From assembly GCA_964577355.1 (NCBI GenBank), contig CAZNYV010000002.1, positions 1 through 57,980 on the forward strand: a stretch of 57,980 bases of DNA, given 5' to 3'. Source of the DNA: an uncultured Campylobacteraceae bacterium. Lineage in GTDB: Bacteria > Campylobacterota > Campylobacteria > Campylobacterales > UBA6016. This document shows, one piece after another, positions 1 to 57,980 of the stretch. Within the stretch, counting starts at the first letter, position 1, and the number at the start of each line of letters is the position of its first letter. The position numbers and the translations under genes are program-made. The notes beneath the pieces were generated by a model, which saw only the letters and a program-made list of their open reading frames with translations, did not search any database and was not told the DNA's origin.

Positions 1-892
1 CGAAATTTACACATCTCTCACCCAGAGCATCAGCGATAAATTGTAACCCTTCTCGTTCAGATGGTGCACCTGTGAGATAGATGTAGAGCGAGTCGTCTTT
101 TGCTAGTAGTCTGCGGCCTAGCTCTATGTAGTTTTCTCTAGGCCAGCGACGAAGCGGCATGAGATCAGAGGCATTTGCATTGAAGAGTGCTACTTTGTGT
201 TTGGAGAAATCCAGAGTGCCAGATTCCGCTAGCATTTTGGCTCTCATCAGCTCTTTTTGCTCTTCGCTTATCTGCATTTTCTGTAGCACTATCTCATCAT
301 CGCCGACAGCTCTTTTGGTAAATGGCGTCTGCATTTTATCCGATAGGAGTGCATCGGCAAGGGCGATGAAGTTTTTGGAGATGTGTTGATGTGAATTGTA
401 TGCGACTTTGTGTGTGAGCATATCGCCACGATATAGCCCCTCTTGAGTGAAGGCGTGATAGCCTACACGAATCCCAGCACCACAAAACCCAGTCAGTAGC
501 GCGGTAAAGCGAGAGAACAGCTCAAGGTCGATGACGGAGTCGATGTCTTTCTCTCTGCACCAGAACAAAAACCGCAAAGTATCAGTGATAATAGAGCCAA
601 GACCATCATCGCGAATGGTAAATATATTTTCCTCTGGGATTGATTTTAGGAGGTCAAGGCTTGGTTTGTTTTTCTTGAAAATGACAAAATGGAGATTTAG
701 ACCATTTGCTTTTAGCTTTTGCATCATCGGGTCGGCTAGAATGGTGCTGCCCATCTCGCTCAGCTCTATGAGCAGGAGATTTTTTGGCTTATCTACGCGT
801 GATTTGCAAAATAGCTTGTGAAATAGTGTCGAGACTGCGCAAAGTGGTACCCCAGCCCAATAATCCACAGCCCTCATGGTATCTACGGTCAT
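1..892 (-). CDS. glycosyltransferase family 9 (LPS heptosyltransferase-like), partial; C-terminus lies outside the window
   Basis: Absent from the ORF track because it runs off the window. My own translation from ATG 892-890 is open to nt 1 (MTVDTMRAVDYWAGVPLCAV..LLLIELSEMGSTILADPMMQKLK..VIDLELFSRFTALLTGFCGAGIRVG..NASDLMPLRRWPRENYIELGRRL), a GT9-like layout. ATGA start/stop overlap with the upstream gene. Confidence 0.6.
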   Translation of the reverse strand, partial: MTVDTMRAVDYWAGVPLCAVSTLFHKLFCKSRVDKPKNLLLIELSEMGSTILADPMMQKLKANGLNLHFVIFKKNKPSLDLLKSIPEENIFTIRDDGLGSIITDTLRFLFWCREKDIDSVIDLELFSRFTALLTGFCGAGIRVGYHAFTQEGLYRGDMLTHKVAYNSHQHISKNFIALADALLSDKMQTPFTKRAVGDDEIVLQKMQISEEQKELMRAKMLAESGTLDFSKHKVALFNANASDLMPLRRWPRENYIELGRRLLAKDDSLYIYLTGAPSEREGLQFIADALGERCVNF

Positions 893-1800
893 ATTATTCT
901 CCTTTTTTCACTAAGCCAGACGAATGCACCAGGCAAACTAGCCACAATAACAGTTATGCCGTACAGCATAGCCACAGCCAAAATCGCAGCCTTGTCAGCT
1001 CCTACAAAAGTAAAAAGTGTCACCATAATACTCTCTCGCACACCCCATCCCGCAAGCGAAATTGGTACTATCATCATCAAAAATACTGGCGGCATCAATA
1101 GACAATATACCCACGGCTCATAGTCAAGATGTACAGCTCTAGCCAATGAATATATGCAAAGAATCGACAATAGATGCACAAGTACCGATATTGCGACTTG
1201 TATAAAAATCTCTCTACGCTCTTTGTAAACGCTCAAAAAGGCGCTTGAAAGCTCAACCACTCTCGACAACAATGGCATTTTTCGCAAAAAGCCTATTTTT
1301 TTGAGCATAAACAAAAGCCCCATCGAAGCCAATCCACCAGAACAAATCAGCAAAATAGAGAGCGAAAATGAAGCTGGCAGTAGATTTGACATAAACGACA
1401 AAGCCAACAGATTAATAATCAAAAGCCCAGCAAGCCCAGCAATACGGTCTATAAAAACAGCATAAAACGAGTCAGACCACTGCTTGCCAGATTCATGTAA
1501 ATCTACAATCCGCACAGCATCCCCACCGATAGAACCAGGCAGTGCTTGGTTGAAAAAACTACCCTTGAAATAGCTGGATAGATAAAATCTCCACCCATGT
1601 GCGAGTCCCAAGATACTAGTGATTCTACCCCATCTATACGCCGCCAAAACAGTGGATAAGATGGCTTGCGTCAGCGCCATAAGAAGTAGTGGAATGTCTG
1701 CTCGCTCGATATTTTTTGATACCATTGCAAAGTCAACACGAGAAAATAAGAACCAAAACAGCGCGACTGTTATGATTAGTTTGATGATATTTTTAATCAA
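889..1800 (-). CDS. UPF0104 / lysyl-PG-synthase-TM-region-like ('flippase-like') integral membrane protein
   Basis: 303-aa polytopic ORF with the family-typical LPGSIGGDAVR motif. 4-nt overlaps with both neighbours. Confidence 0.55.
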   Translation of the reverse strand: MIKNIIKLIITVALFWFLFSRVDFAMVSKNIERADIPLLLMALTQAILSTVLAAYRWGRITSILGLAHGWRFYLSSYFKGSFFNQALPGSIGGDAVRIVDLHESGKQWSDSFYAVFIDRIAGLAGLLIINLLALSFMSNLLPASFSLSILLICSGGLASMGLLFMLKKIGFLRKMPLLSRVVELSSAFLSVYKERREIFIQVAISVLVHLLSILCIYSLARAVHLDYEPWVYCLLMPPVFLMMIVPISLAGWGVRESIMVTLFTFVGADKAAILAVAMLYGITVIVASLPGAFVWLSEKRRII

Positions 1801-3203
1801 TTTGATACTCTATAAATGTAAAATTTCTTGTTTTTGTACTCTGGCGCACCAGTTTGAAATATTTCGATCAGTTCGACATTGTGCCAAATTTTGGCTAACT
1901 GCACTGCTTGCTCACTATCGCTCTCATAGATGCCATGCATCGTCGCAAAGTCAAACCCAGCTTGCCACATATCAAACATAGACGCACGACTAGGTGTTGG
2001 AATCATCGCTTCACCATGTTCTGGCAGATAAAAGCTAAGTATAGAAGCTGTCGTCAGATGGTCAGCAAATATTTTATCATCCGCTCGTGCAAACTTTTTC
2101 ATCTCCTCCGATAACTCTTTGAACCCATATATACGAGAGTGAAAATTTTTCTCACCCTTCAACCCTATCGCGGATGGAAAGCGGACGGCAAAAGAGAGTA
2201 TCAAAGAAAAACCGAGTGCCAGCATCAGTAGTTTTTTTGCATTTTGAGTCACAATAAATCTAGCTATAAATATCCCAAGCCCTATAAATGCAGGAGCTAC
2301 CCAGTTAAGCTGCATTTTGAGGAAAAGTGCTTTGTAAAGAAAAAAAGTAATAATAAAAACACCACTCAAAGCAAAAAATAGGAGCTTGTCATCACAAAAC
2401 CACTGTTTTGTCTTGCCGAATAGATACAAAAAATAGCCAAAAAATATCGGGGAAAACAGCAAAAATAGACCGCCGAAAAACTCAAAAAAATGCCCAAAAT
2501 CAAGTCGAAAACTCTCGTTTGTGCCGTGCTTGAACTGAAAAGCAAAGCTAATCCAATCGTGCTCGTAGTTCCAATATACAGTCGGCATAAAAAACACAAG
2601 AGCCATAATGATGGCAAACCAAGGCTTTGGACTCAAAAACAACCTCGGTCGTCTAATCAATAAAAAAAGACCCAAAAAGCCCAAAAATAAAATAGCCGTG
2701 TATTTTGACGACATCCCAAGACCAATAAAACTGCCAGCCAAAATATATGATTTGAGGTCGTCTTCAAAAACTGCACGATACGAAAAATACAAAGCTGCTG
2801 ACCAAAAAAGTACAAGTGGCGCATCTGGTGACGCAATCGTAAAGCCCATGGTAGTAGCGGGGGAGCACAAAAAGATAGCAAGAGCAGCCAGTGCTGTTTT
2901 ATCATCAAATGCACGCCTAGCCGTCAGATAGACAAACCACGCACCAACTGACACACAAAACACGCTAACCATGCGAATAGCAAACGCAGAATCACCAAAA
3001 AGTGTGGCAACTTTGATGAGCACCGCAATCATAAAAGGGTGGTCAAAATAACCAAGGTCAAGGTGTTTTGACCAAATCCAGTAGTATGCTTCATCGAGAT
3101 ATAATGGCAGATAAGCATTGTAAATAGCACTAAAAAGTGCAAATAAACCTACTAACAATAGCGGCAAATACCTTGCATCAAGCCTTGTCATAAGCCACCT
3201 CAT
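1797..3203 (-). CDS. ArnT/PMT-like GT-C glycosyltransferase (GT39/GT83-like, polyprenyl-phosphate-sugar dependent)
   Basis: 468-aa polytopic ORF. N-terminal periplasmic-loop signature LPLYLDEAYYWIWSK..GYFDHPFM (DE..Y / HPP motif of ArnT/PMT enzymes). An alternative ATG at 3191 is possible. Confidence 0.65.
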   Translation of the reverse strand: MRWLMTRLDARYLPLLLVGLFALFSAIYNAYLPLYLDEAYYWIWSKHLDLGYFDHPFMIAVLIKVATLFGDSAFAIRMVSVFCVSVGAWFVYLTARRAFDDKTALAALAIFLCSPATTMGFTIASPDAPLVLFWSAALYFSYRAVFEDDLKSYILAGSFIGLGMSSKYTAILFLGFLGLFLLIRRPRLFLSPKPWFAIIMALVFFMPTVYWNYEHDWISFAFQFKHGTNESFRLDFGHFFEFFGGLFLLFSPIFFGYFLYLFGKTKQWFCDDKLLFFALSGVFIITFFLYKALFLKMQLNWVAPAFIGLGIFIARFIVTQNAKKLLMLALGFSLILSFAVRFPSAIGLKGEKNFHSRIYGFKELSEEMKKFARADDKIFADHLTTASILSFYLPEHGEAMIPTPSRASMFDMWQAGFDFATMHGIYESDSEQAVQLAKIWHNVELIEIFQTGAPEYKNKKFYIYRVSN

Positions 3204-3849
3204 AAGCTACTTTTGAGACTATATACACAAAGAAAAAAGAGAAGATCACATCACTCAAAAAATGCCCGCCCTGCGCCATTCGCCCTAGACCGACCACAAC
3301 CCCAAATAGAATGCCAAAAGCAAAAACCCTAGCTCTCCACACATCTCTAGCCACAAAACCAAATGTCAAAAACCAAAACGCCACAGCCGCATGACCGCAG
3401 GTAAAAGAACAATTTGTCTGGCAGTTATTCGAAATCTCAAATGCTTTTGTAAACTCTTTAGTACCGCCAAACTCCTTGATTTGGGCTGGTCTTGCTCTGC
3501 CAAAATGGTCTTTTAGTACCGTATTTACAACCAGTCCCGGACCCAAAATGAGTGAAACAAGCAAAAACATAATGGCTCTTTTTGGTAAAACAATCTGCTT
3601 TTTTGTGATTAGTGTAGCTATCAGCATCAACAAAAGAGACGCTCCCACACAAACGGTAAAAACCTGCGTGTATTTATGCAAAAAAAGCACAAAGGGGTTC
3701 TGTGAGAAAGTGAATATATGCCCATCAAAAAAGAGCGCAGCCACAGTCGTGTCTATCTCTGGAACCATCCAAAACAAAAGCACAAGAGCAAAAAAAATCA
3801 CCCAAAACGGTATGCCAAAACTATGAAATATTTTATTTAAACGGGTCAA
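3178..3849 (-). CDS. PAP2-family membrane phosphatase (lipid A / undecaprenyl-PP phosphatase-like)
   Basis: 223 aa with about 6 TM helices. Three acid-phosphatase motifs: KDHFGRARP, CGHAA (PSGH-like), GGHFLSDV (HxxxD). Confidence 0.7.
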   Translation of the reverse strand: MTRLNKIFHSFGIPFWVIFFALVLLFWMVPEIDTTVAALFFDGHIFTFSQNPFVLFLHKYTQVFTVCVGASLLLMLIATLITKKQIVLPKRAIMFLLVSLILGPGLVVNTVLKDHFGRARPAQIKEFGGTKEFTKAFEISNNCQTNCSFTCGHAAVAFWFLTFGFVARDVWRARVFAFGILFGVVVGLGRMAQGGHFLSDVIFSFFFVYIVSKVAYEVAYDKA

Positions 3850-3853
3850 ATTG

Positions 3854-5794
3854 TTATCCTACTAAATTTAAAAGGGAGCTCTTGAGATCAAAGAGCTGTT
3901 TTATGCCATGTCTGACACTGACATTTTTTTTGTCAAAAAACTCTAGTTGCGACATAGTGGAAGCCAGAGCTTTCATCGTAGATTCAAACTCCACTTCCAT
4001 CGAAAGATATGTCTGGTCTCCAAATTGAGAAATCTCGCCCGCAATCGGTCCCAAATGCTCAAAAGCGCTATAAAATTCTACTGTTTTGGGGGTTAATACA
4101 CCTCCAGCTTTTTTGCGAAATTGTAGCACTCCATCTTTGCCATCTTCACCTTTGACAAACATCGTAAAGCCGTTTCTATTCAGGTTGAGCGCTAGATTTG
4201 ACATTATCTGGAACTGCTCTTTGCTCTCTGTTTTGGACATCTCTTTTAGAACTTCCGACTTTATTTTTGAGGATGGAGTCTCTTTTGACTCGACACTATC
4301 TTTTTTGACTGTCACCTCAGAAGCTGTTATCTCAGGCTTATCAATCGGCGACTCATCTGGCTTGACAGTAGCATCTACACTCTCTTTTGCGAGGCTGTTT
4401 TGATGTTCATTCGCCGCATCCTGCTTGTCAGCTACATCATCTTGCCCTTCCAGCTTATCAGTCACTTCCGACTCCTGCCCAGCAGCCTCAACTGTCCGTT
4501 GCAATAGTGCTTGAATCTCATCATGTGTTATCTCGCCACTGGCAATCTCGGTTTTTAGAGATTCCAAGCCAGATTGCTCTTGAGACCTTTTTGTCTCCGT
4601 AGAATCAGTATCTTTTGGCTGCTTTGCAATTTCTCTTTGTGGCTCTTTTGCGCTATCAGTGCCATCTCGCTTTACCACACTCTGAGACTCCGATTGTCTA
4701 GTTGGCAACTTTTCTTCTGATTTCAAAGTAGCTTGCGCTGGTTTTTGTTCATTTTTTGCAAGCTCCTGTTTTTGTGGCAGCTCTTTACTCTCTTTTATAC
4801 CGTCACTCTTTGGCTGGCTCGCTGTCTGGGTTTGTTCTTTTTTTGAGATTTGCTCACTCTTGGTACTTACTTCTTCTTTTTTCACATCTTGCTTTGGCGG
4901 TAGGTTGTCAGTTTTTTTCTCTTTTGGCTCTTCGTTTTTGGCTGTTTCAATGGTTTTTTGAGGCTCATTTTTGACCTCTTCTTTTTGAGCTTGCATCTCA
5001 ACCGAAGCTCTCTCTAGCTCTTTTTTGTGACTTTGTTCACTAATTTTTGGCTCTTCTGGTTTGTTTGTTGGCGTTTTTGCTTGTATGGTTGTAGTGTTTG
5101 TCTGTTTTGATTCTGGCAAATCTAACTGCTTTTGAGCGTCCAATATCTTGTCTTGTTTTTGCGCTTGATTTTCCATCACTCTCTGCTGTTTTGTCTCTGC
5201 TTGAGCTGCTTCGCTGCTATTTTTATTATCATTTTTTATCTGCGCATCCGCTTTGGGTGTTTCATCTTTTTTGTCTGTTTTGGCAGCATTCAACTTGGAC
5301 TCCACCTCTGCTTTTGTGCTCAAAACATCGTCTTTTACTTTTTGTGGTATATCTTTTTGCACAGAGGCGTTTTCTTTTGGCTCCGTAGATGACACTGGCT
5401 GTGCTGGTTTGCCACCCTCGTCACTCTTCGGCTGAGCTTGGACATACTCTGAGACTGCGGTTTTGAGCTTCTCAAAATCAAGTACATTTGCAAGAGTACT
5501 TCCATTTTGAGATACTCCTCCTTGCAATATCTCTGGCTTTTTTGCTAGATTTAGCAGTTTGACCAGCCCGCTATCCTCTGTTTTGACCTCAGCCCAATAT
5601 TTTGCATTTAGTGTTAGCTCTTTTTGACTCAACGCCTCTAGTGTTTTGTCACCGAGTTTTATAAGATATTTGGTCAAATCAAGCTTGTCTAACACCTCTA
5701 TCGTAACTGGCTGCGAGCTATTGATACCAATGTTTTTTGCTACTTGAGAGATTACCGTCTTGAGTGCATCAAGCGAACCAACATCCCTTATCAT
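3854..5794 (-). CDS. hypothetical protein with about 400-aa K/E/Q/S-rich low-complexity centre; weak FliK-like C-terminal pattern
   Basis: 646-aa ORF with an ATGA overlap with coaBC. Ordered N-terminus (about 110 aa) and C-terminus (about 120 aa: FTMFVKGEDGKDGVLQFRKK..VEFYSAFEHLGPIAGEISQ..YLSMEVEFES) flank a disordered-looking charged region. Confidence 0.6.
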   Translation of the reverse strand: MIRDVGSLDALKTVISQVAKNIGINSSQPVTIEVLDKLDLTKYLIKLGDKTLEALSQKELTLNAKYWAEVKTEDSGLVKLLNLAKKPEILQGGVSQNGSTLANVLDFEKLKTAVSEYVQAQPKSDEGGKPAQPVSSTEPKENASVQKDIPQKVKDDVLSTKAEVESKLNAAKTDKKDETPKADAQIKNDNKNSSEAAQAETKQQRVMENQAQKQDKILDAQKQLDLPESKQTNTTTIQAKTPTNKPEEPKISEQSHKKELERASVEMQAQKEEVKNEPQKTIETAKNEEPKEKKTDNLPPKQDVKKEEVSTKSEQISKKEQTQTASQPKSDGIKESKELPQKQELAKNEQKPAQATLKSEEKLPTRQSESQSVVKRDGTDSAKEPQREIAKQPKDTDSTETKRSQEQSGLESLKTEIASGEITHDEIQALLQRTVEAAGQESEVTDKLEGQDDVADKQDAANEHQNSLAKESVDATVKPDESPIDKPEITASEVTVKKDSVESKETPSSKIKSEVLKEMSKTESKEQFQIMSNLALNLNRNGFTMFVKGEDGKDGVLQFRKKAGGVLTPKTVEFYSAFEHLGPIAGEISQFGDQTYLSMEVEFESTMKALASTMSQLEFFDKKNVSVRHGIKQLFDLKSSLLNLVG

Positions 5795-7071
5795 AGCGAC
5801 TGAGCGAGCTCGCTTATTTGAAATGCAACATCCAATTTGTCACTTTTTGCTATCAGAGCGGTGGAGTTCTGCGCGACAAACAAAACTTCATTATCATCGC
5901 TACCAAACCCAATCTCATCACTAAGTATATTTAGACAAACTGCGGATAATTTTTTCTCTTTTAACATTTTCTCAGCACTCGTCTTGGCCGTTTTTTCATC
6001 ATATTCTGCTTTGAATCCAATAACTTTTATACCGCTTTTTGGGAGCCCGCTTAGAATATCTTCTGTTTGAGCCAACTCAAGGTTTAGACTCTCTCCAATG
6101 TTCTCTTTTTTTAGTTTGCCACTATGCTTTGTTTTTGGTTTGTAGTCCGCGATTGCCGCCGCCATAAATAACATCGGCTCTTTTGACACACTCATCACTT
6201 GTGAACTATGCAGCAGCGACGGTTTTGTCATTTTGTGTTTTTGCGCCAAATCCATTTCGCTTTGGAGTGTGTTTTTGAAATCATCGCCGCTAGATACTTC
6301 GACTTGTCTAATCTGTGACGGCAATGTGTTTGATGGTTTGCTGCTAACCAATGTCACATCTGCACCTTTTGTAAATAATGCTAAAGCCAAAGCGTTTGCC
6401 ATCTTGCCACTCGAGAAGTTGCCTATGTATCTCACATCATCTATCTTCTCAACACTTCCGCCACCAGATATGACAACATTTCGATACTCATAAAACTCTT
6501 CTCTCAAAAGCGCCCTTGCACACTGCCAGAAAATATCGTTTATCTCTGCCATTGCTCCCTTGCCCTCATCGCCACAAGCCAAAAGTTTTGTGCTAGGCTC
6601 TACAATTTCGTATCCACAAATACCAAGCATTTTGAGATTTGCTTTTGTAATCGGATGCTCAAGCATCGCTGTATTCGCTGATGGGGCTATGATTTTTGTA
6701 CCTTTGTGAGCCAAAAGCGTCTGTGCCAAAAGGTTGTCTGCCAATCCGTTTGCTAGCTTTGCTATTGTGTTTGCAGTAGCAGGGGCTACAACAAAAGCCT
6801 CCGCCCATTTGGCGAAACCGATATGATTATGGTTTCTACCTTCAATCTCTTCCGCCCAGCTCTCATTTTCATCTGTAAGCACCAAATGTGTACTAATCGT
6901 CTCAAATGTAAGAGGTGCAATAAACTTCTCAGCACTTTTGCTCATGACGACACGAACATGAGCGCCACTCTTGACAAAAAGACGAATCAGCTCTAGTGTC
7001 TTGTAAATAGCGATAGAACCTGTGACTGCGACGCCGATGCGACGATTTTTTAGGAGATTTGAAGTGCTCAT
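5791..7071 (-). CDS. coaBC: bifunctional phosphopantothenoylcysteine decarboxylase / phosphopantothenate-cysteine ligase
   Basis: 426 aa. N-terminal flavoprotein domain (RIGVAVTGSIAIYKTLELIR) plus C-terminal CoaB domain (ISGGGSVEKIDDVRYIGNFSSGKM). Confidence 0.9.
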   Translation of the reverse strand: MSTSNLLKNRRIGVAVTGSIAIYKTLELIRLFVKSGAHVRVVMSKSAEKFIAPLTFETISTHLVLTDENESWAEEIEGRNHNHIGFAKWAEAFVVAPATANTIAKLANGLADNLLAQTLLAHKGTKIIAPSANTAMLEHPITKANLKMLGICGYEIVEPSTKLLACGDEGKGAMAEINDIFWQCARALLREEFYEYRNVVISGGGSVEKIDDVRYIGNFSSGKMANALALALFTKGADVTLVSSKPSNTLPSQIRQVEVSSGDDFKNTLQSEMDLAQKHKMTKPSLLHSSQVMSVSKEPMLFMAAAIADYKPKTKHSGKLKKENIGESLNLELAQTEDILSGLPKSGIKVIGFKAEYDEKTAKTSAEKMLKEKKLSAVCLNILSDEIGFGSDDNEVLFVAQNSTALIAKSDKLDVAFQISELAQSL

Positions 7072-7231
7072 TTGTAACCTTCGTAGATGAAGTTTTGCGG
7101 TTATTTTTCTGTTATTTTATAATTATTGCGCACAAAATGAGCAAAGCCCATTTTGACGGCAAGGACACATATATCCTTTACAATCCCCTAAAGCTTTTTC
7201 GCATAAAAATGCGAAAGAAACGCGTATTTTA

Positions 7232-8371
7232 CTACAAATATTTGAACTTACAAACGGCGCTAATCAAACTAGAAAAGATGGACTCAAGTTTGTCCAAATC
7301 AGCCGCCAACACTCGCTCATTTGGCGCATGAATAGTCTCATTTGATACACCAAATTCCATAACATGGACACCGTATTTAGCAATAAATCTAGCATCACTC
7401 GTGCCGCCGCTAGTAGAAAGTACTGGCGTAACACCTGTTTTGGACTTGATAATATTTGAAAGCACAGTTACGGCTTCTTTAGCTACCCCATCCATACTCG
7501 CCACAAACGACTCTGAACCTTGGTCGATTTTTAGCTCATAATTTGTAATGCCACACTCTGATGCGCAATTTCGCACAAAATTCTCAACATCAGACATTGT
7601 TGTGTTTGTAGAGTTTCGCACATTGAACATTAGTGAAAGCTCTGTTGGTATGACATTTGTCTTTTGGTAGCCACTCCTAATATCCGTAATAACCAATTGG
7701 CTTGGAGCAAAGAACTCATCTCCATTGTCTAGCTTTTTGTCAGCTATTTTTGAGACAAAACCACTTGCCAAAGATATTGGGTTGATCGCTTTTTGCGGAT
7801 AAGCGGCATGCCCACCCCTGCCTACAATAGTAATTTTACCATTGATTGAGCCTCGACGACCGACCTTGATAGTATCTCCAAGCTCATTTTCGCAAGTAGG
7901 TTCGGCTACTATACAAAGGATTGGAAGATTTTGGTTTTTTTTGAGGTGTTCGAGAATCTCCACAGTTCCATGAACTGCATCTCCCTCTTCGTCACTTGTA
8001 ATCAGCAAAGACAGTGTTCCGTCGAAATCTGTTGTAGCTTTTGCGGCATTCATAAACGCGGCAAGCCCGCTTTTCATATCGCTCGCACCCCTGCCATACA
8101 TATAACCATCTCGAATATCTGCTACAAATGGGTCACTTTGCCACCCTTCGCCAGAGGGCACAACATCTATATGTCCAGCAAAAGCCAAATGGATTCCATC
8201 GCCAAATTTTTTGTGAAGTAGAAGATTTTTGACCCCGCCAACATCTATTCGCACGGATTCAAACTCGGACAAGTACTCTGATATGAAATCAAGCGCTCCG
8301 TCATCGTCGGGAGTGAGAGAGCGAAACGAAATCAGCTTGGATAGTAGCTCTCTTGTCGTGATTTGCTCTAT
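7232..8371 (-). CDS. dapE: succinyl-diaminopimelate desuccinylase (M20 peptidase)
   Basis: HIDVVPSGEGWQSDPF, GRGASDMKSG and SDEEG motifs. The ORF track starts at TTG 8272. The same frame stays open upstream to 8428 and encodes the conserved DapE N-terminus (IEQITTRELLSKLISFRSLTPDDDGALDFISEYL) with no ATG/GTG/TTG. I therefore extend the model to ATA 8371-8369; the start is uncertain. Confidence 0.85.
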   Translation of the reverse strand: MEQITTRELLSKLISFRSLTPDDDGALDFISEYLSEFESVRIDVGGVKNLLLHKKFGDGIHLAFAGHIDVVPSGEGWQSDPFVADIRDGYMYGRGASDMKSGLAAFMNAAKATTDFDGTLSLLITSDEEGDAVHGTVEILEHLKKNQNLPILCIVAEPTCENELGDTIKVGRRGSINGKITIVGRGGHAAYPQKAINPISLASGFVSKIADKKLDNGDEFFAPSQLVITDIRSGYQKTNVIPTELSLMFNVRNSTNTTMSDVENFVRNCASECGITNYELKIDQGSESFVASMDGVAKEAVTVLSNIIKSKTGVTPVLSTSGGTSDARFIAKYGVHVMEFGVSNETIHAPNERVLAADLDKLESIFSSLISAVCKFKYL

Positions 8372-9309
8372 ATCACTACCACCTTGTTTCTGCCGCTTGC
8401 TTTTGCTTCGTCGATTGCCCTCTGACCCCTAGTGTTGATTGCTATCAAATCATCACCAGCTTCATGCGATATAACACCCGCACAGACCGTTAGCTGAATC
8501 ACCTCTTCAGAGTAAACGAGCTTACTAATCTCAATTTTTGCTCGTATTCTCTCGGCTATATCTTTTGCTTTTTCCAGACCGCCTTTGTTGATGACAATCG
8601 CAAAGTCTTCATCTCCGATTCTGTATATCTTGTCTTCATCCCCCAAATAGCTTTTTAGCGTATTCGATACAAATACAAGTACTTTATCGCCACCCAAATA
8701 ACCAAATCTATCATTTATGTCTTTGAAATTGTCTATATCTATGTATATAATGTGAGTTTCTAGTTTGACACTATTGTCAATATGAGTTAGCTTAGTAATA
8801 TCTGTTATATAAGCGCGTTTATTATGTAGCTTGGTTAGCCTATCCATCATTGATTTTTGAAGTGCGTTGCTTAGCTCAATTTCAAGCTTTCTGATATGCT
8901 CGTCAGATTTTTTGATTTCTTCTAGCAGTTTGCTTTGAAAACCTATCATATAAGAAACTATTTTTTCATAGTCAACATGCCCGCCGACGCTGTCCTCGGA
9001 GAGTTTGTCTATATATTCACCCTGACCAATAACAACCTTGGAAATCTCTTTGTTACTATTGGAGAACATCTCGAAAGTCTCTTGCGACAATGCTATATAT
9101 TTTTCCAAATCTTTTTCTGCGCTTTGAGGAGCTTGTTCTGAATATTTTTGAAAAATCTGCTTTATCTCTTCATCTTGCATTACAGCCAAAGTATCTTTGA
9201 ATACTTGCTCATAATACTTAGGATATGCCGGTGTGTTCGAGTCGATAAGCTTTTGGAGAGCCTTATCTCTAACACTGTCTATAATTGTTAACAACTCTGT
9301 TCTGTTCAA
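8368..9309 (-). CDS. GGDEF-domain protein with variant GDEDF active-site motif
   Basis: 313 aa. DRLTKLHNKR, DIDNFKDINDRFGYLGGDKVL, YRIGDEDFAIV (8602-8616), AKASGRNKVV. The helical N-terminal domain is shared with the 16867-17877 paralogue (P.YP.YYE). Confidence 0.7.
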   Translation of the reverse strand: MNRTELLTIIDSVRDKALQKLIDSNTPAYPKYYEQVFKDTLAVMQDEEIKQIFQKYSEQAPQSAEKDLEKYIALSQETFEMFSNSNKEISKVVIGQGEYIDKLSEDSVGGHVDYEKIVSYMIGFQSKLLEEIKKSDEHIRKLEIELSNALQKSMMDRLTKLHNKRAYITDITKLTHIDNSVKLETHIIYIDIDNFKDINDRFGYLGGDKVLVFVSNTLKSYLGDEDKIYRIGDEDFAIVINKGGLEKAKDIAERIRAKIEISKLVYSEEVIQLTVCAGVISHEAGDDLIAINTRGQRAIDEAKASGRNKVVVI

Positions 9310-9382
9310 AACTTGTGACCTTAATACGATTTATAAATAGAATTCTATAATATTAAATTGAAACTCACCAAAAAGGGTCGGA

Positions 9383-9853
9383 ATGTCAATTCTATTTAGA
9401 GCTTTAACATCGTCAATATGGGCGTTTTTATTAGTTTTTGGTTGCTCATCAAATCAAGCGCCAACTCAAAATCCAGAGCCAAAAAAAAAGAACTTTGACG
9501 AAATAGCAACTTTATCAGGTGTAAAAAGCAGAAATGAGCTAGTTTCAATTATCCTAAAAATTGTAATGTCCAACTATTTGGAGTCAAACTCTTTTGGCGA
9601 GATGAGCGATTTTTCTATTGACACAAACAACAAATCCTTTGCTTTTAGCTTGAACCTCAAAGGAGAAACTGCTCCGCTTAGGGTAGCTGTTTCAAAGTAT
9701 GAATTACAAAAAGAGAATGGCAAATTCTTTTTTGTAGCCAAAGACATTATCACTGACAAAGAGTGGCTTAATCAAGTTGCAAAAAAATATCTTCAAGAGA
9801 AAAAAATAGAAATCCCTTCGAAATATTCACTATTTCTGCAGTTGGTATCATAG
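9383..9853 (+). CDS. hypothetical lipoprotein
   Basis: 156 aa. Signal peptide ending in the lipobox-like LVFGC|SS. A TATAAT lies at 9346-9351 upstream. Confidence 0.55.
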   Translation: MSILFRALTSSIWAFLLVFGCSSNQAPTQNPEPKKKNFDEIATLSGVKSRNELVSIILKIVMSNYLESNSFGEMSDFSIDTNNKSFAFSLNLKGETAPLRVAVSKYELQKENGKFFFVAKDIITDKEWLNQVAKKYLQEKKIEIPSKYSLFLQLVS

Positions 9854-11041
9854 GTGACACATCGAATTGTTTGGGCTACAGCAACATTACAGCTTCTATT
9901 TTTGGCATATTTTACGACACAAATCTCAATCAGCGGACAAGAGGCAAATCTATTTTTCACCCACTCCAATATAGCTGGGGCTCTTTCATACTATACCTGT
10001 CAACTTTTGGGCACAAACGATCTAACAGCAAGAGCACCATTTTTACTGCTGCATTTTGCTTCAACGATAATGTTATTTGAACTCTCAAAAACAGTTCTGC
10101 TTCGCAATACAGATAGGATTGTAGCTGTGATGTTTTATGCGCTTTTGCCTGGTGTAAATATCGCCGCTCTATTAATCAACAAAGCAATGGTCATTATATT
10201 TTTGACGCTCCTTCTCTTGCTTCTGATGCAAAAAGGATTTATACGCCTGATGTATGCACTGTTGTGTTTATACGCTTTCACGGACAATGCGTTTTCTATA
10301 CTTTTCTTGGCGCTCATCTTTTATGGAGTCAAGCTTGATAACAAGAGACTAATACTAATCAACATTGTTCTATTCGGTATTAATATGTTTTTGTTCGGAT
10401 TTGACAACGGTGGCAAGCCAAAAAGTATGTTCTTGGATACACTTGGGGTATATTTTGCCATCTTTAGCCCGTTTGTTTTTGTCTATTTTCTCTTTTCCAT
10501 ATATAAATCATTTCGTACTGGCTCCAACCAGAGTGTGCTATATGTGTCGTTTTGGGCTCTTCTTTTTTCGCTTATTTTGTCTATCAGGCAAAAGGTGCAG
10601 TTTGAGGATTTTGCACCTTTTGTGGTGCTCTCTGTGTTATTTATGGTTTCTACATTTTTTGCCTCATACAGAATCAGGCTACGCCCTTTTAGAAGAGGCT
10701 ACAAGCTACTTGGCTACTCACTATTATCAACAATGCTATTGACACTTATTGCGATATTTTGCTCAAAACAGCTATATCAAATACTACCAAATCCAGCTAA
10801 ACACTTCGCCTACAACTACCACATAGCCAAAGAGTTATCAGCCGAACTCAAAAAAGATGGAATAACAAGCGTGGTGTGTAGCGATAAAGAGACAAGGTTG
10901 AGACTAAAATTTTATGGCATCAACTCTGGCGGTATCTACAAGCTGAGTAGAACTGCCGAAAGTGGAGCAAAAAGAGTTTCAATAATCTACACAGGAACGG
11001 AAGTTGCCACATATTATGTTACCAAAGTAAACACTTTGTAA
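9854..11041 (+). CDS. polytopic membrane protein, degenerate ArnT/GT-C-like
   Basis: 395 aa with a GTG start directly after the upstream stop, and at least 9 TM helices. The first loop, ISISGQEANLFF..LLGTNDLTARAPFLL, resembles the 'DEA..FG.s..aR.P' ArnT/PMT N-terminus but with DE changed to QE. Confidence 0.4.
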   Translation: MTHRIVWATATLQLLFLAYFTTQISISGQEANLFFTHSNIAGALSYYTCQLLGTNDLTARAPFLLLHFASTIMLFELSKTVLLRNTDRIVAVMFYALLPGVNIAALLINKAMVIIFLTLLLLLLMQKGFIRLMYALLCLYAFTDNAFSILFLALIFYGVKLDNKRLILINIVLFGINMFLFGFDNGGKPKSMFLDTLGVYFAIFSPFVFVYFLFSIYKSFRTGSNQSVLYVSFWALLFSLILSIRQKVQFEDFAPFVVLSVLFMVSTFFASYRIRLRPFRRGYKLLGYSLLSTMLLTLIAIFCSKQLYQILPNPAKHFAYNYHIAKELSAELKKDGITSVVCSDKETRLRLKFYGINSGGIYKLSRTAESGAKRVSIIYTGTEVATYYVTKVNTL

Positions 11042-11090
11042 AACATAGCTTGCCATTTTGTCTGTTTTTATGTTTTAGCATTTGAAAAAA

Positions 11091-11099
11091 TGTTACAAT
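11091..11099 (+). promoter_or_regulatory. candidate extended -10 promoter element (TGtTACAAT) for aclBA
   Basis: TGTTACAAT lies 29 nt upstream of the aclB ATG. RBS AAGGGG at 11115-11120. Confidence 0.35.
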
Positions 11100-11127
11100 T
11101 TGTCAAATCTGAAAGAAGGGGTAAGAC

Positions 11128-12444
11128 ATGGCTCAACGAGCAATTAGAGAATATGACGGCAAAGCTATTTTCTCAAAACACTGGGAAAAATACTTTAGCG
11201 GTTTTCATTATGGGTTCAAATCAGTAATCGTAACAAATGGAAAAGAGCTTTTGGAAAAAGCAAATGAGCACGGTTTTGAGTGGCTAAAACAAGAACCACT
11301 TGTTGCAAAACCTGATATGTTGTTTGGCAAAAGGGGTAAAAACAACCTGGTTCTATTCAGAACTACAAAACCTGGTGATGTTACATTAGAAGAGGCTGCG
11401 GCTTGGATTGACGAGAAAATTGCTCACGAGACAATTTTGCTCTCTGGTCAAAAAGGTACACTAACACACTTTATCGTAGAACCATTTACTCCACACTCTC
11501 AAGAACAAGAGTACTACATATCAGCAACTACTGTTGGTGAGGACGATGTGCTATATCTATCTGCTGAGGGTGGTATGGAAGTCGAAGAAGGCTGGGAAGA
11601 AAAGGTTAATGAAGTTGTAATTCCTATCACTATGGATGACAAAAACATCGAGCACCTTATTCGTGCGAATGTTCCAGCAGGAATCCCTAATGAAAACAAA
11701 GAGAGATTTATATCTTTCGCTGAGCAGTTCTACAAATTCTATCGTGATTTGAATTTTGCATACCTAGAAATCAATCCTATCGTTATGATAGGCAATGATA
11801 TGCACATTCTTGACCTTGTTGCAAGACTTGACGATACTGCGGGCTTTATGATGGGTGATGCTTGGTGTGGCGCGGAATTCCCGACAGCATTCGGTATGGA
11901 AGACCAATCTCCTGAAGAGAAAGCAATCGCAGAAGCAGATGCAAAATCAGGTGCTTCACTGAAACTGACAGTTCTCAACCCAATGGGTAGAATCTGGACG
12001 ATGGTAGCAGGTGGTGGCGCATCGGTTGTATATGCCGACACTATCGCAGACCTCAGTGGCAATGTAGCAGACCTTGCAAACTACGGCGAGTACTCAGGCG
12101 GACCTACAACTGGTGAGACTAAATTCTACGCTGAAACTGTGCTTGATTTGATGACAAGACACAAAGATCCAAAAGGTAGAGACAAAATCCTAATCATCGG
12201 CGGAGCTATCGCGAACTTCACAGATGTTGCAAAAACTTTCACAGGAATTATCCAAGCATTCGAAAACTATGCAGACAAAATGAAATCTGTTGGGGCTAGA
12301 ATTTATGTCAGACGAGGTGGACCAAACTATGAAAAAGGTCTAAAAGACATCAAAGAAGCTGCTGATAGATTGGGGCTTTATATCGAGGTTTATGGACCTG
12401 AGACACATGTAACTGATATTGTCAGAATGGCATTAGAGAAGTAA
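11128..12444 (+). CDS. aclB: ATP-citrate lyase beta subunit (ATP-grasp / citrate-binding part)
   Basis: 438 aa. The N-terminus AIREYDGKAIFSKHW parallels the eukaryotic ACLY N-terminus. SucC-like ATP-grasp. Followed 10 nt later by aclA. Confidence 0.9.
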   Translation: MAQRAIREYDGKAIFSKHWEKYFSGFHYGFKSVIVTNGKELLEKANEHGFEWLKQEPLVAKPDMLFGKRGKNNLVLFRTTKPGDVTLEEAAAWIDEKIAHETILLSGQKGTLTHFIVEPFTPHSQEQEYYISATTVGEDDVLYLSAEGGMEVEEGWEEKVNEVVIPITMDDKNIEHLIRANVPAGIPNENKERFISFAEQFYKFYRDLNFAYLEINPIVMIGNDMHILDLVARLDDTAGFMMGDAWCGAEFPTAFGMEDQSPEEKAIAEADAKSGASLKLTVLNPMGRIWTMVAGGGASVVYADTIADLSGNVADLANYGEYSGGPTTGETKFYAETVLDLMTRHKDPKGRDKILIIGGAIANFTDVAKTFTGIIQAFENYADKMKSVGARIYVRRGGPNYEKGLKDIKEAADRLGLYIEVYGPETHVTDIVRMALEK

Positions 12445-12454
12445 GGGGTAAGAA

Positions 12455-14275
12455 ATGAGCGCACTATATACAAAAGAAACACAAGCGATTTTTTGGAACA
12501 ACAACAAAAGCGCGATTCAGCGAATGTTGGATTATGACTATACAATCAACAGAGCAACACCATCGGTTGCGGCTATTATAGCCCCGACTAGCGATGACAA
12601 ATTTGAAAAACTGTTCTTTGGTCCAGATGAAGTCATGATACCTCTATTTAGAAATACAAAAGATGCAGTAGCGGCTTTCCCAAAAGCTGATGTTCTACTC
12701 AACTTTGCTTCTTTCAGAACTGCTTACGATGTAACTATGGAAGCAATTGCTATGAAAGGTCGGTTCAAATCTATCATGGTAACAGCTGAGGGCATACCTG
12801 AGAGAATGGCTAGAAAAATGAACCAAGCTGCAAGAGATGCTGGTGTCATAGTAATCGGACCTGCTACTGTTGGTGGTATCGCTCCTGGCGCATTCAAGAT
12901 AGCAAATATCGGTGGAACAATCGAAAATATCGTAAATTCTAAACTTCACAGAGCTGGTTCATGTGGTCTTGTCACGAGATCTGGCGGTCTATTCAATGAG
13001 CTAAGTAACATCATCGCTATCAACGCTGACGGTATCGCGGAAGGTGTTGCTATTGGTGGAGATAGATTTGTTGGTTCAGTATTTATCGACAACCTACTCA
13101 GAATGGAAAGCAATCCACAAGTCAAATACATGGTACTTCTAGGTGAAGTTGGTGGAACTGAAGAGTACAAAGTAATCGAAGCAATAAAATCTGGCAAAAT
13201 CAAAAAACCAATCATCGCATGGTGTATCGGTACTATCGCAAAACACTTCAGCTCAGGTGTTCAATTCGGTCATGCTGGCGCATCTGCAAATGCTGACGCT
13301 GAAACTGCTGCGGCAAAAAATGCTGCGATGGCTGAAGCTGGAATGTTTGTTCCTGCAAGTTTCAACGATTTGCCACACACAATCAAAGCTGTCTATGAAA
13401 AAATGAGAAACGAAGGCACAATCAGCGAAATCGAAGAGCCAGTTTTAAGAAGCATACCATCACAAAGAAAAGCGAAAAACTTCATCTGTACAATCTCTGA
13501 CGATAGAGGCGATGAAGCTATGTACGCTGGCTATCCAATCAGCGCAGTTGCTACTCCTGAGACTGGATTTAGCATTGGTGATGTTATGAGTCTATTGTGG
13601 TTCAAGAAAAGATACCCAAAATGGGCTACTGACTTCATCGAAACCGTCGTAAAAACTGTTGCTGACCACGGTCCAGCGGTAAGTGGTGCACACAATGTAA
13701 GAGTAACAGCAAGAGCTGGCAAAGATGTTATCAGCTCGCTCGTAACTGGACTTTTGACTATCGGACCTAGATTTGGTGGTGCGATTGACGGTGCAGCAAA
13801 ACATTTCAAATATGGATATGACAATAACTTGTCTCCAGCTGAGTTTATTGAACATATGAAAAAACAAGGGATTCCAATTCCAGGTATTGGTCACCGAATC
13901 AAATCACTTAGAAACCCTGACCTTCGTGTTACTGGGCTTCAAAAATATGTAAAAGGTCATTTCCCATCGACTCCACTTCTTGATTATGCAATGCAAGTTG
14001 AGCAGTTGACAACAGCTAAAAAAGACAACCTAATACTAAATGTTGACGGTACTATCGGCGTTCTTATGATAGATATGTGGCGTTCACTTGGTTACACAGA
14101 CGAAGAAATGGATGTATTTATCGATGCAGGTGCGTTAAACGCGTTCTTTGTTCTTGGTAGATGTATTGGTTTTATCGGTCACATACTTGACGAAAAACGA
14201 CTAGCGATGCCAATGTACAGACATCCATTCGATGACATTCTTTATGATGTAAAAAAAGCAGAAACTATAGACTGA
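12455..14275 (+). CDS. aclA: ATP-citrate lyase alpha subunit (CoA-binding/phospho-His plus citrate-synthase-like domain)
   Basis: 606 aa. SucD-like region with GHAGA phospho-histidine loop (FGHAGASA), and a citryl-CoA-lyase-like C-terminus. Confidence 0.9.
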   Translation: MSALYTKETQAIFWNNNKSAIQRMLDYDYTINRATPSVAAIIAPTSDDKFEKLFFGPDEVMIPLFRNTKDAVAAFPKADVLLNFASFRTAYDVTMEAIAMKGRFKSIMVTAEGIPERMARKMNQAARDAGVIVIGPATVGGIAPGAFKIANIGGTIENIVNSKLHRAGSCGLVTRSGGLFNELSNIIAINADGIAEGVAIGGDRFVGSVFIDNLLRMESNPQVKYMVLLGEVGGTEEYKVIEAIKSGKIKKPIIAWCIGTIAKHFSSGVQFGHAGASANADAETAAAKNAAMAEAGMFVPASFNDLPHTIKAVYEKMRNEGTISEIEEPVLRSIPSQRKAKNFICTISDDRGDEAMYAGYPISAVATPETGFSIGDVMSLLWFKKRYPKWATDFIETVVKTVADHGPAVSGAHNVRVTARAGKDVISSLVTGLLTIGPRFGGAIDGAAKHFKYGYDNNLSPAEFIEHMKKQGIPIPGIGHRIKSLRNPDLRVTGLQKYVKGHFPSTPLLDYAMQVEQLTTAKKDNLILNVDGTIGVLMIDMWRSLGYTDEEMDVFIDAGALNAFFVLGRCIGFIGHILDEKRLAMPMYRHPFDDILYDVKKAETID

Positions 14276-14283
14276 TTCAACTA

Positions 14284-14307
14284 GCCAAAGGAGAAAAATC
14301 CTTTGGC
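14284..14307 (+). terminator. stem-loop terminator candidate downstream of aclA
   Basis: GCCAAAGGA-gaaaaa-TCCTTTGGC: 9-bp perfect stem, 8 nt after the aclA stop. The trailing T-run is weak. Confidence 0.5.
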
Positions 14308-14310
14308 ATT

Positions 14311-14351
14311 AAATCCCCCGCGAATCGTCCTTGACAGTTGGCGGGGGATTT
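14311..14351. repeat. GC-rich 11-bp inverted repeat (AAATCCCCCGC / GCGGGGGATTT) with 19-nt loop
   Basis: Read directly from the sequence. The stem is unusually GC-rich for this AT-rich genome. The motif GGATT(T)ACCCC(A/G)TCC recurs at 14346-14360 and 14406-14419. Confidence 0.6.
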
Positions 14352-14399
14352 ACCCCATCCCCTAGCTTTTTCCAAAAAGCACTCTTTCTTTCCAAAAGC

Positions 14400-14425
14400 G
14401 CAGATGGATTACCCCGTCCATCTGC
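14400..14425 (-). terminator. stem-loop terminator candidate downstream of ybeY
   Basis: GCAGATGGA-ttaccccg-TCCATCTGC: 9-bp stem, 4 nt beyond the ybeY stop. Confidence 0.45.
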
Positions 14426-14428
14426 AAT

Positions 14429-14848
14429 TTATGAGTTACGCGCTATCAACGATGCCGGCAACTTCAAAAGCTCTATAATTTCTTGCTCTCTTGCTCTCAT
14501 TTCACCGTTATCAATCTCATGGTCAAACCCAAGCAGATGCAACATCCCATGTATAAAAAGCAGTCTAGCTTCATCTTGCAATGAGTGCCCAAACTCTTTT
14601 GCTGCTTTGTCTGCCATATCACTAGAGATAACAATGCTTCCCAAAAAATTAGCAAACTCAAATTCAACAGGAAAACTCAAAACATCGGTTGTTTTGTCCA
14701 TACCTCTGTGCTCCAAGTTTATCTTTTGCATCTCCTCGTCACCAACAATCATCAGTTCAACATCTTTGCCTTTGGACAACGCCTCATAAACAACGATAAA
14801 ATCACCATCTGAGAGCTCTTTACAATACTCGTTTTGAAAATCTATCAT
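14429..14848 (-). CDS. ybeY: rRNA maturation endoribonuclease YbeY
   Basis: 139 aa. Zinc motif HGMLHLLGFDHE. Confidence 0.9.
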   Translation of the reverse strand: MIDFQNEYCKELSDGDFIVVYEALSKGKDVELMIVGDEEMQKINLEHRGMDKTTDVLSFPVEFEFANFLGSIVISSDMADKAAKEFGHSLQDEARLLFIHGMLHLLGFDHEIDNGEMRAREQEIIELLKLPASLIARNS

Positions 14849-16359
14849 TATCTTCTCCTAAAACTAAGCGCTTCCAAAACATGCTTCTTCAAAATCATAT
14901 CACTTGACTCAATGTCAGCTATGGTTCTAGCTACTTTCTTAACTTTATTTATAGCCCTCAAACTCAGACCAAAACGAAGTGCTGCTTGATTAATAACCAC
15001 TATAGCATCACCGTCAAGAGGTAAAGCCTCTATATCAGTCTCGCTTAGCTTTCCGTTTAGACTCTTTTGACCTCTACTCTTTTGCATTTTAAACGCTTTC
15101 AATATCGATTCAAACATCTCGGAAGAGTTCATTGTAGATTTCTCGTCAGCTTTTGTCTCATCTGCTTGCACATACAAATCAATTCTATCAAGAAAAGGTT
15201 CTGATAGACGAGTTTTATACCGCTGTATCTCAGCTTCTGTACATCTGCACTCTTTGGTATTGCTTAGGAGATTGCCACATGGGCAAGGATTTTGGCTAGC
15301 TGCAAACAGAAAAGAGGCTTTGTATTCATTTTTGGTATTCACCCTCGAAACGAGGACTTTGTTATCTTCCATCGGCTCTCGGAGAGCTTCTAAAATCGCT
15401 CTGTCAAAATAAGGCAACTCGTCAAAATAAAGCACTCCATGATTTGAAAGTGCGACTTCACCAGGCTTGCCATCCCTACTAGAACCTCCACCCAGCACAC
15501 TCGCTCTGGTGCTCGTATGATGTGGGTTGCGGAATGGTCGATGTGGTCTAAATGCCGGAGTTTTGCCCTCCATAAAATCCAACATTGCCGAGTGCAGTAT
15601 TTCAGACAGTTCCATAGGTGGCAAAATATATCTCAATCTTTTTACCATCATACTTTTGCCGCACCCTGGAGAGCCCTCAAGCAGAATATTATGAAACCCT
15701 GCAGCCGCAATCAGCATAGCTCTTTTTGAAGCACTCTGACCCCTAACATCAAAAAAATCTAGATCAAAATTTTTATCATAATAGTGGCTGATGCCGTCAA
15801 ACTCAACAAAATCAAATGTCGGAGTATCAGTCTTGTAGGGATCAAGCGATAGCTCACCCTTCATAAACGCAATCGCTTCTGTCAAATTTTCAACTGCGTA
15901 TATTTCCAGATTTGGTATTCTTGATAAATACTCTGCACTGCTTTTTGAAACCACCACTGCTACACTTTCGTTTTGACTGGCAAGGCTGAGTGCTATTGGG
16001 AATATGTGGTTTGTGTTTTTGATACTTCCGTCAAGGCTGAGCTCACCAAATGCAAAAAATCTCTCAAAATCCGCTCTAAGAGTCTCTTCGTTTAGGGCAA
16101 CGGACAATGCAATCGCCAAATCTATCTGTGCGCCTGTTTTATAAAGGCTTGCTGGAGCAATATTGATTGTGATTTTTTGTGGGGGGAACTTAAATCCGAT
16201 ATGTCCCAGTGCAGATTTTGTGCGCTCTTTCGACTCTTGTATATCGTTTGTTACGGAGCCAACGATGCTAAAAGCTGGCAAAGCTTTTGTAAAGCTGCAC
16301 TCTACTTCAACACACTCGGCTTTTATGCCATCAAGCGTCGCGGATTTTAGTTTTATCAC
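14848..16359 (-). CDS. comM: YifB/ComM-family Mg-chelatase-like AAA+ ATPase
   Basis: 503 aa. Lon-like N-terminal domain, Walker A LEGSPGCGKSM, ChlI-like core (VLYFDELPYF). Confidence 0.85.
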   Translation of the reverse strand: MIKLKSATLDGIKAECVEVECSFTKALPAFSIVGSVTNDIQESKERTKSALGHIGFKFPPQKITINIAPASLYKTGAQIDLAIALSVALNEETLRADFERFFAFGELSLDGSIKNTNHIFPIALSLASQNESVAVVVSKSSAEYLSRIPNLEIYAVENLTEAIAFMKGELSLDPYKTDTPTFDFVEFDGISHYYDKNFDLDFFDVRGQSASKRAMLIAAAGFHNILLEGSPGCGKSMMVKRLRYILPPMELSEILHSAMLDFMEGKTPAFRPHRPFRNPHHTSTRASVLGGGSSRDGKPGEVALSNHGVLYFDELPYFDRAILEALREPMEDNKVLVSRVNTKNEYKASFLFAASQNPCPCGNLLSNTKECRCTEAEIQRYKTRLSEPFLDRIDLYVQADETKADEKSTMNSSEMFESILKAFKMQKSRGQKSLNGKLSETDIEALPLDGDAIVVINQAALRFGLSLRAINKVKKVARTIADIESSDMILKKHVLEALSFRRR

Positions 16360-16867
16360 CCTTCTGCTTTACTGGTGGGATGTATTCTTTCTCAAATTTC
16401 TTTCTCTTCAAAATCGACAACCGTTCAAAAAACAACCTGCCATCAAGATGGTCCATCTCATGTTGAATAGCGATAGCCAAAAGTCCATCGGCCTCCAGTG
16501 TGCAAGCATTTCCATTTCTATCTTGGTAGTCAATAACCACTTCGGAACTTCTCGCAACCTCTTCATAGAAATCTGGGACTGACAGGCACCCTTCTTTGTA
16601 TTTTGTCTCACCACTCTTTGATTTTACTACTGGATTGACAATCTCCAGCTTCGGAAGCAACACAACATCATCCTCATCTCTGAGCTCCAAAACTACAACA
16701 TTCAAGGCAACACCAACCTGTATCGCTGCCAAACCTATACCACTCTTATCAAGCATCGTTAAATACATATCATCTAGCAAATCATGCAGGTGTTGATCAA
16801 AGTCCACAACGGCTTTTGACTTTTGTTTTAGTTTTTTATTTGGATAAGTCAGAACTTCGCGAATCAT
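16331..16867 (-). CDS. def: peptide deformylase
   Basis: 178 aa. GIGLAAIQVG, EGCLSVP and HEMDHLDG motifs. Confidence 0.92.
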   Translation of the reverse strand: MIREVLTYPNKKLKQKSKAVVDFDQHLHDLLDDMYLTMLDKSGIGLAAIQVGVALNVVVLELRDEDDVVLLPKLEIVNPVVKSKSGETKYKEGCLSVPDFYEEVARSSEVVIDYQDRNGNACTLEADGLLAIAIQHEMDHLDGRLFFERLSILKRKKFEKEYIPPVKQKGDKTKIRDA

Positions 16868-17877
16868 TAAAGCTCGTTTAGCGCATATATCTTATCATCA
16901 GAACTTCTATCACACTCTTTTAGTGCATCAACAGCACTTAGCACCAACTCTTCTGAGGTTCTTTCAGTCTTTATAGGAGTGATAGACGAACAAATAGTCA
17001 GCTCTATCTCCCTGTCGCCAAGAAAGAAATTAGTAGAGCGCATCATATCATTCAGTCTCTCCGCTGTTCGAACAGCGTTTTTAGTATCCGTATGCTTGAG
17101 TAGCATAGCAAATATTCCATCGCCAAAATACGCAACAACATCGCTTCGCCTAGATGTTTTCATGAAAAGCTTGGCCATTGTCTTGTTGACAAGCCCCACA
17201 CCTTTTTCGCTACCAATCTTGATAGCAGCAGTTCCTCTCAACATTGTCAATATAAGTGTTGTAGAGTGTCCAAATTTGGCAATTATTTTTTGTTCTCTTT
17301 CGATTTGGCTGATTATATATCGCTTATTGTACACAGCATATTTCGAATCAAATATACTCTCAGTCTCTATAGCCTTAACAATATTTGCGGTTTTGGTATA
17401 CAAATCTTTCAATATAGCAGCCTGCTTTGCAACAAACGACGACAACCCTTCGCTATCACTTGCCAAATTATCAGCAAAGTTCTTTATTGAGACCTGATTT
17501 GTTAGCGATTTTGCTTCCTCAGCTCTTTTATTCGAGGACTCAATCGAACCTACAAGGGACTTATAGATAACAGCAACACTCTGAAGTATCTCTTTTACAG
17601 AATCGAAGCCTTCTTTGATTTTTGTTTCGACAAGCATTCGTTGCTCATCACCCGCACCCCCATGTGCACCAAGCTGGTCGAGTATCTCTTTCCTAAAATC
17701 AAATGGCTTGTCCTGCAAAAGCGTCTCAAAGTAAAGCTCATAATAGTTTGGCAAAGGAGGTATCTTCTCTAGTGCCATCTTTCTCATAACCTCTTTTGAG
17801 AAATTCTCCAAATCTGCCTGAGTAACCTTACTGATTTGACTATCGAGATCGACTAGCTGTTTTCTTTCTTCTGCCAC
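16867..17877 (-). CDS. degenerate GGDEF-domain protein (GDGIF) with intact RxxD I-site
   Basis: 336 aa. The C-terminal domain aligns to the GGDEF fold: NKRYI.., SRRSDVVAYFGDGIFAML at 17110-17151, TICSSIT, DALKECDRSSDDKIY. The DxD/FK metal-site region is lost (TMLRGT). Confidence 0.6.
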   Translation of the reverse strand: MAEERKQLVDLDSQISKVTQADLENFSKEVMRKMALEKIPPLPNYYELYFETLLQDKPFDFRKEILDQLGAHGGAGDEQRMLVETKIKEGFDSVKEILQSVAVIYKSLVGSIESSNKRAEEAKSLTNQVSIKNFADNLASDSEGLSSFVAKQAAILKDLYTKTANIVKAIETESIFDSKYAVYNKRYIISQIEREQKIIAKFGHSTTLILTMLRGTAAIKIGSEKGVGLVNKTMAKLFMKTSRRSDVVAYFGDGIFAMLLKHTDTKNAVRTAERLNDMMRSTNFFLGDREIELTICSSITPIKTERTSEELVLSAVDALKECDRSSDDKIYALNEL

Positions 17878-17888
17878 TTGTTAGCCTT

Positions 17889-18476
17889 TTATTTTAGACT
17901 TTTTTCTAGAACCTTATCTATCAGTCCATAATCTTTTGCTTCTGCTGCAGACATATAAAAATCTCTCTCTGTGTCTGCTGTTATTTTTTCTATATCCTGA
18001 CCTGTACTGTCAGACATAATTCTATTTAGCTCTTCTTTCATTCTCAAAATCTCTTTTGCCTGAATAGCTATATCCGTTGCCTGTCCTTGAGCGCCACCTA
18101 GAGGCTGATGAATCATTATTCTAGCATGAGATAGAGCATATCTTTTGCCAGCCGTGCCACTAGATAGCAAAAAAGCACCCATTGACGCTGCTTGTCCAAT
18201 ACAAATCGTGCAAATATCAGGCTTGATATATCTCATTGTATCAAAAATACTAAGACCACTAGTTACAACACCACCTGGGGAGTTGATGTAGAGATATATG
18301 TCCTTATCAGCTGCCTCAGCTTCCAAGAATAGCAATTGAGCCACAATTGTACTCGCAACAGCATCGTTTATTTCGCCACTCAAAAATATAATTCTATCTT
18401 TTAAAAGTCTGGAGTATATATCATAGCTTCGCTCTCCTCGACCCGTTCTCTCTACAACATAAGGAATATAGCTCAT
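17889..18476 (-). CDS. clpP: ATP-dependent Clp protease proteolytic subunit
   Basis: 195 aa. [22 protein letters not shown] (catalytic Ser), IMIHQPLGG (His). Confidence 0.95.
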
Positions 18477-18479
18477 ACC

Positions 18480-19772
18480 TTACGCCTTTGTTTTTTTGTT
18501 GAGCAAGTGAGTTAGCAGTTTGTCTTCCAACATAGCCATTTTTACAGCTGGGTATAGACCATTTTTTCTATAGTAATCAAACATCTGTTTTGGCTCTGCA
18601 CCCATTTGCATTGCTTCATAATATATAGCTTGGCTCGTTTCTTCGTCACTAATGGTTATACCCTCTGCTTTTGATAGTTCATCTACAATAAAAGTAATCT
18701 TTACACTTTTTATTGCATCTGGTTTCAACTCTTCTCTGATTGCTTTTACTTTTTCTTCGTCAGTTCTAAGACCTTCCAAGTCTTCTTTTGACATTGTTTG
18801 CAGCTTGTTTCTAAACATTAGCTCAGTCTCTTGGTCAACAATCACTGTAGGCAAATCAAAAGAGATATTTTCGATTAATTTTTCGATAAGTTGAGGTTTT
18901 AGAGTTTCGTTGTAGATTTTGCTCATTTTTTCTGATTTTAGCTCTTCTTTTACAGTGTTCATTAGTTGCTCAAGAGTACCTTCTTCGCCAAGAACTTTTT
19001 TGGCTAGCTCATCATTTAGCTCAACTTCACCTTTGACTTGTATATCTTTTACAGTAGCTTTAAATTTTGTAGTTTTACCAGCTAGTGTTTTGTTTTGATA
19101 CTCAGCTGGGAAAGCGACATCAAACTCTTTTTCTTCGTCGATTTTTGTACCTTCTAGGTTTGCTTCAAAATCAGGTAGGAATCTGCCAGCGCCCAGCTCA
19201 ACCATCATATCATTTGCGCTTCCACCTTCAAACTTTTCACCATCCAAGAAACCTTCAAAATCAATAGTCAAGAAATCGCCTTTTTTTGCTGCTCTTTTTC
19301 TAGCAAGCTTCTCAAGCGGAGCCATCGCTTTTGACATTGCTTTTATTCTCTCTTCAGCCTCTTTGTCGTCTGCAGTTTCTTCTTTGAAATCTGGTATTAA
19401 ACTATCAATTTTTTCTAGGACTATCTCTGGTCTAACGCTAAAAGCTATCTCAACATCAAGCCCAGCTTCAGTTTGTTCAAATTTTGTAACTTGAGGCTGA
19501 CCTATCAAGTCAGATACTTTCATACCAAGCTCTTCAATTCCTTTTGCCAACGCATCGTTTATTGCATCTTGTCTTGACTCTTCGCTTATTTGCGAGCCAA
19601 ATCTTTTCGCTATCATATTTGTAGGAACTTTGCCTTTTCTAAAACCATCAAATTTTGCATCTTTTGCATATTTCTTAGCTACCGTAGCAGCTTTTTTATC
19701 TAGGTATGAGTTTGATATTACGACTTCTATTTTACCGTTTGCTTTGTCTATTTTCTTTGGTGTTACCTTCAT
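18480..19772 (-). CDS. tig: trigger factor
   Basis: 430 aa. Ribosome-binding motif GFRKGKVP, FKBP-like middle domain, acidic C-terminal arm. Sits upstream of clpP. Confidence 0.9.
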   Translation of the reverse strand: MKVTPKKIDKANGKIEVVISNSYLDKKAATVAKKYAKDAKFDGFRKGKVPTNMIAKRFGSQISEESRQDAINDALAKGIEELGMKVSDLIGQPQVTKFEQTEAGLDVEIAFSVRPEIVLEKIDSLIPDFKEETADDKEAEERIKAMSKAMAPLEKLARKRAAKKGDFLTIDFEGFLDGEKFEGGSANDMMVELGAGRFLPDFEANLEGTKIDEEKEFDVAFPAEYQNKTLAGKTTKFKATVKDIQVKGEVELNDELAKKVLGEEGTLEQLMNTVKEELKSEKMSKIYNETLKPQLIEKLIENISFDLPTVIVDQETELMFRNKLQTMSKEDLEGLRTDEEKVKAIREELKPDAIKSVKITFIVDELSKAEGITISDEETSQAIYYEAMQMGAEPKQMFDYYRKNGLYPAVKMAMLEDKLLTHLLNKKTKA

Positions 19773-19844
19773 TTTGTTCCTTACTGTTTTGCTATATTAA
19801 AGTTGACGATTTTATCAAAAAATCCCTTTTGGGGCTGAATATGT

Positions 19845-20135
19845 CTATATGCCAATATCGTAATCTACAACTTTTGTCTCGAATCCATTGGCTTTTATCC
19901 AATCTACTACAGGTAGATGAGCCGGATCTTTTGCATATTTCAACAGGTCTTCACGACTCTTTAGGAGCACATTTAGTGCACAATCAAACGATCTCTCGGA
20001 GCGCACAAAATCAACCCCAACCTCGAGCTCAACGATATAATCTATATTTTGCTTGAGACTTTTCAGTTTTGATACAAGCTCACCTTGCAGTGTCTCGAAC
20101 GAGCTGTGACGAAAAAATACTAAATGTCTAATCAT
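19845..20135 (-). CDS. Dabb (stress-responsive alpha/beta-barrel) domain protein
   Basis: MIRHLVFFRH..LKYAKDPAHLPVV pattern. I prefer ATG 20135 (just after the upstream stop) over the track's TTG 20144. Confidence 0.6.
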   Translation of the reverse strand: MIRHLVFFRHSSFETLQGELVSKLKSLKQNIDYIVELEVGVDFVRSERSFDCALNVLLKSREDLLKYAKDPAHLPVVDWIKANGFETKVVDYDIGI

Positions 20136-20136
20136 T

Positions 20137-21222
20137 TTAGGCAATCCTCTCTAGTTTATTTGCTTTCAGTGAGTGAAAAAATGCAAGGGTTATTGGTGCA
20201 ATCGCCACGCTTGTGATAAGCGCTTCTGGTAGGTGATAAAAAATCTGAACTATCATCGACAGCGCTAGCAATCCTATCGACCACATCGCGCCATGTTCTA
20301 AATATCGATACTCAGACACAGTTCCTCTATCAACCAGTAATAAAGTAAGCGATCTCACGGCAAATGCTCCAACACCAAGACCGATCGCCATTATCACGAT
20401 ATTTTGAGTCACAGCAAATGCACCAAGCACTCCATCAAACGAGAAAGAAGCATCAATAAGCTCAAGATAGATAAACGATGCAATACCGCCTTGAACAGCT
20501 TTTGCTTTTGCATTTGAGTCGATTTTGTCTAGTTCACCATCATCTTCGTTGCCGTCATCTTCGAGTGCATTTTTGATGAGTTCAATGATTACATAAAGAG
20601 TAACCCCATATATCATACCAAGCACTATCTCTACTTTTGCATCCTTAATAATATGTTCGCCTGATGTAACATCGCTGGGTGCAAAATACCCGATTGCTGT
20701 CATCAAAAGCATTATGGCAACAATTTTGATTTCACCTAGATTAGCTAACTTTACAGCTCTACTCTCGATAAAAGAGATCCAGTGCATCTCTTTGTTTTTG
20801 TCAAATAAAAATGTTAAAAATACCATCAATAGAAAAGTGCCGCCAAAGCTCATCAATATATGGTGCGATGCCTGGATGATAGCTTCGTATTTTGCAGGGT
20901 TGTTGAGAGACATGCTCATAGCGTCAACCACACCCATATCGGTCGTAAAAACAACAATCAAAACAGGAAAAAACAGTCTCATTCCAAAAACTGCAATAAT
21001 CATCCCCCATGTAATGAAAGCACCTCGCCAAAAAACAGCCATATTTGCCAGTATTATTGCGTTTACGACGGCATTATCAAATGAGAGTGAGAGCTCCAGC
21101 ACAGATAGTATATTTGATTGATATACACCCATCATTCCCTTGTATATGTACACAGCTATAGAGGCCAAAATGGAGACTAAAACAACAGGATAAAAGTAAG
21201 AAATTGCTGGTTTTTGTTTCAT
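20137..21222 (-). CDS. TerC/DUF475-family integral membrane protein
   Basis: 361 aa, polytopic. Duplicated LELSLSFDNAV / LELIDASFSFDGV motifs. Confidence 0.6.
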   Translation of the reverse strand: MKQKPAISYFYPVVLVSILASIAVYIYKGMMGVYQSNILSVLELSLSFDNAVVNAIILANMAVFWRGAFITWGMIIAVFGMRLFFPVLIVVFTTDMGVVDAMSMSLNNPAKYEAIIQASHHILMSFGGTFLLMVFLTFLFDKNKEMHWISFIESRAVKLANLGEIKIVAIMLLMTAIGYFAPSDVTSGEHIIKDAKVEIVLGMIYGVTLYVIIELIKNALEDDGNEDDGELDKIDSNAKAKAVQGGIASFIYLELIDASFSFDGVLGAFAVTQNIVIMAIGLGVGAFAVRSLTLLLVDRGTVSEYRYLEHGAMWSIGLLALSMIVQIFYHLPEALITSVAIAPITLAFFHSLKANKLERIA

Positions 21223-21242
21223 AGAAAGCGCCTTGAAGTAAA

Positions 21243-21261
21243 GAGAGGCAGGGCGCCTCTC
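21243..21261 (-). terminator. stem-loop terminator candidate downstream of ppsA
   Basis: GAGAGGC-agggc-GCCTCTC: 7-bp stem, followed on the minus strand by TTTACTT. Confidence 0.45.
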
Positions 21262-21271
21262 ATGTTTGTGA

Positions 21272-23698
21272 TTATTTGTTTATTTCTGCTTCGATTTTTG
21301 CAATATTTTGCCAAGTAGAGATGACACTATCTGGATTTAGAGAAATAGAAGTGATTCCTTCTCTGACTAGTAGCTCAGCAATCTCAGGGTAGTCTGATGG
21401 AGCTTGTCCGCAGATACCAACATATTTTCCTGTATCTTTACAAGATTTGATAGCCATTTTGAACATTCTAGTAACCGCTGGGTGTCTCTCATCGAACACA
21501 TGCGCCACAAGTTCACCATCTCTGTCAACACCAAGAGTGAGCTGCGTTAGGTCATTTGAGCCGATTGAGAAGCCGTCAAAGTCTTTTAGATACTCGTCAG
21601 CCATGATAACATTTGACGGAAGTTCGCACATTACATACACTTGAAGACCATTTTCACCTTGAACCAGACCTTTTGATTTCATAATATCTAGACATTTTCT
21701 GCCCTCTTCTGGAGTTTTCACAAATGGAAGCATCAGTTTCATATTTGTCAGACCCATCTCGTCTCTAACATATTTTAGAGCTTCGCACTCCCATTCAAAC
21801 GCCTCTTTGTATTGCTCAGAGTAGTATCTGCTAGCACCTCTGTAGCCTATCATTGGGTTTTCTTCATGTGGCTCATATTCTGAACCACCTGGCATCTCTT
21901 TATACTCGTTTGATTTGAAGTCGCTCATTCTAACAATCACTGGTTTTGGATAGAACGCTGCAGCAATCATACCTACACCCTCTGTGATTTTCTTGATAAA
22001 GAACTCTTTTGGACCAGCGTATCCAGCCATTGTTTTTTTGATTTCTTCGATGTCAGCTATATCAGTTTTACCTTTTTCCATATCTCTCAGAGCTAGTGGG
22101 TGAGCGTGGATGTGTTGGATAATCATCTCCATACGAGCCAAACCAACACCGTCATTTGGTATTTGGCTAAATCCAAACGCTTTTTGTGGGTCACCGATAT
22201 TCATATACAGCTTTGTTTTTAGTTCAGGAAGGTTTCCAAGCTCAATGGTTTCAACTTCAAAATTCAATTTGCCATCATAAACAAACCCAGTCTCGCCCTC
22301 TGCACAGCTAACTGTAATCATTTGACCATCTTCAACAAGCTCTGTTGAACCTATGGCGCCTACGATTGCTGGAACACCGATTTCACGAGCAACGATAGCT
22401 GCATGACAAGTTCGTCCACCTCTGTTTGTGACGATTGCCGCCGCTTTTTTCATAACTGGTTCCCAGTCAGGATTTGTATTATCAGTTACAAGGATTTCAC
22501 CCTCTTGGAATTCGTTCATTCTGTTTAAGTCTTCTAAGATTCTGACTTTGCCAGCTCCAATTTTGCTACCAACTGGTGTACCTTTACAGATAAGTTTTTT
22601 CTCGTCAGCTTTTGCTTTTAGGATGTAAGTCTCTAGTTTGTTTGCGCCGTGTTTTGCTTTTTGGCTTTGAACTGTCTCAGGGCGTGCTTGGACGATGAAA
22701 ATATCTCCGCTGATACCATCTTTTGCCCACTCCATATCCATTGGTCTGTACTCGCCAGCCTCTTCGCAGTAGTGGTCTTCGATGATTACAGCATATCTTG
22801 CTAATTCCAAAACCTCTTCATCGGTCAGAGAAAATGTGTTGAACTCCTCTGGAGTAGTCGGGATATTATGAGTAAGGTGTTTGTGGCTTGAGCCTGGTGC
22901 AGAATAAACCATTTTGACATCTTTGTGTCCTAGTTTTCGCTTCAAAATTGGTTTTTTGCCATCTTTTAGAGTCGGCTTGAAGACATAAAATTCGTCAGGC
23001 GAAACCGTTCCGCCGACAACATTCTCACCAAGACCCCATGCAGAAGTTACAAACGCCGCATCTCTAAAGCCCGTCTCTGTATCGATTGAGAACATAACAC
23101 CACTTGAGCTCTTATCACTTCTTACCATTTTTTGCACACCAACAGACAAGGCTACTTGGAAGTGGTCAAATCCTCTTGAAGCTCTATAGCTAATAGCTCT
23201 GTCCGTAAATAGTGACGCAAAGCATGATTTGACATGGTGGATAAGGCTAGCTTCACCTTGAACATTTAGGTATGTATCTTGTTGCCCAGCAAAAGAAGCA
23301 TCTGGCAAATCTTCTGCAGTAGCAGAACTTCTAACTGCAACATCAGCTTCTTCCATGTTGTATTCGTTTGATAACGTGTGATACGCCTCTACTATTTCTT
23401 GTTTTAGCTCTTTTGGAAGCGGAGTCCCAAAAATCATATCTCTAATTCTCTGTGCTCTTGCCCGAACAACATCTATATCAGTAATATCAATATCGGAAAG
23501 CTCTTTTTTGATTGGTTCTCTTAAATTTTCGCTATCAAGCAGTGCCCAGTAGGCCTCACTCGTAATAGCGAACCCGTTTGGCACTTTGATACCTTTTGGT
23601 ACCAACAGTTGATACATCTCTCCGAGGCTAGCATTTTTGCCCCCAACAAGACCAACATCAGTGTTCCTCAGTTCGTTAAAAAACTTAATATACTTCAT
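21272..23698 (-). CDS. ppsA: phosphoenolpyruvate synthase
   Basis: 808 aa. [11 protein letters not shown], phospho-His motif [13 protein letters not shown], and a C-terminal PEP-utilising domain. Confidence 0.95.
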
Positions 23699-23812
23699 AA
23701 AAGACTCTCCTATTTTTTGTATGCTTGGGATTATCTTAACACCTGTTTGCTAAAAACAACATAGAAAATTTGCTACTATTCCACGAAATTTTAAAGGTAT
23801 AAAAGGATTTAA

Positions 23813-24313
23813 ATGTTTTTCGGAAAAGAGATGAAAGAGTATGACACTTCTGCAGAAGCCATGGATGGACTGAACTTCGCAACAATAAAAACTGAAAAAG
23901 GCGAGATGAAAATCAAACTTCTTCCAGAAGAAGCTCCGATAGCTGTTGCAAACTTTGCAGACCTTGCAAAAAAAGGCTTTTATGATGATTTGAACTTTCA
24001 TAGAGTAATCGCTGGCTTCATGGCTCAAGGTGGATGCCCAGAAGGCTCTGGCAGAGGCGGTCCTGGATATGCGATTAAATGTGAATGTGAAAAAAACACA
24101 TCAAAACATCAAAAAGGCACACTTTCAATGGCGCATGCTGGTAGAAATACGGGTGGGAGCCAATTTTTTATCTGTTTTGAAGCACAGCCACACCTAGATG
24201 GCATGCACACTGTTTTTGGTCAAATCGACAAAGATGATGCAGAGAGCCTAAAAGTACTCAAAGGTATCAAACAAGGCGATAAAATCTATTCAATCAAAAT
24301 CTCAGCAGAATAA
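23813..24313 (+). CDS. ppiB: cyclophilin-type peptidyl-prolyl cis-trans isomerase
   Basis: 166 aa. FHRVIAGFMAQGG, GTLSMAHAGRNTGGSQFFI. Confidence 0.9.
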   Translation: MFFGKEMKEYDTSAEAMDGLNFATIKTEKGEMKIKLLPEEAPIAVANFADLAKKGFYDDLNFHRVIAGFMAQGGCPEGSGRGGPGYAIKCECEKNTSKHQKGTLSMAHAGRNTGGSQFFICFEAQPHLDGMHTVFGQIDKDDAESLKVLKGIKQGDKIYSIKISAE

Positions 24314-24318
24314 TCAAA

Positions 24319-25386
24319 ATGCTAGTCCACATCTGTTGCTCTGTGGACAGCCACTACTTTTTGACTAGGCTACGAACCGACTATCCAAACGAACGACTGG
24401 TCGGCTATTTTTACAACCCAAATATCTTTCCCAAAAGCGAATATGACCTACGACTCCTAGATGTCAAAAGAAGCTGCAATAGACTCAGTATAGAGCTTAT
24501 TGAGGGCGAATACGACGATAACTATTGGGCAAATTGCGTGCGCGGACTGGAAAATGAACCAGAAAAAGGCAAAAGATGCGAGCTTTGTTTTGATATAAGA
24601 TTTGAGAAAAGCGCTCTAAAAGCAAAAGAGTTAGGGTTTGACAAATTCACCTCAACACTACTCCAAAGTCCTCTAAAGGATAAAAATCAGCTCAAAACAT
24701 CACTCGCCAAAATTGCTTCCAACAGCAATGTGGAGTTTGTTTTTGTAGATTATCTGGCTCAAGGCGGAAAAGAGGCTCAATCCAAAGTCTCACACGAAGA
24801 GGGGCTTTACCGTCAAAACTACTGCGGATGCGTTTGGGGCGTTATCAATCAGAGGGCAAACAATAAAAAATTAGCCGTGGAATGCTTTTCGCCACTTGAC
24901 AAAACTATTATGCCAAGCTCAAGTGAAAAACGAGTATCTATCTATGATGGATTCTCAAACACAAATACAATACAAAAAACAACCAAATCAAAAATACTAA
25001 ATTACAGGCTCTTGAGTGCAAAACTCAGTATCGAAGGAGTTGCGATTCCCTCGTTCGTCTTGGCATATTCAATAAGTAGCAAAAAAAGCTGGAGTAGCGG
25101 AGTTGAGTTTACACAAGATGGCATAGTGCATCTCAAAAAAGAGTCTGCAAAAATAATTTCTCTGTCCAAATTCTGTGAAATATGCAATAAATCTTGGAGA
25201 GATATTCACCACCTACTACAAAACCCGCCTTCGTTTGAGGAGCAGGTGATGGCGAGATTTACAATCAGTGGTGTCGTTTATGATGTTTCACCTGTTTTTG
25301 TGGTTGAAAATTGTACAAACATCTCATTGGTTGCAGCCGAACTGGATGCTTCTATTTTTGAAGATAGTGACGAGCACTACGAGTAG
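24319..25386 (+). CDS. queH: epoxyqueuosine reductase QueH (DUF208) with about 170-aa C-terminal extension
   Basis: VHICCSVDS, FYNPNIFPKSEY, KRCELCFDIRF, LYRQNYCGC within residues 1-185. Residues about 186-355 have no motif I recognise. Confidence 0.7.
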   Translation: MLVHICCSVDSHYFLTRLRTDYPNERLVGYFYNPNIFPKSEYDLRLLDVKRSCNRLSIELIEGEYDDNYWANCVRGLENEPEKGKRCELCFDIRFEKSALKAKELGFDKFTSTLLQSPLKDKNQLKTSLAKIASNSNVEFVFVDYLAQGGKEAQSKVSHEEGLYRQNYCGCVWGVINQRANNKKLAVECFSPLDKTIMPSSSEKRVSIYDGFSNTNTIQKTTKSKILNYRLLSAKLSIEGVAIPSFVLAYSISSKKSWSSGVEFTQDGIVHLKKESAKIISLSKFCEICNKSWRDIHHLLQNPPSFEEQVMARFTISGVVYDVSPVFVVENCTNISLVAAELDASIFEDSDEHYE

Positions 25387-25403
25387 CAATCCATTTAGCT
25401 CAA

Positions 25404-25431
25404 TTAAGTTTATTTTGGTTAGCCTTATAAT
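25404..25431 (+). promoter_or_regulatory. candidate sigma-70-type promoter (TTAAGT-16 nt-TATAAT)
   Basis: Read from the sequence. The -10 lies 26 nt upstream of ATG 25458. RBS GGAGG at 25448-25452. Confidence 0.35.
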
Positions 25432-25457
25432 CTATATTAAATCAACTCGGAGGTCTT

Positions 25458-26465
25458 ATGTTCGTCAGAAGAAAACTACTTATCTCTTCCATGCTTGTCG
25501 GCACCATTCTTCTTACAGGGTGTGGACCAGAAATTAAACTTGCTGAATATGCACCAGCTCATTTGTCAACAGCTACTGTTCTGCCAAGTCAAAGTGAACT
25601 AGAGGGTAAAAAACCAAAAGTTGTTGTTTTGGCAGTAAGCGACACTGGCTCTAGTGCTGCAAGAAATGCAAAAGCTGGTGATGCAGTAACTACAAAAATA
25701 GATAGCATTATCTCTACGAACAAATCTATAGAAGTGGTCGATAGAAGCGCTGCTGCGAAATTGCAAGATGAAGTAAGACTTATTGAGCTCAATAAAAAAT
25801 CAAAATACTCTGGACCAGCAATTGCCGATTTTGTTATTTCTGGCAATATCTCGACAGCATCTAGTGGCTCAAGATTCACAGAAGCATCTACATACTGCGA
25901 CAAAAAAGGCAGATGCTACACGACTCCAGCTAGTTGTACATATAGCGGAAGTGCCGGTGGCATACTTAAGGTCTATGGCTTGCCAGGTCTCAAAGTTGTA
26001 CACGCTGTAGACTTGCAAGGCTCTTCTAGCTTTAGCTCTGAGGGATACTGCAGAAGCAATTACGATGCAAACGGCCTAATATCTCAAGCTGGTGCAAACG
26101 CTGGAAAAAATGCAAAAGTAAAGCTACTAAACTTCTTTAGTCCAAAAGGGTACATAACAGAAAAAAGAGCCAAGGGAAGCGAATCGATATTTTTGGCTCA
26201 ATTTGGTACAGAAGATGGTGTGAAATTCAACGATAATGTCAAAATATACACAGTTTCAGTATCAAAAAATCCTCTAACAGGAAAAGAAAGCAAACAAGAG
26301 GTGTTTCTTGCTGATGCAAAAGTAACAAATCAGCTTACACAGAACACTAGCTGGGTTCTTGTCGAAGATGCAACCGTTGCCTCACAAATCAAACTTGGCG
26401 ATTTTGTGAAAATAGAATATAAACGCGGCTTTATGGACACGCTACAAGATGCTATTAGCGAATAA
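25458..26465 (+). CDS. lipoprotein, CsgG/FlgO/TolB-N-like N-terminal pattern plus beta-rich C-terminal domain
   Basis: 335 aa. Lipobox LLTGC|G. PKVVVLAVSDTG..IEVVDRSAAAKLQDEV..IADFVISGNI resembles the CsgG/LpoB/FlgO-type alpha/beta module. The C-terminus GYITEKRAKGSESIFLAQFGTEDGVKFNDNVKIY resembles a FlgT_C-like barrel. Confidence 0.55.
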   Translation: MFVRRKLLISSMLVGTILLTGCGPEIKLAEYAPAHLSTATVLPSQSELEGKKPKVVVLAVSDTGSSAARNAKAGDAVTTKIDSIISTNKSIEVVDRSAAAKLQDEVRLIELNKKSKYSGPAIADFVISGNISTASSGSRFTEASTYCDKKGRCYTTPASCTYSGSAGGILKVYGLPGLKVVHAVDLQGSSSFSSEGYCRSNYDANGLISQAGANAGKNAKVKLLNFFSPKGYITEKRAKGSESIFLAQFGTEDGVKFNDNVKIYTVSVSKNPLTGKESKQEVFLADAKVTNQLTQNTSWVLVEDATVASQIKLGDFVKIEYKRGFMDTLQDAISE

Positions 26466-27474
26466 TTTCAGCTTGTCACACCAAGAAGGCAAAGAAAAAC
26501 TATTCCAAAAGCTGCTACTGTGTGTGTTTTTGTTTTTTGGTTTGAATTCTCTTTTTGCCGACGACCTTCCATCATGGGTACTGACTCCACCTCAGAGCAC
26601 GAGTGAGTATTTATTTGGTGTCGGCGAGGGTTCAAGCATAAAAGAAGCCAAGGAAGATGCCTTGAATCAAATCGCTTCAAGCATATCAGTATCTATCCAA
26701 TCCAGCTACAAAATGGACGAGTCTTTGAGGCAATCAGGCTCGACATCGATTTATGGCAAAGACATTCAAAACAGCATTAAAAGCGATGTTCAAAAGATAG
26801 ACTTTAGTGAAGTAGAACTTGTTTCAAATGCTGTTTATAACACCAGAAACTACTTGCTACTAAAAGTAAACAGACTAAACTTAGCGAATGAAAAAGAGGA
26901 GCTACTCAAAACCAATCAAGAAAATTTAGCCAAAAAATTTAGCGGCATCTCTGGTCAAAACATTTTGTTTCAGCTGAAAGAGCTAAAACCAATGTTAAAA
27001 ACAGCAGATGAAACAATCGCTCTAGCAAAAATAGCCACTTTTCTTGATAGTAGAATTGACAACAAAGCTGCCATTGCTAGCCTCCAAAAATATGGTCAAT
27101 ACAATGAAGATTTGCTATCGCAAGCACAATTTGTAGTTGTTTCCGACGGCAGCTCAAGAGCTTTTGCTGACGCAATGAAAGAGTCTATAAATGCAGAAAA
27201 AATCAAAACCTCTGACAGAATAGGCAAAAATAGCGTAGTGATTAGAATTACTAGCCAAAGCACTAAAAGCTACATCTACTCTACTTATATGGTAAAATCA
27301 GCTGTCAAAATAGAGCTAATGACGCCTGATAGAGTGGTTGTCTCGACAATCAACAAAGATATTAGTGGCAACTCCAGTCTTGATTATAGCAACGCTACGC
27401 TCGCGGCTGGCTCTAGCTTTTCGGATGAAATAAAAGAGTCCGGTGTTTTTGCATATCTAGGTATCAAACAATAA
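26449..27474 (+). CDS. LPP20-domain secreted protein (long form)
   Basis: 341 aa. Signal peptide ..GLNSLFA|DD. LPP20 core LPSWVLTPP..YLFGVGEGSSIKEAKEDALNQIASSISVSIQS. An alternative TTG start at 26473 is possible. Confidence 0.65.
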   Translation: MLLANNFSLSHQEGKEKLFQKLLLCVFLFFGLNSLFADDLPSWVLTPPQSTSEYLFGVGEGSSIKEAKEDALNQIASSISVSIQSSYKMDESLRQSGSTSIYGKDIQNSIKSDVQKIDFSEVELVSNAVYNTRNYLLLKVNRLNLANEKEELLKTNQENLAKKFSGISGQNILFQLKELKPMLKTADETIALAKIATFLDSRIDNKAAIASLQKYGQYNEDLLSQAQFVVVSDGSSRAFADAMKESINAEKIKTSDRIGKNSVVIRITSQSTKSYIYSTYMVKSAVKIELMTPDRVVVSTINKDISGNSSLDYSNATLAAGSSFSDEIKESGVFAYLGIKQ

Positions 27475-27488
27475 AACAAGGAAGATAA

Positions 27489-28226
27489 ATGTCAAATAAA
27501 ATTACAAAACTATCGTTAGCTGTTGCGTCGGCACTATTTCTTGGAGCTAGTAGCGCTCAAGCTGCGATGTTACTGGGATTTGGAGCTGAGGCTGACTATT
27601 TCAATCCTCAAGTCGGTGGCTCTATGACTTATAATGGGGATTTGAAAACAACTACTGACTTTGGTGGAAAAAACGAAGGTACTTACCAGTTTGGTGCTTT
27701 TTTCGAGCATCCGGTGCCAATCATACCAAACCTTAGGGTAGACTATACTCCGCTGAAAATAAATGCAGCAAGCACAATTAATGCAAATCACGGCTCATTT
27801 AGTACTGGCGTGGCAACAAACAAAATCCAGCTAAATACACTAGATGTCACACCATACTACGAAATTCTGGACAATATTGTCAGCCTAGACCTTGGCGTAA
27901 CGGCTAGAATAATTGACGCCAGTATAGATACTACACAAGGTGCAAACACCAATAGTGAAAACAAATCAGTTGTATTGCCAATGGGCTATATTGCCGCAGA
28001 GGTCAAGCTTCCATTGACAGGACTTAGAATAAATGCTGATTTGAAATATTTGGCTGCAGCTGGCGATAAATATATGGACTCAAAAGCAAAGATTTCATAT
28101 GACATACTTGGTGGTCTTGGAGTTGAGGCTGGATATAGATACCAAGCACTCAAGCTAAACCACTTCAACTTTGACTCAGATGTAACGATAAAAGGTCCAT
28201 TTGTAGGTATGCACTACATATTCTAA
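27489..28226 (+). CDS. outer-membrane beta-barrel protein (resembles the TIGR04219-type family)
   Basis: 245 aa. Signal peptide ..SSAQA|A, alternating beta-strand pattern, FEHPVPIIPNLR motif, C-terminal ..GMHYIF. Confidence 0.6.
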   Translation: MSNKITKLSLAVASALFLGASSAQAAMLLGFGAEADYFNPQVGGSMTYNGDLKTTTDFGGKNEGTYQFGAFFEHPVPIIPNLRVDYTPLKINAASTINANHGSFSTGVATNKIQLNTLDVTPYYEILDNIVSLDLGVTARIIDASIDTTQGANTNSENKSVVLPMGYIAAEVKLPLTGLRINADLKYLAAAGDKYMDSKAKISYDILGGLGVEAGYRYQALKLNHFNFDSDVTIKGPFVGMHYIF

Positions 28227-28244
28227 TTTCTCAAAGGTTTCGTC

Positions 28245-29750
28245 ATGCTCTTTAGATTGATGTTTTTACTATTTTTTGCATTAGTATTGTTTGGTGCAGA
28301 TGATGAGTTCGAAAAATACAAAAATGGCATCAACAAAGAGTATAGCGAATACTACGAAAAAGAGATGAAAGCCTTTGAGACATTCTCTAAAACCGCTGGC
28401 GGGATTCCTGACAAAGTAAATCCTTATCAAAATATGAAAGTTTTGCCACCAAAACCAGTTGTTGCAAAACCAAGCACACCTCCAAAGATTGAGACACCAA
28501 AGCCAGAGCCCGTTACTGTCAAGCCAATCAACAAAATTCCAGAGGGAACTCCGAGCGATTCACAGCTCAAGACTGTCAAATTAGACAAGATAGACCCGTC
28601 AAAACTTATCAAACCAGAGCCAGTACCTGTCACAAAAGAGCCCTCTGTTGTAACACCTGAAAAATTCCAACTAGCCTTTTTTGGGACGAATATTGATTTG
28701 ACACCAGAAAATATTAAATTTACAAAAACTATTAATGGCAATAATACATCAGAAATAGCAATGAAAATCAAGCAAAATGACGCTCGATTGATAAAAGAGA
28801 TGTCCTCTATCAGACAGAATTACAATCTAAACGACTGGGACTCATTTATCTTTGTACAAACACTTGTCAATACACTCTACACCGAAAACCAAAAAAAGAT
28901 AAAAACACTTCACGCCATCGACATTATGAGAGGGCTTGGATATAGAGCACGATTTGCTGAAGATGACTCAGGAGCGCCTTATATACTATTGGAAACAAAA
29001 CAACAGCTGTTCTCGAAAGCATATATAGACAAAGATGGTGGCAGGTTCTATATATTTGCAATAGATGCTCATCCAAGAGCCAGCTTTGCCAAAGCTCTCT
29101 ATTTTTCAAACTCACCAGATGATAGTGTTGGTCAACCAATAGATATGATAATGCACAATGACCCAAAACTTGGCACAAGCAAAAAACCTGTCAAGCTTAG
29201 CTGGGATTTTGATGACAAACCATACCAAATGACAGTAAACCCAAATGAAAATCTAACATCGCTGATGGATATGTATCCTGTTACAGACTATGCAGTTTAT
29301 ATGCAATCTCGCTCAGGCAAGGCACTAGCTGGTGAAATAGCTGCAAATTTATTTTCGACCATCAAGCAAAACAACTACTCAAAAGAAAAATCTGTAGCTT
29401 TTATACTCAAATTCACCCAAAAAGCGTTTGTTTACAAAACAACTTTTGAGGCGTACGGGTATGAAAGACCACTATTTTTGGAGCAAGCAATACTATTGCC
29501 ATACACCGATTGCAAGCATAGAGCCATGATGCTTTCAAACTATTATCGAGAAATTTTGGGGCTTGATAGCATCGGACTGCTCTACCCTGGTCATATTTCA
29601 CTTGGGGTTTCATACAATGGCAGTGGCGATTTTTATATGCTAGATGGCAAGAAATATTTTGTAACAGACGGCACATATTTCTATGCTCTACCTGGCACAA
29701 GTCAACCATCATTCAAAGGAATGGAGGCAAAGTTTGTGCCTACAAAATAA
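28245..29750 (+). CDS. secreted protein: Pro/Lys-rich linker plus C-terminal transglutaminase/papain-like Cys-His-Asp arrangement
   Basis: 501 aa. Signal peptide ..LVLFGA|DD. PPKPVVAKPSTPPKIETPKPEPVTVKP linker. C-terminal YTDC(423)KHRAMMLSNYYREILGL..LYPGH(450)ISLGV..YFVTD(475)GT spacing matches transglutaminase-like cysteine peptidase cores (inference). Confidence 0.5.
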   Translation: MLFRLMFLLFFALVLFGADDEFEKYKNGINKEYSEYYEKEMKAFETFSKTAGGIPDKVNPYQNMKVLPPKPVVAKPSTPPKIETPKPEPVTVKPINKIPEGTPSDSQLKTVKLDKIDPSKLIKPEPVPVTKEPSVVTPEKFQLAFFGTNIDLTPENIKFTKTINGNNTSEIAMKIKQNDARLIKEMSSIRQNYNLNDWDSFIFVQTLVNTLYTENQKKIKTLHAIDIMRGLGYRARFAEDDSGAPYILLETKQQLFSKAYIDKDGGRFYIFAIDAHPRASFAKALYFSNSPDDSVGQPIDMIMHNDPKLGTSKKPVKLSWDFDDKPYQMTVNPNENLTSLMDMYPVTDYAVYMQSRSGKALAGEIAANLFSTIKQNNYSKEKSVAFILKFTQKAFVYKTTFEAYGYERPLFLEQAILLPYTDCKHRAMMLSNYYREILGLDSIGLLYPGHISLGVSYNGSGDFYMLDGKKYFVTDGTYFYALPGTSQPSFKGMEAKFVPTK

Positions 29751-29861
29751 TTTGAATCAAAAACATTCTATAGTCCAAAGAACTTTCTGTGTCAACTTTA
29801 ATAATAATGTTGCTTAAATAGCATAAATCGTTTTGTGAGTCATTTGCGACTTGAATGGTTT

Positions 29862-29877
29862 TGGCACAAGGCAGGCA
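29862..29877 (+). promoter_or_regulatory. candidate sigma-54 (RpoN) promoter TGGCAC-N7-GGCA
   Basis: TGGCACAAGGCAGGCA has GG and GC at the canonical 10-nt spacing, 38 nt upstream of ATG 29916. The -12 TT is missing. It also forms part of a TGGCA-N14-TGCCA inverted repeat. Confidence 0.3.
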
Positions 29878-29915
29878 AAATGCCATCAATCTAAACACAA
29901 AAGAGGAGAATTTAC

Positions 29916-30497
29916 ATGAAATCAAGAGTTCTAAAAAGCGTTATTGCTGCGGCATCTCTAGTACTATTTGCTGGTTGCGCTGCTGAGCAGTCTCCAGTAG
30001 CACAAGCACCTGCTGCTGTAAAAAACAAATTTGCTGGTGCTCCATCGTGGGTACTTAATCCAAACCTTGAGGGCGGAATATGTGCACTTGGTAGTGCTGG
30101 ACCAAATGCTGCAGGGTTTAACTTCCAAAGAACGCAAGCGATGGCAAACGGTAGAGATGAGCTTGTCAGACAACTTGAGCTAAAAGTTAGCAACATGGTA
30201 AAAGACTTTACACAAGTAACAGGTGTGGGCAATGCGGCGACTATCGACAAAGTATCTAGCTCTGTTTCAAAACAAGTTGCAAGCCAAACACTTGCTGGTT
30301 CAAAACTAAAATCTACTTGGGTAGCTGACGATGGTGAGATGTTTGTATTGATGGTGATGGATCCAAATGCAGTTGCAAAAGCCACAAACGACTCTGTCAA
30401 AAGCTCTCTCAAAAACGATCAAGCGCTATGGCAACAATTTCAGGGTAAAAAAGCTCAAGATGAGCTAAGTGCTGAAATAGATAAAATGGTGAAATAA
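29916..30497 (+). CDS. LPP20/FlgP-like lipoprotein
   Basis: 193 aa. Lipobox LFAGC|A. Core GAPSWVLNP..GGICALGSAG..QRTQAMANGRDELVRQLELKVSNMV. Confidence 0.6.
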   Translation: MKSRVLKSVIAAASLVLFAGCAAEQSPVAQAPAAVKNKFAGAPSWVLNPNLEGGICALGSAGPNAAGFNFQRTQAMANGRDELVRQLELKVSNMVKDFTQVTGVGNAATIDKVSSSVSKQVASQTLAGSKLKSTWVADDGEMFVLMVMDPNAVAKATNDSVKSSLKNDQALWQQFQGKKAQDELSAEIDKMVK

Positions 30498-30501
30498 CAT
30501 C

Positions 30502-30954
30502 ATGAAAATATACGGGGCACTAATCATTTTAGTTGCCTCGGTACTTCTTACAGGTTGTGCAGAACTCCAACACGCCTCGTCTAAACCATCAGCTCCTGCA
30601 ATCAATTCAGCTACAAGCTCTAACACCAAACCTGCTTGGTTTTACAGCCCATGTCAAGATGGAAAAATAGGCGGTGTGGGTATTTCTGGAATGCATATCA
30701 ATGGTATATCCGCCCAAAGAGAGCTTGCAGTTAGTAGAGCAATAGATGAAATAGCAAGGCAACTAGGCGTAAAAGTTTCAAACATCCTCAAAACAAGTAC
30801 CGTGGCTAACAATTCGAGTGCATCAACGATGATGGAAAGCTATAGCTTCCAAACGGTTGATGGGAGAAATATAAGCGCTTCAATCGCAGGAATATGGAAT
30901 GACACAACTACTGATGAGCTGTATATCTGGATGTTGACATCGCAAAAACAATAG
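30502..30954 (+). CDS. LPP20/FlgP-like lipoprotein (paralogue of the preceding gene)
   Basis: 150 aa. Lipobox LLTGC|A. Core KPAWFYSP..GKIGGVGISG..AQRELAVSRAIDEIARQLGVKVSNIL. Confidence 0.6.
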   Translation: MKIYGALIILVASVLLTGCAELQHASSKPSAPAINSATSSNTKPAWFYSPCQDGKIGGVGISGMHINGISAQRELAVSRAIDEIARQLGVKVSNILKTSTVANNSSASTMMESYSFQTVDGRNISASIAGIWNDTTTDELYIWMLTSQKQ

Positions 30955-30986
30955 TTCTTCAAAAGTAAAAAATCAAGGAGTAAGAA

Positions 30987-31679
30987 GTGCTAAAAATATT
31001 TTTGGTATTTGTGTCTTTGTTTGTGGGCTTGCTTTTTGCAGCCCAACCGCCAGTTGGTAAAATAGATAAAACCGAGGGCAGTGTAAAGCTCTTAAAAGCA
31101 GGTACAATCAAAAAATTAAATGCCAATAAAGGCGATGAAATTTTTGCCAGCGACATTGTTATTACTGGGGAGAGCTCAAAGGCACTTGTCAAACTAACCA
31201 ATGGCACAAGCATAGTTGTTGGCTCACAAAGCAAAGTAGAGTTCAAGTCACCAGATTTGGCGATGCAATCAGAGGGTAAAAGTCTATACGCTGTAAATAA
31301 GCGAAATGCCAACGATAGCTTCAAAGTAGCTACTGACTTCGCAACCATTGGTGTCAAAGGCACAGAGTTTATAGTATCCTCCAACAAAGACGACAATAGA
31401 GTTTCTCTCAAAAAAGGACTTGTTGATGTCACTTCAAATGACGGTAATTTTGAGATACACAAAAAACAACCAAAAGGTGATTATGCAGAGTTTGCAGAGG
31501 GTATAAAATCAGAGTATCAAAAATACCAATCAGACCTTGAAAAAGAGTTTGTGGAATTCAAAAAATCCTTTGAACTGACACCAGATAAAACAGTTAGCTT
31601 CAATGGTAAAAAAGTTTACGAAAACAAATTTAATGACAAAATCACAGAAGAGTTCAAGGAGCTTGAAAACTTCAAATGA
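30987..31679 (+). CDS. FecR-domain periplasmic protein
   Basis: 230 aa. GTG start 7 nt after AAGGAG, with a signal peptide. GSVKLLKAGTIKKLNANKGDEIFASDIVITGESSKALVKLTNGTSIVVGSQSKVEF is a typical FecR beta-sandwich pattern. Confidence 0.65.
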   Translation: MLKIFLVFVSLFVGLLFAAQPPVGKIDKTEGSVKLLKAGTIKKLNANKGDEIFASDIVITGESSKALVKLTNGTSIVVGSQSKVEFKSPDLAMQSEGKSLYAVNKRNANDSFKVATDFATIGVKGTEFIVSSNKDDNRVSLKKGLVDVTSNDGNFEIHKKQPKGDYAEFAEGIKSEYQKYQSDLEKEFVEFKKSFELTPDKTVSFNGKKVYENKFNDKITEEFKELENFK

Positions 31680-33712
31680 GAGAGCACCTGTTAGCGAGAT
31701 ACATACTAGTTATAGCTTCGCTCGCTCTCACCCTGCTCGTGTGGTACTACGAAGTGCCACCCTTTCAACAAATCTCACTCAAATTTAACGATATAAATTA
31801 TGCATTCAACAGCAATTATCCAGAACAAAGCGTGGAAATTGTTGTAGTTGACGAGAAAAGTGTTAACAAATACGGCAGATGGCCTTGGGATAGGGCGCTA
31901 CTAGCCAAGGGGCTTGAGAAGCTTTCAAGTGCAAAAGCCGTAGGACTGGATATTGTTTTTTCAGAAAACTCCAGCGAAGTATCAGACTTAGCATTGGCAA
32001 AACAAATAGAAAAACAAGGCAATGTCATAGGCGGTTTTTTCTTGAGACCACGAGCCACAGAACAGCCAAACAAAAACCAACTAGAAAAACTAGCAGACTC
32101 ATCCATGGAGAGGCTTGATGGCAAGCTTCCATTTTACAAATTCCCATATGCTGAGCTAAACATCGAACCTATTTTAAATTCAACACAGCTCTCGGGTTGC
32201 TTCTCAACAGTTCCAGACAGTGACGAGCTTTTTAGAAGATACCCTGCAGCTTTTATCTACAACAACTCAGTACTACCATCACTTGGGGTTCAGCTTCTCA
32301 GGTATGCACTAAATATAGATGCGGAACTTGCCAGTAACGACTATCAACAATATCTAATGCTCCACGACCTAAAAATTTCGTTAGATACCGATGGCTTTGC
32401 GAAACTGAACTACTATCCTCTCAAAAGCTACAATCTAATCTCCTTTGCGGATGTTCTTGAAGGCAAGGTACAGCCGAGCTTTTTTGACAACAAAATAGTC
32501 ATCGTAGGAATCTCCGAAGCTGGAATATCCGACATCAGAGCGACACCACTCGGACAAATCGCTGGTCCAATACTGCACGCTACATTCATCTCAAATGTTC
32601 TGCAAGGAACGATTTTAAATCAACAAAAACTCTTCGATAGCGCTTTTATAGCACTATTCTTCCTGCTTCCTCTATTTGTTCAGTTTAGGGTCAAAAACAT
32701 CTCCCATCGAATGTCCATCTATGCTCTGACATATATTATGTATTTTTGCGTTTCGATTGTTCTGTACTCATACAAAGCCCAATGGCTAAATACATTTTAT
32801 CCACTCTTTGCGATTTCATTTTCTGTAGTTTTGAATGAGTTTTTGACTTTCAAAATTGACGAAAAGCAGGCAAAATTTATCAAAGGTGCTTTCACAAACT
32901 ATATGTCAGAAGATTTATTGGAGCAACTAGTCGATAATCCTGAAAAACTAACTCTAACTGGTGAGGAAAAAGAGTTGACCATCCTCTTTAGCGACATTAG
33001 AAATTTCACAACCATATCTGAATCACTGACATCAAAAGAGCTCGTCTCTCTACTAAATAGCTATTTCACACCTCTCACCAAAATCATCCAAGACGAACAC
33101 GGGACTGTTGACAAGTATATCGGGGATGCCATTATGGCTTTTTTCAACGCTCCGTTAGATTGCCAAGACCACCCAGCTGTTGCCTGCAGGTGCGCACTCA
33201 AGATGCAAGAGGCTCTAAAACATATGAACAAAGAGTTTGATAAATTTTCAAAACGCCCGATTGCGATGGGTATTGGTATCAACACCGGAGAGGTTACAAT
33301 CGGCAATATGGGTGCAGCAAATAAATTCAATTATACTGCAATAGGTGACAATGTAAATATTGCCTCTAGGCTGGAGGGGATAAATAAAAATTTTGGGACT
33401 GGAATCATCATCAGCGAATCAACGAAGGTTCAGCTGGATGAAAATGAGTTCTTGTGCAGGTATCTAGGGCGAGTTCCGCTCAAAGGAAAAGAGAAGAAAA
33501 TTGATATTTATGAGCTGCTTGAAAACAATGAACACAACCAAAGAAAGTGCAAATATTTCCAAACTATATTTGATAAAATAGAGGAGGGTGAAATTGTTAG
33601 TATGAGCGATAACATATTTGAGCAATTAGAACAAACAGATGAAGTAGGATATACAATCTGTCTAAATAAAATCAACGGAAAGGGTATAGATGCTAGAGGT
33701 AATAATTCTTAA
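31676..33712 (+). CDS. CHASE2-sensor class III adenylate/guanylate cyclase
   Basis: 678 aa. ATGA overlap with the FecR gene. N-terminal TM plus a periplasmic CHASE2-like region (VVVDEKSVNKYGRWPWDR), 3 further TM helices, and a cyclase core: ILFSDIRNFTTISE, DKYIGDAIMAFFNAP, GINTGEVTIGNMG, YTAIGDNVNIASRLEG. The Lys/Thr specificity pair suggests adenylate cyclase (inference). Confidence 0.8.
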   Translation: MREHLLARYILVIASLALTLLVWYYEVPPFQQISLKFNDINYAFNSNYPEQSVEIVVVDEKSVNKYGRWPWDRALLAKGLEKLSSAKAVGLDIVFSENSSEVSDLALAKQIEKQGNVIGGFFLRPRATEQPNKNQLEKLADSSMERLDGKLPFYKFPYAELNIEPILNSTQLSGCFSTVPDSDELFRRYPAAFIYNNSVLPSLGVQLLRYALNIDAELASNDYQQYLMLHDLKISLDTDGFAKLNYYPLKSYNLISFADVLEGKVQPSFFDNKIVIVGISEAGISDIRATPLGQIAGPILHATFISNVLQGTILNQQKLFDSAFIALFFLLPLFVQFRVKNISHRMSIYALTYIMYFCVSIVLYSYKAQWLNTFYPLFAISFSVVLNEFLTFKIDEKQAKFIKGAFTNYMSEDLLEQLVDNPEKLTLTGEEKELTILFSDIRNFTTISESLTSKELVSLLNSYFTPLTKIIQDEHGTVDKYIGDAIMAFFNAPLDCQDHPAVACRCALKMQEALKHMNKEFDKFSKRPIAMGIGINTGEVTIGNMGAANKFNYTAIGDNVNIASRLEGINKNFGTGIIISESTKVQLDENEFLCRYLGRVPLKGKEKKIDIYELLENNEHNQRKCKYFQTIFDKIEEGEIVSMSDNIFEQLEQTDEVGYTICLNKINGKGIDARGNNS

Positions 33713-34238
33713 GCTTGTAAGCAGTCTCACAGGCTATCTTTTTGAGGGGTACTTGGATTCAATAAAAAGTATAAATGTGGAAGGAGCTCCTAGCTGGTAC
33801 GGCAAAGACCACAGTAGCAAAAATCTTTACGCTTATGGCTATGCCAAAGGTGATATGGAGTCTATCGAGATAGCCAGAAACAACTGTCACATCGGGATGG
33901 TAAAAAAGATAAATGGAATCATAGAAGTGGTTGTGTATGACAATTTCAGAAATCTAAAAGACCCAAAAGAAAAACAGCTTGTCGAAGAGTTCAAAAAAGA
34001 TAGTAACCTAGAGGTATTTGTCACAAAAAATATGACATATGAAAAGCTAGATTCATTTGAAGAACAAAAAGAGAGTATGTTCAAAAAATACCGACCAGCC
34101 CAAAGTTTCGCTGGCGGTATGATACCAAAACAAGCCATCATCGATTATCAAAAAGAGAGACTTCAAAAAATCAAGTATGAAATCAATCACTATACATCAA
34201 ACAGTGCAGAGGATGAGATGGATAAAGAAAAAAAGTAG
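33690..34238 (+). CDS. hypothetical protein with LPP20-like core (GAPSWY..YAYGYA..IEIARNN)
   Basis: 182 aa. Overlaps the cyclase stop by 23 nt. Hydrophobic N-terminus without a clear cleavage site, and a K/E-rich C-terminus. Confidence 0.45.
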   Translation: MLEVIILKLVSSLTGYLFEGYLDSIKSINVEGAPSWYGKDHSSKNLYAYGYAKGDMESIEIARNNCHIGMVKKINGIIEVVVYDNFRNLKDPKEKQLVEEFKKDSNLEVFVTKNMTYEKLDSFEEQKESMFKKYRPAQSFAGGMIPKQAIIDYQKERLQKIKYEINHYTSNSAEDEMDKEKK

Positions 34239-35031
34239 GGCAAAACCTTATCGGATTATCGAAGGAATTGGAGCTAACGCAATAGCTTCATTTGACTCCT
34301 TCGGGAAATCCTATGACTTTTATGTTTCTCTGTCAAAAAAGCTTGTGACCCTTTCTATCGTCAAAAAACCGATAATTTACGAAATCACAAAACAGCTATA
34401 TTTCTCTTTTTACAAGAATTTTTCTAGTGTTCTGTGGACAAGTATTGTGTTTGGCTCACTCTTCATAGGTGTGATTATGAATGTACTCAAGCAGTATGGC
34501 TTGTCGGATATGACTGGAGATGTTGTTGTCAAGCTTTTTGCTGTAGAAATAGCACCAATAATCACAACAATGCTTCTAATTATCAAATCCTCCCTACCGA
34601 TGAATGTTGAACTAGCGCAAATGAAAGCTACAAAAGAAATGGACACGCTTCAGTTTTTCAACATAGATTCACTTGAATATATTTTTGTGCCGAGAGTTAT
34701 ATCTGGAGTCATCTCAGTGACTTTTCTCAGCTACTTTTTTTCGCTTATCATGGTCATCAGCGCATTTGTCTTCTCATCTATATTTTTTGAAATCAATCTT
34801 GGGAAATTTATATATAGTGTTGCAAAATCTATCGATATATTTGACATCATCATATTTTTCATCAAAGGGTTGCTGATAGGCTTATTTATTTTTACGATTC
34901 CGACCAGCAACGGATACAACACCTCTGTGTCGTACTACAAAATAGGCTCTCTCATATCTAGCGGAACCCTGAGACTGTTACTGATAATCATGATAATAGA
35001 GGTGCTAACATTAGCGATAAGATTTCTCTAG
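34177..35031 (+). CDS. divergent MlaE-like ABC permease
   Basis: 284 aa (ATG 34213 is a plausible alternative start). FAVEIAPIITTMLLIIKSSLPMNVELAQMKATKEMDTLQFFNIDSLEYIFVPRVISGVIS aligns with the MlaE core (LLRELGPVV..EIGxMrvTEQidAlE..dP...lv.PR), but the AGRAGSA segment is replaced. Confidence 0.7.
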   Translation: MKSITIHQTVQRMRWIKKKSRAKPYRIIEGIGANAIASFDSFGKSYDFYVSLSKKLVTLSIVKKPIIYEITKQLYFSFYKNFSSVLWTSIVFGSLFIGVIMNVLKQYGLSDMTGDVVVKLFAVEIAPIITTMLLIIKSSLPMNVELAQMKATKEMDTLQFFNIDSLEYIFVPRVISGVISVTFLSYFFSLIMVISAFVFSSIFFEINLGKFIYSVAKSIDIFDIIIFFIKGLLIGLFIFTIPTSNGYNTSVSYYKIGSLISSGTLRLLLIIMIIEVLTLAIRFL

Positions 35032-35075
35032 CATTTTTATATAACAATGCAGTAGCTGACAACAAGATAGCAGAG

Positions 35076-35477
35076 ATGAAGCAGAGTGCTTTTTTTGGGC
35101 TTGTCTCAAATACGCTTCCTCTCTTGGCATCAACATCCGCATATGAAAATATTGCTATAGTAAACCACTATAATAGTAACAATAGCCAATGCAATTTTAT
35201 TGTGCAAAGTTCATTTGAGGCGCTTGGTTTTGATAGAGAATCTATATACAAGATGCCAAGCAACCTCGACGAAAGGGAGCTATTTGCGACTATGCTATTG
35301 CGAGCGTGCCTTGTAAATGGTATTGTTATTATTGACAGGGCAACAACCCTATTGAGCAATGAGAGTGACTCTGATTTTCTCGATAAATGCGTAGCAGTTT
35401 TGAGTGACTTTTGCTCCAAAATCTCGATTTTTGATACAAAATCCAATATGAAATGGTATAAAAAACAGTATGATTAA
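35076..35477 (+). pseudogene. N-terminally deleted, degenerate MlaF-like ABC ATPase remnant
   Basis: The 133-aa ORF aligns only to the C-terminal half of ABC ATPases (..AYENIAIV.., EALGFDRESIYKMPSNLDERELFATMLLRACLVNGIVIIDRATTLLSNES). The LSGGQ signature reads NLDERE and the Walker B DE reads DR. Only 44 nt separate it from the mlaE stop, which leaves no room for Walker A or the Q-loop. Confidence 0.55.
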
Positions 35478-36318
35478 AAATATCGAATTCAAAGTAGGTC
35501 TATATATTATCTTCTCTGTAGCTGTCATCATCTCTTCGTTGGTATATATTGCATACAAAAAAGAGATACTCACTGATACAAATGTGTATCACCTCACTTC
35601 TGGCTCAGCTGATGGTATTATCGAGGGAATACCCGTTGTTTTTTCTGGTTTTGAGATAGGCAAAATAACAGATGTCAAGCTGACTCCAAATGGAACTGTC
35701 TCGGTCGACATCAGAGTTCCAAGAGAGCACACAAAATGGATTAGAAAAAACAGCCACTTTGTATTTACCAAGCCACTCATCGGTTCTCCAAAAATCGTCA
35801 TAGAGACAGCGGGGCTTGAGTATCCTATTTTGGCAAACAGAGCAAATGCAAAAATAGAGATAGCCGACAGCATCAATGACGCCATCGCAAAAGCAAAACC
35901 CATCATGGAGAGAGTTGACAAGATTTCAGCAAACCTAGAAACAGTATCAAACACTCTAGCACAAAAGAATTCCGCAGCAGCAATGGCTACTGGCAACAAC
36001 ACAAGCGGAGAAGATGTTGCCGAAACTCTCAAAAATACAAAAAAAATAACCGCACAAATAGTAAAACTTCTCGACAAAACAGACAAAACAGTCTTTGACG
36101 ACGATGGCATTATGAAGCAGACTAGAGAGATGCTTGTAAATATCAACAAAAACCTAGAAAATGTCAGAAAAATAACAGCCAACGGCGCCGATGCGAGCAA
36201 AGATTTGGCTCCTCTGACAAAAGAGATAGACATGGCACTCAAATCAACAAATGACCTACTCATAGAAATCGATAGCAAGATACCTTTCAAAGAAAAAAAG
36301 GAGATTAAACTACCTTGA
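35470..36318 (+). CDS. MlaD/MCE-domain protein
   Basis: 282 aa. N-terminal TM helix, MCE core GIIEGIPVVFSGFEIGKITDVKL, long helical C-terminus. 8-nt overlap with the preceding ORF. Confidence 0.7.
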   Translation: MIKNIEFKVGLYIIFSVAVIISSLVYIAYKKEILTDTNVYHLTSGSADGIIEGIPVVFSGFEIGKITDVKLTPNGTVSVDIRVPREHTKWIRKNSHFVFTKPLIGSPKIVIETAGLEYPILANRANAKIEIADSINDAIAKAKPIMERVDKISANLETVSNTLAQKNSAAAMATGNNTSGEDVAETLKNTKKITAQIVKLLDKTDKTVFDDDGIMKQTREMLVNINKNLENVRKITANGADASKDLAPLTKEIDMALKSTNDLLIEIDSKIPFKEKKEIKLP

Positions 36319-36998
36319 GAACTTATATGTTGAAATATTTTGCCCTAACGACTATTCTGATTTTTTTGACAGCGTGTTCATCAAAAGGCTCGCCAGCATG
36401 GGTAACCAACGCTTCTGGCTATGTTCAAAGACTAGAACTTAGCAAACTAAACGACAGCGGTGGCTTGTCAAAAACTATCAAGAAGAAGGCTCAAAACGCT
36501 GTTTCTCAAGGTGGCAGTATCTATGATTTGCAACAAATCGAGCTAATCGATAGCGCCATGGACTGCGCAACACTGCAAGATTTAAATATGACTGGCTATG
36601 TTACTCTGAGCAAAATCGAATCATATCCAAAGCTAGAAAGTTACAAAAGGTTTATAAACGCTGAGTTTGGCAGCTCCGACATTGCTGTCCTCCCAGCAGA
36701 GTATCAAGGTGTAGCAAAAAGCATCCTAGACAAAAACTACAATCAGGCCATCAAAAACTGTATGGATATAAACGACAACATATCGAAGCTAGTCGCTCTC
36801 GGAGTGGTTGGGAAGTATGACTCTAGCAATCAAGAAATATACCAAAATATGTTGACTATAGCCAAGCAAGAAGGTTACAAAACAGTCATCCTATCTGCCT
36901 ACGAGAGGTTAGCCAATATATATGACAAAAATGCAGAACCAGCAAAAGCCGAGGATATTCGCAAGAAAATCAATGCACTAAAAACAGCTGGAAATTAA
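36315..36998 (+). CDS. hypothetical lipoprotein (helical/TPR-like C-terminus)
   Basis: 227 aa. Lipobox FLTAC|S. TTGA overlap with the mlaD stop, with ATG 36327 as an alternative start. Confidence 0.5.
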   Translation: MRTYMLKYFALTTILIFLTACSSKGSPAWVTNASGYVQRLELSKLNDSGGLSKTIKKKAQNAVSQGGSIYDLQQIELIDSAMDCATLQDLNMTGYVTLSKIESYPKLESYKRFINAEFGSSDIAVLPAEYQGVAKSILDKNYNQAIKNCMDINDNISKLVALGVVGKYDSSNQEIYQNMLTIAKQEGYKTVILSAYERLANIYDKNAEPAKAEDIRKKINALKTAGN

Positions 36999-37012
36999 AT
37001 AAACCACAAAAA

Positions 37013-37321
37013 TCAGCTAACCCCAAACTCCACTGCGGTTTTGGTGTAGAATATATTTGCCTTGCTAGTTGCCAATCTGGCAAATAGCTTCTCACAGGCG
37101 TCACCATCTGCTACAACCACAATTTCTATAGCCTCATCGACAAGCTCAAAGAAGCCAGCACTATGGCAAACTCCTTGATGGTCGTATCCTTTTTGTATAT
37201 CAAATATGCTTATTCCCTTGATACCGACAGTCCTTGTTTCTCGGAGCAAAAACTCATCAATACTAAGCCCGTCAAACCGTCTGCTTCTAACTGAGAAAAA
37301 CGATATTTTATACCCTTTCAT
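37013..37321 (-). CDS. DUF190 (PII-like) protein commonly paired with crcB
   Basis: 102 aa, immediately downstream of crcB. Its size and GIKGISIF..GYD pattern fit DUF190. Confidence 0.55.
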   Translation of the reverse strand: MKGYKISFFSVRSRRFDGLSIDEFLLRETRTVGIKGISIFDIQKGYDHQGVCHSAGFFELVDEAIEIVVVADGDACEKLFARLATSKANIFYTKTAVEFGVS

Positions 37322-37330
37322 CCATAGTCC

Positions 37331-37720
37331 TTATACAAAAAATTTGGCTAAGAGCCAAAATGTGGCTATTCCAGCCACTGTCATCAACAGCGAGCCGCCG
37401 AGATGAAGGCAGATACCAATGAGTGCCGTTGAGTATTTTGCATTTTGCAATATCGAGACTATCTCAGCCGAAAATGTAGAAAATGTTGTCAAACCGCCCA
37501 AAAAACCCGTAATAACAAGCACTCTCCACTCAGGCGAGAGATGAGAGTTCTGGGCAAAAAACGCGACGAAAAATCCAACTAGATAGCCGCCGATAAGATT
37601 CGCGCCCAGCGTTCCTAGTGGAATGCTTTCGTACAGAGGATTTAATTTGACACCCAAAAACCAGCGAAAAACAGCACCAAAAGACGAGCCAATCGAAATG
37701 GCTAAAATGGTTTTTAGCAT
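37331..37720 (-). CDS. crcB: fluoride channel CrcB/FluC
   Basis: 129 aa with 4 TM helices. [19 protein letters not shown] and [12 protein letters not shown] motifs. Confidence 0.9.
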
Positions 37721-37733
37721 TTTTCAAATACCA

Positions 37734-40112
37734 TCAATACAGCTTTGGTTTTAGTTCAAAATCAAAAAACTGCGAGGTATATACATCTTTTATCTGCTTG
37801 TAGCTTCCTGATGCCACTTTTAGACTTCCAGCCTCTTGATAAAGCATTCCGAGGATATATAATGACTCTGGGTTGAGTTTTTCTGCCATTTTGGAAAGTT
37901 CAAAAAACGATATAGCCTCAGCAGTTTTGCCAGATGCAATCGCAGAGGTACCAGCATAAAAGAGTATTTCAGGATTGAGATTATCGTTTTTGAAAATTAC
38001 CTCACTCAAACCCTTGTTGGCTTCATCAAACTTTTTCATAAATACTTTTGACACAGACCAAGCTTTGAGCAGTTGAACCCTATCATATTGTTCAGTCCTC
38101 AGCTTTTCATCAAACAGTTGCTCAGCAATATACACCAGACCCGATATTCTTGCTAAATTTATATATGTTCGATACGCTATATCTGGACCGTAAAAAATAC
38201 TGTTCTTATCGTAGTCACCCCTCAGCATAAAGCTTTGAACTTTTTTTGCAAATGTCTTCACATCCTTGCCGTTATCAGCCAAATGGAGTCCAATTGCAGA
38301 GGCCACAATATCTTTTGGAGATTGTCTAAGCAGTGCATTGGAAAACTCTATAGCTGATTGCATCTTATTTGTTTTGAGTGCAAGCATAACTGCAATAGCA
38401 CAAGCAAAAGGACTTTTCTTTTCGCTCTTTAACATCCATTCAGTATTTCCATATGTGGCATCAGTAGCTATGTTGTACAGCATAGTTATCTCGTCCATCT
38501 TACCTGTTGTTTTTTGTTCTGTAAAGTGCTCATCAAGAGGTATCTTTATCTTCTCAAAGTCTATTCCCATCTCTTTTGCAGTTATGATGGCAAAGATACC
38601 CGCCTCAGGATTCCTTTGGTCGAGATTGTATGAGCGAGTGAAATATTTGTTGGCAAGCCTCATATCGCCAAGCTGAGCATATGTGAGAGCTAGATTGTAA
38701 AGCAAAATAGAGTGTGTTTGATATTGCTTCTCAAGGGCTTTAAATGTTTTGTTTGCGAGCCAGACTCGCCCATTTATCGCATACTCTATCCCTCTGACTA
38801 TTTCTGCATTTGCCCTTGATGTTTTAGCTGCACCCGATAGATATTCCGCGCCACCCTTGTTATCGTTTATCAAGATACCAGCTTGACCTTTTTTTATAGA
38901 TGCAATCGACTTATCAGGGTTGAATAGTTTGAAAGGAGCATAATAAAATAGAATTTGATTTTGGGTCTTGGAGTCATACAAAAATTCACTAGCTAGCTTT
39001 TGTTGTACCGCATCGCTATCAAATGCAGACGAGCGCAGCACCACCTTGATTGGATACATATTTGTGGCATTTATTTCTGACACACCCACAGATTCTGTAA
39101 TAGCATTTGAGGCACTTACACAGGCACCTGTCTTGAGATATATAAGAGCCAAAGCCATATTTGTTTTGACACTATCCGCCCCATCTCCAAGCGCCTTAAC
39201 GAGAGATTGCTCTGCATCAATATATCTACCATCTCTCGCGTAAAGCAAGCCTTGCGCTAGGTTGTCTTTATTTTTGATTTTTAATAAATAGTCGAGACTA
39301 TTTATAGGGTCATCGTGTATCAGATAAAGTCTCGGAGCCAATTGCCCAACTTCTTTGTCAAAATAATTTGAAGTTTTGGCATTTATTGAAGCTAGTGCCT
39401 CAAAATAGTTGCCACTATAGTACTGTAGCAATGTATAGTAGTACGAATATAGCGGGGATGAGACATATTTTGGAAGTGCTTGCTCTGCCAGTTCCAAGAA
39501 GTGCTCTTTTTGTTTTTTGTCTCCGAGCTTGATAGCACACAATGTTGCGTTTATAGCCGCAGGAAATTCGTTATCTCCGTTTTCTAGTGAAACTTTAAAA
39601 TATGTAATGGCACTAGAATAATCTTTCTCATTCATCTTTGCTACACCGAGGTTATAGCTAGAAATGGACTCATTAAACATTGATATTTCTTTGTAAAGCT
39701 TGAGCGCATTTTCCTTGTCGCCACTGTCATAGAGAGCTTTTGCTTTTTTTATCAATCTTTCGATGTCATTTCTATCGTATGCCACTCTTTTTGCAGCTTG
39801 ATCTTGCGAATAGCTTTTACCACCAAACAGCAGCCCTGTGGCTGTTGAGTTATCATCTTGCGCTCTATGCGACACGAGATAGACAGTGAATACTATCGCC
39901 GCGATAAGCATAACAACAGCGCCAGCCAACAATATAATATTTTTTCTATCTAGTTTAAATGTAAATTTTGGTTCCTTTGCTGACTCACCTTCTGAAGTTG
40001 TCGTAGCCGAAGCAGTCCCGCCCTCTTGTTTTTGCTCTTTTGTAGGCTTGATGTCGAGGTTCAATCCTCCATCATCATCGCCTTCTACAATTACAACTTC
40101 TTCTTCTGCCAT
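37734..40112 (-). CDS. membrane-anchored TPR-repeat protein, PflB-like by architecture and synteny
   Basis: 792 aa. Acidic N-terminus, one TM helix (IILLAGAVVMLIAAIVFTVYLV), then TPR-like repeats throughout. Lies directly downstream of serS, which as I recall is where pflB sits in Campylobacter jejuni. Confidence 0.45.
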   Translation of the reverse strand: MAEEEVVIVEGDDDGGLNLDIKPTKEQKQEGGTASATTTSEGESAKEPKFTFKLDRKNIILLAGAVVMLIAAIVFTVYLVSHRAQDDNSTATGLLFGGKSYSQDQAAKRVAYDRNDIERLIKKAKALYDSGDKENALKLYKEISMFNESISSYNLGVAKMNEKDYSSAITYFKVSLENGDNEFPAAINATLCAIKLGDKKQKEHFLELAEQALPKYVSSPLYSYYYTLLQYYSGNYFEALASINAKTSNYFDKEVGQLAPRLYLIHDDPINSLDYLLKIKNKDNLAQGLLYARDGRYIDAEQSLVKALGDGADSVKTNMALALIYLKTGACVSASNAITESVGVSEINATNMYPIKVVLRSSAFDSDAVQQKLASEFLYDSKTQNQILFYYAPFKLFNPDKSIASIKKGQAGILINDNKGGAEYLSGAAKTSRANAEIVRGIEYAINGRVWLANKTFKALEKQYQTHSILLYNLALTYAQLGDMRLANKYFTRSYNLDQRNPEAGIFAIITAKEMGIDFEKIKIPLDEHFTEQKTTGKMDEITMLYNIATDATYGNTEWMLKSEKKSPFACAIAVMLALKTNKMQSAIEFSNALLRQSPKDIVASAIGLHLADNGKDVKTFAKKVQSFMLRGDYDKNSIFYGPDIAYRTYINLARISGLVYIAEQLFDEKLRTEQYDRVQLLKAWSVSKVFMKKFDEANKGLSEVIFKNDNLNPEILFYAGTSAIASGKTAEAISFFELSKMAEKLNPESLYILGMLYQEAGSLKVASGSYKQIKDVYTSQFFDFELKPKLY

Positions 40113-40121
40113 CTGCTCTGT

Positions 40122-41375
40122 CTATAAATACTTTTTGAGTGTTGCTGGAATAGTAATACTACCATCAGCATTTTGGAAATTTTCCATAATAGCAACAATC
40201 GTTCTACCGACCGCAAGGCTTGAGCCGTTTAGTGTGTGGACTAGTCTGTTTGACTTTTCATCTTTGTATCTGATTTTGGCACGCCTTGCTTGGAAGTCAC
40301 CACAATTTGAGATGGAGCTGATTTCTCTGTATTTATCCTGAGAAGGTATCCAAACCTCGATGTCTATGGTTTTTGCTGCACTAAACCCCATGTCTCCACC
40401 ACAAAGAGTGAGCAGTCTATGCGCAAGACCTAGTTCTTTTAACATGTCTGACGCGCAAGCCACCATCTCATCGAGCATCTGCATACTCTCGTCTGGTTTT
40501 GAGATTGCAACAAGCTCTACTTTGTGGAATTGATGCTGCCTTATCATCCCTCTAGTATCTCGCCCAGCACTTCCTGCCTCTTTACGAAAACACGGACTAT
40601 GCGCTGTCATTTTTATAGGAAGTTGCTCATTTGGTATTATCTCATCCGCATACAGATTGGTTAGCGGCACCTCTGCGGTAGGGATCAGAAACAGCCTCCT
40701 CTCGTCAGCTGCACTCACCTCAAACAAATCTTCTTCAAATTTCGGTAGCTGCCCAGTTCCTCGCATCGTGTCTTCATTGACTATAAAAGGCACAGATGTC
40801 ACTTCAAAGCCTCGTTTTTCGTTAAAATCAAGCATAAAATTTATTAGCGCTCGCTCTAATTTTGCACCATCTTTATGCAGTGTAACAAATCTACTTTTGG
40901 ATAGTTTTGCACCTTTTTCAAAGCTCAACCATCCAAGACTCTCGCCTAGTTCTACATGGTCTTTTACTGCAAAATCAAAACTAGGAGGAGTCAGGACTTT
41001 TGCCATCTCGACATTGTCATCCTCATCTTTGCCCTCTGGCACACTATCGTGTGGAGTGTTTGGTATGGTTAGGGCAAATTTTTCCAAATCCTCCTCAATG
41101 ACCGCAAATGCTTTCTCTTTGAGTGCTATCTCTTCTTTGAGTGTGTCGAGCAGCGTTTTTAGCTCGGTCGTATCTTTGCCCTCTTTTTTGTAAATCGGGA
41201 ATAGTTTGCTCTTTTCGTTTTGCTCCGCCCTCATCTCTTCGAGCTGTTGTTTTTGGGTTTTTGCTGTTGAAGCTAGCTCCCTTAGTGTATCTAGGAGGCC
41301 TACATCCAGATGTCTTTTGCCTAGTGCTTTTGCAGTAGTATCAAAATCATTTTGAAGCGATTTCAGGTCTAACAA
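40122..41375 (-). CDS. serS: seryl-tRNA synthetase
   Basis: 417 aa with a TTG start. N-terminal coiled-coil arm and class II motifs ([30 protein letters not shown]). Confidence 0.92.
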
Positions 41376-41582
41376 TTAATAATCCTCATCTTCTATTACT
41401 TTTATCACATTTCCATTGTGTTCTGTTTTGAAACGGTGCTTTGCACAAAACTCTTCGTTGAATTTTGTAACCAAATCGTGCGCTTTTGTCTGCGCCGCAT
41501 CCAATGTATCAAACTCATACTCAGGCGCCAATCCACTTTTTGTAAAGCACCCACATTTTTTTATAACTTCTACTTTGTACAT
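41376..41582 (-). CDS. small hypothetical protein (68 aa, CxC..C)
   Basis: Its stop abuts the serS start codon. MYKVEVIKKCGCFTKSG..FCAKHRF. I recognise no family. Confidence 0.45.
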   Translation of the reverse strand: MYKVEVIKKCGCFTKSGLAPEYEFDTLDAAQTKAHDLVTKFNEEFCAKHRFKTEHNGNVIKVIEDEDY

Positions 41583-41591
41583 ATACGCCCT

Positions 41592-42488
41592 TTAGATTTC
41601 TGATTGAGATTTTGAAAGCAAGAAATATACCGCTCCAAGCGATAGCGTTGTCGCCGTCAACACAAGTATTGTCTCCACTTGATGAGATAGCGAAGCTATC
41701 AATATCTCTCTAATACAAGCTGCAAGACCTACCGCAACGAAGCTTTTGACGGCAAATTTGTTCCCTTTTGTATGTTTGAGCCCTTCTTGAATCAGCTCAC
41801 TAACCGACCACAATATCAACAAGTCGCCCAGTATTTTTACAATATATTTGTTCGCCTCATAAGGCTCTAGGAAAATATTTGCGATTTCACCAAGCAAGAA
41901 ACCTATAGCCACAACAGCGATAAAAGCCAATATTATGACTAGCGTAGTATCTAGCATAAATGCAAACCGATTAATACCGCTGATGATGTTTTTTTGGATT
42001 TTAGAACTAGCGAAATATTGCCTAAGCTCTTCTTGTCTGTACGACGAACTTATCATATCGAGATTCATATCGAGCAGTTTTGACATCGAAGCGCGGATGG
42101 CATCCCTAGTCACCCTGTCGTGAAATGAGTCAGAAATGCACTCATTGAGATAATCCCTGACAAACGAAATCGCGCTATTGACATAGTGTGGCTCAAGCCC
42201 TATTTTTACATGAGTAAGACCCACTTTGAATAGCATTCGCATATAGTCTTCGTCATATTTGCCAGTAAAAAGCATCATGAACCAGCCAGCGACTTTTTCT
42301 TTGTGCTCTATCAGCACATCTTCATTGCTAAGGAACTTGCCGACATCATCAAAAGTATGTATAAACTCATAAAATTTATTGCTAAAATCACTACACTTTT
42401 TGGTCGCAAAAGGAGCTAATTTCAACATATTTTCCTCGTCAATATGCGTCCATCTATAATGTTTTTTGAGTGCCATCAGTTCCGTCAT
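41592..42488 (-). CDS. protoglobin (globin-coupled-sensor) domain fused to PsiE-like 4-TM domain
   Basis: 298 aa. N-terminus HYRWTHIDEENMLKLAPF..FYEFIHTFDDV..HKEKVAGWFMMLFTGKYDEDYMRMLFKVGLTHVKIGLEPHYVNSAISFVRDYL is a protoglobin pattern. The C-terminal TM bundle carries LWSVSELIQEGLK (PsiE-like). Confidence 0.6.
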   Translation of the reverse strand: MTELMALKKHYRWTHIDEENMLKLAPFATKKCSDFSNKFYEFIHTFDDVGKFLSNEDVLIEHKEKVAGWFMMLFTGKYDEDYMRMLFKVGLTHVKIGLEPHYVNSAISFVRDYLNECISDSFHDRVTRDAIRASMSKLLDMNLDMISSSYRQEELRQYFASSKIQKNIISGINRFAFMLDTTLVIILAFIAVVAIGFLLGEIANIFLEPYEANKYIVKILGDLLILWSVSELIQEGLKHTKGNKFAVKSFVAVGLAACIREILIASLSHQVETILVLTATTLSLGAVYFLLSKSQSEI

Positions 42489-43450
42489 CTGAGTATCCCC
42501 ACTGCTGTTCTTATTTTTTCGACTGTATCTGCTGATTTTTCTCTAGCCTTGTTAGCGCCAAATTTTAGCACATCCAGTACTTCATCGGTATGTGATAGAT
42601 AGTGCTCACGCTTCGCACGGAATGGAGCAAAGTATTCCCAAATCCGCTCACCAAGCTCTTTTTTGTACACACCATAGCCCTCGCCACCTTTTGCATATCT
42701 TGCTTTTAGGTCGTGTAGTTCATCCGCATTCATAAACAGTTTTGCTATGGCAAAGATATTGCAGGTGTCTGGATTTTTTGGCTCTTCTACTGCCGTCGAG
42801 TCTGTGACTATTTTGTTCACTCTTTTTTTGAGTGATTTTTCATCATCGAACATATCTATCGTATTGCCATAGCTTTTGGACATTTTAGCACCATCCAGCC
42901 CTGGTACTGTTGCAACATTGTCATCAATAACCGCCACTGGAAGCTGGAATATCTCGCTATACTGGTTATTGAATTTGATGGCAATATCTCTCGCCATCTC
43001 TACATGCTGGATCTGGTCTTTGCCAACTGGCACTTTGTCGGCATTGAATATCAAAATATCTGCTGCCATCAGCACGGGATAGCTAAAAAGCCCATGATTT
43101 GCCGCTATGCCTTTGGCTGTTTTGTCCTTGTAGCTATGTGCCCGCTCTAGTAGCCCCATCGGTGTAAAGTTGGAAAGTATCCAATAAAGCTCAAGCACTT
43201 CTGGCATATCTGATTGGAGCCAAAATGTTGATTTGTTCGGGTCGATGCCAAGGGAGAGCATATTTATCGCGGCATTTAGCGAGTTGTCGCGAAGCTTTTG
43301 CCCGTCCGAGAGGCTTGTCATCGCATGATAATTGACGATAAAACAAAACAGCTCGCCACTATCTTGGCTCTCCACCATGCGCTTTATCATGCCAAAGTAG
43401 TTGCCTATGTGAAGTTCGCCTGATGGCTGTATTCCTGAGAGTATTTTCAT
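42485..43450 (-). CDS. trpS: tryptophanyl-tRNA synthetase
   Basis: 321 aa. GIQPSGELHIGNY (HIGH) and KMSKS motifs. Confidence 0.93.
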   Translation of the reverse strand: MKILSGIQPSGELHIGNYFGMIKRMVESQDSGELFCFIVNYHAMTSLSDGQKLRDNSLNAAINMLSLGIDPNKSTFWLQSDMPEVLELYWILSNFTPMGLLERAHSYKDKTAKGIAANHGLFSYPVLMAADILIFNADKVPVGKDQIQHVEMARDIAIKFNNQYSEIFQLPVAVIDDNVATVPGLDGAKMSKSYGNTIDMFDDEKSLKKRVNKIVTDSTAVEEPKNPDTCNIFAIAKLFMNADELHDLKARYAKGGEGYGVYKKELGERIWEYFAPFRAKREHYLSHTDEVLDVLKFGANKAREKSADTVEKIRTAVGILR

Positions 43451-43579
43451 AATTTATTTTTTCCGTGATTTATTTGCAGATTTGAAGTGCAAATTATACT
43501 ATGGAGTTCTAAAAAGGCAGATAGAACAATCGAGTGTTGATTTAGGCTATAATCTCCAAAACAACACAAGGCTTCTATC

Positions 43580-44494
43580 ATGTCACAACACCCAACACTT
43601 CTTGCGCAATTCCGCTCATTTTGTTTTCAAAACAAAGCTGATGACCTCGAAAAAGCGATAGAGTTGTTCGCGGTTTTTGGTGGAACTGGATGGCGCGTGG
43701 ATATGACAAAAGAGCTAGATGAACTTATAGAGACAAAAATCCTAGCCAACTACCGATACATACATGCCGACATCGCGAAAATCACCCAAAGTAACAAAAA
43801 TCATCATGCGCTACTCTCAGCACTAGCGACTGGAGATAGGCGCGAGCACTCAGCATTCAAAAGAGCTAGCCTCTCACGAAAAGACGGGGAAGAGTCGGCG
43901 GGGTTTCTGATTGACGCAGGATTGCTTTATCACGAGGCATCTCAAGAGGCGCCAGCTGATGAAAATGAGGAAGTCTCTGGCAGACTGCTTTTTGTGACAC
44001 CATTTATGCGTTTTTGGTTTGCTACGATTTCACCATATTACAAGGGTGTCAGAGATGGCAATTATGCCGAAGTCAAAGAGCATTGGAGCAATACGAAGCA
44101 GGAGTTCGTGAGTCAAATCTATGAAGGGCTTGTCATGGCGCTTGTACAAAAAGCTTTTGCGGAAGATACATTCAAAAGCATCGGTTCATACTGGGACAAA
44201 AGTGTGGAAATAGAGATATTGGGACAGACAAAATCAGGCAAAATCGTAGCTGGTGCGTGTAAATATTCCAAAGCCAAAGCCAACAAATCAGAGCTAACCA
44301 AGCTCCAAGAAAAGTGCGCAAAAGCAAAACTAAGCCCTGACACCTTTGTCATCTTCTCCAAAGGTGGATTTTCTAGCGAATTCAAAAAAGAAAAAGGTGA
44401 GGATTTGCGACTTTTTGCACTCAAAAATCTAAAAACATTGACAGAAGCGATGAGCGAAAAAGATATTTTGGTCACTACAAACAAGAAATATTGA
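43580..44494 (+). CDS. DUF234-type protein lacking the usual N-terminal P-loop ATPase module
   Basis: 304 aa. wHTH-like LLSALATGDRREHSAF..FLIDAGLL, and a C-terminal IGSYWDKSVEIEILGQTKSGKIVAGACKYSK (DUF234/nuclease-like). No Walker A. TATAAT at 43548-43553. Confidence 0.5.
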   Translation: MSQHPTLLAQFRSFCFQNKADDLEKAIELFAVFGGTGWRVDMTKELDELIETKILANYRYIHADIAKITQSNKNHHALLSALATGDRREHSAFKRASLSRKDGEESAGFLIDAGLLYHEASQEAPADENEEVSGRLLFVTPFMRFWFATISPYYKGVRDGNYAEVKEHWSNTKQEFVSQIYEGLVMALVQKAFAEDTFKSIGSYWDKSVEIEILGQTKSGKIVAGACKYSKAKANKSELTKLQEKCAKAKLSPDTFVIFSKGGFSSEFKKEKGEDLRLFALKNLKTLTEAMSEKDILVTTNKKY

Positions 44495-44502
44495 CCATCA
44501 AA

Positions 44503-44547
44503 TATACAGAAGACTCCTCACAACCTCAAACCAAACTTCTGTATAAT
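44503..44547 (+). promoter_or_regulatory. 10-bp perfect inverted repeat (TATACAGAAG / CTTCTGTATA) overlapping a TATAAT -10 upstream of hisH
   Basis: Arms at 44503-44512 and 44536-44545. TATAAT at 44542-44547. RBS AAGGAAG at 44570-44576. Confidence 0.3.
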
Positions 44548-44584
44548 CTACCAAATAGTGTGATGTATAAAAGGAAGAATTCTC

Positions 44585-45199
44585 TTGAAAATTGCAATTT
44601 TAAACTACGGCATGGGCAACCTCAGAAGTGTCCACAACTCATGCCAAAAAGTCGGGTTTGATGCCGAGATAGTCGACAACGCCTCAAGCCTAAAAAACTA
44701 CGATAAGCTAATCTTGCCAGGTGTCGGAGCATTTCCCGACGCGGTGAGACATTTGAGAGAGAGTGGAATGTTCGATGAGGTCAAAAATCTAAGCGACAAA
44801 AAACCGCTCCTTGGCGTGTGTCTCGGGATGCAACTGCTTTTTGAGAGGGGTTTTGAGCACGAAGAGTGCGAAGGGCTTGGGCTAATATCTGGCGAAGTTG
44901 TCAAGTTTGACACGAACAAGATGAGCAAACATGAGAAAATCCCTCAAATGGGGTGGAACAAGCTGTTTTTCAAGCAAAACTCACCACTTTTGAAGGGTGT
45001 AGAAAATGAGAGCTATCTCTATTTTGTCCACTCATATCACACCGTCTGCAATAACAATTCCGACATCTTGGCTTCGACACATTATGGATATGAATTCACC
45101 AGCATGGTACAGAGAGAAAATATCTACGGCATCCAGCCACACCCTGAAAAATCGGGCGAAACTGGACTAAAAATACTAAAAAATTTCTTGGAGTTATGA
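44585..45199 (+). CDS. hisH: imidazole glycerol phosphate synthase, glutaminase subunit
   Basis: 204 aa with a TTG start. [17 protein letters not shown] (catalytic Cys), HSY, QPHPEKS. Confidence 0.92.
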
Positions 45200-45906
45200 T
45201 GACAATTTTCCCCGCAATAGACCTCAAAGACGGCAAGGCAGTTCGTCTCACAAAAGGCATCATGGAGAGTGCGAAGGTGTACTCCGACGAGCCATTTCAT
45301 CTGGCTCGTGCATTTGAAGAGATGGGTTCAGACTGGCTTCACATCGTAGATCTCAACGGTGCATTTGCAGGCAACCCCGAAAACCTAGAGCAGATAAAAA
45401 AAATCAGAGCGAGTACAAGCCTCAAAATCCAGCTAGGTGGCGGCATCAGAGATGAAGCGACGATAGAGAGATATATGGAGCTAGGTATCAACCGTGTGAT
45501 ACTGGGCACGATAGCCGTCAAAAATCCTGATTTTGTGCGAAGTGTGGCAAAAAAATTCCCTGTAGCAGTCGGCATCGATGCGATGGACGGCTTTGTAGCG
45601 GTAGAAGGCTGGGCAGAGGTTAGCCAGATGAGAGCTACGGATTTGGCAAAAGCTTTTGCGGATAGCGGTGTCGAGGCTATCATCACAACAGACATCAGCA
45701 GAGATGGCACGCTTGGCGGGGTAAATGTGGACTTCACAGCCGAGATTGCGGCAGCTAGCGGAGTATTTACGATAGCAAGCGGTGGCGTCAAAGACATAGA
45801 CGACATCAAAGCTCTAAAAGCCAACGGCACAATCGGCGGAGCAATAGTCGGCAAAGCATTTTATGAAGGCAAACTGGATTTGAGAGAGGCGTTTAACCTT
45901 ATTTAA
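45196..45906 (+). CDS. hisA: ProFAR isomerase
   Basis: 236 aa. [27 protein letters not shown]. Confidence 0.92.
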
Positions 45907-46165
45907 GCACTATTTAAAGGCATGACGCCTTTTTAAAGTGTATATTGTTAGGAGTGGTTAGCGAAGTTTAGTTATTCTAAACAAGTTAAGCACGACAACG
46001 CAAGATATATTTTAAAAAGAGCGTCCCATACGGGTTTGCTCCAAAAAGCACAAGCTAAACATCGTTAAAATTCTTGTCAATAGCTTGCTATTGTCTTCAA
46101 ATTTCGCCTTGTTATCTCACACTTTTTGGGCAAACATGCTCTATAAATAGCGCTTAAATAAGGTT
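45895..46165. repeat. 271-bp intergenic element bounded by 25-bp imperfect inverted repeats (23/25), with nested internal stems
   Basis: The left arm AACCTTATTTAAGCACTATTTAAAG (45895-45919) is the reverse complement of the right arm CTATAAATAGCGCTTAAATAAGGTT (46141-46165), apart from 2 mismatches. Inner stems: 45966-71/45977-82, 46034-48/46122-35, 46078-83/46088-93. Confidence 0.6.
45916..45934 (+). terminator. weak rho-independent terminator candidate after hisA
   Basis: AAAGGC-atgac-GCCTTT followed by TT, 10 nt after the hisA stop. Confidence 0.35.
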
Positions 46166-46169
46166 ATCA

Positions 46170-46994
46170 ATGAATGAGTTTTACTTTGAACTAAAAATAA
46201 CGCCAAGTGACCACCTAGAAGACTTCGAGAGCTTCGTCATGGACGAGACTGGAGAGGCGATAGAGACGGATGATGAGACAATCATCGTCAGGAGCGAAAA
46301 CGACCCGTCATTTGTCGTCGAGGAAGTCGCGAGCTATGCCGAACAACTCAGCGAAATATTTGGCGAAAAAATCACCGTAAAATGCGCCCTCACAAAACAA
46401 AAAAACGAAGACTGGATAACAAAATTCAAAGAGGGCTTCGAGCCGATACAAGTCGGGCAGTTCTTTATCCGAGCTAGCTGGCACGAGCCAAAAGCTGGAG
46501 CAACAGACATCATCGTAGACCCTGCGCTTGCATTTGGAACTGGTCATCATCCAACGACCAAAAACTCGATTTTAGCAGTAGAGCAATATGTCAAATCTGG
46601 TGACAAAATGCTAGATGTAGGCTGCGGCTCTGGCATACTATCCCTATGTGGTGCAAAGCTAGGCGCAGAGGTCGATATATGCGATACGGACGAACTAGCC
46701 ATCGTGGCAAGTCTCGAAAACTTCACAAAAAATTCCGAACAGTGGCATGATTCATGGGTCGGAAGTGTCCGCTCTGAGGGAGAGTATGATACAATCGTAG
46801 CCAACATTATCGCAGATGTACTGGTGATTTTGGCAAAAGATTTGAAAAAATCTCTCAAGAGTGGCGGACACCTTATTTTGTCAGGTATCCTCGACAAATA
46901 TGAGTCAAAAATCACCGATATGTACGACGAGTTAGAGCTTGTCGAAACAAAAGCCGAAGACGAATGGCTAACAATGATTTATAAAAAAATCTAA
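46170..46994 (+). CDS. prmA: ribosomal protein L11 methyltransferase
   Basis: 274 aa. DPALAFGTGHHPTT, LDVGCGSGILS. Confidence 0.9.
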   Translation: MNEFYFELKITPSDHLEDFESFVMDETGEAIETDDETIIVRSENDPSFVVEEVASYAEQLSEIFGEKITVKCALTKQKNEDWITKFKEGFEPIQVGQFFIRASWHEPKAGATDIIVDPALAFGTGHHPTTKNSILAVEQYVKSGDKMLDVGCGSGILSLCGAKLGAEVDICDTDELAIVASLENFTKNSEQWHDSWVGSVRSEGEYDTIVANIIADVLVILAKDLKKSLKSGGHLILSGILDKYESKITDMYDELELVETKAEDEWLTMIYKKI

Positions 46995-47009
46995 GGAATA
47001 TAAAAACAG

Positions 47010-48977
47010 ATGCAACCAAAGAATCCAAATGCCAACAACAGCGGTGGACCAAACAAAAATAACAATTTTTTTAACAACAACCCACTTCTAGTTTTTGCAC
47101 TTTTTTCACTTCTAACCGTAGCTATTTTCAAAGCGTTTTTGAGCGATGACGGTGGCGCAGACTCTGCCAATGGTGGCGCGATGCTTTCGCAATCGCAAGG
47201 CGTACAGAGTGTGAGCTATTACGAACTCAAAAAACTAATCGAAACAGACAAAATCGCCTCTGTCAATATAGGTGAAAGTATCATAAAAGCGGTAGGCAAG
47301 GGCGAACCAAAGACAGTTTATACAGCCAGAAGGGTTATGCCGGACGAGACTTTGATACCGATGATGGACAAAGCAAATGTCAAATACAGCGCTTTTTCTG
47401 AGAAAAACTGGCTAACCGAACTGGTTTTTGGCTGGGTGTTGCCAGTATTTATATTCTTTGCTATCTGGATGTTCCTAACAAATAGAATGCAAAAAAGTAT
47501 GGGTGGCGGACTGCTCGGCATAGGTAGCATGAAAAAGCTAGTAAATAGCGAAAAACCGAAAATCACTTTTGACGATGTTGCTGGAAATGACGAGGCAAAA
47601 GAGGAAGTTCGTGAAATCATAGAATTTCTCAAAGAGCCCGACAAATATATCAAACTAGGAGCCAAAATACCAAAAGGTGTCCTTCTAGTAGGACCTCCTG
47701 GAACTGGTAAAACACTGCTTGCGAAGGCAACCGCAGGCGAAGCTAGCGTGCCATTTTTCTCCGTTGCGGGTTCAAGCTTTATCGAGATGTTCGTAGGTGT
47801 CGGTGCTTCGCGTGTGCGAGATTTGTTCGAGCAAGCCAAAAAAGAGGCTCCAAGTATCATCTTTATCGATGAGATAGATGCAATAGGCAAAAGTAGAGCT
47901 TATGGCGGTTTTGGCGGAAATGACGAGAGGGAGCAGACTCTCAACCAAATGCTAGCGGAGCTTGATGGATTCGGTGCGGAATCACCAGTCATCGTGCTTG
48001 CGGCGACAAATAGACCAGAGATTCTAGACCCTGCACTGCTCAGACCAGGTAGATTTGACAGGCAAGTGCTAGTTGACAAGCCAGATTTCAAAGGTAGAGT
48101 TGAAATCCTAAAAGTCCACGCAAAAGAGATTAAGCTTTCCCCTGAAGCAGACCTAGAAGAGATAGGTAGAATCACAGCTGGACTAGCTGGTGCAGACTTG
48201 GCAAACATCATCAATGAAGCGGCACTACTAGCTGGGCGAGCAAGCGCAGAAGAGGTCAATCAACAAAATCTCAAAGAAGCAGTTGAACGAGCAATAGCAG
48301 GACTAGAGAAAAAATCAAGAAGAATCAGCCCAAAAGAAAAAAGAATAGTCGCATATCACGAAAGTGGTCATGCGGTCATGTCTGAAATCACAAAAGGTGC
48401 AAAAAAGGTCAGCAAAGTCTCTATCATCCCTCGTGGTCTAGCGGCTCTTGGCTACACGATGAATACGCCAGAAGAGAACAAATACCTTATGCAAAAGCAC
48501 GAACTAATAGCAGAGGTGGATGTTTTGCTAGGTGGACGAGCGGCAGAGCAGATATTTATCGGGGAGATTTCCACTGGCGCATCAAACGACCTTGAGCGAG
48601 CGACTGATATTTTCAAGGCAATGGCGATGTATTACGGGATGAGTGATGTTGCAGGGCTTATGACGCTAGAAAAACAAAAAAGCACATTCCTAAACGGTGG
48701 TGGTTACGGCAACGCAAAAGAGTATAGCGACAAAACTGCTGAGTCAGTAGATAGCTACATCAAAAACACTCTCCAAGAGAGATACGAATCAGTACTGGCA
48801 AGCTTAGAGCTTTATCGCCCAGTTGTAGAGACTATGACAGCTGAGCTACTAGATGTGGAAGTACTAGAAAAAGAGAGAGTACGAGAGATTATCAAAAATT
48901 TTGAGATAGAAAATGGCATCACCAGAACAAGTGATGATGAAGACCTTGAACTACACGCTCAAGAAAATGAGAAATAA
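47010..48977 (+). CDS. ftsH: ATP-dependent zinc metalloprotease FtsH
   Basis: 655 aa. 2 TM helices, [25 protein letters not shown] region, HESGHA. Confidence 0.95.
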
Positions 48978-48986
48978 GGAAGCGCC

Positions 48987-49640
48987 ATGAGACCAACTAC
49001 AACTGAACCCATAGCAAGAGAAGGTTTTTGGTATGTAGGCATAGCGTTTGTTGTTGTGCTACTGTCTTTTTACTATGAGTTTGGACTATTTTCCAAGCTG
49101 TTTTATCTAGCACTATTTGCATTCGCAGTGCTATTTTTCCGTAACCCAGAGAGAATAGCCGACTCCGATGAAGACATCATAATATCACCATGCGATGGCA
49201 GAATAGTATCTATCGACAAAGAGTTTGATAGCAAGTTTTTTAATGACGAAGCTGTAGTAATCGTCGTACGGAACAAGGTTCTGGATACACATTTCATTCG
49301 CTCAACTTTTAGAGGTGTGTTAAAAAACTTCTTTATTGAGAGGGGTAATTTTTTGCCAATCTCTAGTGAAAAAGCACCTCTCCTAAACGAAAGAGCAGTA
49401 CTGGAATTCGAAAGCCATGACGGTCACAAATCATTTTTTTCAATTATGGCTGGCTCAATACCATCACATCTAGCATTTTACAAATCAGCAGACTCCAAAG
49501 TGCGAATCTGCGAAAGATTGACATTTGTTAGAAGCGAATTTAGACTAGCAATATATCTACCAAAAGAAACAAATATCGCAATCAATGTTGGCGATAGAGT
49601 ATTTGGCGGCAAAACAGTCCTTGGAGAGTTCATTTCATGA
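48987..49640 (+). CDS. short-type phosphatidylserine decarboxylase-like protein (self-cleavage motif atypical)
   Basis: 217 aa. FFRNPER, ISPCDGRIV, LNERAV. Where the family has F-G-S-(R/T) this protein reads V-R-S-E-F-R. 4-nt overlap with pssA. Confidence 0.65.
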   Translation: MRPTTTEPIAREGFWYVGIAFVVVLLSFYYEFGLFSKLFYLALFAFAVLFFRNPERIADSDEDIIISPCDGRIVSIDKEFDSKFFNDEAVVIVVRNKVLDTHFIRSTFRGVLKNFFIERGNFLPISSEKAPLLNERAVLEFESHDGHKSFFSIMAGSIPSHLAFYKSADSKVRICERLTFVRSEFRLAIYLPKETNIAINVGDRVFGGKTVLGEFIS

Positions 49641-50380
49641 CAGAAAACAACCAAAAACCAAAAGTTATCTATATTTTGCCAAATATGCTGACAGCCATAT
49701 CTCTTTTTCTTGGGATTTTGAGTGTGATTGCCTCTGCAAAGGGTGAATTTGAAAATGCTGCTTTTTATATTTTTATCTCTCTGATATTTGACGGGCTTGA
49801 CGGCAGAGTAGCTAGAATGACAGGGACGACCAGCAAGTTTGGTGTAGAGTTTGATTCGTTGGCTGACTTGGTGGCATTTGGCGTGGCGCCTGCAATGCTT
49901 ATCTACAATCTAATCGGTCACTCATTTGGCAAATTTGGCATCTTGGTAGCTGGATTATTTGTTGTATTTGGAGCAATCAGACTAGCTAGGTTCAATGTAA
50001 TGACAAGCGACACGGAGCCAAATGTTTTTATAGGTCTGCCAATACCAGCTGCAGCCGTATTTATGGGATGTCTTTCGCTTGTTTATGTAGGGCATCAAGA
50101 TTTGAAAGATTATATGGCTCTATTTTTAATTATTAGCATCTTGGTTTCCATCTTGATGGTGAGTAATATCCGATTTGTAAGCTTCAAAAAAATCAATTTC
50201 AACAAGTCTGATTTTATGAAAACATTTGTCACGATTTTGGCTCTGTTTTCTCTGTTATACCTATATTTTTTGGAAACGCTTACACTACTGATGAGCCTGT
50301 ATCTGTTGAGTGGTCCGACTAGAGCCGCTTACAATTTATTGACTAGAAAAACACGATTCAAACAGAAAAATGAACAATAA
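49637..50380 (+). CDS. pssA: CDP-diacylglycerol-serine O-phosphatidyltransferase
   Basis: 247 aa. CDP-alcohol phosphatidyltransferase motif DGLDGRVARMTGTTSKFGVEFDSLAD. Confidence 0.88.
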   Translation: MTENNQKPKVIYILPNMLTAISLFLGILSVIASAKGEFENAAFYIFISLIFDGLDGRVARMTGTTSKFGVEFDSLADLVAFGVAPAMLIYNLIGHSFGKFGILVAGLFVVFGAIRLARFNVMTSDTEPNVFIGLPIPAAAVFMGCLSLVYVGHQDLKDYMALFLIISILVSILMVSNIRFVSFKKINFNKSDFMKTFVTILALFSLLYLYFLETLTLLMSLYLLSGPTRAAYNLLTRKTRFKQKNEQ

Positions 50381-50398
50381 GATAGTTAGGAAACACAA

Positions 50399-51961
50399 AT
50401 GAGTGAAATAATAAAAATATTTGACACAACACTTCGGGATGGCGAACAAAGCCCTGGCGCGTCCATGAATACTGATGAAAAAATCAAAATTGCAGGACAG
50501 CTTCAGAAACTCGGTGTTGATGTTATCGAGGCAGGGTTTGCAATTGCTAGCCCAGGAGATTTTGATGCAATCGACAAAATAGCTCAATTAATCGACAAAA
50601 GCACTGTTTGTTCGCTTGCCAGATCAGTCGATGCTGATATAAAAGCTGCTGGTGAAGCTATAGCAAAAGCCAAATTCAGACGAATTCATACATTTATCGC
50701 CACAAGCCCGATTCATATGGAGTTCAAACTAAAATCTACTCCAGACGAAGTCATAAAAAGAGCGGTAAATGCAGTCAAGTATGCACGAACATTTACAGAT
50801 GATGTAGAGTTTAGCTGTGAAGATGCGACTAGAAGCGAACTACCATTCGTCAAAGAGATAGTCGCTGCGGTCATCGAAGCTGGAGCAAAAACAATCAACC
50901 TGCCTGACACCGTCGGCTATGCGATACCTGAACAGTACGGCAAATTTATCCGCGAAGTAGTAGATTTCGTAGGTGACAAGGCAATAATCTCAGTTCACTG
51001 TCACAACGACCTAGGTCTAGGTGTTGCCAACTCTCTCTCTGCCGTAATGAATGGAGCTAGACAAGTCGAGTGTACGATAAACGGGCTAGGTGAAAGAGCT
51101 GGAAATGCTGCTTTGGAAGAGATAGTGATGGCACTAAAAGTGCGTCCTGACTTCTTTGGCGGCAGAGATACAAATATCAATATCAAAGAGATCTATCCAG
51201 CGAGCAAGCTGGTCTCCGCGGTCACAGGTATGCAGCCACAAGCCAACAAGGCAATAGTTGGCAAAAACGCTTTTGCACACGAAAGTGGCATTCATCAAGA
51301 TGGCGTACTAAAACACAGACAAACATACGAGATATTCAACGCAAGCGACATTGGCAAAGACATCACTGGCGAAAATCTAGTAATGGGCAAACACTCAGGA
51401 AAGGCGGCTTTCAACGACAAGGTCAAACAACTAGGATTTGAGCTCTCCGTCGTAGAACTGGATGATGCGATGGAGCTATTCAAAATCATAGCTGACAAGA
51501 AAAAAGAGATGTTTGATGATGATATCAGAATGATTATCGGAGATGTTACAAATCACATTCCGAAACTATTCAAGCTAATCCATCTTCAAATCGCCGATGC
51601 ACAAGGCGGATTGGCAACTGCAGCAGCCACAATTTCGCACGAAGGTGTAGAAAAAACAGATGCGAGCGTGGGTGACGGGACAATCGATGCAGTATTCAAA
51701 GTCATCGACAGACTATCAGGCTACACTGGCGCTCTTATGGATTATAAGGTCGAAGCTGTATCAAAAGGCAAAGATGCCCTAGCAGCCGTCATTGTCAAAG
51801 TGGTGTTTGACGGCGACAAACCAGCTGTACTGGGTCATGGTCTGGACATAGACACCATGACAGCGAGTGCAAAGGCATATATAAACGCACTTAATTCATA
51901 CTTGTCAATGAAAGACAATATGAAAAAAATAGATTGCAAAGATGATATTTGCGCAATCTGA
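50399..51961 (+). CDS. leuA: 2-isopropylmalate synthase
   Basis: 520 aa. [22 protein letters not shown], and a C-terminal LeuA allosteric domain. Confidence 0.93.
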
Positions 51962-52133
51962 TTTGAGATGACTGCGGTGCGTTTCTTTGGCAATTTCTTC
52001 GCTCATTCTCGAAATCACATCCTGTGATTTCTGCGAGGGAATCGCTACTGCGAACATCCTGTTCTCCATAACGCTCGTAATCCGCTCAATCAATTGTCAA
52101 AGTGCACCAATCTTATAAAAACAAAGGAATAGA

Positions 52134-52445
52134 ATGAATTTTGAAAATGTAACAGCGGTAAAAAAAGCAAATGTGTATTTTGATGGCAAGGTGACGAGTA
52201 GAACGATTATTTTTGCCGATGGTAGCAAAAAAACTCTCGGAATAATGCTTCCAGGCGAGTATGAGTTCAACACTGGTCTTGCTGAGGAGATGGAAATGCT
52301 GGGCGGATCTATGGATGTGCTTCTTCCAGGCTCTTCTGAGTGGCAAACATTTAGCGAAGGACAGAGCTATTTTGTCCCAGCTAATTCATCGTTCAAGCTA
52401 AAAATCAGCGAAGTGGCTGATTATTGCTGTAGTTTTCTGGCATAA
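52134..52445 (+). CDS. ppnP: pyrimidine/purine nucleoside phosphorylase PpnP (DUF1255 cupin)
   Basis: 103 aa. [20 protein letters not shown]...E.M....G pattern. Confidence 0.8.
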
Positions 52446-52451
52446 CTTATC

Positions 52452-52476
52452 GGGCACAAGAAGTGCCCAGCTTTTT
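52452..52476. terminator. bidirectional stem-loop terminator between convergent ppnP and the PP2C sensor gene
   Basis: GGGCAC-aagaa-GTGCCC followed by agCTTTTT on the + strand. Confidence 0.55.
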
Positions 52477-54314
52477 CAAATAGGTCTAAACCCTATCAGC
52501 GTCATATCGTCTCTTCTAGGCTCGCCGGCTCTGTACTCTTCCAAATCAGCTTCGATGTGTTTCATCTGCTCATCCATACTAAGACCTTGGTTTTGCAGTA
52601 TTATCTCACCAAGTCTTTTTCTACCAAGCAGCCTTTTTGGCTCACCGCCCATATGGTCAGGAATGCCATCTGTTAGCATATAAAACGACATACCCTCTTC
52701 TACGCTCAAAGTGTGATTTTCAAACTGATTTTTGGGTCTAATACTCCTATATCCAAGGCTCGCCCTAGTAGGTTTAATAGAATCCAAAATTCCATTTTTT
52801 ACATAGATTAGCGGCAGATTCGCTCCTGCGTAAGTTATCTCGTGTGTGTCAATATCATAAACACAAATCGCGCAATCAAGCCCATCGTCCGAGTCGCTAT
52901 CAGGATAATCTTGTCTCAGCTTGACTCGCACCCTCTCGTCTATCGCGCTCAAAAGCTCAGCTGGATCACTCATTCTCAAATCATGGATAGCTCTATGAAG
53001 CGCGGCTGAAGCAACCATAGTCATAAACGCACCTGGCACACCGTGTCCAGTACAATCTATAACCACAACAAAACATTTGTTTTCTATCTTTTCAATCCAA
53101 AAATAATCACCACCTACCACATGCAACGGCTCCCAGCAGACAAAAACATCTGCCATAGCACCATCAAGCGCATGTTTGTCTGGAAGCGATGCCTCTTGTA
53201 TCTTTCTAGCATACCCTATGCTTTCCATTACCAATGAATTGGCATGGTCAAGTTTAGCATGCGCTTCATCTAGCGCGGCTTTTTCTTTTTGCAAAAGTTG
53301 TTGCTGATGCTTAATTTTTCGCAACGAAGCAATCAGATAGACAACAAAAGCAAGCAGAAGAGCTATTGCTACCCAGTATTTTTTCAGAACATCAATCAGG
53401 TTGAATTTCCCCAAATCCTTGTATGGTCCAATTTTTAGCTCTCGATACAGTTCATGCACGGGAGTATAGTCGGCAGGAACGGACCAACCTCGTATCTTTG
53501 CTGCTTTTGCAGCTTCACTGCTTTCAGGCATTTTCAAAAGTGCAATCGCAACAGACTGCGCCAACTCTTCGTCAGTATGTTTTAGCTTGCTAAATGGCCA
53601 CTCGGGATATAGTCTAGTGCTGTGCTCGTATGGAAATTTTGTATCCGTTGATAATTTACTAATTATCTTGACATCCTTTAGAGCTATTTTCCCTTCTTTT
53701 GCCATTCGCTCTAGTATATCAGTACGAATCGCACCAACATCACCTTGTCCTTTTAGTACACCAAGCACAACTTTTTCATGGTCACCTAGCGTCTTTACAG
53801 TCAAATCACTATTTGGGTCTATCCCAACAGCTCTCATCTCTCTGAGCTGCATGAGCCAGCCACCAAAAGAGGTTTTGTCAACACTCAGAAGCGTTTTACC
53901 CCTCAAGTCTTCAAGTGTATTTATTTTACTATCCGCCTTAGTGAGGAATACACCACCAAAACGGTTGCAAAGACACCCCTCCGGTCCATGATTTGTGAGT
54001 GTGGCAATACGACTAATACCATACGCTGCCTCAAGTTCAACATATTGACCCGTATTTACAACAACAAAATCAACCTCTTTCGCACCCACAGCTCCATAGA
54101 GCCTTTGGAAATCCAATGGCACAAGCTCAAATTTATAGCCTTCTATCGCAGTATTCAAATACTCCATCGTAGGCTGCCACATTTTGCGAGCAACATCCTC
54201 GCCTCTATGTGCCAAAATCCCAATTTTTACAGTTTTTGTCTCAGCTAAGAGTGCTATCGAAAAGATAGAAAAAACGGCAACAACACTAAATAGCCTCTTT
54301 AAAAATAACAACAC
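52476..54314 (-). CDS. SiaA-like sensor phosphatase: PhnD-like periplasmic binding domain, TM helix, coiled coil, PP2C/SpoIIE phosphatase
   Basis: The periplasmic KTVKIGILAHRG..FVVVNTGQYVE.. region fits a PhnD/phosphonate-SBP-like fold. TM helix YWVAIALLLAFVVYLIASL. PP2C core GGDYFW, VIDCTGHGVPGAFM, DGIPD, RRDDMTLIGF. I place the start at GTG 54314 (GGAGG 8 nt upstream, then signal peptide LLFLKRLFSVVAVFSIFSIALLA|E) rather than the track's 54464. Confidence 0.7.
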   Translation of the reverse strand: MLLFLKRLFSVVAVFSIFSIALLAETKTVKIGILAHRGEDVARKMWQPTMEYLNTAIEGYKFELVPLDFQRLYGAVGAKEVDFVVVNTGQYVELEAAYGISRIATLTNHGPEGCLCNRFGGVFLTKADSKINTLEDLRGKTLLSVDKTSFGGWLMQLREMRAVGIDPNSDLTVKTLGDHEKVVLGVLKGQGDVGAIRTDILERMAKEGKIALKDVKIISKLSTDTKFPYEHSTRLYPEWPFSKLKHTDEELAQSVAIALLKMPESSEAAKAAKIRGWSVPADYTPVHELYRELKIGPYKDLGKFNLIDVLKKYWVAIALLLAFVVYLIASLRKIKHQQQLLQKEKAALDEAHAKLDHANSLVMESIGYARKIQEASLPDKHALDGAMADVFVCWEPLHVVGGDYFWIEKIENKCFVVVIDCTGHGVPGAFMTMVASAALHRAIHDLRMSDPAELLSAIDERVRVKLRQDYPDSDSDDGLDCAICVYDIDTHEITYAGANLPLIYVKNGILDSIKPTRASLGYRSIRPKNQFENHTLSVEEGMSFYMLTDGIPDHMGGEPKRLLGRKRLGEIILQNQGLSMDEQMKHIEADLEEYRAGEPRRDDMTLIGFRPI

Positions 54315-55119
54315 GATTTCTACCTCCACCTTTTGCTTCATAGAGCGCCTTATCTGCCTTTGACATTGCTTGCTCAAATAGTAAATCTTCTTTTGTAACC
54401 ACATGAAGCCCTGCACTAATAGACATTTTAATATCAAAACACAACTCGTCCATGCAAAAAACACTATTGGCTATATTTTTCCGCACTCTCTCTGCCACCT
54501 CTAACGCATCATCAACATTTGTATCTGGCATTATCAGTACAAACTCCTCTCCACCAACGCGCCCCAATATATCAGTAGTTCGAATCGAATGTTTGCAAAT
54601 CTCTGTAAAATGTTTGAGCGCTCTGTCTCCAACGAGATGTCCATGTGCATCGTTAATACTCTTGAAGTGGTCTATATCAAGCATCAGAACACACAAGGAA
54701 TACCCTGTTCTATGAAACCGTTTCAGCTCATTTTCACCAAATTCCAATAGCTGTCTTCTAGTATAGACGCCAGTCAATGAATCTATAGTCGCAATTGCCT
54801 TTAGCTCCTCTGCCAAAAGCTTTTTTTGTTCTATCTCTTCTTGCAGAGCAGCATTAAGCTGAACCAGTCTTGATGCCTGTTCTTCCAGCTGTTCGTTTGC
54901 ACTTTGCAGCTCTAGTGTTATATTTCTGAGCTGCTCTTGTTGACGGTCACTAACCCTGACCAGCCTTTGTTGCTCACGAAAGCTTTTGCGGTAGCCTGTC
55001 ACCAAGCTTTTCATATTTTCTTGTACTAGTTTTGCATGTATCTCAAAACTATCCGCTAGCTCTTCAGCTTGCTTTATTACCTTTTCTTCGTTGTCAAATA
55101 GGCTGAACTCTTGATGCAT
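54286..55119 (-). CDS. SiaD-like diguanylate cyclase (coiled coil plus GGEEF domain, RxxD I-site present)
   Basis: DSLTGVYTRR, LDIDHFKSINDAHGHLVGDRAL, IRTTDILGRVGGEEFVLIM, AKGGGRNRVV. The ATG start at 55119 lies 1 nt after the siaC-like stop. The track's longer 55209 start overlaps the upstream gene. Confidence 0.8.
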   Translation of the reverse strand: MHQEFSLFDNEEKVIKQAEELADSFEIHAKLVQENMKSLVTGYRKSFREQQRLVRVSDRQQEQLRNITLELQSANEQLEEQASRLVQLNAALQEEIEQKKLLAEELKAIATIDSLTGVYTRRQLLEFGENELKRFHRTGYSLCVLMLDIDHFKSINDAHGHLVGDRALKHFTEICKHSIRTTDILGRVGGEEFVLIMPDTNVDDALEVAERVRKNIANSVFCMDELCFDIKMSISAGLHVVTKEDLLFEQAMSKADKALYEAKGGGRNRVVIFKEAI

Positions 55120-55120
55120 A

Positions 55121-55504
55121 CTAACTAAGTGTGCAGAGATTAAACGACAGATGCTCCATGTCCGACGCAAAATCCTCACCGAACTCTTGCATCGTATCGT
55201 CATCCTCACTATAATACCAGTTCACACTTGCTTTTTTACCACTCTCTGCAGCATCCTCCAAGAGGCTAAAAAGGTTCATTAATACTTTTGCGCTAGAGCT
55301 GTTGAAGTATGCTAGTTTTATATCAAATACCGTCTCCACCGCATCGTTTGTTTTCAAAAATTCACTCAACGCATTGTGAAGTGGACCATAGAAAGCGGAG
55401 GCATCTTCTGGGTATGACTCACCCTCAAAACTAAGTTTCCCTGCTTCAAAATCAAAAACTACTGCGGGAGTTCTATCTGTTGCTTCTCTTGTGATTTTTT
55501 CCAT
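55121..55504 (-). CDS. SiaC-family (DUF1987) partner-switch phosphoprotein
   Basis: 127 aa from ATG 55504 (GGGAGGGGG SD 5 nt upstream). TPAVVFDFEAGKLSFEGESYPED..LAYFNSSSAKVLMNLFSLLED..VNWYY closely follows the DUF1987/SiaC pattern. Confidence 0.75.
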   Translation of the reverse strand: MEKITREATDRTPAVVFDFEAGKLSFEGESYPEDASAFYGPLHNALSEFLKTNDAVETVFDIKLAYFNSSSAKVLMNLFSLLEDAAESGKKASVNWYYSEDDDTMQEFGEDFASDMEHLSFNLCTLS

Positions 55505-55518
55505 TTCTACCCCCTCCC

Positions 55519-56070
55519 TTAAATATATGCTTTTAAACAAAAAAATGAACTATTTGCATCTATAGTCTCAAAATCAAACTCTATCGGCTCACTAGCTCTT
55601 CTAGCTATCTCAATCAGACCTATCGTTGCGCCTTTGCTCTGCGCCTCAGGCTCCTCTTTTAGCTTCTCTTTGTAATAAGCTTTTAGCTCGTCTTTATTGA
55701 GAGTCTGCAAAATCTTCAACCGCTCTTCTAGTACAGGCACATCAGCTATATCTACCGTATTTGAACAAACAATAAAGAACTTGTTGTTATCATGCCCAAC
55801 AGTAATTGTCCCGCTTCCAAGCTCGACCTTGCGACCAATCTCCCCTTCAAGCCTATCAGAAGAGTACCTGATAACATTTTGAACCTGCTCAACAAAGACC
55901 GAAAATACTTTTTTTGCAGTATTTATGTCTGTTTCATCAAGGGTCATTTTTTGCTTTAGCGCCTCGCCTAGTGAAAACAAAATTCCCTCAGATACAAAAC
56001 CAGAAAAAGAGACCATTATCCCTTTTTCATCTAGTGATTTTTTGAAACTATAATACTCTTTTGCTAGCAT
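55519..56070 (-). CDS. SiaB-family (anti-sigma-kinase/GHKL-like) protein kinase
   Basis: 183 aa. IMVSFSGFVSEGILFSLGEALK..VFSVFVEQVQNVIRYS..GTITVG. Its position immediately upstream of the DUF1987 gene matches the SiaB-SiaC pairing. Confidence 0.65.
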   Translation of the reverse strand: MLAKEYYSFKKSLDEKGIMVSFSGFVSEGILFSLGEALKQKMTLDETDINTAKKVFSVFVEQVQNVIRYSSDRLEGEIGRKVELGSGTITVGHDNNKFFIVCSNTVDIADVPVLEERLKILQTLNKDELKAYYKEKLKEEPEAQSKGATIGLIEIARRASEPIEFDFETIDANSSFFCLKAYI

Positions 56071-56195
56071 CTATAAACCTTCCATAAAGTATCAATTGCA
56101 AACTTTATTATGATAATACACACTTCATCCTGAAAAGCCTCAAAGCCCTATACTGTAGACTCTAAATAGAGTAGTAAAAATTCTTATTTGATAAT

Positions 56196-56543
56196 CTAAA
56201 TTGTAATATTCTCAATCAACTCTACAACCTCACCTTTGACAATGCAAGCGTCTATTTGATAGTTGCCATATTGCATTTTCGTTTTGCGATACAGTTGCGA
56301 TGTTGTTATCACTTTTTGTAGTTTTGATGGAGTGATGGCATAAATTGGCTCAAATGTTGTGCCTGACTTGACCTCGATAAAGTGCGTCGTGCCATCTTTG
56401 GTAGCTACGATGTCTATTTCGCCACTTTTGGCTGTAAAGTTTCTATCAATAATCTCAAAACCATGCAAAACAAGCCAGTCGACGGCAGTCTGCTCTTTTG
56501 CGAAGCCCTTTTGTCTAGCGAAGTCTTTTTTATTTGTAGGCAT
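56196..56543 (-). CDS. yraN: YraN-family (UPF0102) endonuclease-like protein
   Basis: 115 aa. GFAKEQTAVDWLVLHGFEIIDRNF..GEIDIVA..THFIEVKSG. Confidence 0.8.
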   Translation of the reverse strand: MPTNKKDFARQKGFAKEQTAVDWLVLHGFEIIDRNFTAKSGEIDIVATKDGTTHFIEVKSGTTFEPIYAITPSKLQKVITTSQLYRKTKMQYGNYQIDACIVKGEVVELIENITI

Positions 56544-57288
56544 TTTTGGACAACTTCAAAATCAGAAAATCTCGCAAAAACTGAGGCAAAATAGCTAGAA
56601 ATTTAACAAAACTCGCAAAAACAAATGGAAAAGAGTGGCATTTGTAGTTCATTTCTATGGCTTTTTCAATCTCATCAACACCTTCATCAAGTTCCATCAG
56701 AAAGGGCATGGAGAATCTATTTTTGTCCGTCATCGCCGTCTTGATAAATCCTGGCTGAATATTCACAACCGAGATACCATTTGGAGATAGAGACAATCGA
56801 AGCGAATCAGCATAGCTGTTCAATGCTCTCTTGCTAGCTGAGTACGCCAAAGTAGTTGGCATAGCAACAAACGAAGCGAGCGAAGAGATAATAACCAATT
56901 TGCCATATTTTTGCCCGAGCATCTTGTGAATAAATGGCTCAAAAAGTGCATGGACGCTGGTGAAGTTTGTATCTATTATCTGCCTAAAGGTTGCGAACTC
57001 CTGCACCATACTGCTATGTCCAGCAGAGATGCCAGCATTTGCTATGACCATATCAATATGCGACTCAAACGAACAAATTTCGGCACAAATAGATTGGAGT
57101 TTCTCAAAATCCGTAACATCGACCTGATATGAAACACATTTTTGAACATCGTGAACTGCCATAGAGGATAGTTTTTCCATCGCTTGCATATTTCTAGAAA
57201 TCATATAAATAGAGTGTCCAGCGAGAATAAACCTGCGCGCCAATTCATTCCCTAGCCCTGAGCCGACGCCTGTTATTACGATTACCAT
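56530..57288 (-). CDS. short-chain dehydrogenase/reductase (SDR) family oxidoreductase
   Basis: 252 aa. Rossmann motif ITGVGSGLG, NAG, catalytic YSASK. Confidence 0.8.
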   Translation of the reverse strand: MVIVITGVGSGLGNELARRFILAGHSIYMISRNMQAMEKLSSMAVHDVQKCVSYQVDVTDFEKLQSICAEICSFESHIDMVIANAGISAGHSSMVQEFATFRQIIDTNFTSVHALFEPFIHKMLGQKYGKLVIISSLASFVAMPTTLAYSASKRALNSYADSLRLSLSPNGISVVNIQPGFIKTAMTDKNRFSMPFLMELDEGVDEIEKAIEMNYKCHSFPFVFASFVKFLAILPQFLRDFLILKLSKNAYK

Positions 57289-57980
57289 TTTGTTTCCAAA
57301 TTTGAATTTATATGCCCATTTTGCACTAAATTTGCATAAACTGCCTGACCGATTGAAATATTTGAATCATTTGGCGAAATAGCACGATGAAAATACCCTT
57401 TGATTCCGCGATTTTTCAACTCTTTTGCACAAAGACTACAAAGCGTAGCATTTTGAAAAACACCGCCTGAAAAGACAACTGGCAGGGCATATTTCGTGGC
57501 AAGTTCACCGATAGCAAAAGCGAGAGTATTCAGAAACTTACTCACACCTACAACAGCCGAATCATTGGAGCCAAAAACCGCTGAGAAATCCACCACCTCA
57601 CCAATCCCAACATCATATCGCCCTTTGACCCTACTGTCATACAACGACTCTATGAGCAGACCAGATTCGCCATCGTAGCAATCTTTTTGTATCAAACCAA
57701 AATAGCTAGCCACACCGTCAAAAAGTCGTCCGGCAGAGCTCGAAAGAATAGAGTTTGAGCCATTTTGGTACATTTTGTAAAGGATAGAAAGCTCTTGCGC
57801 GCCAAAAGATTTCACCGCCATACTATCTAGCTCCATCGCTGATTCACCAAAAATATCAAACAAAATAGACAGTGCTGAGCGGTTTGGATTTTTTGCCACC
57901 ATCTCACCGCCCAAAAGCCAAAAATCTCTCAAATGCGCCACTCTCTCGATATTATGTGTATCATAAATAAAAAACTCCCC
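57282..57980 (-). CDS. hypF: [NiFe]-hydrogenase maturation carbamoyltransferase HypF, C-terminal part (N-terminus outside window)
   Basis: The frame stays open through nt 57980 by my translation (GEFFIYDTHNIERVAHLRDFW..). Kae1-like C-terminus LPVVFSGGVFQNATL..HRAISPNDSNISIGQA. Confidence 0.8.
   Translation of the reverse strand, partial: GEFFIYDTHNIERVAHLRDFWLLGGEMVAKNPNRSALSILFDIFGESAMELDSMAVKSFGAQELSILYKMYQNGSNSILSSSAGRLFDGVASYFGLIQKDCYDGESGLLIESLYDSRVKGRYDVGIGEVVDFSAVFGSNDSAVVGVSKFLNTLAFAIGELATKYALPVVFSGGVFQNATLCSLCAKELKNRGIKGYFHRAISPNDSNISIGQAVYANLVQNGHINSNLETKW

Follow-up and report, generated by a model that had tools for sequence, protein, structure and literature searches.

A conserved, undescribed gene neighbourhood of known envelope and cyclase domain families in Campylobacterales

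Do thirteen tightly packed, co-directional genes of an uncultured Campylobacteraceae bacterium encode one envelope system, or several units that lie side by side? We analysed this array within a 57,980-nt stretch of contig CAZNYV010000002.1 (assembly GCA_964577355.1), referred to here as the window. The array is an undescribed conserved neighbourhood made of known domain families, and it combines three modules: module A (g01-g06 and g09), module B (g07-g08) and module C (g10-g13) (Table 1).

Table 1. Features of the array, with positions in the window.
Feature	Position	Strand	Description	Basis
Whole array	25458-36998	+	13 co-directional ORFs	ORF listing
g01	25458..26465	+	Lipoprotein, lipobox LLTGC; FlgT-like middle and C-terminal domain; CsgG/LpoB/LptE-type fold	AF2/Foldseek
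g02	26449..27474	+	Secreted, 341 aa; N-terminal Lpp20 domain; HP1454-like	Pfam LPP20
g03	27489..28226	+	Small outer-membrane beta-barrel, TIGR04219 family	NCBIfam
g04	28245..29750	+	Secreted; N-terminal helix, Pro-rich linker, globular transglutaminase/papain-like Cys-His-Asp core	Alignment, AF2
Gap	29751..29915		Sole sizeable intergenic gap, 165 nt, between g04 and g05	ORF spacing
g05	29916..30497	+	Lpp20-type lipoprotein	Pfam LPP20
g06	30502..30954	+	Lpp20-type lipoprotein, g05 paralogue	hhalign
g07	30987..31679	+	Secreted FecR-domain protein without anti-sigma or TM part	Pfam FecR
g08	31676..33712	+	CHASE2 sensor fused to class III nucleotide cyclase	Pfam
g09	33690..34238	+	Remote Lpp20-like protein, 182 aa, highly conserved; hydrophobic N-terminus	hhalign
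g10	34177..35031	+	Divergent MlaE-type permease	Pfam MlaE
g11	35076..35477	+	133-aa degenerate ABC ATPase remnant in MlaF position	hhalign
g12	35470..36318	+	MCE/MlaD protein; N-terminal TM helix; ~180-aa C-terminal extension past MCE domain	Pfam MlaD
g13	36315..36998	+	Lipoprotein, lipobox LTAC; travels with Mla-like block	Translation

All thirteen plus-strand ORFs listed in the initial annotation are present. The junction spacings from g01 to g13 (-17, +14, +18, +165, +4, +32, -4, -23, -62, +44, -8 and -4 nt) are identical to the packing described there, -62 to +44 nt with a single 165-nt gap, and six of the twelve junctions overlap. The array starts at the first possible start codon; the start given earlier, 25404, is 54 nt farther upstream, a trivial difference. 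We found 11 terminator-like sites between positions 25000 and 37500, none of them on the plus strand, and thus no plus-strand site in the 165-nt gap. This gap is a possible internal promoter region. A TGGCAC-N5-AGGC motif occurs in it at 29862, without statistical significance: the motif has 4 matches where 1.4 are expected. Eleven of the 13 products carry a signal peptide (g02, g03, g04 and g07), a lipobox (g01, g05, g06 and g13) or TM segments (g08, g10 and g12) in their translations, in agreement with the earlier figure of at least 11; g09 has an ambiguous export signal, and the g11 product is cytoplasmic. Nearly all domain identities assigned initially were upheld by Pfam/NCBIfam, hhalign or AlphaFold/Foldseek.

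Module A begins with g01, which has no match in Pfam or NCBIfam. Its AF2 model (pLDDT 82) matches FlgT (3w1e, E 7.6e-15), the LPHT ring (8z5n, 7e-14) and CsgG (4uv2, 4.5e-6), a fold consistent with its original description as a CsgG/FlgO-like lipoprotein. Weak Pfam matches among g01 homologues include FlgT_C, FlgT_M, LpoB and CsgG.

Four module A products are related to Lpp20. Pfam LPP20 (cut-off 25.9 bits) matches g02 (3.4e-8, 34.2 bits) and g05 (1.6e-12, 48.1 bits). Among Helicobacter pylori proteins, g05 matches Lpp20 across its entire length (5ok8, E 0.0023) and g02 weakly matches HP1454 (4kzs, E 0.044). The g06 protein matches the g05 family (hhalign 100%, E 5e-45), and the two genes are invariably paired in Campylobacterales loci. 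Six g09 orthologues share 57-71% identity and match Lpp20 families remotely (hhalign 87-92%, E 4e-6 and 6e-7). By these matches g02, g05, g06 and g09 have the P-[SA]-W...G-x-G...A core in common, as first noted. The g09 reading frame overlaps both g08 and g10, wedged between the cyclase and MlaE genes; we assigned it to module A because its orthologue lies immediately upstream of g04 in five other loci (L083, L085, L087, L093 and L094). The barrel protein g03 belongs firmly to its family (7.6e-61, 205 bits, cut-off 105); syntenic relatives L081 and L086 lack it.

No Pfam model covers the g04 family, which at 50% identity forms at least 1,895 clusters (E<=1e-30). All of 31 homologues have C423 and H450, and at least 90% have D475, which bears out the C-terminal Cys-His-Asp signature initially proposed. 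The AF2 model (pLDDT 85.7) places the Cys at a helix N-terminus and the His and Asp on the strands that follow. Foldseek returned weak matches to 3kd4, menin, TG2 and PNGase, and 10 of the 31 homologues weakly match Transglut_core.

Module B pairs g07 (Pfam FecR, 6.3e-12) with g08 (CHASE2, 2e-48; Guanylate_cyc, 5.3e-30), as originally identified; the g07 stop codon and g08 start overlap by 4 nt. The g08 cyclase motifs FSD, DKYIGD and IGDNVNIASR are intact, and we take them to provide the two Asp residues that bind metal, the Lys/Asp pair that sets specificity and the Asn/Arg pair. Judged by its sequence, g08 is probably an adenylate cyclase. Related loci encode cyclic-nucleotide accessories: L081 and L086 have a cNMP-binding protein upstream, a small one in L081, and L085 has a GAF/HD/PDEase_II phosphodiesterase.

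Module C resembles an Mla transporter with a decayed ATPase. The divergent MlaE (g10) and MlaD/MCE (g12) assignments held, with Pfam values of 3.9e-37 and 5.9e-8; g10 reaches just 87 bits against the TIGR00056 cut-off of 212, and g12 scores under the cut-offs of TIGR00996 and TIGR04430. Residues 8-112 of g11 align with MlaF 89-194 (hhalign to an ABC ATPase profile, 91.5%, E 8.4e-7). Walker A is missing and Pfam ABC_tran is not matched. The LSGGQ signature reads LDERE, and Walker B has Asp-Arg, its R88 invariant, in place of Asp-Glu. By these sequence features g11, initially termed a Walker-A-less MlaF fossil, is a conserved yet catalytically dead remnant. The final gene, g13, has no match in Pfam, NCBIfam or the PDB; in L081, L085 and L092 an orthologue likewise comes after the MlaD gene.

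Five or more further genomes or contigs (L001-L003, L081/82, L086/92 and L091) contain the full gene set at 59-72% identity, which supports the array as a real, conserved neighbourhood. In the closest syntenic relatives, g01 and g03 are swapped for unrelated lipoproteins. Orthologues of modules A and B adjoin in three different gene arrangements in Campylobacterales. In L085, g09-g04 is followed by g06 and g05 on the opposite strand, next by FecR, the CHASE2 cyclase and the phosphodiesterase, and last by an inverted Mla-like block; in L102, the cyclase, FecR and g02 share one strand and g01-g05-g06 is divergent. Bacteroidales encode stand-alone CHASE2 proteins in operons with g04 homologues (L028, L044, L061 and L077). 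The A-B link is thus well supported.

Across phyla, the genes most often found near g04 homologues are members of the g05/g06/g02-like family. Among 74 usable loci from nine taxon groups, 43 have an Lpp20-family gene within 5 kb of the g04 homologue, a direct neighbour in 21, and the pair occurs in seven of the nine groups; none of 14 Cloacimonadota homologues has such a neighbour. One Campylobacterales lineage (L083, L087, L093 and L094) contains module A alone, with no FecR, CHASE2 or Mla genes within 7-10 kb, and g04 or g01 is solitary in some genomes (L088 and L100). The array is therefore not a single indivisible system. Module C accompanies the others in two architectures only, within one order, so inherited synteny could explain its link. 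Across these loci the A-B gene linkage persists through rearrangement; linkage to the Mla-like block is confined to one order.

Beyond the gene content, folds, motifs and neighbourhoods described above, we infer physical interactions, a g04 substrate, the nucleotide made and a role for module C. We tentatively propose, at somewhat short of an even chance, a supercluster of three envelope modules of which at least two cooperate. Module A would form an assembly anchored on the periplasmic face of the outer membrane, made of the FlgT/CsgG-fold lipoprotein, four Lpp20 (SHS2-fold) proteins, the small outer-membrane protein as anchor, and g04. The latter, a putative transglutaminase/papain-fold enzyme on a Pro-rich stalk, may process or cross-link assembly components or wall attachment. 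The g07 protein would signal assembly state to the CHASE2 domain of g08, which would set cytoplasmic cAMP. Module C may be an Mla-derived MCE complex, its ATPase decayed to a 133-aa stub, that acts as an ATP-independent lipid conduit or a trans-envelope tether for the module A assembly. Coupling of FecR/CHASE2 scaffold sensing to lipid trafficking, as initially suggested, is purely conjectural.

Alternatively, three unrelated envelope units (an operon for Lpp20-type lipoproteins, a FecR/CHASE2 sensor that turns some external cue into a cAMP signal, and a degenerate Mla paralogue) may lie side by side through clade-inherited synteny in Campylobacterales, with no functional coupling. This is unlikely, though it deserves serious consideration: modules B and C are missing near module A in the four loci named above, Gammaproteobacteria have g04/Lpp20 pairs with no CHASE2 or Mla genes nearby, a separate promoter could sit in the 165-nt gap, and the Mla-like block retains the E-F-D order also seen in H. 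pylori. However, the same FecR/cyclase orthologues adjoin module A genes in three different orders and orientations, g09 is interleaved with overlapping frames between the cyclase and MlaE genes, and CHASE2 and g04 share operons in another phylum. We consider it improbable that module A is instead an H-ring- or basal-disk-like flagellar motor accessory of FlgT-like and FlgP-like proteins, adjoined by the cyclase by chance. In structure, g01 is most similar to FlgT of the Vibrio H-ring, an SHS2-like fold is common to Lpp20, FlgP and FlgT (PMC12222027), and in H. pylori both Lpp20 and HP1454 are purified together with FapH and FlgP (PMC11756786). Yet deletion of H. pylori hp1456, the closest characterised Lpp20 gene, left motor and motility wild-type, with no motility, motor-structure or bacitracin phenotype detected (PMC11756786). 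The full-length alignment of g05 is to Lpp20, no protein named FlgP was matched in the PDB copy searched (which may lack FlgP), and the ring-forming hairpin insert of FlgP is not evident. The pflB gene lies ~0.7 kb downstream on the opposite strand, but is convergent to the array, with crcB and a DUF190 gene in between. L083, L085 and L088 have flhA, flhB or flgK/flgI no more than 10 kb away, which is not unexpected because genes of this kind are dispersed across Campylobacterota genomes. Bacteroidales MAGs (Prevotella, Alistipes and Bacteroides), which are not known to be flagellated, have the g04/Lpp20 pair in abundance. Ordinary flagellar disk or H-ring genes, a reading that the initial annotation had itself envisaged, do not fit module A: in the PDB comparisons g05 matched Lpp20 and g02 HP1454, not FlgP, and the g04/Lpp20 pair is common in Bacteroidales.

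A curli-like (type VIII-like) secretion or assembly system, with g01 as a CsgG-type channel that exports g04 or another product, is very unlikely. Foldseek aligns g01 with CsgG (E 4.5e-6 to 1e-4) and one g01 homologue weakly matches Pfam CsgG, but g01 itself does not, hhalign to Escherichia coli CsgG covers the lipobox region only, and the non-channel protein FlgT is a far better match. The long predicted hairpins of g01 (residues 125-195) are polar and Cys-rich, not amphipathic, and therefore not membrane-spanning, and genes resembling CsgE, CsgF or amyloid subunits are absent from the array. Least credible of all is an anti-phage defence island that works through cyclic nucleotides, Pycsar-like or otherwise. 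PADLOC PycC models match the g08 cyclase domain (best E 8e-30), Bacteroidales relatives include caspase, WD40 and TPR genes, and the small cNMP-binding protein is close by in L081. However, the PycC score (102 bits) equals that of the generic class III cyclase Pfam model (105 bits), g08 bears a periplasmic CHASE2 sensor, a Pycsar effector (a cNMP-binding domain fused to TM or TIR) is absent, the nine other array proteins tested had no meaningful match to PADLOC models, and 11 of 13 products are exported or membrane proteins.

Parts of the proposed supercluster have counterparts in known systems. The FecR-domain/CHASE2 pair has precedents in the Burkholderia BiofilmReg operon (PMC5192318) and in Sinorhizobium meliloti, with clr, cyaD1, SMc02177 (FecR domain) and SMc02178 (PMC5498481). 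The Mla-like block has the same E-F-D gene order as the H. pylori Mla genes HP1466-HP1465-HP1464 (PMC11756786).

All 13 plus-strand ORFs that the initial annotation had grouped as an undescribed envelope/signalling array were found in the window (g01–g13). We treat them as three modules: module A (g01–g06 and g09), with FlgT-like and Lpp20-type proteins, an outer-membrane protein and a secreted Pro-rich protein; module B, a FecR-domain protein (g07) and a CHASE2 cyclase (g08); and module C, an Mla-like block (g10–g13). The spacings between successive genes are −17, +14, +18, +165, +4, +32, −4, −23, −62, +44, −8 and −4 nt. The 165-nt interval is the only sizeable gap and contains a sigma-54-like motif approximately 40 nt 5′ of the g05 start; the window has four occurrences of its relaxed form where 1.4 would be expected, a non-significant excess. 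A sigma-70 consensus scan returned no more sites than shuffled sequence and was uninformative. All 11 terminator-like hairpins identified between positions 25000 and 37500 lie on the minus strand. The GC content of the array (0.37–0.40) is within the range of the whole window (0.37–0.44) and thus bears no mark of foreign DNA. Neither flank is related to the array: cyclophilin and QueH genes lie upstream on the plus strand, and a DUF190 gene, crcB and a TPR protein gene lie downstream on the convergent minus strand. The approximately 180 C-terminal residues of the QueH protein match no family. An Rfam search of the whole window recovered neither a fluoride riboswitch nor an RNA family of another kind.

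The g04 product combines a helix at its N-terminus with a Pro-rich linker and a globular domain. A C-terminal Cys-His-Asp fold signature had been noted in this protein, and our comparison of 31 homologues bears it out: neither C423 nor H450 varies, and at least 90% have D475. In the predicted structure (pLDDT 85.7), a helix (423–438) begins at the cysteine, a strand (450–455) begins at the histidine and the aspartate follows a second strand (469–474). As modelled, the order and placement of the triad are those of the papain/transglutaminase arrangement. Matches to transglutaminase-like proteins are weak but consistent. The best Foldseek match is a weak one to 3kd4 (BDI_1141, E 0.013), with menin, TG2 and PNGase also recovered; 10 of the 31 homologues have sub-threshold matches to Transglut_core (Pfam accession PF01841, best 0.004) and four match DUF553. 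No family member among g04 and these homologues reaches the Pfam cut-off for Transglut_core. g04 itself has no Pfam match, its family profile matches nothing among PDB sequences, and every homologue found by word-index search lacks Pfam annotation. The family is nonetheless large, with at least 589 loci in GTDB species representatives (profile search) and at least 1,895 clusters at E≤1e-30 (profile search of a 1.84-billion-protein library), and is distributed across Bacteroidota, Gammaproteobacteria, Campylobacterota and other phyla.

We compared gene neighbourhoods by searching all fetched loci (given L numbers here) iteratively with the 13 window proteins, complemented by Pfam-annotated contigs. 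Of 74 usable loci, 43 have an Lpp20-family gene no more than 5 kb from the g04 homologue, and in 21 the two genes are immediate neighbours. This association holds for all five Campylobacterota loci, all eight loci from Gammaproteobacteria and other Proteobacteria, 26 of 42 Bacteroidales loci and the single loci from Flavobacteriales, Nitrospirota, Deltaproteobacteria and KSB1; it was found at none of 14 Cloacimonadota loci and not at the one Spirochaetales locus. These counts show that the g04/Lpp20 core pair crosses phyla. We also considered other g04 neighbours as functional clues, namely PSP1, RlmN, PBP1 and a glycosyltransferase in Cloacimonadota and DsbA, CcmH and CcmI in Gammaproteobacteria, and set both groups aside because they look like lineage-specific housekeeping synteny.

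In the window, g02 and g05 both exceed the gathering cut-off (25.9 bits) of the LPP20 family (Pfam accession PF02169), with 34.2 and 48.1 bits, respectively. g06 lacks a Pfam match and is by its alignment a clear paralogue of g05 (hhalign 100% against the g05 family). g09 matches neither Pfam nor, as a profile, PDB sequences; its alignments to the g05 family (hhalign 87%, E 4e-6) and the g02 family (92%, E 6e-7) identify it as a putative remote Lpp20-like protein. Among PDB sequences, g05 aligns over its full length with Helicobacter pylori Lpp20 (5ok8, E 0.0023, its only significant match) and g02 with the first domain of HP1454 (4kzs, E 0.044); none of the PDB matches of g05 or g02 is named FlgP. 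The third gene, annotated as a beta-barrel outer-membrane protein, belongs to the barrel family TIGR04219 (205.3 bits against an NCBIfam cut-off of 105, E 7.6e-61, full length). A metagenome scan with g09 recovered nine loci in all. Five of these (L095–L099) carry a distant homologue (30–37% identity) and lack all other array genes in its vicinity. The g09 family may have a cluster-independent role.

The g01 lipoprotein had been labelled ‘CsgG/FlgO-like’, a description that stands at the level of fold and fails as an assignment to the CsgG family. Its predicted structure (pLDDT 82) is best matched by Foldseek to FlgT (3w1e, E 7.6e-15 over 292 columns, but with a TM-score of 0.33), followed by the LPHT ring (8z5n, E 7e-14) and then by CsgG (4.5e-6), HpaA, PelC and LptE. 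A g01-family profile reaches an E-value of only 0.2 against the FlgT C-domain. Weak Pfam matches among 16 homologues include FlgT_C in two and FlgT_M in one, with LpoB and CsgG also weakly matched. g01 itself has no Pfam match, and a PDB sequence search with it gave nothing useful.

Module B begins with g07, a secreted 230-aa protein with a signal peptide and a FecR domain (46.2 bits). We rejected g07 as a FecR anti-sigma regulator: it scores 18 bits against the NF007296 cut-off of 385 and, apart from its signal peptide and FecR domain, has no anti-sigma or TM part. The array encodes neither an ECF sigma factor nor a TonB-dependent receptor. g08 is a fused sensor-cyclase with CHASE2 (165.7 bits) and Guanylate_cyc (104.8 bits) domains, in agreement with its annotation as a CHASE2 class III nucleotide cyclase. 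By inspection, its catalytic motifs (FSD, DKYIGD and IGDNVNIASR) are intact, and g08 reads as an active adenylate cyclase; we take its substrate to be ATP from the Lys/Asp pair, following established knowledge of class III cyclases.

Four arrangements of these modules were identified in Campylobacterales. Type I contains the full set, all co-directional (the window, L001–L003 from three GTDB species, L081/82, L086/92 and L091). In Type II only module A is present: one strand carries an Lpp20 gene followed by g09 and g04, the opposite strand carries g06, g05 and g01, and g02 comes next (L083/84, L087, L093 and L094); FecR, CHASE2 and Mla genes are absent within 7–10 kb. Type III (L085) has g09-g04, reversed g06 and g05, FecR, CHASE2 cyclase and phosphodiesterase genes, and an inverted g13-g12-g11-g10 block. 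Type IV (L102) has cyclase, FecR and g02 genes on one strand, divergent from g01-g05-g06, and lacks g04, g09 and Mla genes. The orthologous cyclase (E about 1e-124 to 1e-128) and the FecR gene thus stay beside Lpp20-module genes through three rearrangements, and the association of modules A and B is well supported beyond simple shared ancestry. Module C occurs in Types I and III only and may reflect inherited synteny. The functional link that the initial annotation drew across the whole array therefore holds in part: conservation of the neighbourhood supports it for A and B, while module A stands alone in Type II and module C is confined to two arrangements. Outside Type I, g09 is part of module A and lies directly 5′ of g04; in Type I it overlaps the cyclase and MlaE-like genes.

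Some relatives encode cyclic-nucleotide accessories. The Type III locus includes a phosphodiesterase as well as the cyclase, so that enzymes for both writing and erasing a cyclic nucleotide are encoded in that cluster. L081 and L086, the closest Type I relatives, encode a 210-aa protein and a stand-alone cNMP-binding protein, directly 5′ of g04 in L081 and with an intervening 299-aa Ketoacyl-synt_C gene in L086; homologues of these two proteins were not found in the 58-kb window. The same two loci carry unrelated lipoproteins of 381–388 aa and 314 aa, without Pfam matches, in place of g01 and g03, and the lipoprotein complement of module A is thus variable. We rejected the 314-aa lipoproteins as divergent g01 homologues (17–18% identity, poor alignment).

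In Bacteroidales, the g04 family occurs in co-directional operons with stand-alone CHASE2 proteins. Two layouts were identified, one in L077, L028 and L044 and the other in L061. A Peptidase_C14 caspase gene is also found 5′ of module A in L087, a Campylobacterales locus.

Coordinates of features in the window and in compared loci
Sequence	Coordinates	Strand	Feature
Window	24319-25386	+	QueH protein, 355 aa; QueH domain in residues 1-174 only
Window	25458-36998	+	Array g01-g13
Window	29862-29876	+	Sigma-54-like motif TGGCAC-N5-AGGC
Window	37013-37720	-	DUF190 and crcB (fluoride channel) genes, convergent on the array end
Window	37734-40112	-	TPR protein (PflB), 792 aa
L061	6659-14545		Lpp20-like gene, DUF5683, CarboxypepD_reg/BACON, g04, CarboxypepD_reg, CHASE2
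L077	831-11359		CHASE2, ~300-aa gene, WD40, TPR-caspase (Peptidase_C14), DUF4384, ~216-aa gene, g04
L081	8800-9934		Genes for 210-aa protein and 163-165-aa cNMP-binding protein
L086	7879-9008		Genes for 210-aa protein and 163-165-aa cNMP-binding protein
L081	11604-12749 and 13777-14721		Unrelated lipoproteins in place of g01 and g03
L086	11572-13964		Unrelated lipoproteins in place of g01 and g03
L085	15647-18037		796-aa phosphodiesterase (metallo-beta-lactamase/PDEase_II, GAF, HD), between CHASE2 cyclase and inverted Mla-like block
L097	3291-3860		Distant g09 homologue, directly following dnaX

Module C begins with the MlaE-like g10, which passes its Pfam cut-off and falls far below the NCBIfam equivalog cut-offs (TIGR00056, 87 bits against 212; NF033619, 74 against 315), in agreement with its annotation as a divergent MlaE. 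The MlaD/MCE-like g12 behaves similarly (Pfam passed; TIGR04430, 26.5 bits against 135). g12 has a C-terminal extension of approximately 180 aa and is followed by the lipoprotein gene g13, for which no similarity was detected in PDB or Pfam. The 133-aa g11 is in register with MlaF residues 89–194, from Q-loop to D-loop (hhalign 91.5%, E 8.4e-7), a homology that is clear only with an 11-sequence ATPase profile and weak with the single E. coli MlaF sequence (16.6%). g11 lacks Walker A, its signature LSGGQ is changed to LDERE and its Walker B glutamate is an invariant arginine. The protein that had been described as a Walker-A-less MlaF fossil is, as judged from these residues, a conserved, dead ATPase remnant. 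Neither g11 nor five g11 homologues have an ABC_tran Pfam match. A word-index search with g11 recovered only g11 itself, a PDB sequence search gave nothing useful, and an MlaB/STAS identity was rejected (hhalign 0.7%). No MlaF-like ORF was found across the whole 58-kb window, which also lacks MlaA, MlaB and any match to E. coli MlaC. Given the strong divergence of its permease and MCE protein and its dead ATPase, module C is probably a paralogue and not the housekeeping Mla system.

We propose, at a likelihood somewhat short of even, that modules A and B at least form one functional unit. The mechanism envisaged for modules A–C is mostly inferred. FlgT-fold and Lpp20/SHS2-fold lipoproteins of module A would assemble on the periplasmic face of the outer membrane, with g03 as the barrel anchor of the assembly in this lineage. 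g04, on its Pro-rich stalk, would process or cross-link this assembly or its attachment to the wall. g07 would couple the state of the assembly to the CHASE2 domain of g08 and thereby to the level of cAMP. Module C could act as an ATP-independent MCE conduit or tether, with g11 kept as a structural stub on MlaE. Precedents for the pairing of FecR-domain and CHASE2 proteins are the BiofilmReg operon (PMC5192318) and the Sinorhizobium meliloti cyaD1 locus (PMC5498481).

The same genes might instead be unrelated units lying merely side by side. The Type II loci, with module A alone, are consistent with this explanation and the recurrence of module B beside Lpp20-module genes argues against it; we consider it unlikely, although it retains real weight. 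The CsgG-like fold of g01 raises the idea of a CsgG-type secretion system, which we regard as very improbable: g01 is not a member of the CsgG family (Pfam accession PF03783), its hhalign alignment with E. coli CsgG covers the lipobox only, and by inspection its long hairpins are Cys-rich and polar, a composition that speaks against a pore. A Pycsar-like defence function has the least credibility. The g08 cyclase domain does match PycC models (8e-30), but its score there does not exceed that for the generic class III Pfam model, and these matches are explained by the class III cyclase fold common to both; Pycsar effector models (cNMP-binding domains fused to TM or TIR) match none of the nine other array proteins tested.

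A flagellar role for module A deserves closer comparison, as the organism is evidently flagellated. The TPR protein downstream of the array is PflB, a flagellar stator-scaffold protein (C. jejuni 9hmf_L, E 2.9e-100; 9leq ‘Motility protein PflB’, E 3e-85), which implies a Campylobacter-type high-torque motor. The possibility that the array holds the ordinary flagellar disk genes did not survive: we rejected module A as a FlgP basal disk since its PDB matches are to Lpp20 and HP1454, no flagellar operon surrounds it, and the core pair is abundant in Bacteroidales, which are to our knowledge non-flagellated. A flagellar accessory function would draw on the common SHS2 fold of Lpp20, FlgP and the FlgT N-domain, folds of a kind that build flagellar-motor rings and disks (PMC12222027), and on the co-purification of H. 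pylori Lpp20 and HP1454 with FapH and FlgP (PMC11756786). However, H. pylori without hp1456 shows no change in its motor, its motility or its resistance to bacitracin (PMC11756786), and between the array and the convergent PflB gene lie crcB and the DUF190 gene. Together with the likeness to Lpp20 rather than FlgP and the Bacteroidales pairs, these points make a flagellar accessory a minority reading that we judge quite improbable.

Each domain family in the array is known, whereas the combination and the g04 family itself are undescribed. The claim that no described pathway has this combination agrees with our full-text literature search, which recovered no paper pairing LPP20 with a transglutaminase-like protein. 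The papers recovered on CHASE2 together with FecR report only the pairs of PMC5192318 and PMC5498481; those on CHASE2 together with caspases concern domain fusions and not such a neighbourhood.

The finding bears on two open questions, the input of CHASE2 and the role of Lpp20. CHASE2 has no known ligand, and the factors that it recognises are still described as unknown (PMC5192318). Its recurrent link to a FecR domain, Lpp20-fold lipoproteins and a Cys-His-Asp enzyme makes this input testable: is it a protein assembly or a small molecule? Lpp20 is a well-known H. pylori antigen without a known function, and its conserved linkage to the large, uncharacterised family of g04 enzymes gives a first genomic clue to what it does. 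The retention of a conserved but dead 133-aa ATPase piece in an MlaE/MCE complex also makes one ask whether permeases of the MlaE type can function, or act as scaffolds, in the absence of ATP hydrolysis. A broader and frankly speculative extension is that the g04 family and Lpp20-fold lipoproteins form a widespread, undescribed outer-membrane-attached assembly whose integrity or maturation is the natural CHASE2 input, received via a secreted FecR partner; here the output would be cAMP, and the circuit would have captured an ATPase-less MlaE/MCE conduit or tether. If true, this would be the first physiological signal for CHASE2.

Module B has two described counterparts. In the S. meliloti clr/cyaD1/SMc02177/SMc02178 locus, the gene for a CHASE2 class III adenylate cyclase (cyaD1) adjoins genes for a secreted FecR-domain protein (SMc02177) and a periplasmic protein (SMc02178), and a cNMP-binding regulator is encoded nearby, as in L081 and L086 (PMC5498481). 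Unlike the array, that locus lacks Lpp20, FlgT-like, transglutaminase-like and MCE genes, and its signal is plant-derived and unidentified. In Burkholderia BiofilmReg and the Pseudomonas aeruginosa PA4035-like pair, a periplasmic FecR-domain gene lies immediately 5′ of a CHASE2 sensor gene (PMC5192318). Their output is a histidine kinase and response regulator rather than a cyclase, their FecR protein has LysM, and the partner is a DUF4136 protein, not Lpp20 or g04.

Module A resembles several known systems in part. g04 shares with transglutaminase-like and papain-fold peptidases the triad order Cys, His, Asp, the Cys heading a helix and the His lying on a strand, whereas its N-terminal helix, Pro-rich linker and domain of residues ~140–400 are peculiar to the g04 family. 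The H. pylori lpp20 operon (HP1454, HP1456/Lpp20 and, presumably, HP1457) likewise encodes several Lpp20-fold envelope proteins together in the same phylum, but no g04-type enzyme, FlgT-like lipoprotein, FecR/CHASE2 cyclase or Mla-like block is described there. The Vibrio H-ring, which includes FlgO and FlgP besides FlgT, and the Campylobacter basal disk (FlgP and FlgQ) consist of the same fold families and outer-membrane-anchored lipoproteins, and g01 resembles the middle and C-terminal domains of FlgT by Foldseek. In contrast to these structures, the array sequences are nearest Lpp20 and its genes lie outside any flagellar operon.

Module C shares with the Mla transporter (MlaFEDB in E. coli) an MlaE-family permease (g10) and an MCE/MlaD protein (g12), and its E-[F]-D order is that of H. 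pylori MlaE-MlaF-MlaD (HP1466-HP1465-HP1464; PMC11756786). It differs in that the ATPase is cut to a stub and the extended MlaD-like protein is followed by a lipoprotein. PqiABC and LetAB are ATPase-independent MCE systems that use PqiA/LetA-type membrane proteins, in place of which module C has an MlaE permease. These systems nevertheless resemble module C in combining an MCE protein that has a long extension with the lack of an ABC ATPase and, in Pqi, with an outer-membrane lipoprotein, and are thus a possible functional analogy for it.

Follow-up and report, generated by a model that had tools for sequence, protein, structure and literature searches.

LapG and other BTLCP proteins (Peptidase_C93, PF06035) are periplasmic, Ca2+-dependent, transglutaminase-like cysteine proteases, and in LapG the acidic residues that flank the cysteine bind the Ca2+ required for activity. 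Envelope lipoproteins offer a second set of comparisons, including the products of the Helicobacter pylori lpp20 operon (HP1454, HP1456/Lpp20, and HP1457), the FlgP-FlgQ basal disk of Campylobacter and Helicobacter, and FlgT of the Vibrio flagellar H-ring. An SHS2-like fold is common to FlgP, Lpp20, and FlgT, and ring formation in these proteins accompanies a beta-hairpin insert (PMC12222027). Here, we describe a gene array from an uncultured Campylobacteraceae bacterium (assembly GCA_964577355.1, contig CAZNYV010000002.1; the analysed stretch of 57,980 nucleotides is termed the window) that draws on both sets, as sequence profiles and structure modelling place its fourth product, g4, in a very large, unnamed family of predicted periplasmic transglutaminase/LapG-like cysteine proteins.

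Layout of the envelope gene array

The four tightly packed open reading frames for exported envelope proteins that an earlier note had read from this DNA (g1 to g4) are all on the + strand and have the spacings it gave, i.e., a 17-nt overlap of g1 and g2 and gaps of 14 nt (g2-g3) and 18 nt (g3-g4). The overlap rests on an ATG at 26449; an alternative in-frame TTG at 26473 would leave a 7-nt gap. Export signals, also claimed earlier, could be read from all four translations. The features are as follows.

25429..25434, + strand: TATAAT, a consensus match to a -10 hexamer, inside the 71-nt gap after queH
25458..26465, + strand: g1, 335-aa outer-membrane lipoprotein, lipobox LLTG/C22
26449..27474, + strand: g2, 341-aa secreted protein, type-I signal peptide, LPP20 domain at residues 41-125
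27489..28226, + strand: g3, 245-aa small outer-membrane beta-barrel of the TIGR04219 family
28245..29750, + strand: g4, 501-aa predicted periplasmic protein, type-I signal peptide 1-18
29508..29522, + strand: D422-C423-K424-H425-R426 of g4 (gat tgc aag cat aga), with the C423 codon tgc at 29511-29513
29592..29594, + strand: H450 codon of g4 (YPGH), where a strand begins
29667..29669, + strand: D475 codon of g4 (VTDGT), directly after a strand
29862..29877, + strand: sigma-54-like element TGGCACAAGGCAGGCA, in the 165-nt g4-g5 gap
29916..30497, + strand: g5, 193-aa LPP20-family lipoprotein, H. pylori Lpp20-like
30502..30954, + strand: g6, 150-aa lipoprotein, diverged LPP20 paralogue of g5
30987..33712, + strand: g7, secreted FecR-domain protein, and g8, CHASE2-TM-class III nucleotidyl cyclase

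The TATAAT hexamer, together with a GGAGG that lies 3' of it and 7 nt upstream of the g1 ATG, is a candidate promoter and ribosome-binding site for the array. The sigma-54-like element 5' of g5 is possibly an internal promoter, and is weak since three matches were found in the window against 0.83 expected; it was absent from the equivalent gap of a relative (L001). The genes g5 and g6 sit just beyond the four-gene stretch (25458-29750), and the Pfam-supported pair g7/g8 (FecR 46 bits, CHASE2 166 bits, Guanylate_cyc 105 bits), which also adjoins LPP20 genes in loci L001-L005 and L085, forms the signalling end of the array. The four ORFs would be the 5' portion of a longer run of envelope genes that all point the same way (25458-33712), centred on LPP20/SHS2-fold proteins situated beneath the outer membrane, into which g3, a widespread TIGR04219 barrel, was placed in the present lineage only; together with the role of g4 proposed below, we hold this reading with slightly better than even confidence.

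A transglutaminase-like core in g4

Behind its signal peptide, g4 has a conserved aromatic and charged helix (about residues 19-48), a proline-rich spacer (about 49-135), and a globular part that comprises an alpha+beta middle domain (140-330) and a transglutaminase/BTLCP-like C-terminal domain (about 376-501). The spacer, already picked out in the earlier note, carries PKP/KP motifs and is a low-confidence region of the AF2 model (pLDDT 85.3, pTM 0.83). The proposed triad residues C423 (YTDCKHRAMM), H450 (YPGHISLG), and D475 (FVTDGT) were found where claimed, and in an alignment of 42 homologues (22-61% identity to g4) C423 and H450 are invariant (42/42), with D475 conserved in at least 90% and replaced by Glu in a few. 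A larger set of 211 sequences, which takes in about a dozen unrelated ORFs by accident, has the Cys in 196, the His in 200, and the Asp in 205. Judged from these alignments, the three residues are essentially invariant across about 190 g4 homologues, and the triad is more than a chance feature. In the AF2 model, C423 starts helix 423-438, H450 lies on strand 450-455, and D475 follows strand 469-474, which fits the transglutaminase topology, with pLDDT >90 in the triad region. The conserved triad, the modelled topology, and the profile links given next bear out the earlier reading of a transglutaminase/papain-like Cys-His-Asp core.

The window copy of g4 matched no Pfam family at E<=0.1, no NCBIfam model, and no PDB sequence, and missed the curated Pfam threshold for Transglut_core (PF01841). 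Among the 42 homologues, 11 have sub-threshold Transglut_core matches (best E 0.004) and four match DUF553. Positions 419-492 of the g4 profile match a bridging 202-aa protein, L138 (E 2.8e-6), which is itself above the Pfam threshold for Transglut_core (30 bits, cut-off 23). Profile-profile alignment with hhalign superimposes Cys and Asp of g4 on their Transglut_core counterparts (P 0.025) and aligns ...Y.TD..yG....sDCEDR of the g4 family with ...Ya.D..yG....GDCEDY of BTLCP over 43 columns (P 0.0016), where the known relatives Transglut_core and BTLCP gave 1e-4 as a control. A Foldseek search with the whole multi-domain model yielded a best E of 0.02, which is not significant, and the weak matches that head its list have the transglutaminase fold or belong to the cysteine proteases (3kd4, factor XIII, TG2, PNGase, menin, and CPR-C4). 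Hence, g4 resembles the transglutaminase-like superfamily (PF01841, DUF553) in its triad and topology and through the transitive link via L138, but differs from it in that the window copy falls below every model's threshold and its structural neighbours are not significant. The g4 family comprises 4,802 clusters at E<=1e-3 (1,849 at E<=1e-30) and is covered by no Pfam or NCBIfam model.

With LapG/BTLCP, g4 shares the predicted periplasmic location, the order of Cys, His, and Asp, and second-messenger genes nearby, and the consensus of its family (sDCEDR, with the block before it) aligns with GDCEDY. Unlike LapG, it is about 500 aa long, with an added N-terminal helix, proline-rich spacer, and 190-aa middle domain, and the window copy reads DCKHR in place of GDCEDY. 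PF06035 matched neither g4 nor, among their listed matches, any of its homologues, and LapD-, LapA-, and LapE-like genes were not found beside g4. Around the cysteine, the consensus of the g4 family is DCEDR (E in 201/211 and D in 204/211), and because K424 and H425 stand where 95-97% of the family have E and D, the activity or metal dependence of the window g4 may differ. A true BTLCP (PF06035) gene is found elsewhere in the genome (G000:C8).

Lipoprotein partners and gene linkage

The AF2 model of g1 (pLDDT 82.4) has two domains arranged as in FlgT, an SHS2/TolB-N-like alpha/beta domain that contains three long strands (125-195) and, C-terminal to it, a beta-barrel domain (230-320). Among solved structures, Vibrio FlgT matches it best (3w1e, Foldseek E 8.9e-15 over 292 columns; a second FlgT chain, 8z5n, E 1.2e-13), with weaker matches to CsgG, HpaA, PelC, and LptE (E about 1e-5). 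Thus, of the label "CsgG/FlgO-like lipoprotein" in the earlier note, the CsgG/TolB-N-like lipoprotein fold stands while FlgT fits better than CsgG, and the "FlgO/FlgP/FlgT-type" resemblance it mentioned is real at the fold level because FlgT is the best structural match. The g1 model has the three-dimensional architecture of FlgT; g1 matched no Pfam or NCBIfam model, FlgT_N, FlgT_M, and FlgT_C included, and flagellar genes were not found among the array neighbours, so that neither sequence family nor gene context identifies it as FlgT. It accompanies LPP20/FlgP-fold proteins as flgT accompanies flgP, but g1 is a lipoprotein, is only 11% identical to FlgT, has a TM of only about 0.3 to it (consistent with differing domain orientation), and belongs to an array that is not part of a flagellar gene cluster and in which MotX and MotY were not seen. 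Homologues of g1 number 16 in the protein collection, and the gene is present in 19/201 genomes.

The LPP20 assignment of g2 in the earlier note agrees with Pfam (PF02169, 34.2 bits against a gathering cut-off of 25.9); beyond this N-terminal domain, g2 continues with a helical middle part that is followed, at the C-terminus, by another domain. Its PDB match is weak (4kzs "LPP20 lipofamily protein", which we take to be HP1454; E 0.044, residues 51-142), and g2-like genes border g1/g5/g6 in L083, L085, L001, and L148. The same Pfam model scores g5 at 48.1 bits (cut-off 25.9), and g5 matches Lpp20 (5ok8) at E 0.0023 over almost its entire length. The gene g6 was found by the g5 search (E 7.4e-11, 31% identity) and accompanies g5 in L001, L006, L083, L085, L014, and L144. 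These proteins resemble those of the H. pylori lpp20 operon, which is likewise a secreted/lipoprotein set of uncharacterised function in the same bacterial order; however, the matches of g5 and g2 are weak (E 0.002 and 0.04), and the array adds a FlgT-like lipoprotein, a barrel, the g4 enzyme, and a FecR/CHASE2 cyclase. With FlgP-FlgQ, they share the LPP20/SHS2 fold, a flexible-linker outer-membrane lipoprotein tether, and a tandem paralogous gene pair, but the genome has a separate flgP/flgQ-like locus on contig C3, and g5/g6-type genes are missing in many flagellated families. The remaining product, g3, is an outer-membrane beta-barrel, as the earlier note had it (TIGR04219, 205.3 bits against a cut-off of 105), with a type-I signal peptide and the C-terminal end ...HYIF.

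The earlier view of a dedicated, self-contained four-gene operon fails on linkage. The barrel gene g3 occurs in 83/201 Campylobacterales genomes, adjoins g4/g5 in the present window only, and was linked to other array genes in 0/200 other Campylobacterales genomes searched; g1 and g4 occur together in only 3/201 genomes, and close relatives have g4 without g1 or g3. The earlier proposal that the enzyme is delivered with a dedicated barrel found no support either. Both g4 and g1 have the LPP20 lipoproteins g5/g6 as their conserved partners. This downstream LPP20 pair, not the four-gene set, is the conserved hub: g5 is present in 20/21 g4-positive and 18/19 g1-positive Campylobacterales genomes compared with 65/201 overall, and g1 adjoins g5/g6 in L006, L083, L085, and several genomes. 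Of 80 g4 loci from Campylobacterota, Bacteroidota, Gammaproteobacteria, Nitrospirota, and KSB1, 49 have an LPP20-like gene no more than 5 kb away; a 2-Mb genome contains only about four LPP20 genes. Since g5 occurs in 45 genomes without g4, g4 is dispensable for LPP20 proteins. Relatives also carry cNMP-binding or GGDEF-EAL genes nearby.

Proposed role of g4 and alternatives

We lean, if only slightly, towards g4 being a putative periplasmic enzyme, either a cysteine peptidase or a transamidase, that serves a lipoprotein scaffold lying under the outer membrane and fold-related to flagellar disk and ring proteins. In such a scaffold, g1 would be the outer-membrane lipoprotein component with the fold of FlgT, and g2, g5, and g6, as LPP20-family members, would correspond to the proteins of the H. 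pylori lpp20 operon. We infer that g4 is an active thiol enzyme acting on, or docked to, outer-membrane-tethered lipoprotein oligomers, with a proline-rich spacer that may be long enough to extend outwards from an anchor point. By analogy with LapG, a peptidase trimming or freeing a tethered partner would be its most likely activity, and a transamidase cross-linking the scaffold a less likely one; the adjacent FecR/CHASE2 cyclase and the cNMP-binding or GGDEF-EAL genes of relatives suggest possible second-messenger control. Several observations count against this reading. Apart from the failure of the window g4 on every curated model, its non-significant Foldseek matches, its K424/H425, and the 45 genomes that have g5 but not g4, 14 Cloacimonadota g4 loci have housekeeping neighbours and in no case an LPP20 neighbour, g4-like and g5 genes are about 1 Mb apart in family f15, and no conserved candidate cleavage or cross-link site was found in the partner proteins. 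A broader and rather doubtful proposal is that the g4 family and LPP20/SHS2 lipoproteins (here joined by the FlgT-like protein) constitute a widespread, undescribed scaffold that underlies the outer membrane in at least five phyla and is not flagellar; g4 would dock to it via its conserved N-terminal helix and proline-rich tether and would mature it covalently by cleavage or isopeptide cross-linking. If so, FlgP, FlgT, and the flgH-linked g4 copies would be later recruitments from an older envelope system.

The array could instead encode peri-flagellar ring or disk parts (FlgT-like g1; FlgP-like g2, g5, and g6), with g4 serving the L-ring/disk region of the Campylobacterota motor. FlgT as top structural match of g1, the fold common to LPP20 and FlgP (PMC12222027), and the sigma-54-like element 5' of g5 are consistent with this, as are a co-oriented g4-like gene that immediately follows flgH in L074 and in 10 genomes belonging to a single Campylobacterales family, the lack of g4, g5, and g1 in the non-flagellate family f6 (flgH 0/14), and the co-purification and two-hybrid signals of H. 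pylori HP1456 and HP1454 with FapH and FlgP (PMC11756786). Yet an hp1456 deletion had no effect on the number of flagella, on motility, or on the structure of the motor in situ (PMC11756786). The sigma-54-like element is weak and not conserved, the contig C3 locus (gyrA, lipoprotein, LPP20, 133-aa protein) resembles canonical flgP/flgQ, and g4, g5, and g1 are all present in G021, a 97% complete genome that gave no flgH match. Furthermore, Bacteroidota commonly have g4 beside LPP20-like genes and Cloacimonadota have g4 as well, both groups being, to our knowledge, non-flagellate. We consider a flagellar accessory role unlikely. Far less probable is a CsgG/curli-type secretion unit with g1 as outer-membrane channel, g3 as accessory barrel, and g4 as secreted cargo: g1 does match CsgG chains and all four products have export signals, but FlgT beats CsgG by nine to ten orders of magnitude across both g1 domains, CsgA/B/E/F-like genes were not found in the array with Pfam or NCBIfam, and the rarity of the g1/g4 pairing and the g4 relatives with no g1 or g3 nearby also speak against it.

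That unrelated, functionally uncoupled envelope genes were grouped by chance appears very unlikely, even though g3 is unlinked to array genes elsewhere, gene order varies among relatives, and + strand terminators and promoters gave no sign of separating or joining the array genes. The genes g1, g2, g4, g5, and g6 recur together in several families in varying order and orientation, and the pairing of g4 with LPP20 recurs in five phyla, which argues for functional linkage rather than inherited order. Finally, the window g4 might be a non-catalytic, structural or binding protein that retained its nucleophile while E424K and D425H disabled a LapG-like metal-dependent active site, as its DCKHR at two positions so strongly acidic in the family would suggest. 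We regard this as improbable, given that D422, C423, R426, H450, and D475 are all kept and that the intact gene shares 59-61% identity with relatives that have the consensus motif.

Gene content of the array

An earlier note had read the first four genes (g1-g4) of a co-directional array on the + strand (g1-g8, 25458-33712) as a dedicated operon delivering a transglutaminase/papain-like enzyme. The four ORFs and their spacings lie exactly where that note placed them, and the export signals it claimed for all four products were recovered as a lipobox in g1 and type-I signal peptides in g2, g3, and g4.

Genes of the array
25458-26465, + strand: g1, FlgT-like lipoprotein, 335 aa, lipobox LLTG|C22
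26449-27474, + strand: g2, LPP20-domain protein, 341 aa, type-I signal peptide
27489-28226, + strand: g3, barrel, 245 aa, type-I signal peptide, C-terminal ...HYIF
28245-29750, + strand: g4, transglutaminase-like protein, 501 aa, type-I signal peptide
29916-30497, + strand: g5, LPP20 lipoprotein
30502-30954, + strand: g6, LPP20 lipoprotein
30987-31679, + strand: g7, FecR-domain protein

g1 and g2 overlap by 17 nt, g2 and g3 are 14 nt apart, and g3 and g4 18 nt apart; the overlap requires the ATG at 26449, and starting g2 at the in-frame TTG at 26473 would still keep the two genes close, with 7 nt between them. The 71-nt gap 5' of g1 holds a TATAAT hexamer and GGAGG. Across the array, no + strand terminator turned up in a consensus scan for promoters and terminators, whose results overall were at background level.

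g1 has no Pfam or NCBIfam family match, and the protein collection yielded just 16 homologues. Its model (pLDDT 82), searched with Foldseek, is closest to Vibrio FlgT (E 8.9e-15, 292 columns) and to the FlgT chain in the cryo-EM structure of the LPHT ring (E 1.2e-13), with weaker matches (1e-5 to 1e-4) to CsgG, HpaA, PelC, LptE, and TolB-N. The label "CsgG/FlgO-like" was therefore right as to fold class, but the specific match is FlgT. The assignments of g2 and g3 proved correct: g2 passes the Pfam LPP20 threshold and weakly matches PDB 4kzs ("LPP20 lipofamily protein"), which we take to be H. pylori HP1454, and g3 is a clear TIGR04219 outer-membrane beta-barrel (NCBIfam). Downstream, g5 is also above the LPP20 threshold and aligns almost end to end with H. 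pylori Lpp20 (5ok8), and g6 is a diverged g5 paralogue. LPP20-family lipoproteins are abundant and immunogenic, H. pylori Lpp20 being a studied antigen; flagellar disks are built by FlgP and FlgT. An SHS2-like fold is common to FlgP, Lpp20, and FlgT, and ring formation in this family accompanies a beta-hairpin insert (PMC12222027). Given this shared fold, the array holds four proteins of one fold family, and the FlgT/FlgP-type resemblance seen by the earlier note holds, both in the g1 match to FlgT and in the fold kinship of LPP20. Separately, g7 matched NCBIfam "retention_LapA" over residues 26-98 at a sub-threshold 26 bits (cut-off 50).

Linkage of the g4 family to LPP20-type lipoproteins

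The linkage of the g4 family to LPP20/SHS2 lipoproteins is phylogenetically broad and previously undescribed. An LPP20-like gene, either g5-type or from three Bacteroidota families tied to g5-type by hhalign (82-94% probability), lies within 5 kb at 49 of 80 g4 loci across phyla (Campylobacterota, Bacteroidota, Gammaproteobacteria, Nitrospirota, and KSB1), and literature searches returned no paper linking LPP20 with transglutaminase-like, CHASE2, FecR, DUF4384, or TIGR04219 proteins. The Cloacimonadota copies of g4 had no LPP20-like neighbour.

Occurrence of array genes in 201 sampled Campylobacterales genomes
g1, full length: 19/201
g3: 83/201
g4: 21/201, plus two partial matches
g5: 65/201

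Among these genomes, g5 was present in 20 of the 21 with g4 and in 18 of the 19 with g1, while g1 and g4 occurred together in only three. The barrel gene g3 adjoins other array genes in the window only, and its 61% identical orthologue in a sister genus lies 10-19 kb away from the cluster genes. The closest relatives, at 59% identity, have an array that runs cNMP-binding gene, g4, 381-aa lipoprotein, g2-like, 323-aa lipoprotein, g5, g6, FecR, and CHASE2-cyclase, and both g1 and g3 are missing from it. Elsewhere, in Sulfuricurvum, g4 adjoins g6, g5, and g1 on the opposite strand; locus L083 has the order g2-like / g1, g5, g6, PA14 / g4, 184 aa, LPP20, Peptidase_C14; and locus L085 has cyclase, FecR, g2-like / g1, g5, g6, with g4 not nearby. 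The synteny condition by which the earlier note could be refuted thus gives a divided outcome, in that g4 and g1 each travel with g5 but rarely with each other (3/201), and g3 is unlinked; a dedicated four-gene delivery operon is not supported. From these neighbourhoods and co-occurrence counts, the LPP20 proteins are therefore the conserved hub, with g1, g2, g4, FecR/CHASE2, and caspase-like proteins as recurrent but optional accessories and g3 as a local insertion. Hence, LPP20-family lipoproteins become tied genomically to a very large, unmodelled periplasmic transglutaminase/LapG-like family in flagellate and non-flagellate phyla.

Caspase-like Peptidase_C14 proteins recur near g4/LPP20 in Bacteroidota and in L083. 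The window's genome itself (contig C93, L172:11-2069, - strand) encodes a 481-aa Peptidase_C14 caspase-domain lipoprotein directly upstream of an LPP20-domain protein, a pairing that recurs in L083 and Bacteroidota g4 loci and is this genome's second cysteine-protease-like plus LPP20 pair. In the closest relatives, the gene just 5' of g4 (L001:7434-7934) codes for a 165-aa cNMP-binding protein and shares its array with the CHASE2 cyclase. Gammaproteobacterial MAGs (L014:419-9664, L015, L021, L034, L035, and L052) carry g6-like, g5-like, and g4 genes after a ccmF/G/H/I-dsbA block and, after them, one for a conserved protein of 327 aa that lacks a family match and may be an outer-membrane protein.

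The g4 family and its putative catalytic core

The window's g4 protein has no match in the curated libraries (Pfam and NCBIfam), and neither its sequence nor its profile found anything relevant in the PDB, yet its relatives are numerous: 42 homologues in a 90%-clustered protein collection, at least 588 species genomes in a GTDB scan, and 4,802 50%-identity clusters at E<=1e-3 (1,849 at E<=1e-30), nearly all of them 480-520 aa long and built alike from end to end. The proline-rich spacer and the triad C423, H450, and D475 were confirmed at the claimed places by alignment, model, and codons. None of the 42 homologues departs from D422, C423, R426, or H450, and >=90% of them keep D475; a 211-sequence alignment, into which roughly 12 unrelated ORFs had strayed, retains C in 196, H in 200, and D in 205.

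AlphaFold gives a high-confidence model (pLDDT 85, pTM 0.83), with an N-terminal helix (residues 3-48, including signal peptide 1-18) whose aromatic/charged character is conserved in all phyla, a disordered Pro-rich spacer of ~85 residues up to about residue 135, and a globular part of two lobes. The second lobe places C423 at the head of helix 423-438, H450 at the start of strand 450-455, and D475 just after strand 469-474, a predicted topology that corresponds to the papain/transglutaminase arrangement. Foldseek with the whole multi-domain model gave a best E of 0.02, not significant, with transglutaminase-fold proteins or cysteine proteases on top (BDI_1141, factor XIII, TG2, PNGase, menin, and CPR-C4). 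Weak Transglut_core matches occur in 11 of the 42 homologues and DUF553 in four, and L138, a 202-aa Campylobacterales protein above the Pfam Transglut_core cut-off (30 bits vs 23), aligns with the 419-492 stretch of the g4 profile (E 2.8e-6). With hhalign, Cys and Asp line up with a Transglut_core alignment assembled from genomes of relatives (P 0.025) and ...Y.TD..yG....sDCEDR aligns on ...Ya.D..yG....GDCEDY of BTLCP/Peptidase_C93 (P 0.0016), a value to be read against the only 1e-4 that the acknowledged relatives Transglut_core and BTLCP scored by the same method. The enzyme fold proposed for g4 is thus borne out by the conserved triad, model topology, and these alignments, and the C-terminal domain very probably belongs to the transglutaminase-like/BTLCP superfamily, in a family under selection for a thiol active site. 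This is a new family inside the transglutaminase-like superfamily and, with Pfam and NCBIfam lacking one, it deserves a curated model.

The window copy departs from the family at the active site, where it reads DCKHR (gat tgc aag cat aga), with K/H in place of the E/D that 95-97% of ~200 members have beside the catalytic Cys; the K424/H425 codons aag cat (29514-29519) are each one base off consensus GAG or GAT, and these changes may alter metal dependence in this copy.

Possible flagellar association and activity

A serious rival to a general envelope role is that the array, and g4 with it, serves a peri-flagellar function. Ten genomes from a single Campylobacterales family, and one MAG, carry a same-strand g4-like gene that lies 8-80 nt 3' of flgH, shows 22-25% identity, and keeps the DCEDR motif:

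L140:7878-9999 (G024:C1:1334904-1336845), same strand as flgH: flgH-linked g4-like gene
G113, G172, G137, G183, G125, G087, G161, G058, G043: flgH-linked g4-like genes
L074:7128-9365: flgH-linked g4-like gene of the MAG

At L140 a GGDEF-EAL gene comes next, with housekeeping flanks mutS, yqeY, and valS. The FlgT-like fold of g1 points the same way, as does a sigma-54-like TGGCAC-N5-AGGCA before g5 (29862-29877), in the array's only sizeable gap; however, this is a weak match, with three found in the window vs 0.83 expected, and the corresponding gap of relative L001 has no such element. Against a flagellar role, the g4 family is found in Bacteroidota and Cloacimonadota, which are not known to be flagellate, and genome G021 has g4, g5, and g1 but no flgH match. 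The window's genome, moreover, has a separate locus on contig C3 (L173:1070-3161, - strand) in which a gyrA-like C-terminus precedes, in turn, a lipoprotein (123 aa), an LPP20-domain protein (170 aa) whose linker is rich in Pro, Ala, and Lys, and an ORF of 133 aa; its order fits what we take to be the C. jejuni gyrA-flgP-flgQ arrangement, and it looks like the canonical fapH-like/flgP/flgQ locus, apart from the window's LPP20 genes. A further point for a flagellar role is the co-purification of H. pylori HP1456 and HP1454 with FapH and FlgP; against it, deletion of hp1456 left both motility and motor structure unchanged (PMC11756786). We read the flgH linkage as a sign that ring-forming OM lipoproteins at large are what the g4 family works with, rather than as a sign of a flagellar origin. 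The genomic tie between the g4 and LPP20 families also bears on how the elaborate outer rings of high-torque flagellar motors came from ordinary envelope proteins.

The g4 family is linked to LPP20-type lipoproteins, flgH, and second-messenger genes. In the proposed mechanism, g4 would be anchored or docked via its N-terminal helix, would reach its target through the Pro-rich spacer, and, by analogy with LapG, may cleave an OM-tethered partner as a thiol peptidase. Peptidase activity is proposed because of this analogy and of the view that bacterial transglutaminase-like proteins are mostly proteases, and its odds are about even; some other activity, or no catalysis, is rather doubtful, and a transamidase cross-linking the scaffold is unlikely. 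The genomic linkage gives the g4 and LPP20 families alike a concrete, testable hypothesis of an enzyme and its scaffold or substrate. The g5-type ALWQQF..K..DEL tail was considered as a Gln/Lys transglutaminase substrate and rejected: it occurs in most g5 homologues with or without g4 and is not conserved in Bacteroidota, and therefore lends cross-linking no support. Partner linkers showed no conserved di-alanine or other cleavage motif.

The window's genome also carries a bona fide BTLCP/Peptidase_C93 (LapG-type) gene (contig C8:10517-10828, 65 bits), so g4 is not its only transglutaminase-like periplasmic enzyme.

Follow-up and report, generated by a model that had tools for sequence, protein, structure and literature searches.

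Both the energy source of MCE systems and the direction in which lipids travel through them are matters of debate. In the mycobacterial Mce systems, permeases of the YrbE/MlaE type are served by an ATPase, MceG/Mkl, that is encoded elsewhere, and the needle of the Pqi system carries a lipoprotein cap. The closest characterised system to the locus described here is MpcEFDA of Brucella abortus, a chimeric Mla–Pqi system whose lipoprotein has been proposed to form the needle cap at the outer membrane (PMC12436622). For MlaFEDB, spontaneous phospholipid transfer in vitro without ATP has been reported (10.1101/2021.05.25.445566).

We analysed a 57,980-nucleotide stretch of DNA (the window) from an uncultured Campylobacteraceae bacterium, in which four plus-strand genes form a cassette in the order MlaE-type permease, ATPase-slot gene, long MCE protein and lipoprotein. 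The permease, here called MlaE' (positions 34177–35031), belongs to a divergent PF02405 clade (match at 3.9e-37), and its true start is probably the ATG at 34213, overlapping the upstream gene. After the stop codon of MlaE' (TAG, 35029–35031) come 44 nt and the ATG (35076) of a 133-aa ORF (35076–35477), assigned from its family profile and fold as a half-size, catalytically dead remnant of an ABC ATPase domain and hereafter called the half-NBD. The end of this ORF and the start of the gene for the 282-aa MCE protein (35470–36318; PF02470 at 5.9e-8) share 8 nt, ATGATTAA. The fourth gene (36315–36998) encodes a lipoprotein with the lipobox LTAC, assigned an all-helical, TPR-like fold from an AF2 model. 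An earlier note on this DNA had given the same order for the first three genes and the same coordinates and junctions for the 133-aa ORF; it had also described this ORF as intact and translationally coupled to the MCE gene by the 8-nt overlap, and the 44-nt spacer as too short to encode a missing Walker A half, and all of this was confirmed.

The nature of the middle ORF was not apparent from the protein alone: Pfam and NCBIfam gave no match (STAS included, E ≤ 1), PF00005, with a gathering threshold of 25 bits, gave none either, and a word-indexed protein search returned only the query itself. Because these single-sequence searches failed, homologues were gathered through synteny in relatives. 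A profile of six family sequences matched ABC ATPase domains at 2.1e-7, and a profile of 61 sequences matched solved ABC ATPase chains in the PDB at 2.9e-12, covering only chain residues ~93–215 of 245 and running in register with all of the ABC motif positions. On typical family members PF00005 scored 13–18 bits, at profile positions ~55–136 only. When a structure model of moderate confidence (pLDDT 68) was submitted to Foldseek, ABC ATPase domains made up 50 of the 50 matches listed, with a probability of ~1.0 and TMq of 0.48–0.60, and MlaF chains were present among them. Profile and fold matches agree with the derivation from the C-terminal part of an ABC ATPase proposed in the earlier note. 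As judged from alignment and model, the half-NBD is the C-terminal ~55% of the domain, beginning at the Q-loop strand and ending at the H-loop strand, and retains the helical subdomain and three core strands.

Small MlaB-type proteins accompany Mla systems, and the lack of any single-sequence match in Pfam or NCBIfam would suit a small protein that is not ABC-derived, such as a STAS/MlaB-like one. We give this reading a negligible probability. The profile match, the fold matches and the PF00005 positions covered by sub-threshold matches all point to an ABC origin, no STAS domain was found for the ORF among the 50 fold matches listed or in Pfam or NCBIfam, and Pfam detected no STAS (MlaB) among the cassette proteins. 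HMM and fold evidence both place the ORF among ABC ATPases, which refutes the STAS-like alternative that the earlier note had named. A more specific origin from MlaF is unsupported by similarity, since ATPases of the MacB/LolD/FtsE type score higher against the half-domain profile (33.9 bits) than does the MlaF of this genome (11.9 bits).

The same note had held that the ATP-handling motifs are missing, and motif positions mapped from HMMER alignments bear this out. The window ORF has no Walker A motif (GxxGxGK[ST]), and N12 stands at the position of the Q-loop Gln, L64-D-E-R-E68 at that of the LSGGQ signature, R88 at that of the catalytic Glu and T121 at that of the H-loop His; the Walker B Asp is D87. 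Across 101 aligned family members, the Gln position is variable, the GG of the signature is gone and the catalytic residues are replaced, the Glu position being mostly Arg and the His position Tyr, Leu or Thr. The Walker B Asp is the sole ATP-motif residue kept, in about half of the members. No Walker A was found in any of 150 family representatives, or in any of the stop-to-stop frames at 80 named loci, which had been gathered with an MlaE' alignment.

Several related possibilities were considered and rejected. In subfamilies of ~168 aa (Deferribacteres, Desulfoplanes), a vestigial P-loop was sought in the N-terminal extensions, which align just before the Q-loop and not to Walker A. A split ATPase with its Walker A half nearby is not supported either: no P-loop was found in the cassette proteins, and a full ABC ATPase of any sort lies within 3.5 kb at only one of the 80 loci. 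The idea of an R88–D120 salt bridge filling the old active site was dropped, as the pair counts showed no covariation, D120 being nearly constant. P0118, a full-length ABC domain of 242 aa that was found in a Saprospiraceae MAG and whose Walker A is degenerate, was dismissed as an evolutionary intermediate, as it has no MCE context.

The cassette is strictly syntenic across phyla. MlaE' and the half-NBD occur together at all 80 named loci, where the half-NBD slot measures 449–473 nt; all four genes are present at 73, the other seven being interrupted by contig ends or an insert. The hosts belong to at least three phyla (Campylobacterota, Syntrophales/Desulfoplanes and Deferribacteraceae). Beyond the named loci, the same cassette was found in Deferribacteraceae, Desulfoplanes, Sulfurimonas and Syntrophales, where the four genes stand alone amid unrelated neighbours. 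With the short form at every named locus and in these four further lineages, and no full-length ATPase in the slot, the possibility of a strain-specific deletion fell away.

The half-NBD family comprises 542 representative clusters at E ≤ 1e-3, or 114 at E ≤ 1e-10, with a median length of 138 aa, and the window protein matches two family profiles at 1.9e-49 and 1.1e-35. The most conserved positions, P15, L16, N19, L20 and N25, lie directly C-terminal to the Q-loop position, in the segment that in solved ABC transporters lines the coupling-helix groove. Conservation extends to F70, R76 and A77 of the signature helix and to P89, D120 and Y128. The window copy ranks with the most divergent members, and it differs from the rest at three near-invariant positions (N19S, L20T and P89A). 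The half-NBD is under purifying selection, with a dN/dS of 0.057–0.074 vs 0.010–0.061 in the neighbouring genes.

These results bear on the description of the ORF as a decaying fossil, for which a dN/dS analysis had been suggested. A pseudogene remnant of mlaF, specific to the strain or lineage, would be in keeping with the high divergence of the window copy, its lack of a single-sequence Pfam match and the long branch of its MlaE'. However, the ORF is intact and its coupling conserved, the short form recurs wherever the cassette was found, the family has invariant residues of its own and a dN/dS of ~0.06–0.07, and the window copy, at 122.7 bits against the family model, falls within the 120.8–161.8 bits of its relatives. 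We therefore consider decay very improbable, and for the family as a whole it is refuted; the fossil label does not hold. The suggestion that the ORF persists as a structural subunit is, for an intact and conserved gene, the most plausible reading.

No Pfam or NCBIfam model captures members of this family, and no description of it was found in the literature. Its members are currently labelled "hypothetical" by NCBI, and JGI gives them assorted labels of the form "ABC-type ... ATPase subunit". With such annotation, surveys that look for MlaF beside MlaE will misread these loci.

The other cassette proteins also have features of their own. MlaE' falls in a separate clade with 100/100 support, apart from canonical MlaE, and the window sequence forms a long branch in the tree; it carries PF02405 only, without STAS. 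The earlier note had called this permease divergent, which the tree upholds, and had stated that the AGRAGSA segment was lost; the segment is instead diverged and not deleted, reading IKSSLP in the window, LRSSSA in relatives bearing the module and SRAISA in the canonical MlaE of the same genome. The coupling-helix segment is kept and looks canonical, and the MlaE core residues and the MCE domain are still conserved in the cassette. The MCE protein consists of an N-terminal transmembrane helix, one MCE domain and a helical C-terminal region of ~165 aa with the tail ...KEIKLP. In the family the C-terminus follows the pattern KK.PE[IF]K[LV]P, and the terminal Pro is present in 85 of 85 sequences. 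Orthologues give faint matches to Helical_needle, which together with the helical C-terminal region suggests that the window MCE protein likewise forms a needle. The lipoprotein is homologous across lineages, and its AF2 model (pLDDT 88) is all-helical; a fold search gave weak TPR matches, with no PqiC among the 50 listed. A PqiC-like fold for this gene was discarded, the model being TPR-like and neither PqiC nor ABC_trans_aux having matched.

Directly 5' of MlaE', and outside the universal cassette, lies a gene for a 182-aa protein (33690–34238, plus strand) with no Pfam match, which has 184-aa orthologues in three relatives (G001, G003 and G005) and a dN/dS of 0.02–0.03. Further upstream on the same strand (29916–33712) are lineage-specific partners: an LPP20 lipoprotein (1.6e-12), a second lipoprotein, a FecR-domain protein (6.3e-12) and a CHASE2 adenylate/guanylate cyclase (CHASE2 2e-48, Guanylate_cyc 5.3e-30). 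ABC-type machines need not transport anything, as FtsEX illustrates, and the assembly might be an envelope tether or sensor on an MlaE/MCE scaffold, wired in the lineage of the window to the FecR and cyclase genes. In the window and the same three relatives the cassette follows FecR, CHASE2 cyclase and DUF genes on the same strand and with overlaps, in a further genome (G030) two LPP20 genes and FecR precede it, and loss of the ATPase would fit a static role. The association is limited to some Campylobacterales, however, with the cassette standing alone elsewhere, and conservation of the MCE domain and of the MlaE core residues argues for transport. We regard a role other than transport as quite improbable.

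As a paralogue, the cassette exists alongside a canonical Mla set. As the earlier note had proposed, the genome was searched for mlaF elsewhere, and an MlaF-type ATPase was found on another contig (C45), unlinked to the cassette locus and encoded apart from the canonical MlaE; its best NCBIfam match is MlaF, at 6.9e-57. Searches of the genome, at 92.7% completeness, found neither MlaC (PF05494) nor MlaA (PF04333). A weak third "MCE" match, on contig C4, falls in the ORF immediately after an MreB-like gene and, from this position, is a putative MreC. An MlaF-type ATPase is also present in seven of seven relatives bearing the module and in the complete genomes G041–G043 and G045; indeed, every well-sampled cassette genome has one. 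A Syntrophales MAG of uncertain completeness (G044) has the module MlaE' as its sole MlaE and no MlaF-level match (best 1e-42).

With a genuine MlaF encoded at another place in the genome, MlaE' might be energised in trans by it or by another ABC ATPase, and the half-NBD would then serve in adaptation, assembly or regulation. The canonical-looking coupling helix of MlaE' would suit such an arrangement, as would the distance between MlaF and the canonical MlaE in this genome, and the sharing of MceG/Mkl in mycobacteria offers a precedent. On the other hand, in the complete genomes the MlaF-type ATPases behave as dedicated partners of canonical MlaE, adjoining five such genes in G041–G043 and one in G045 and never the module MlaE', and the Syntrophales MAG has no evident motor to lend. 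The half-NBD keeps precisely the permease-docking part, so that it and a full ATPase would presumably contend for one site, and its signature, having lost the GG, could not form a composite ATP site together with a full-length ATPase. On balance, a borrowed motor seems unlikely. Three readings had been offered at the outset: decay is refuted, borrowing is the less probable of the other two, and operation without an ATPase of its own is favoured.

We consider it somewhat probable, then, that the dead half-ATPase is kept as a non-catalytic subunit on the permease, and that the cassette encodes an MCE system lacking a dedicated ATPase. Mla-like transporters of this branch probably function with no motor belonging to them. 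In such an assembly, two half-NBD copies would dock on the kept coupling helices of an MlaE' dimer and form a non-catalytic cap. The MCE hexamer may extend a helical tube across the periplasm, the invariant C-terminal ...K(L/V)P tail of which could be held by the TPR lipoprotein, and lipids or other hydrophobic molecules would pass between the membranes without ATP hydrolysis by the assembly itself. More tentatively, and with rather less confidence, we propose a transenvelope lipid bridge, passive or otherwise energised, built on an ABC scaffold and representing an evolutionary intermediate between the ATP-driven Mla/Mpc and the ATPase-free Pqi/Let systems; in this view an entire branch of an ABC-transporter lineage would have abandoned ATP and kept the stump of the motor as a structural clamp. 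A natural, widely conserved MlaE/MCE machine that is predicted to work without ATP binding while keeping a remnant of its motor would provide a ready test of an ATP-free permease/MCE tube, and the half-NBD offers a view of the structural contribution made by the portion of an ABC ATPase domain that is not catalytic.

The likeness to MpcEFDA lies in the four-gene order of MlaE-type permease, ATPase slot, long-needle MCE protein and lipoprotein, and in the absence of MlaC. The two differ in that MpcF is described as an ABC ATPase and a homologue of MlaF, whereas the slot in the window holds a dead half-domain of 133 aa; MpcE has an N-terminal STAS domain, which MlaE' lacks, and MpcA is PqiC-like, whereas the window lipoprotein is TPR-like. 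With MlaFEDB of E. coli, A. baumannii and P. aeruginosa (for example PDB 6xgy, 7ch7 and 7ch8) the cassette shares an MlaE-family permease, a single-domain MCE protein and an ABC-derived cytoplasmic subunit, but it has no functional ATPase and no MlaB, and its genome no MlaA or MlaC. Its MCE protein is also ~100 aa longer than E. coli MlaD, which has 183 aa (PMC10665443). PqiABC and LetAB are, like the cassette, MCE-based envelope systems with no known ATPase of their own; however, PqiA and LetA are not ABC permeases, no ATPase remnant is known to accompany them and the MCE proteins of both contain multiple MCE domains, whereas the scaffold of the cassette is ABC-derived. Finally, in the mycobacterial Mce operons the ATPase slot is empty, whereas in the cassette this slot holds a dedicated and conserved, though dead, remnant.

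Re-reading of the window bore out the ORFs and junctions that an earlier note had described for the permease, the 133-aa ORF and the MCE gene. The MlaE-family permease gene (34177–35031, plus strand; PF02405, 3.9e-37), the divergent product of which is referred to in the following as MlaE', ends in a TAG stop codon, 44 nt before the ATG that starts the 133-aa ORF (35076–35477, plus strand). The last 8 nt of this ORF, ATGATTAA, overlap the start of the gene for a 282-aa MCE protein (35470–36318, plus strand; PF02470, 5.9e-8), in agreement with the proposed translational coupling. The MCE gene and the next one, for a 227-aa lipoprotein (36315–36998, plus strand), also overlap, the TGA of the former with the TTG start of the latter; a convergent gene at 37013 bounds the 3' end of the operon. 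Upstream, on the same strand, are genes for a 182-aa protein, a CHASE2 adenylate/guanylate cyclase, a FecR-domain protein and two lipoproteins, one of them LPP20. The 182-aa protein (33690–34238, plus strand), encoded immediately 5' of MlaE' and kept in the window's family, has no Pfam match and carries the motif EGAPSWYGK, reminiscent of its LPP20-type neighbours. Its gene overlaps the MlaE' ORF by 62 nt (34177–34238), or by 26 nt with the ATG at 34213 as the MlaE' start; the overlap in relatives is 4 nt.

When searched as a single sequence, the 133-aa protein gave no match in Pfam or NCBIfam, even at E ≤ 1, and among 5.8 billion proteins a word-indexed search returned the query alone. Homologues of 134–144 aa were collected from syntenic loci in relatives. 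A profile of six sequences matched ABC ATPase domains (MacB, LolD, MJ0796) at about 2e-7 and one of 61 sequences at 2.9e-12, both limited to residues ≈80/93–215 of the ATPase chain, from the strand entering the Q-loop up to the H-loop strand. In an AlphaFold model of this half-domain (pLDDT 68, pTM 0.65), three strands accompany the helices of the helical subdomain, and all 50 matches listed by Foldseek against the PDB were ABC ATPase domains, MlaF included. The profile and fold matches thus uphold the ABC derivation of the ORF and refute a STAS/MlaB-like or other non-ABC origin; no STAS-type match was found in Pfam, NCBIfam or among the fold matches listed. The earlier note had aligned the ORF to the C-terminal half of ABC ATPases; against PF00005 this held for family members, which gave sub-threshold ABC_tran matches over profile positions ≈55–136, but not for the single sequence. 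NCBIfam gave nothing more than weak partial matches to many ATPase models, and NCBI annotates these proteins as hypothetical.

Motif positions were taken from HMMER alignments. The Q-loop Gln is replaced by N12, the LSGGQ signature by LDERE (residues 64–68), the catalytic Glu by R88 and the H-loop His by T121, while the Walker B Asp is retained as D87. There is no Walker A in the ORF, and the preceding 44-nt spacer is too short to encode one, so that the absence of ATP motifs claimed previously was confirmed. The alignments show that, as far as motifs predict function, the 133-aa protein is incapable of binding or hydrolyzing ATP via any canonical ABC route.

When 1.84 billion representative proteins were searched exhaustively with a profile, a half-domain family of 542 clusters emerged at E ≤ 1e-3 (114 at E ≤ 1e-10), with a median length of 138 aa. 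Walker A was absent from all 150 members retrieved, and the catalytic columns were substituted across the whole family alignment. Near-invariant residues include the Ser preceding the Q-loop position, P15, L16, N19, L20 and N25 just past it, F70, R76 and A77 in the signature helix, and P89, D120 and Y128. In three relatives that share a genus, not that of the window, dN/dS was 0.057–0.074 for the half-domain gene and 0.010–0.061 for its neighbours, rough figures with dS near saturation; the half-domain gene evolves a few-fold faster and is still clearly constrained. The conserved family, with its own near-invariant residues, and the purifying dN/dS refute the decay to a "fossil" proposed earlier. 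Descent from MlaF itself is not evident, since among the ATPases of the window's genome the family profile scored MacB/LolD/FtsE/LptB-type domains (33.9, 25.6 and 24.9 bits) above MlaF (11.9 bits). A Saprospiraceae MAG locus encodes, outside any MCE context, a full-length 242-aa ABC_tran protein (L156, 5001–5729) that matches the half-domain profile and has degenerate motifs (Walker A GSPNSGMQS, signature LSHFE, Walker B DDP).

On distant MAG contigs, the half-domain gene is flanked by MlaE (≈261 aa) and MCE (≈320 aa) genes, the latter followed by a ≈220-aa protein without a Pfam match that is homologous to the window's lipoprotein. With MlaE' proteins as the probe, 236 stretches in a one-genome-per-species collection encoded a relative, and the best 80, mainly Syntrophales (Smithella, Syntrophaceae, Smithellaceae), were fetched. 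In all of these best 80 of 236, the gene after MlaE' encodes a half-domain that lacks Walker A, which argues against strain-specific loss of a full ATPase; the distance from stop to stop was 449–473 nt. The complete four-gene set was visible in 73 loci; of the other seven, one carries an insert and contig ends truncate the rest. A full ABC ATPase was encoded within 3.5 kb in one of the 80, on the opposite strand. The same cassette was found in more distant subfamilies, from a cultured Deferribacteraceae isolate (complete genome), Desulfoplanes and Sulfurimonas. The half-domain family is present in 7 of 41 relatives from the window's order, and in 13 of 301 high-quality genomes (8 of 58 genera) from its phylum.

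Several neighborhoods had additional features. In L069 (G030:C61:16000–27500, from a relative), a Septu pair (6245–8228, minus strand; PtuA, 8.9e-110; PtuB, 1.2e-38; AAA_15/AAA_21 and HNH) sits between the half-ATPase and MCE genes of an otherwise intact cassette. An outer-membrane phospholipase A (PF02253 PLA1, weak Sel1 match) is encoded two genes 3' of the cassette in a Sulfurimonas MAG (L157, 8697–9827), which may tie the cassette functionally to lipid homeostasis of the outer membrane. In the Syntrophales-type loci L055, L056 and L057, a DegP/HtrA-type protease gene (Trypsin_2 and two PDZ domains) is divergent from the cassette; this arrangement is kept in L055 and L057, with one additional gene between in L056.

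The MlaE' proteins grouped in one clade (support 100/100), separate from canonical MlaE. Because the Syntrophales sequences were nested among those from Campylobacterales, the tree, a small sample, suggests a single origin of the cassette followed by lateral spread. MlaE' retains the universally conserved segment that runs from the last part of TM3 through the coupling helix into the first part of TM4 (R..S....E...M.V......D...YL..P.I). The AGRAGSA segment, previously considered lost, has diverged with no deletion in the alignment.

A search of the rest of the window's genome, as suggested in the earlier note, found other mla genes: canonical MlaE (C4:14664–15455; 8.2e-67), an MlaF-type ATPase (C45:11840–12592, minus strand; best NCBIfam match MlaF, 6.9e-57) and a long MCE protein (387+ aa, truncated at the contig start; C11:6–1169), unlinked at three separate loci. 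This makes the cassette a paralogous second system. Neither MlaA nor MlaC was found in this genome (92.7% complete), so that its set resembles the minimal MlaEFD type, with an elongated MlaD, of Veillonella (PMC10665443), which has also been noted for Helicobacter pylori (PMC11756786). In complete Syntrophales chromosomes, an MlaF-type ATPase directly adjoins each of five canonical MlaE genes, as it does in the complete Deferribacteraceae genome; MlaE' never has such a neighbor in these genomes. MlaF, or another ABC ATPase encoded elsewhere, might energize MlaE' in trans: MlaF is also present in every well-sampled cassette-bearing genome, and in the window's genome it is already unlinked from canonical MlaE. 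We consider such a borrowed motor conceivable and rather unlikely. In one Syntrophales MAG, possibly incomplete, the module holds the only MlaE, and an MlaF-level match is absent.

In solved ABC transporters, the coupling helix lies in a groove formed by the surface of the post-Q-loop segment and helical subdomain. Because these are the best-conserved parts of the half-domain, it most likely docks on MlaE' as a cap without catalytic function. A structural subunit, one of the roles considered earlier for this conserved, translationally coupled ORF, is thus the most likely reading. The MCE protein comprises a single TM helix, a single MCE domain, ≈165 helical residues and a C-terminal tail, KK.PE[IF]K[LV]P, with the final Pro in 85 of 85 sequences. 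This tail may act as a peptide that docks onto the lipoprotein encoded by the adjacent gene, the model of which is all-helical and TPR-like (pLDDT 88), with no PqiC-type fold among the matches listed. By analogy with MpcD–MpcA and PqiB–PqiC, a reasonable picture is that the lipoprotein would hold the invariant tail of a periplasm-spanning MCE tube. A motor-less MlaE/MCE conduit would be mechanistically plausible, since spontaneous phospholipid transfer without ATP has been reported for MlaFEDB (10.1101/2021.05.25.445566). The window's cassette is embedded in an LPP20/FecR/CHASE2-cyclase array, and a role as sensor or tether, connected with the FecR/CHASE2 genes, could be imagined; this would fit some Campylobacterales only and is unlikely.

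A full-text literature search found no account of MlaE/MCE operons that contain a remnant half-size ATPase; the Veillonella survey mentions merely "uncertainty of MlaF annotations" (PMC10665443). The window contributes the Campylobacterales version of the cassette, with a half-domain among the most divergent of its family. The closest characterized system is Brucella MpcEFDA, the operon of which has the same four slots, with an MCE protein of the needle type and a lipoprotein proposed as its cap. In contrast to the cassette, its permease is fused to STAS, its lipoprotein is PqiC-like, and MpcF is an ABC ATPase homologous to MlaF, whereas the corresponding slot of the cassette holds the half-domain (PMC12436622).
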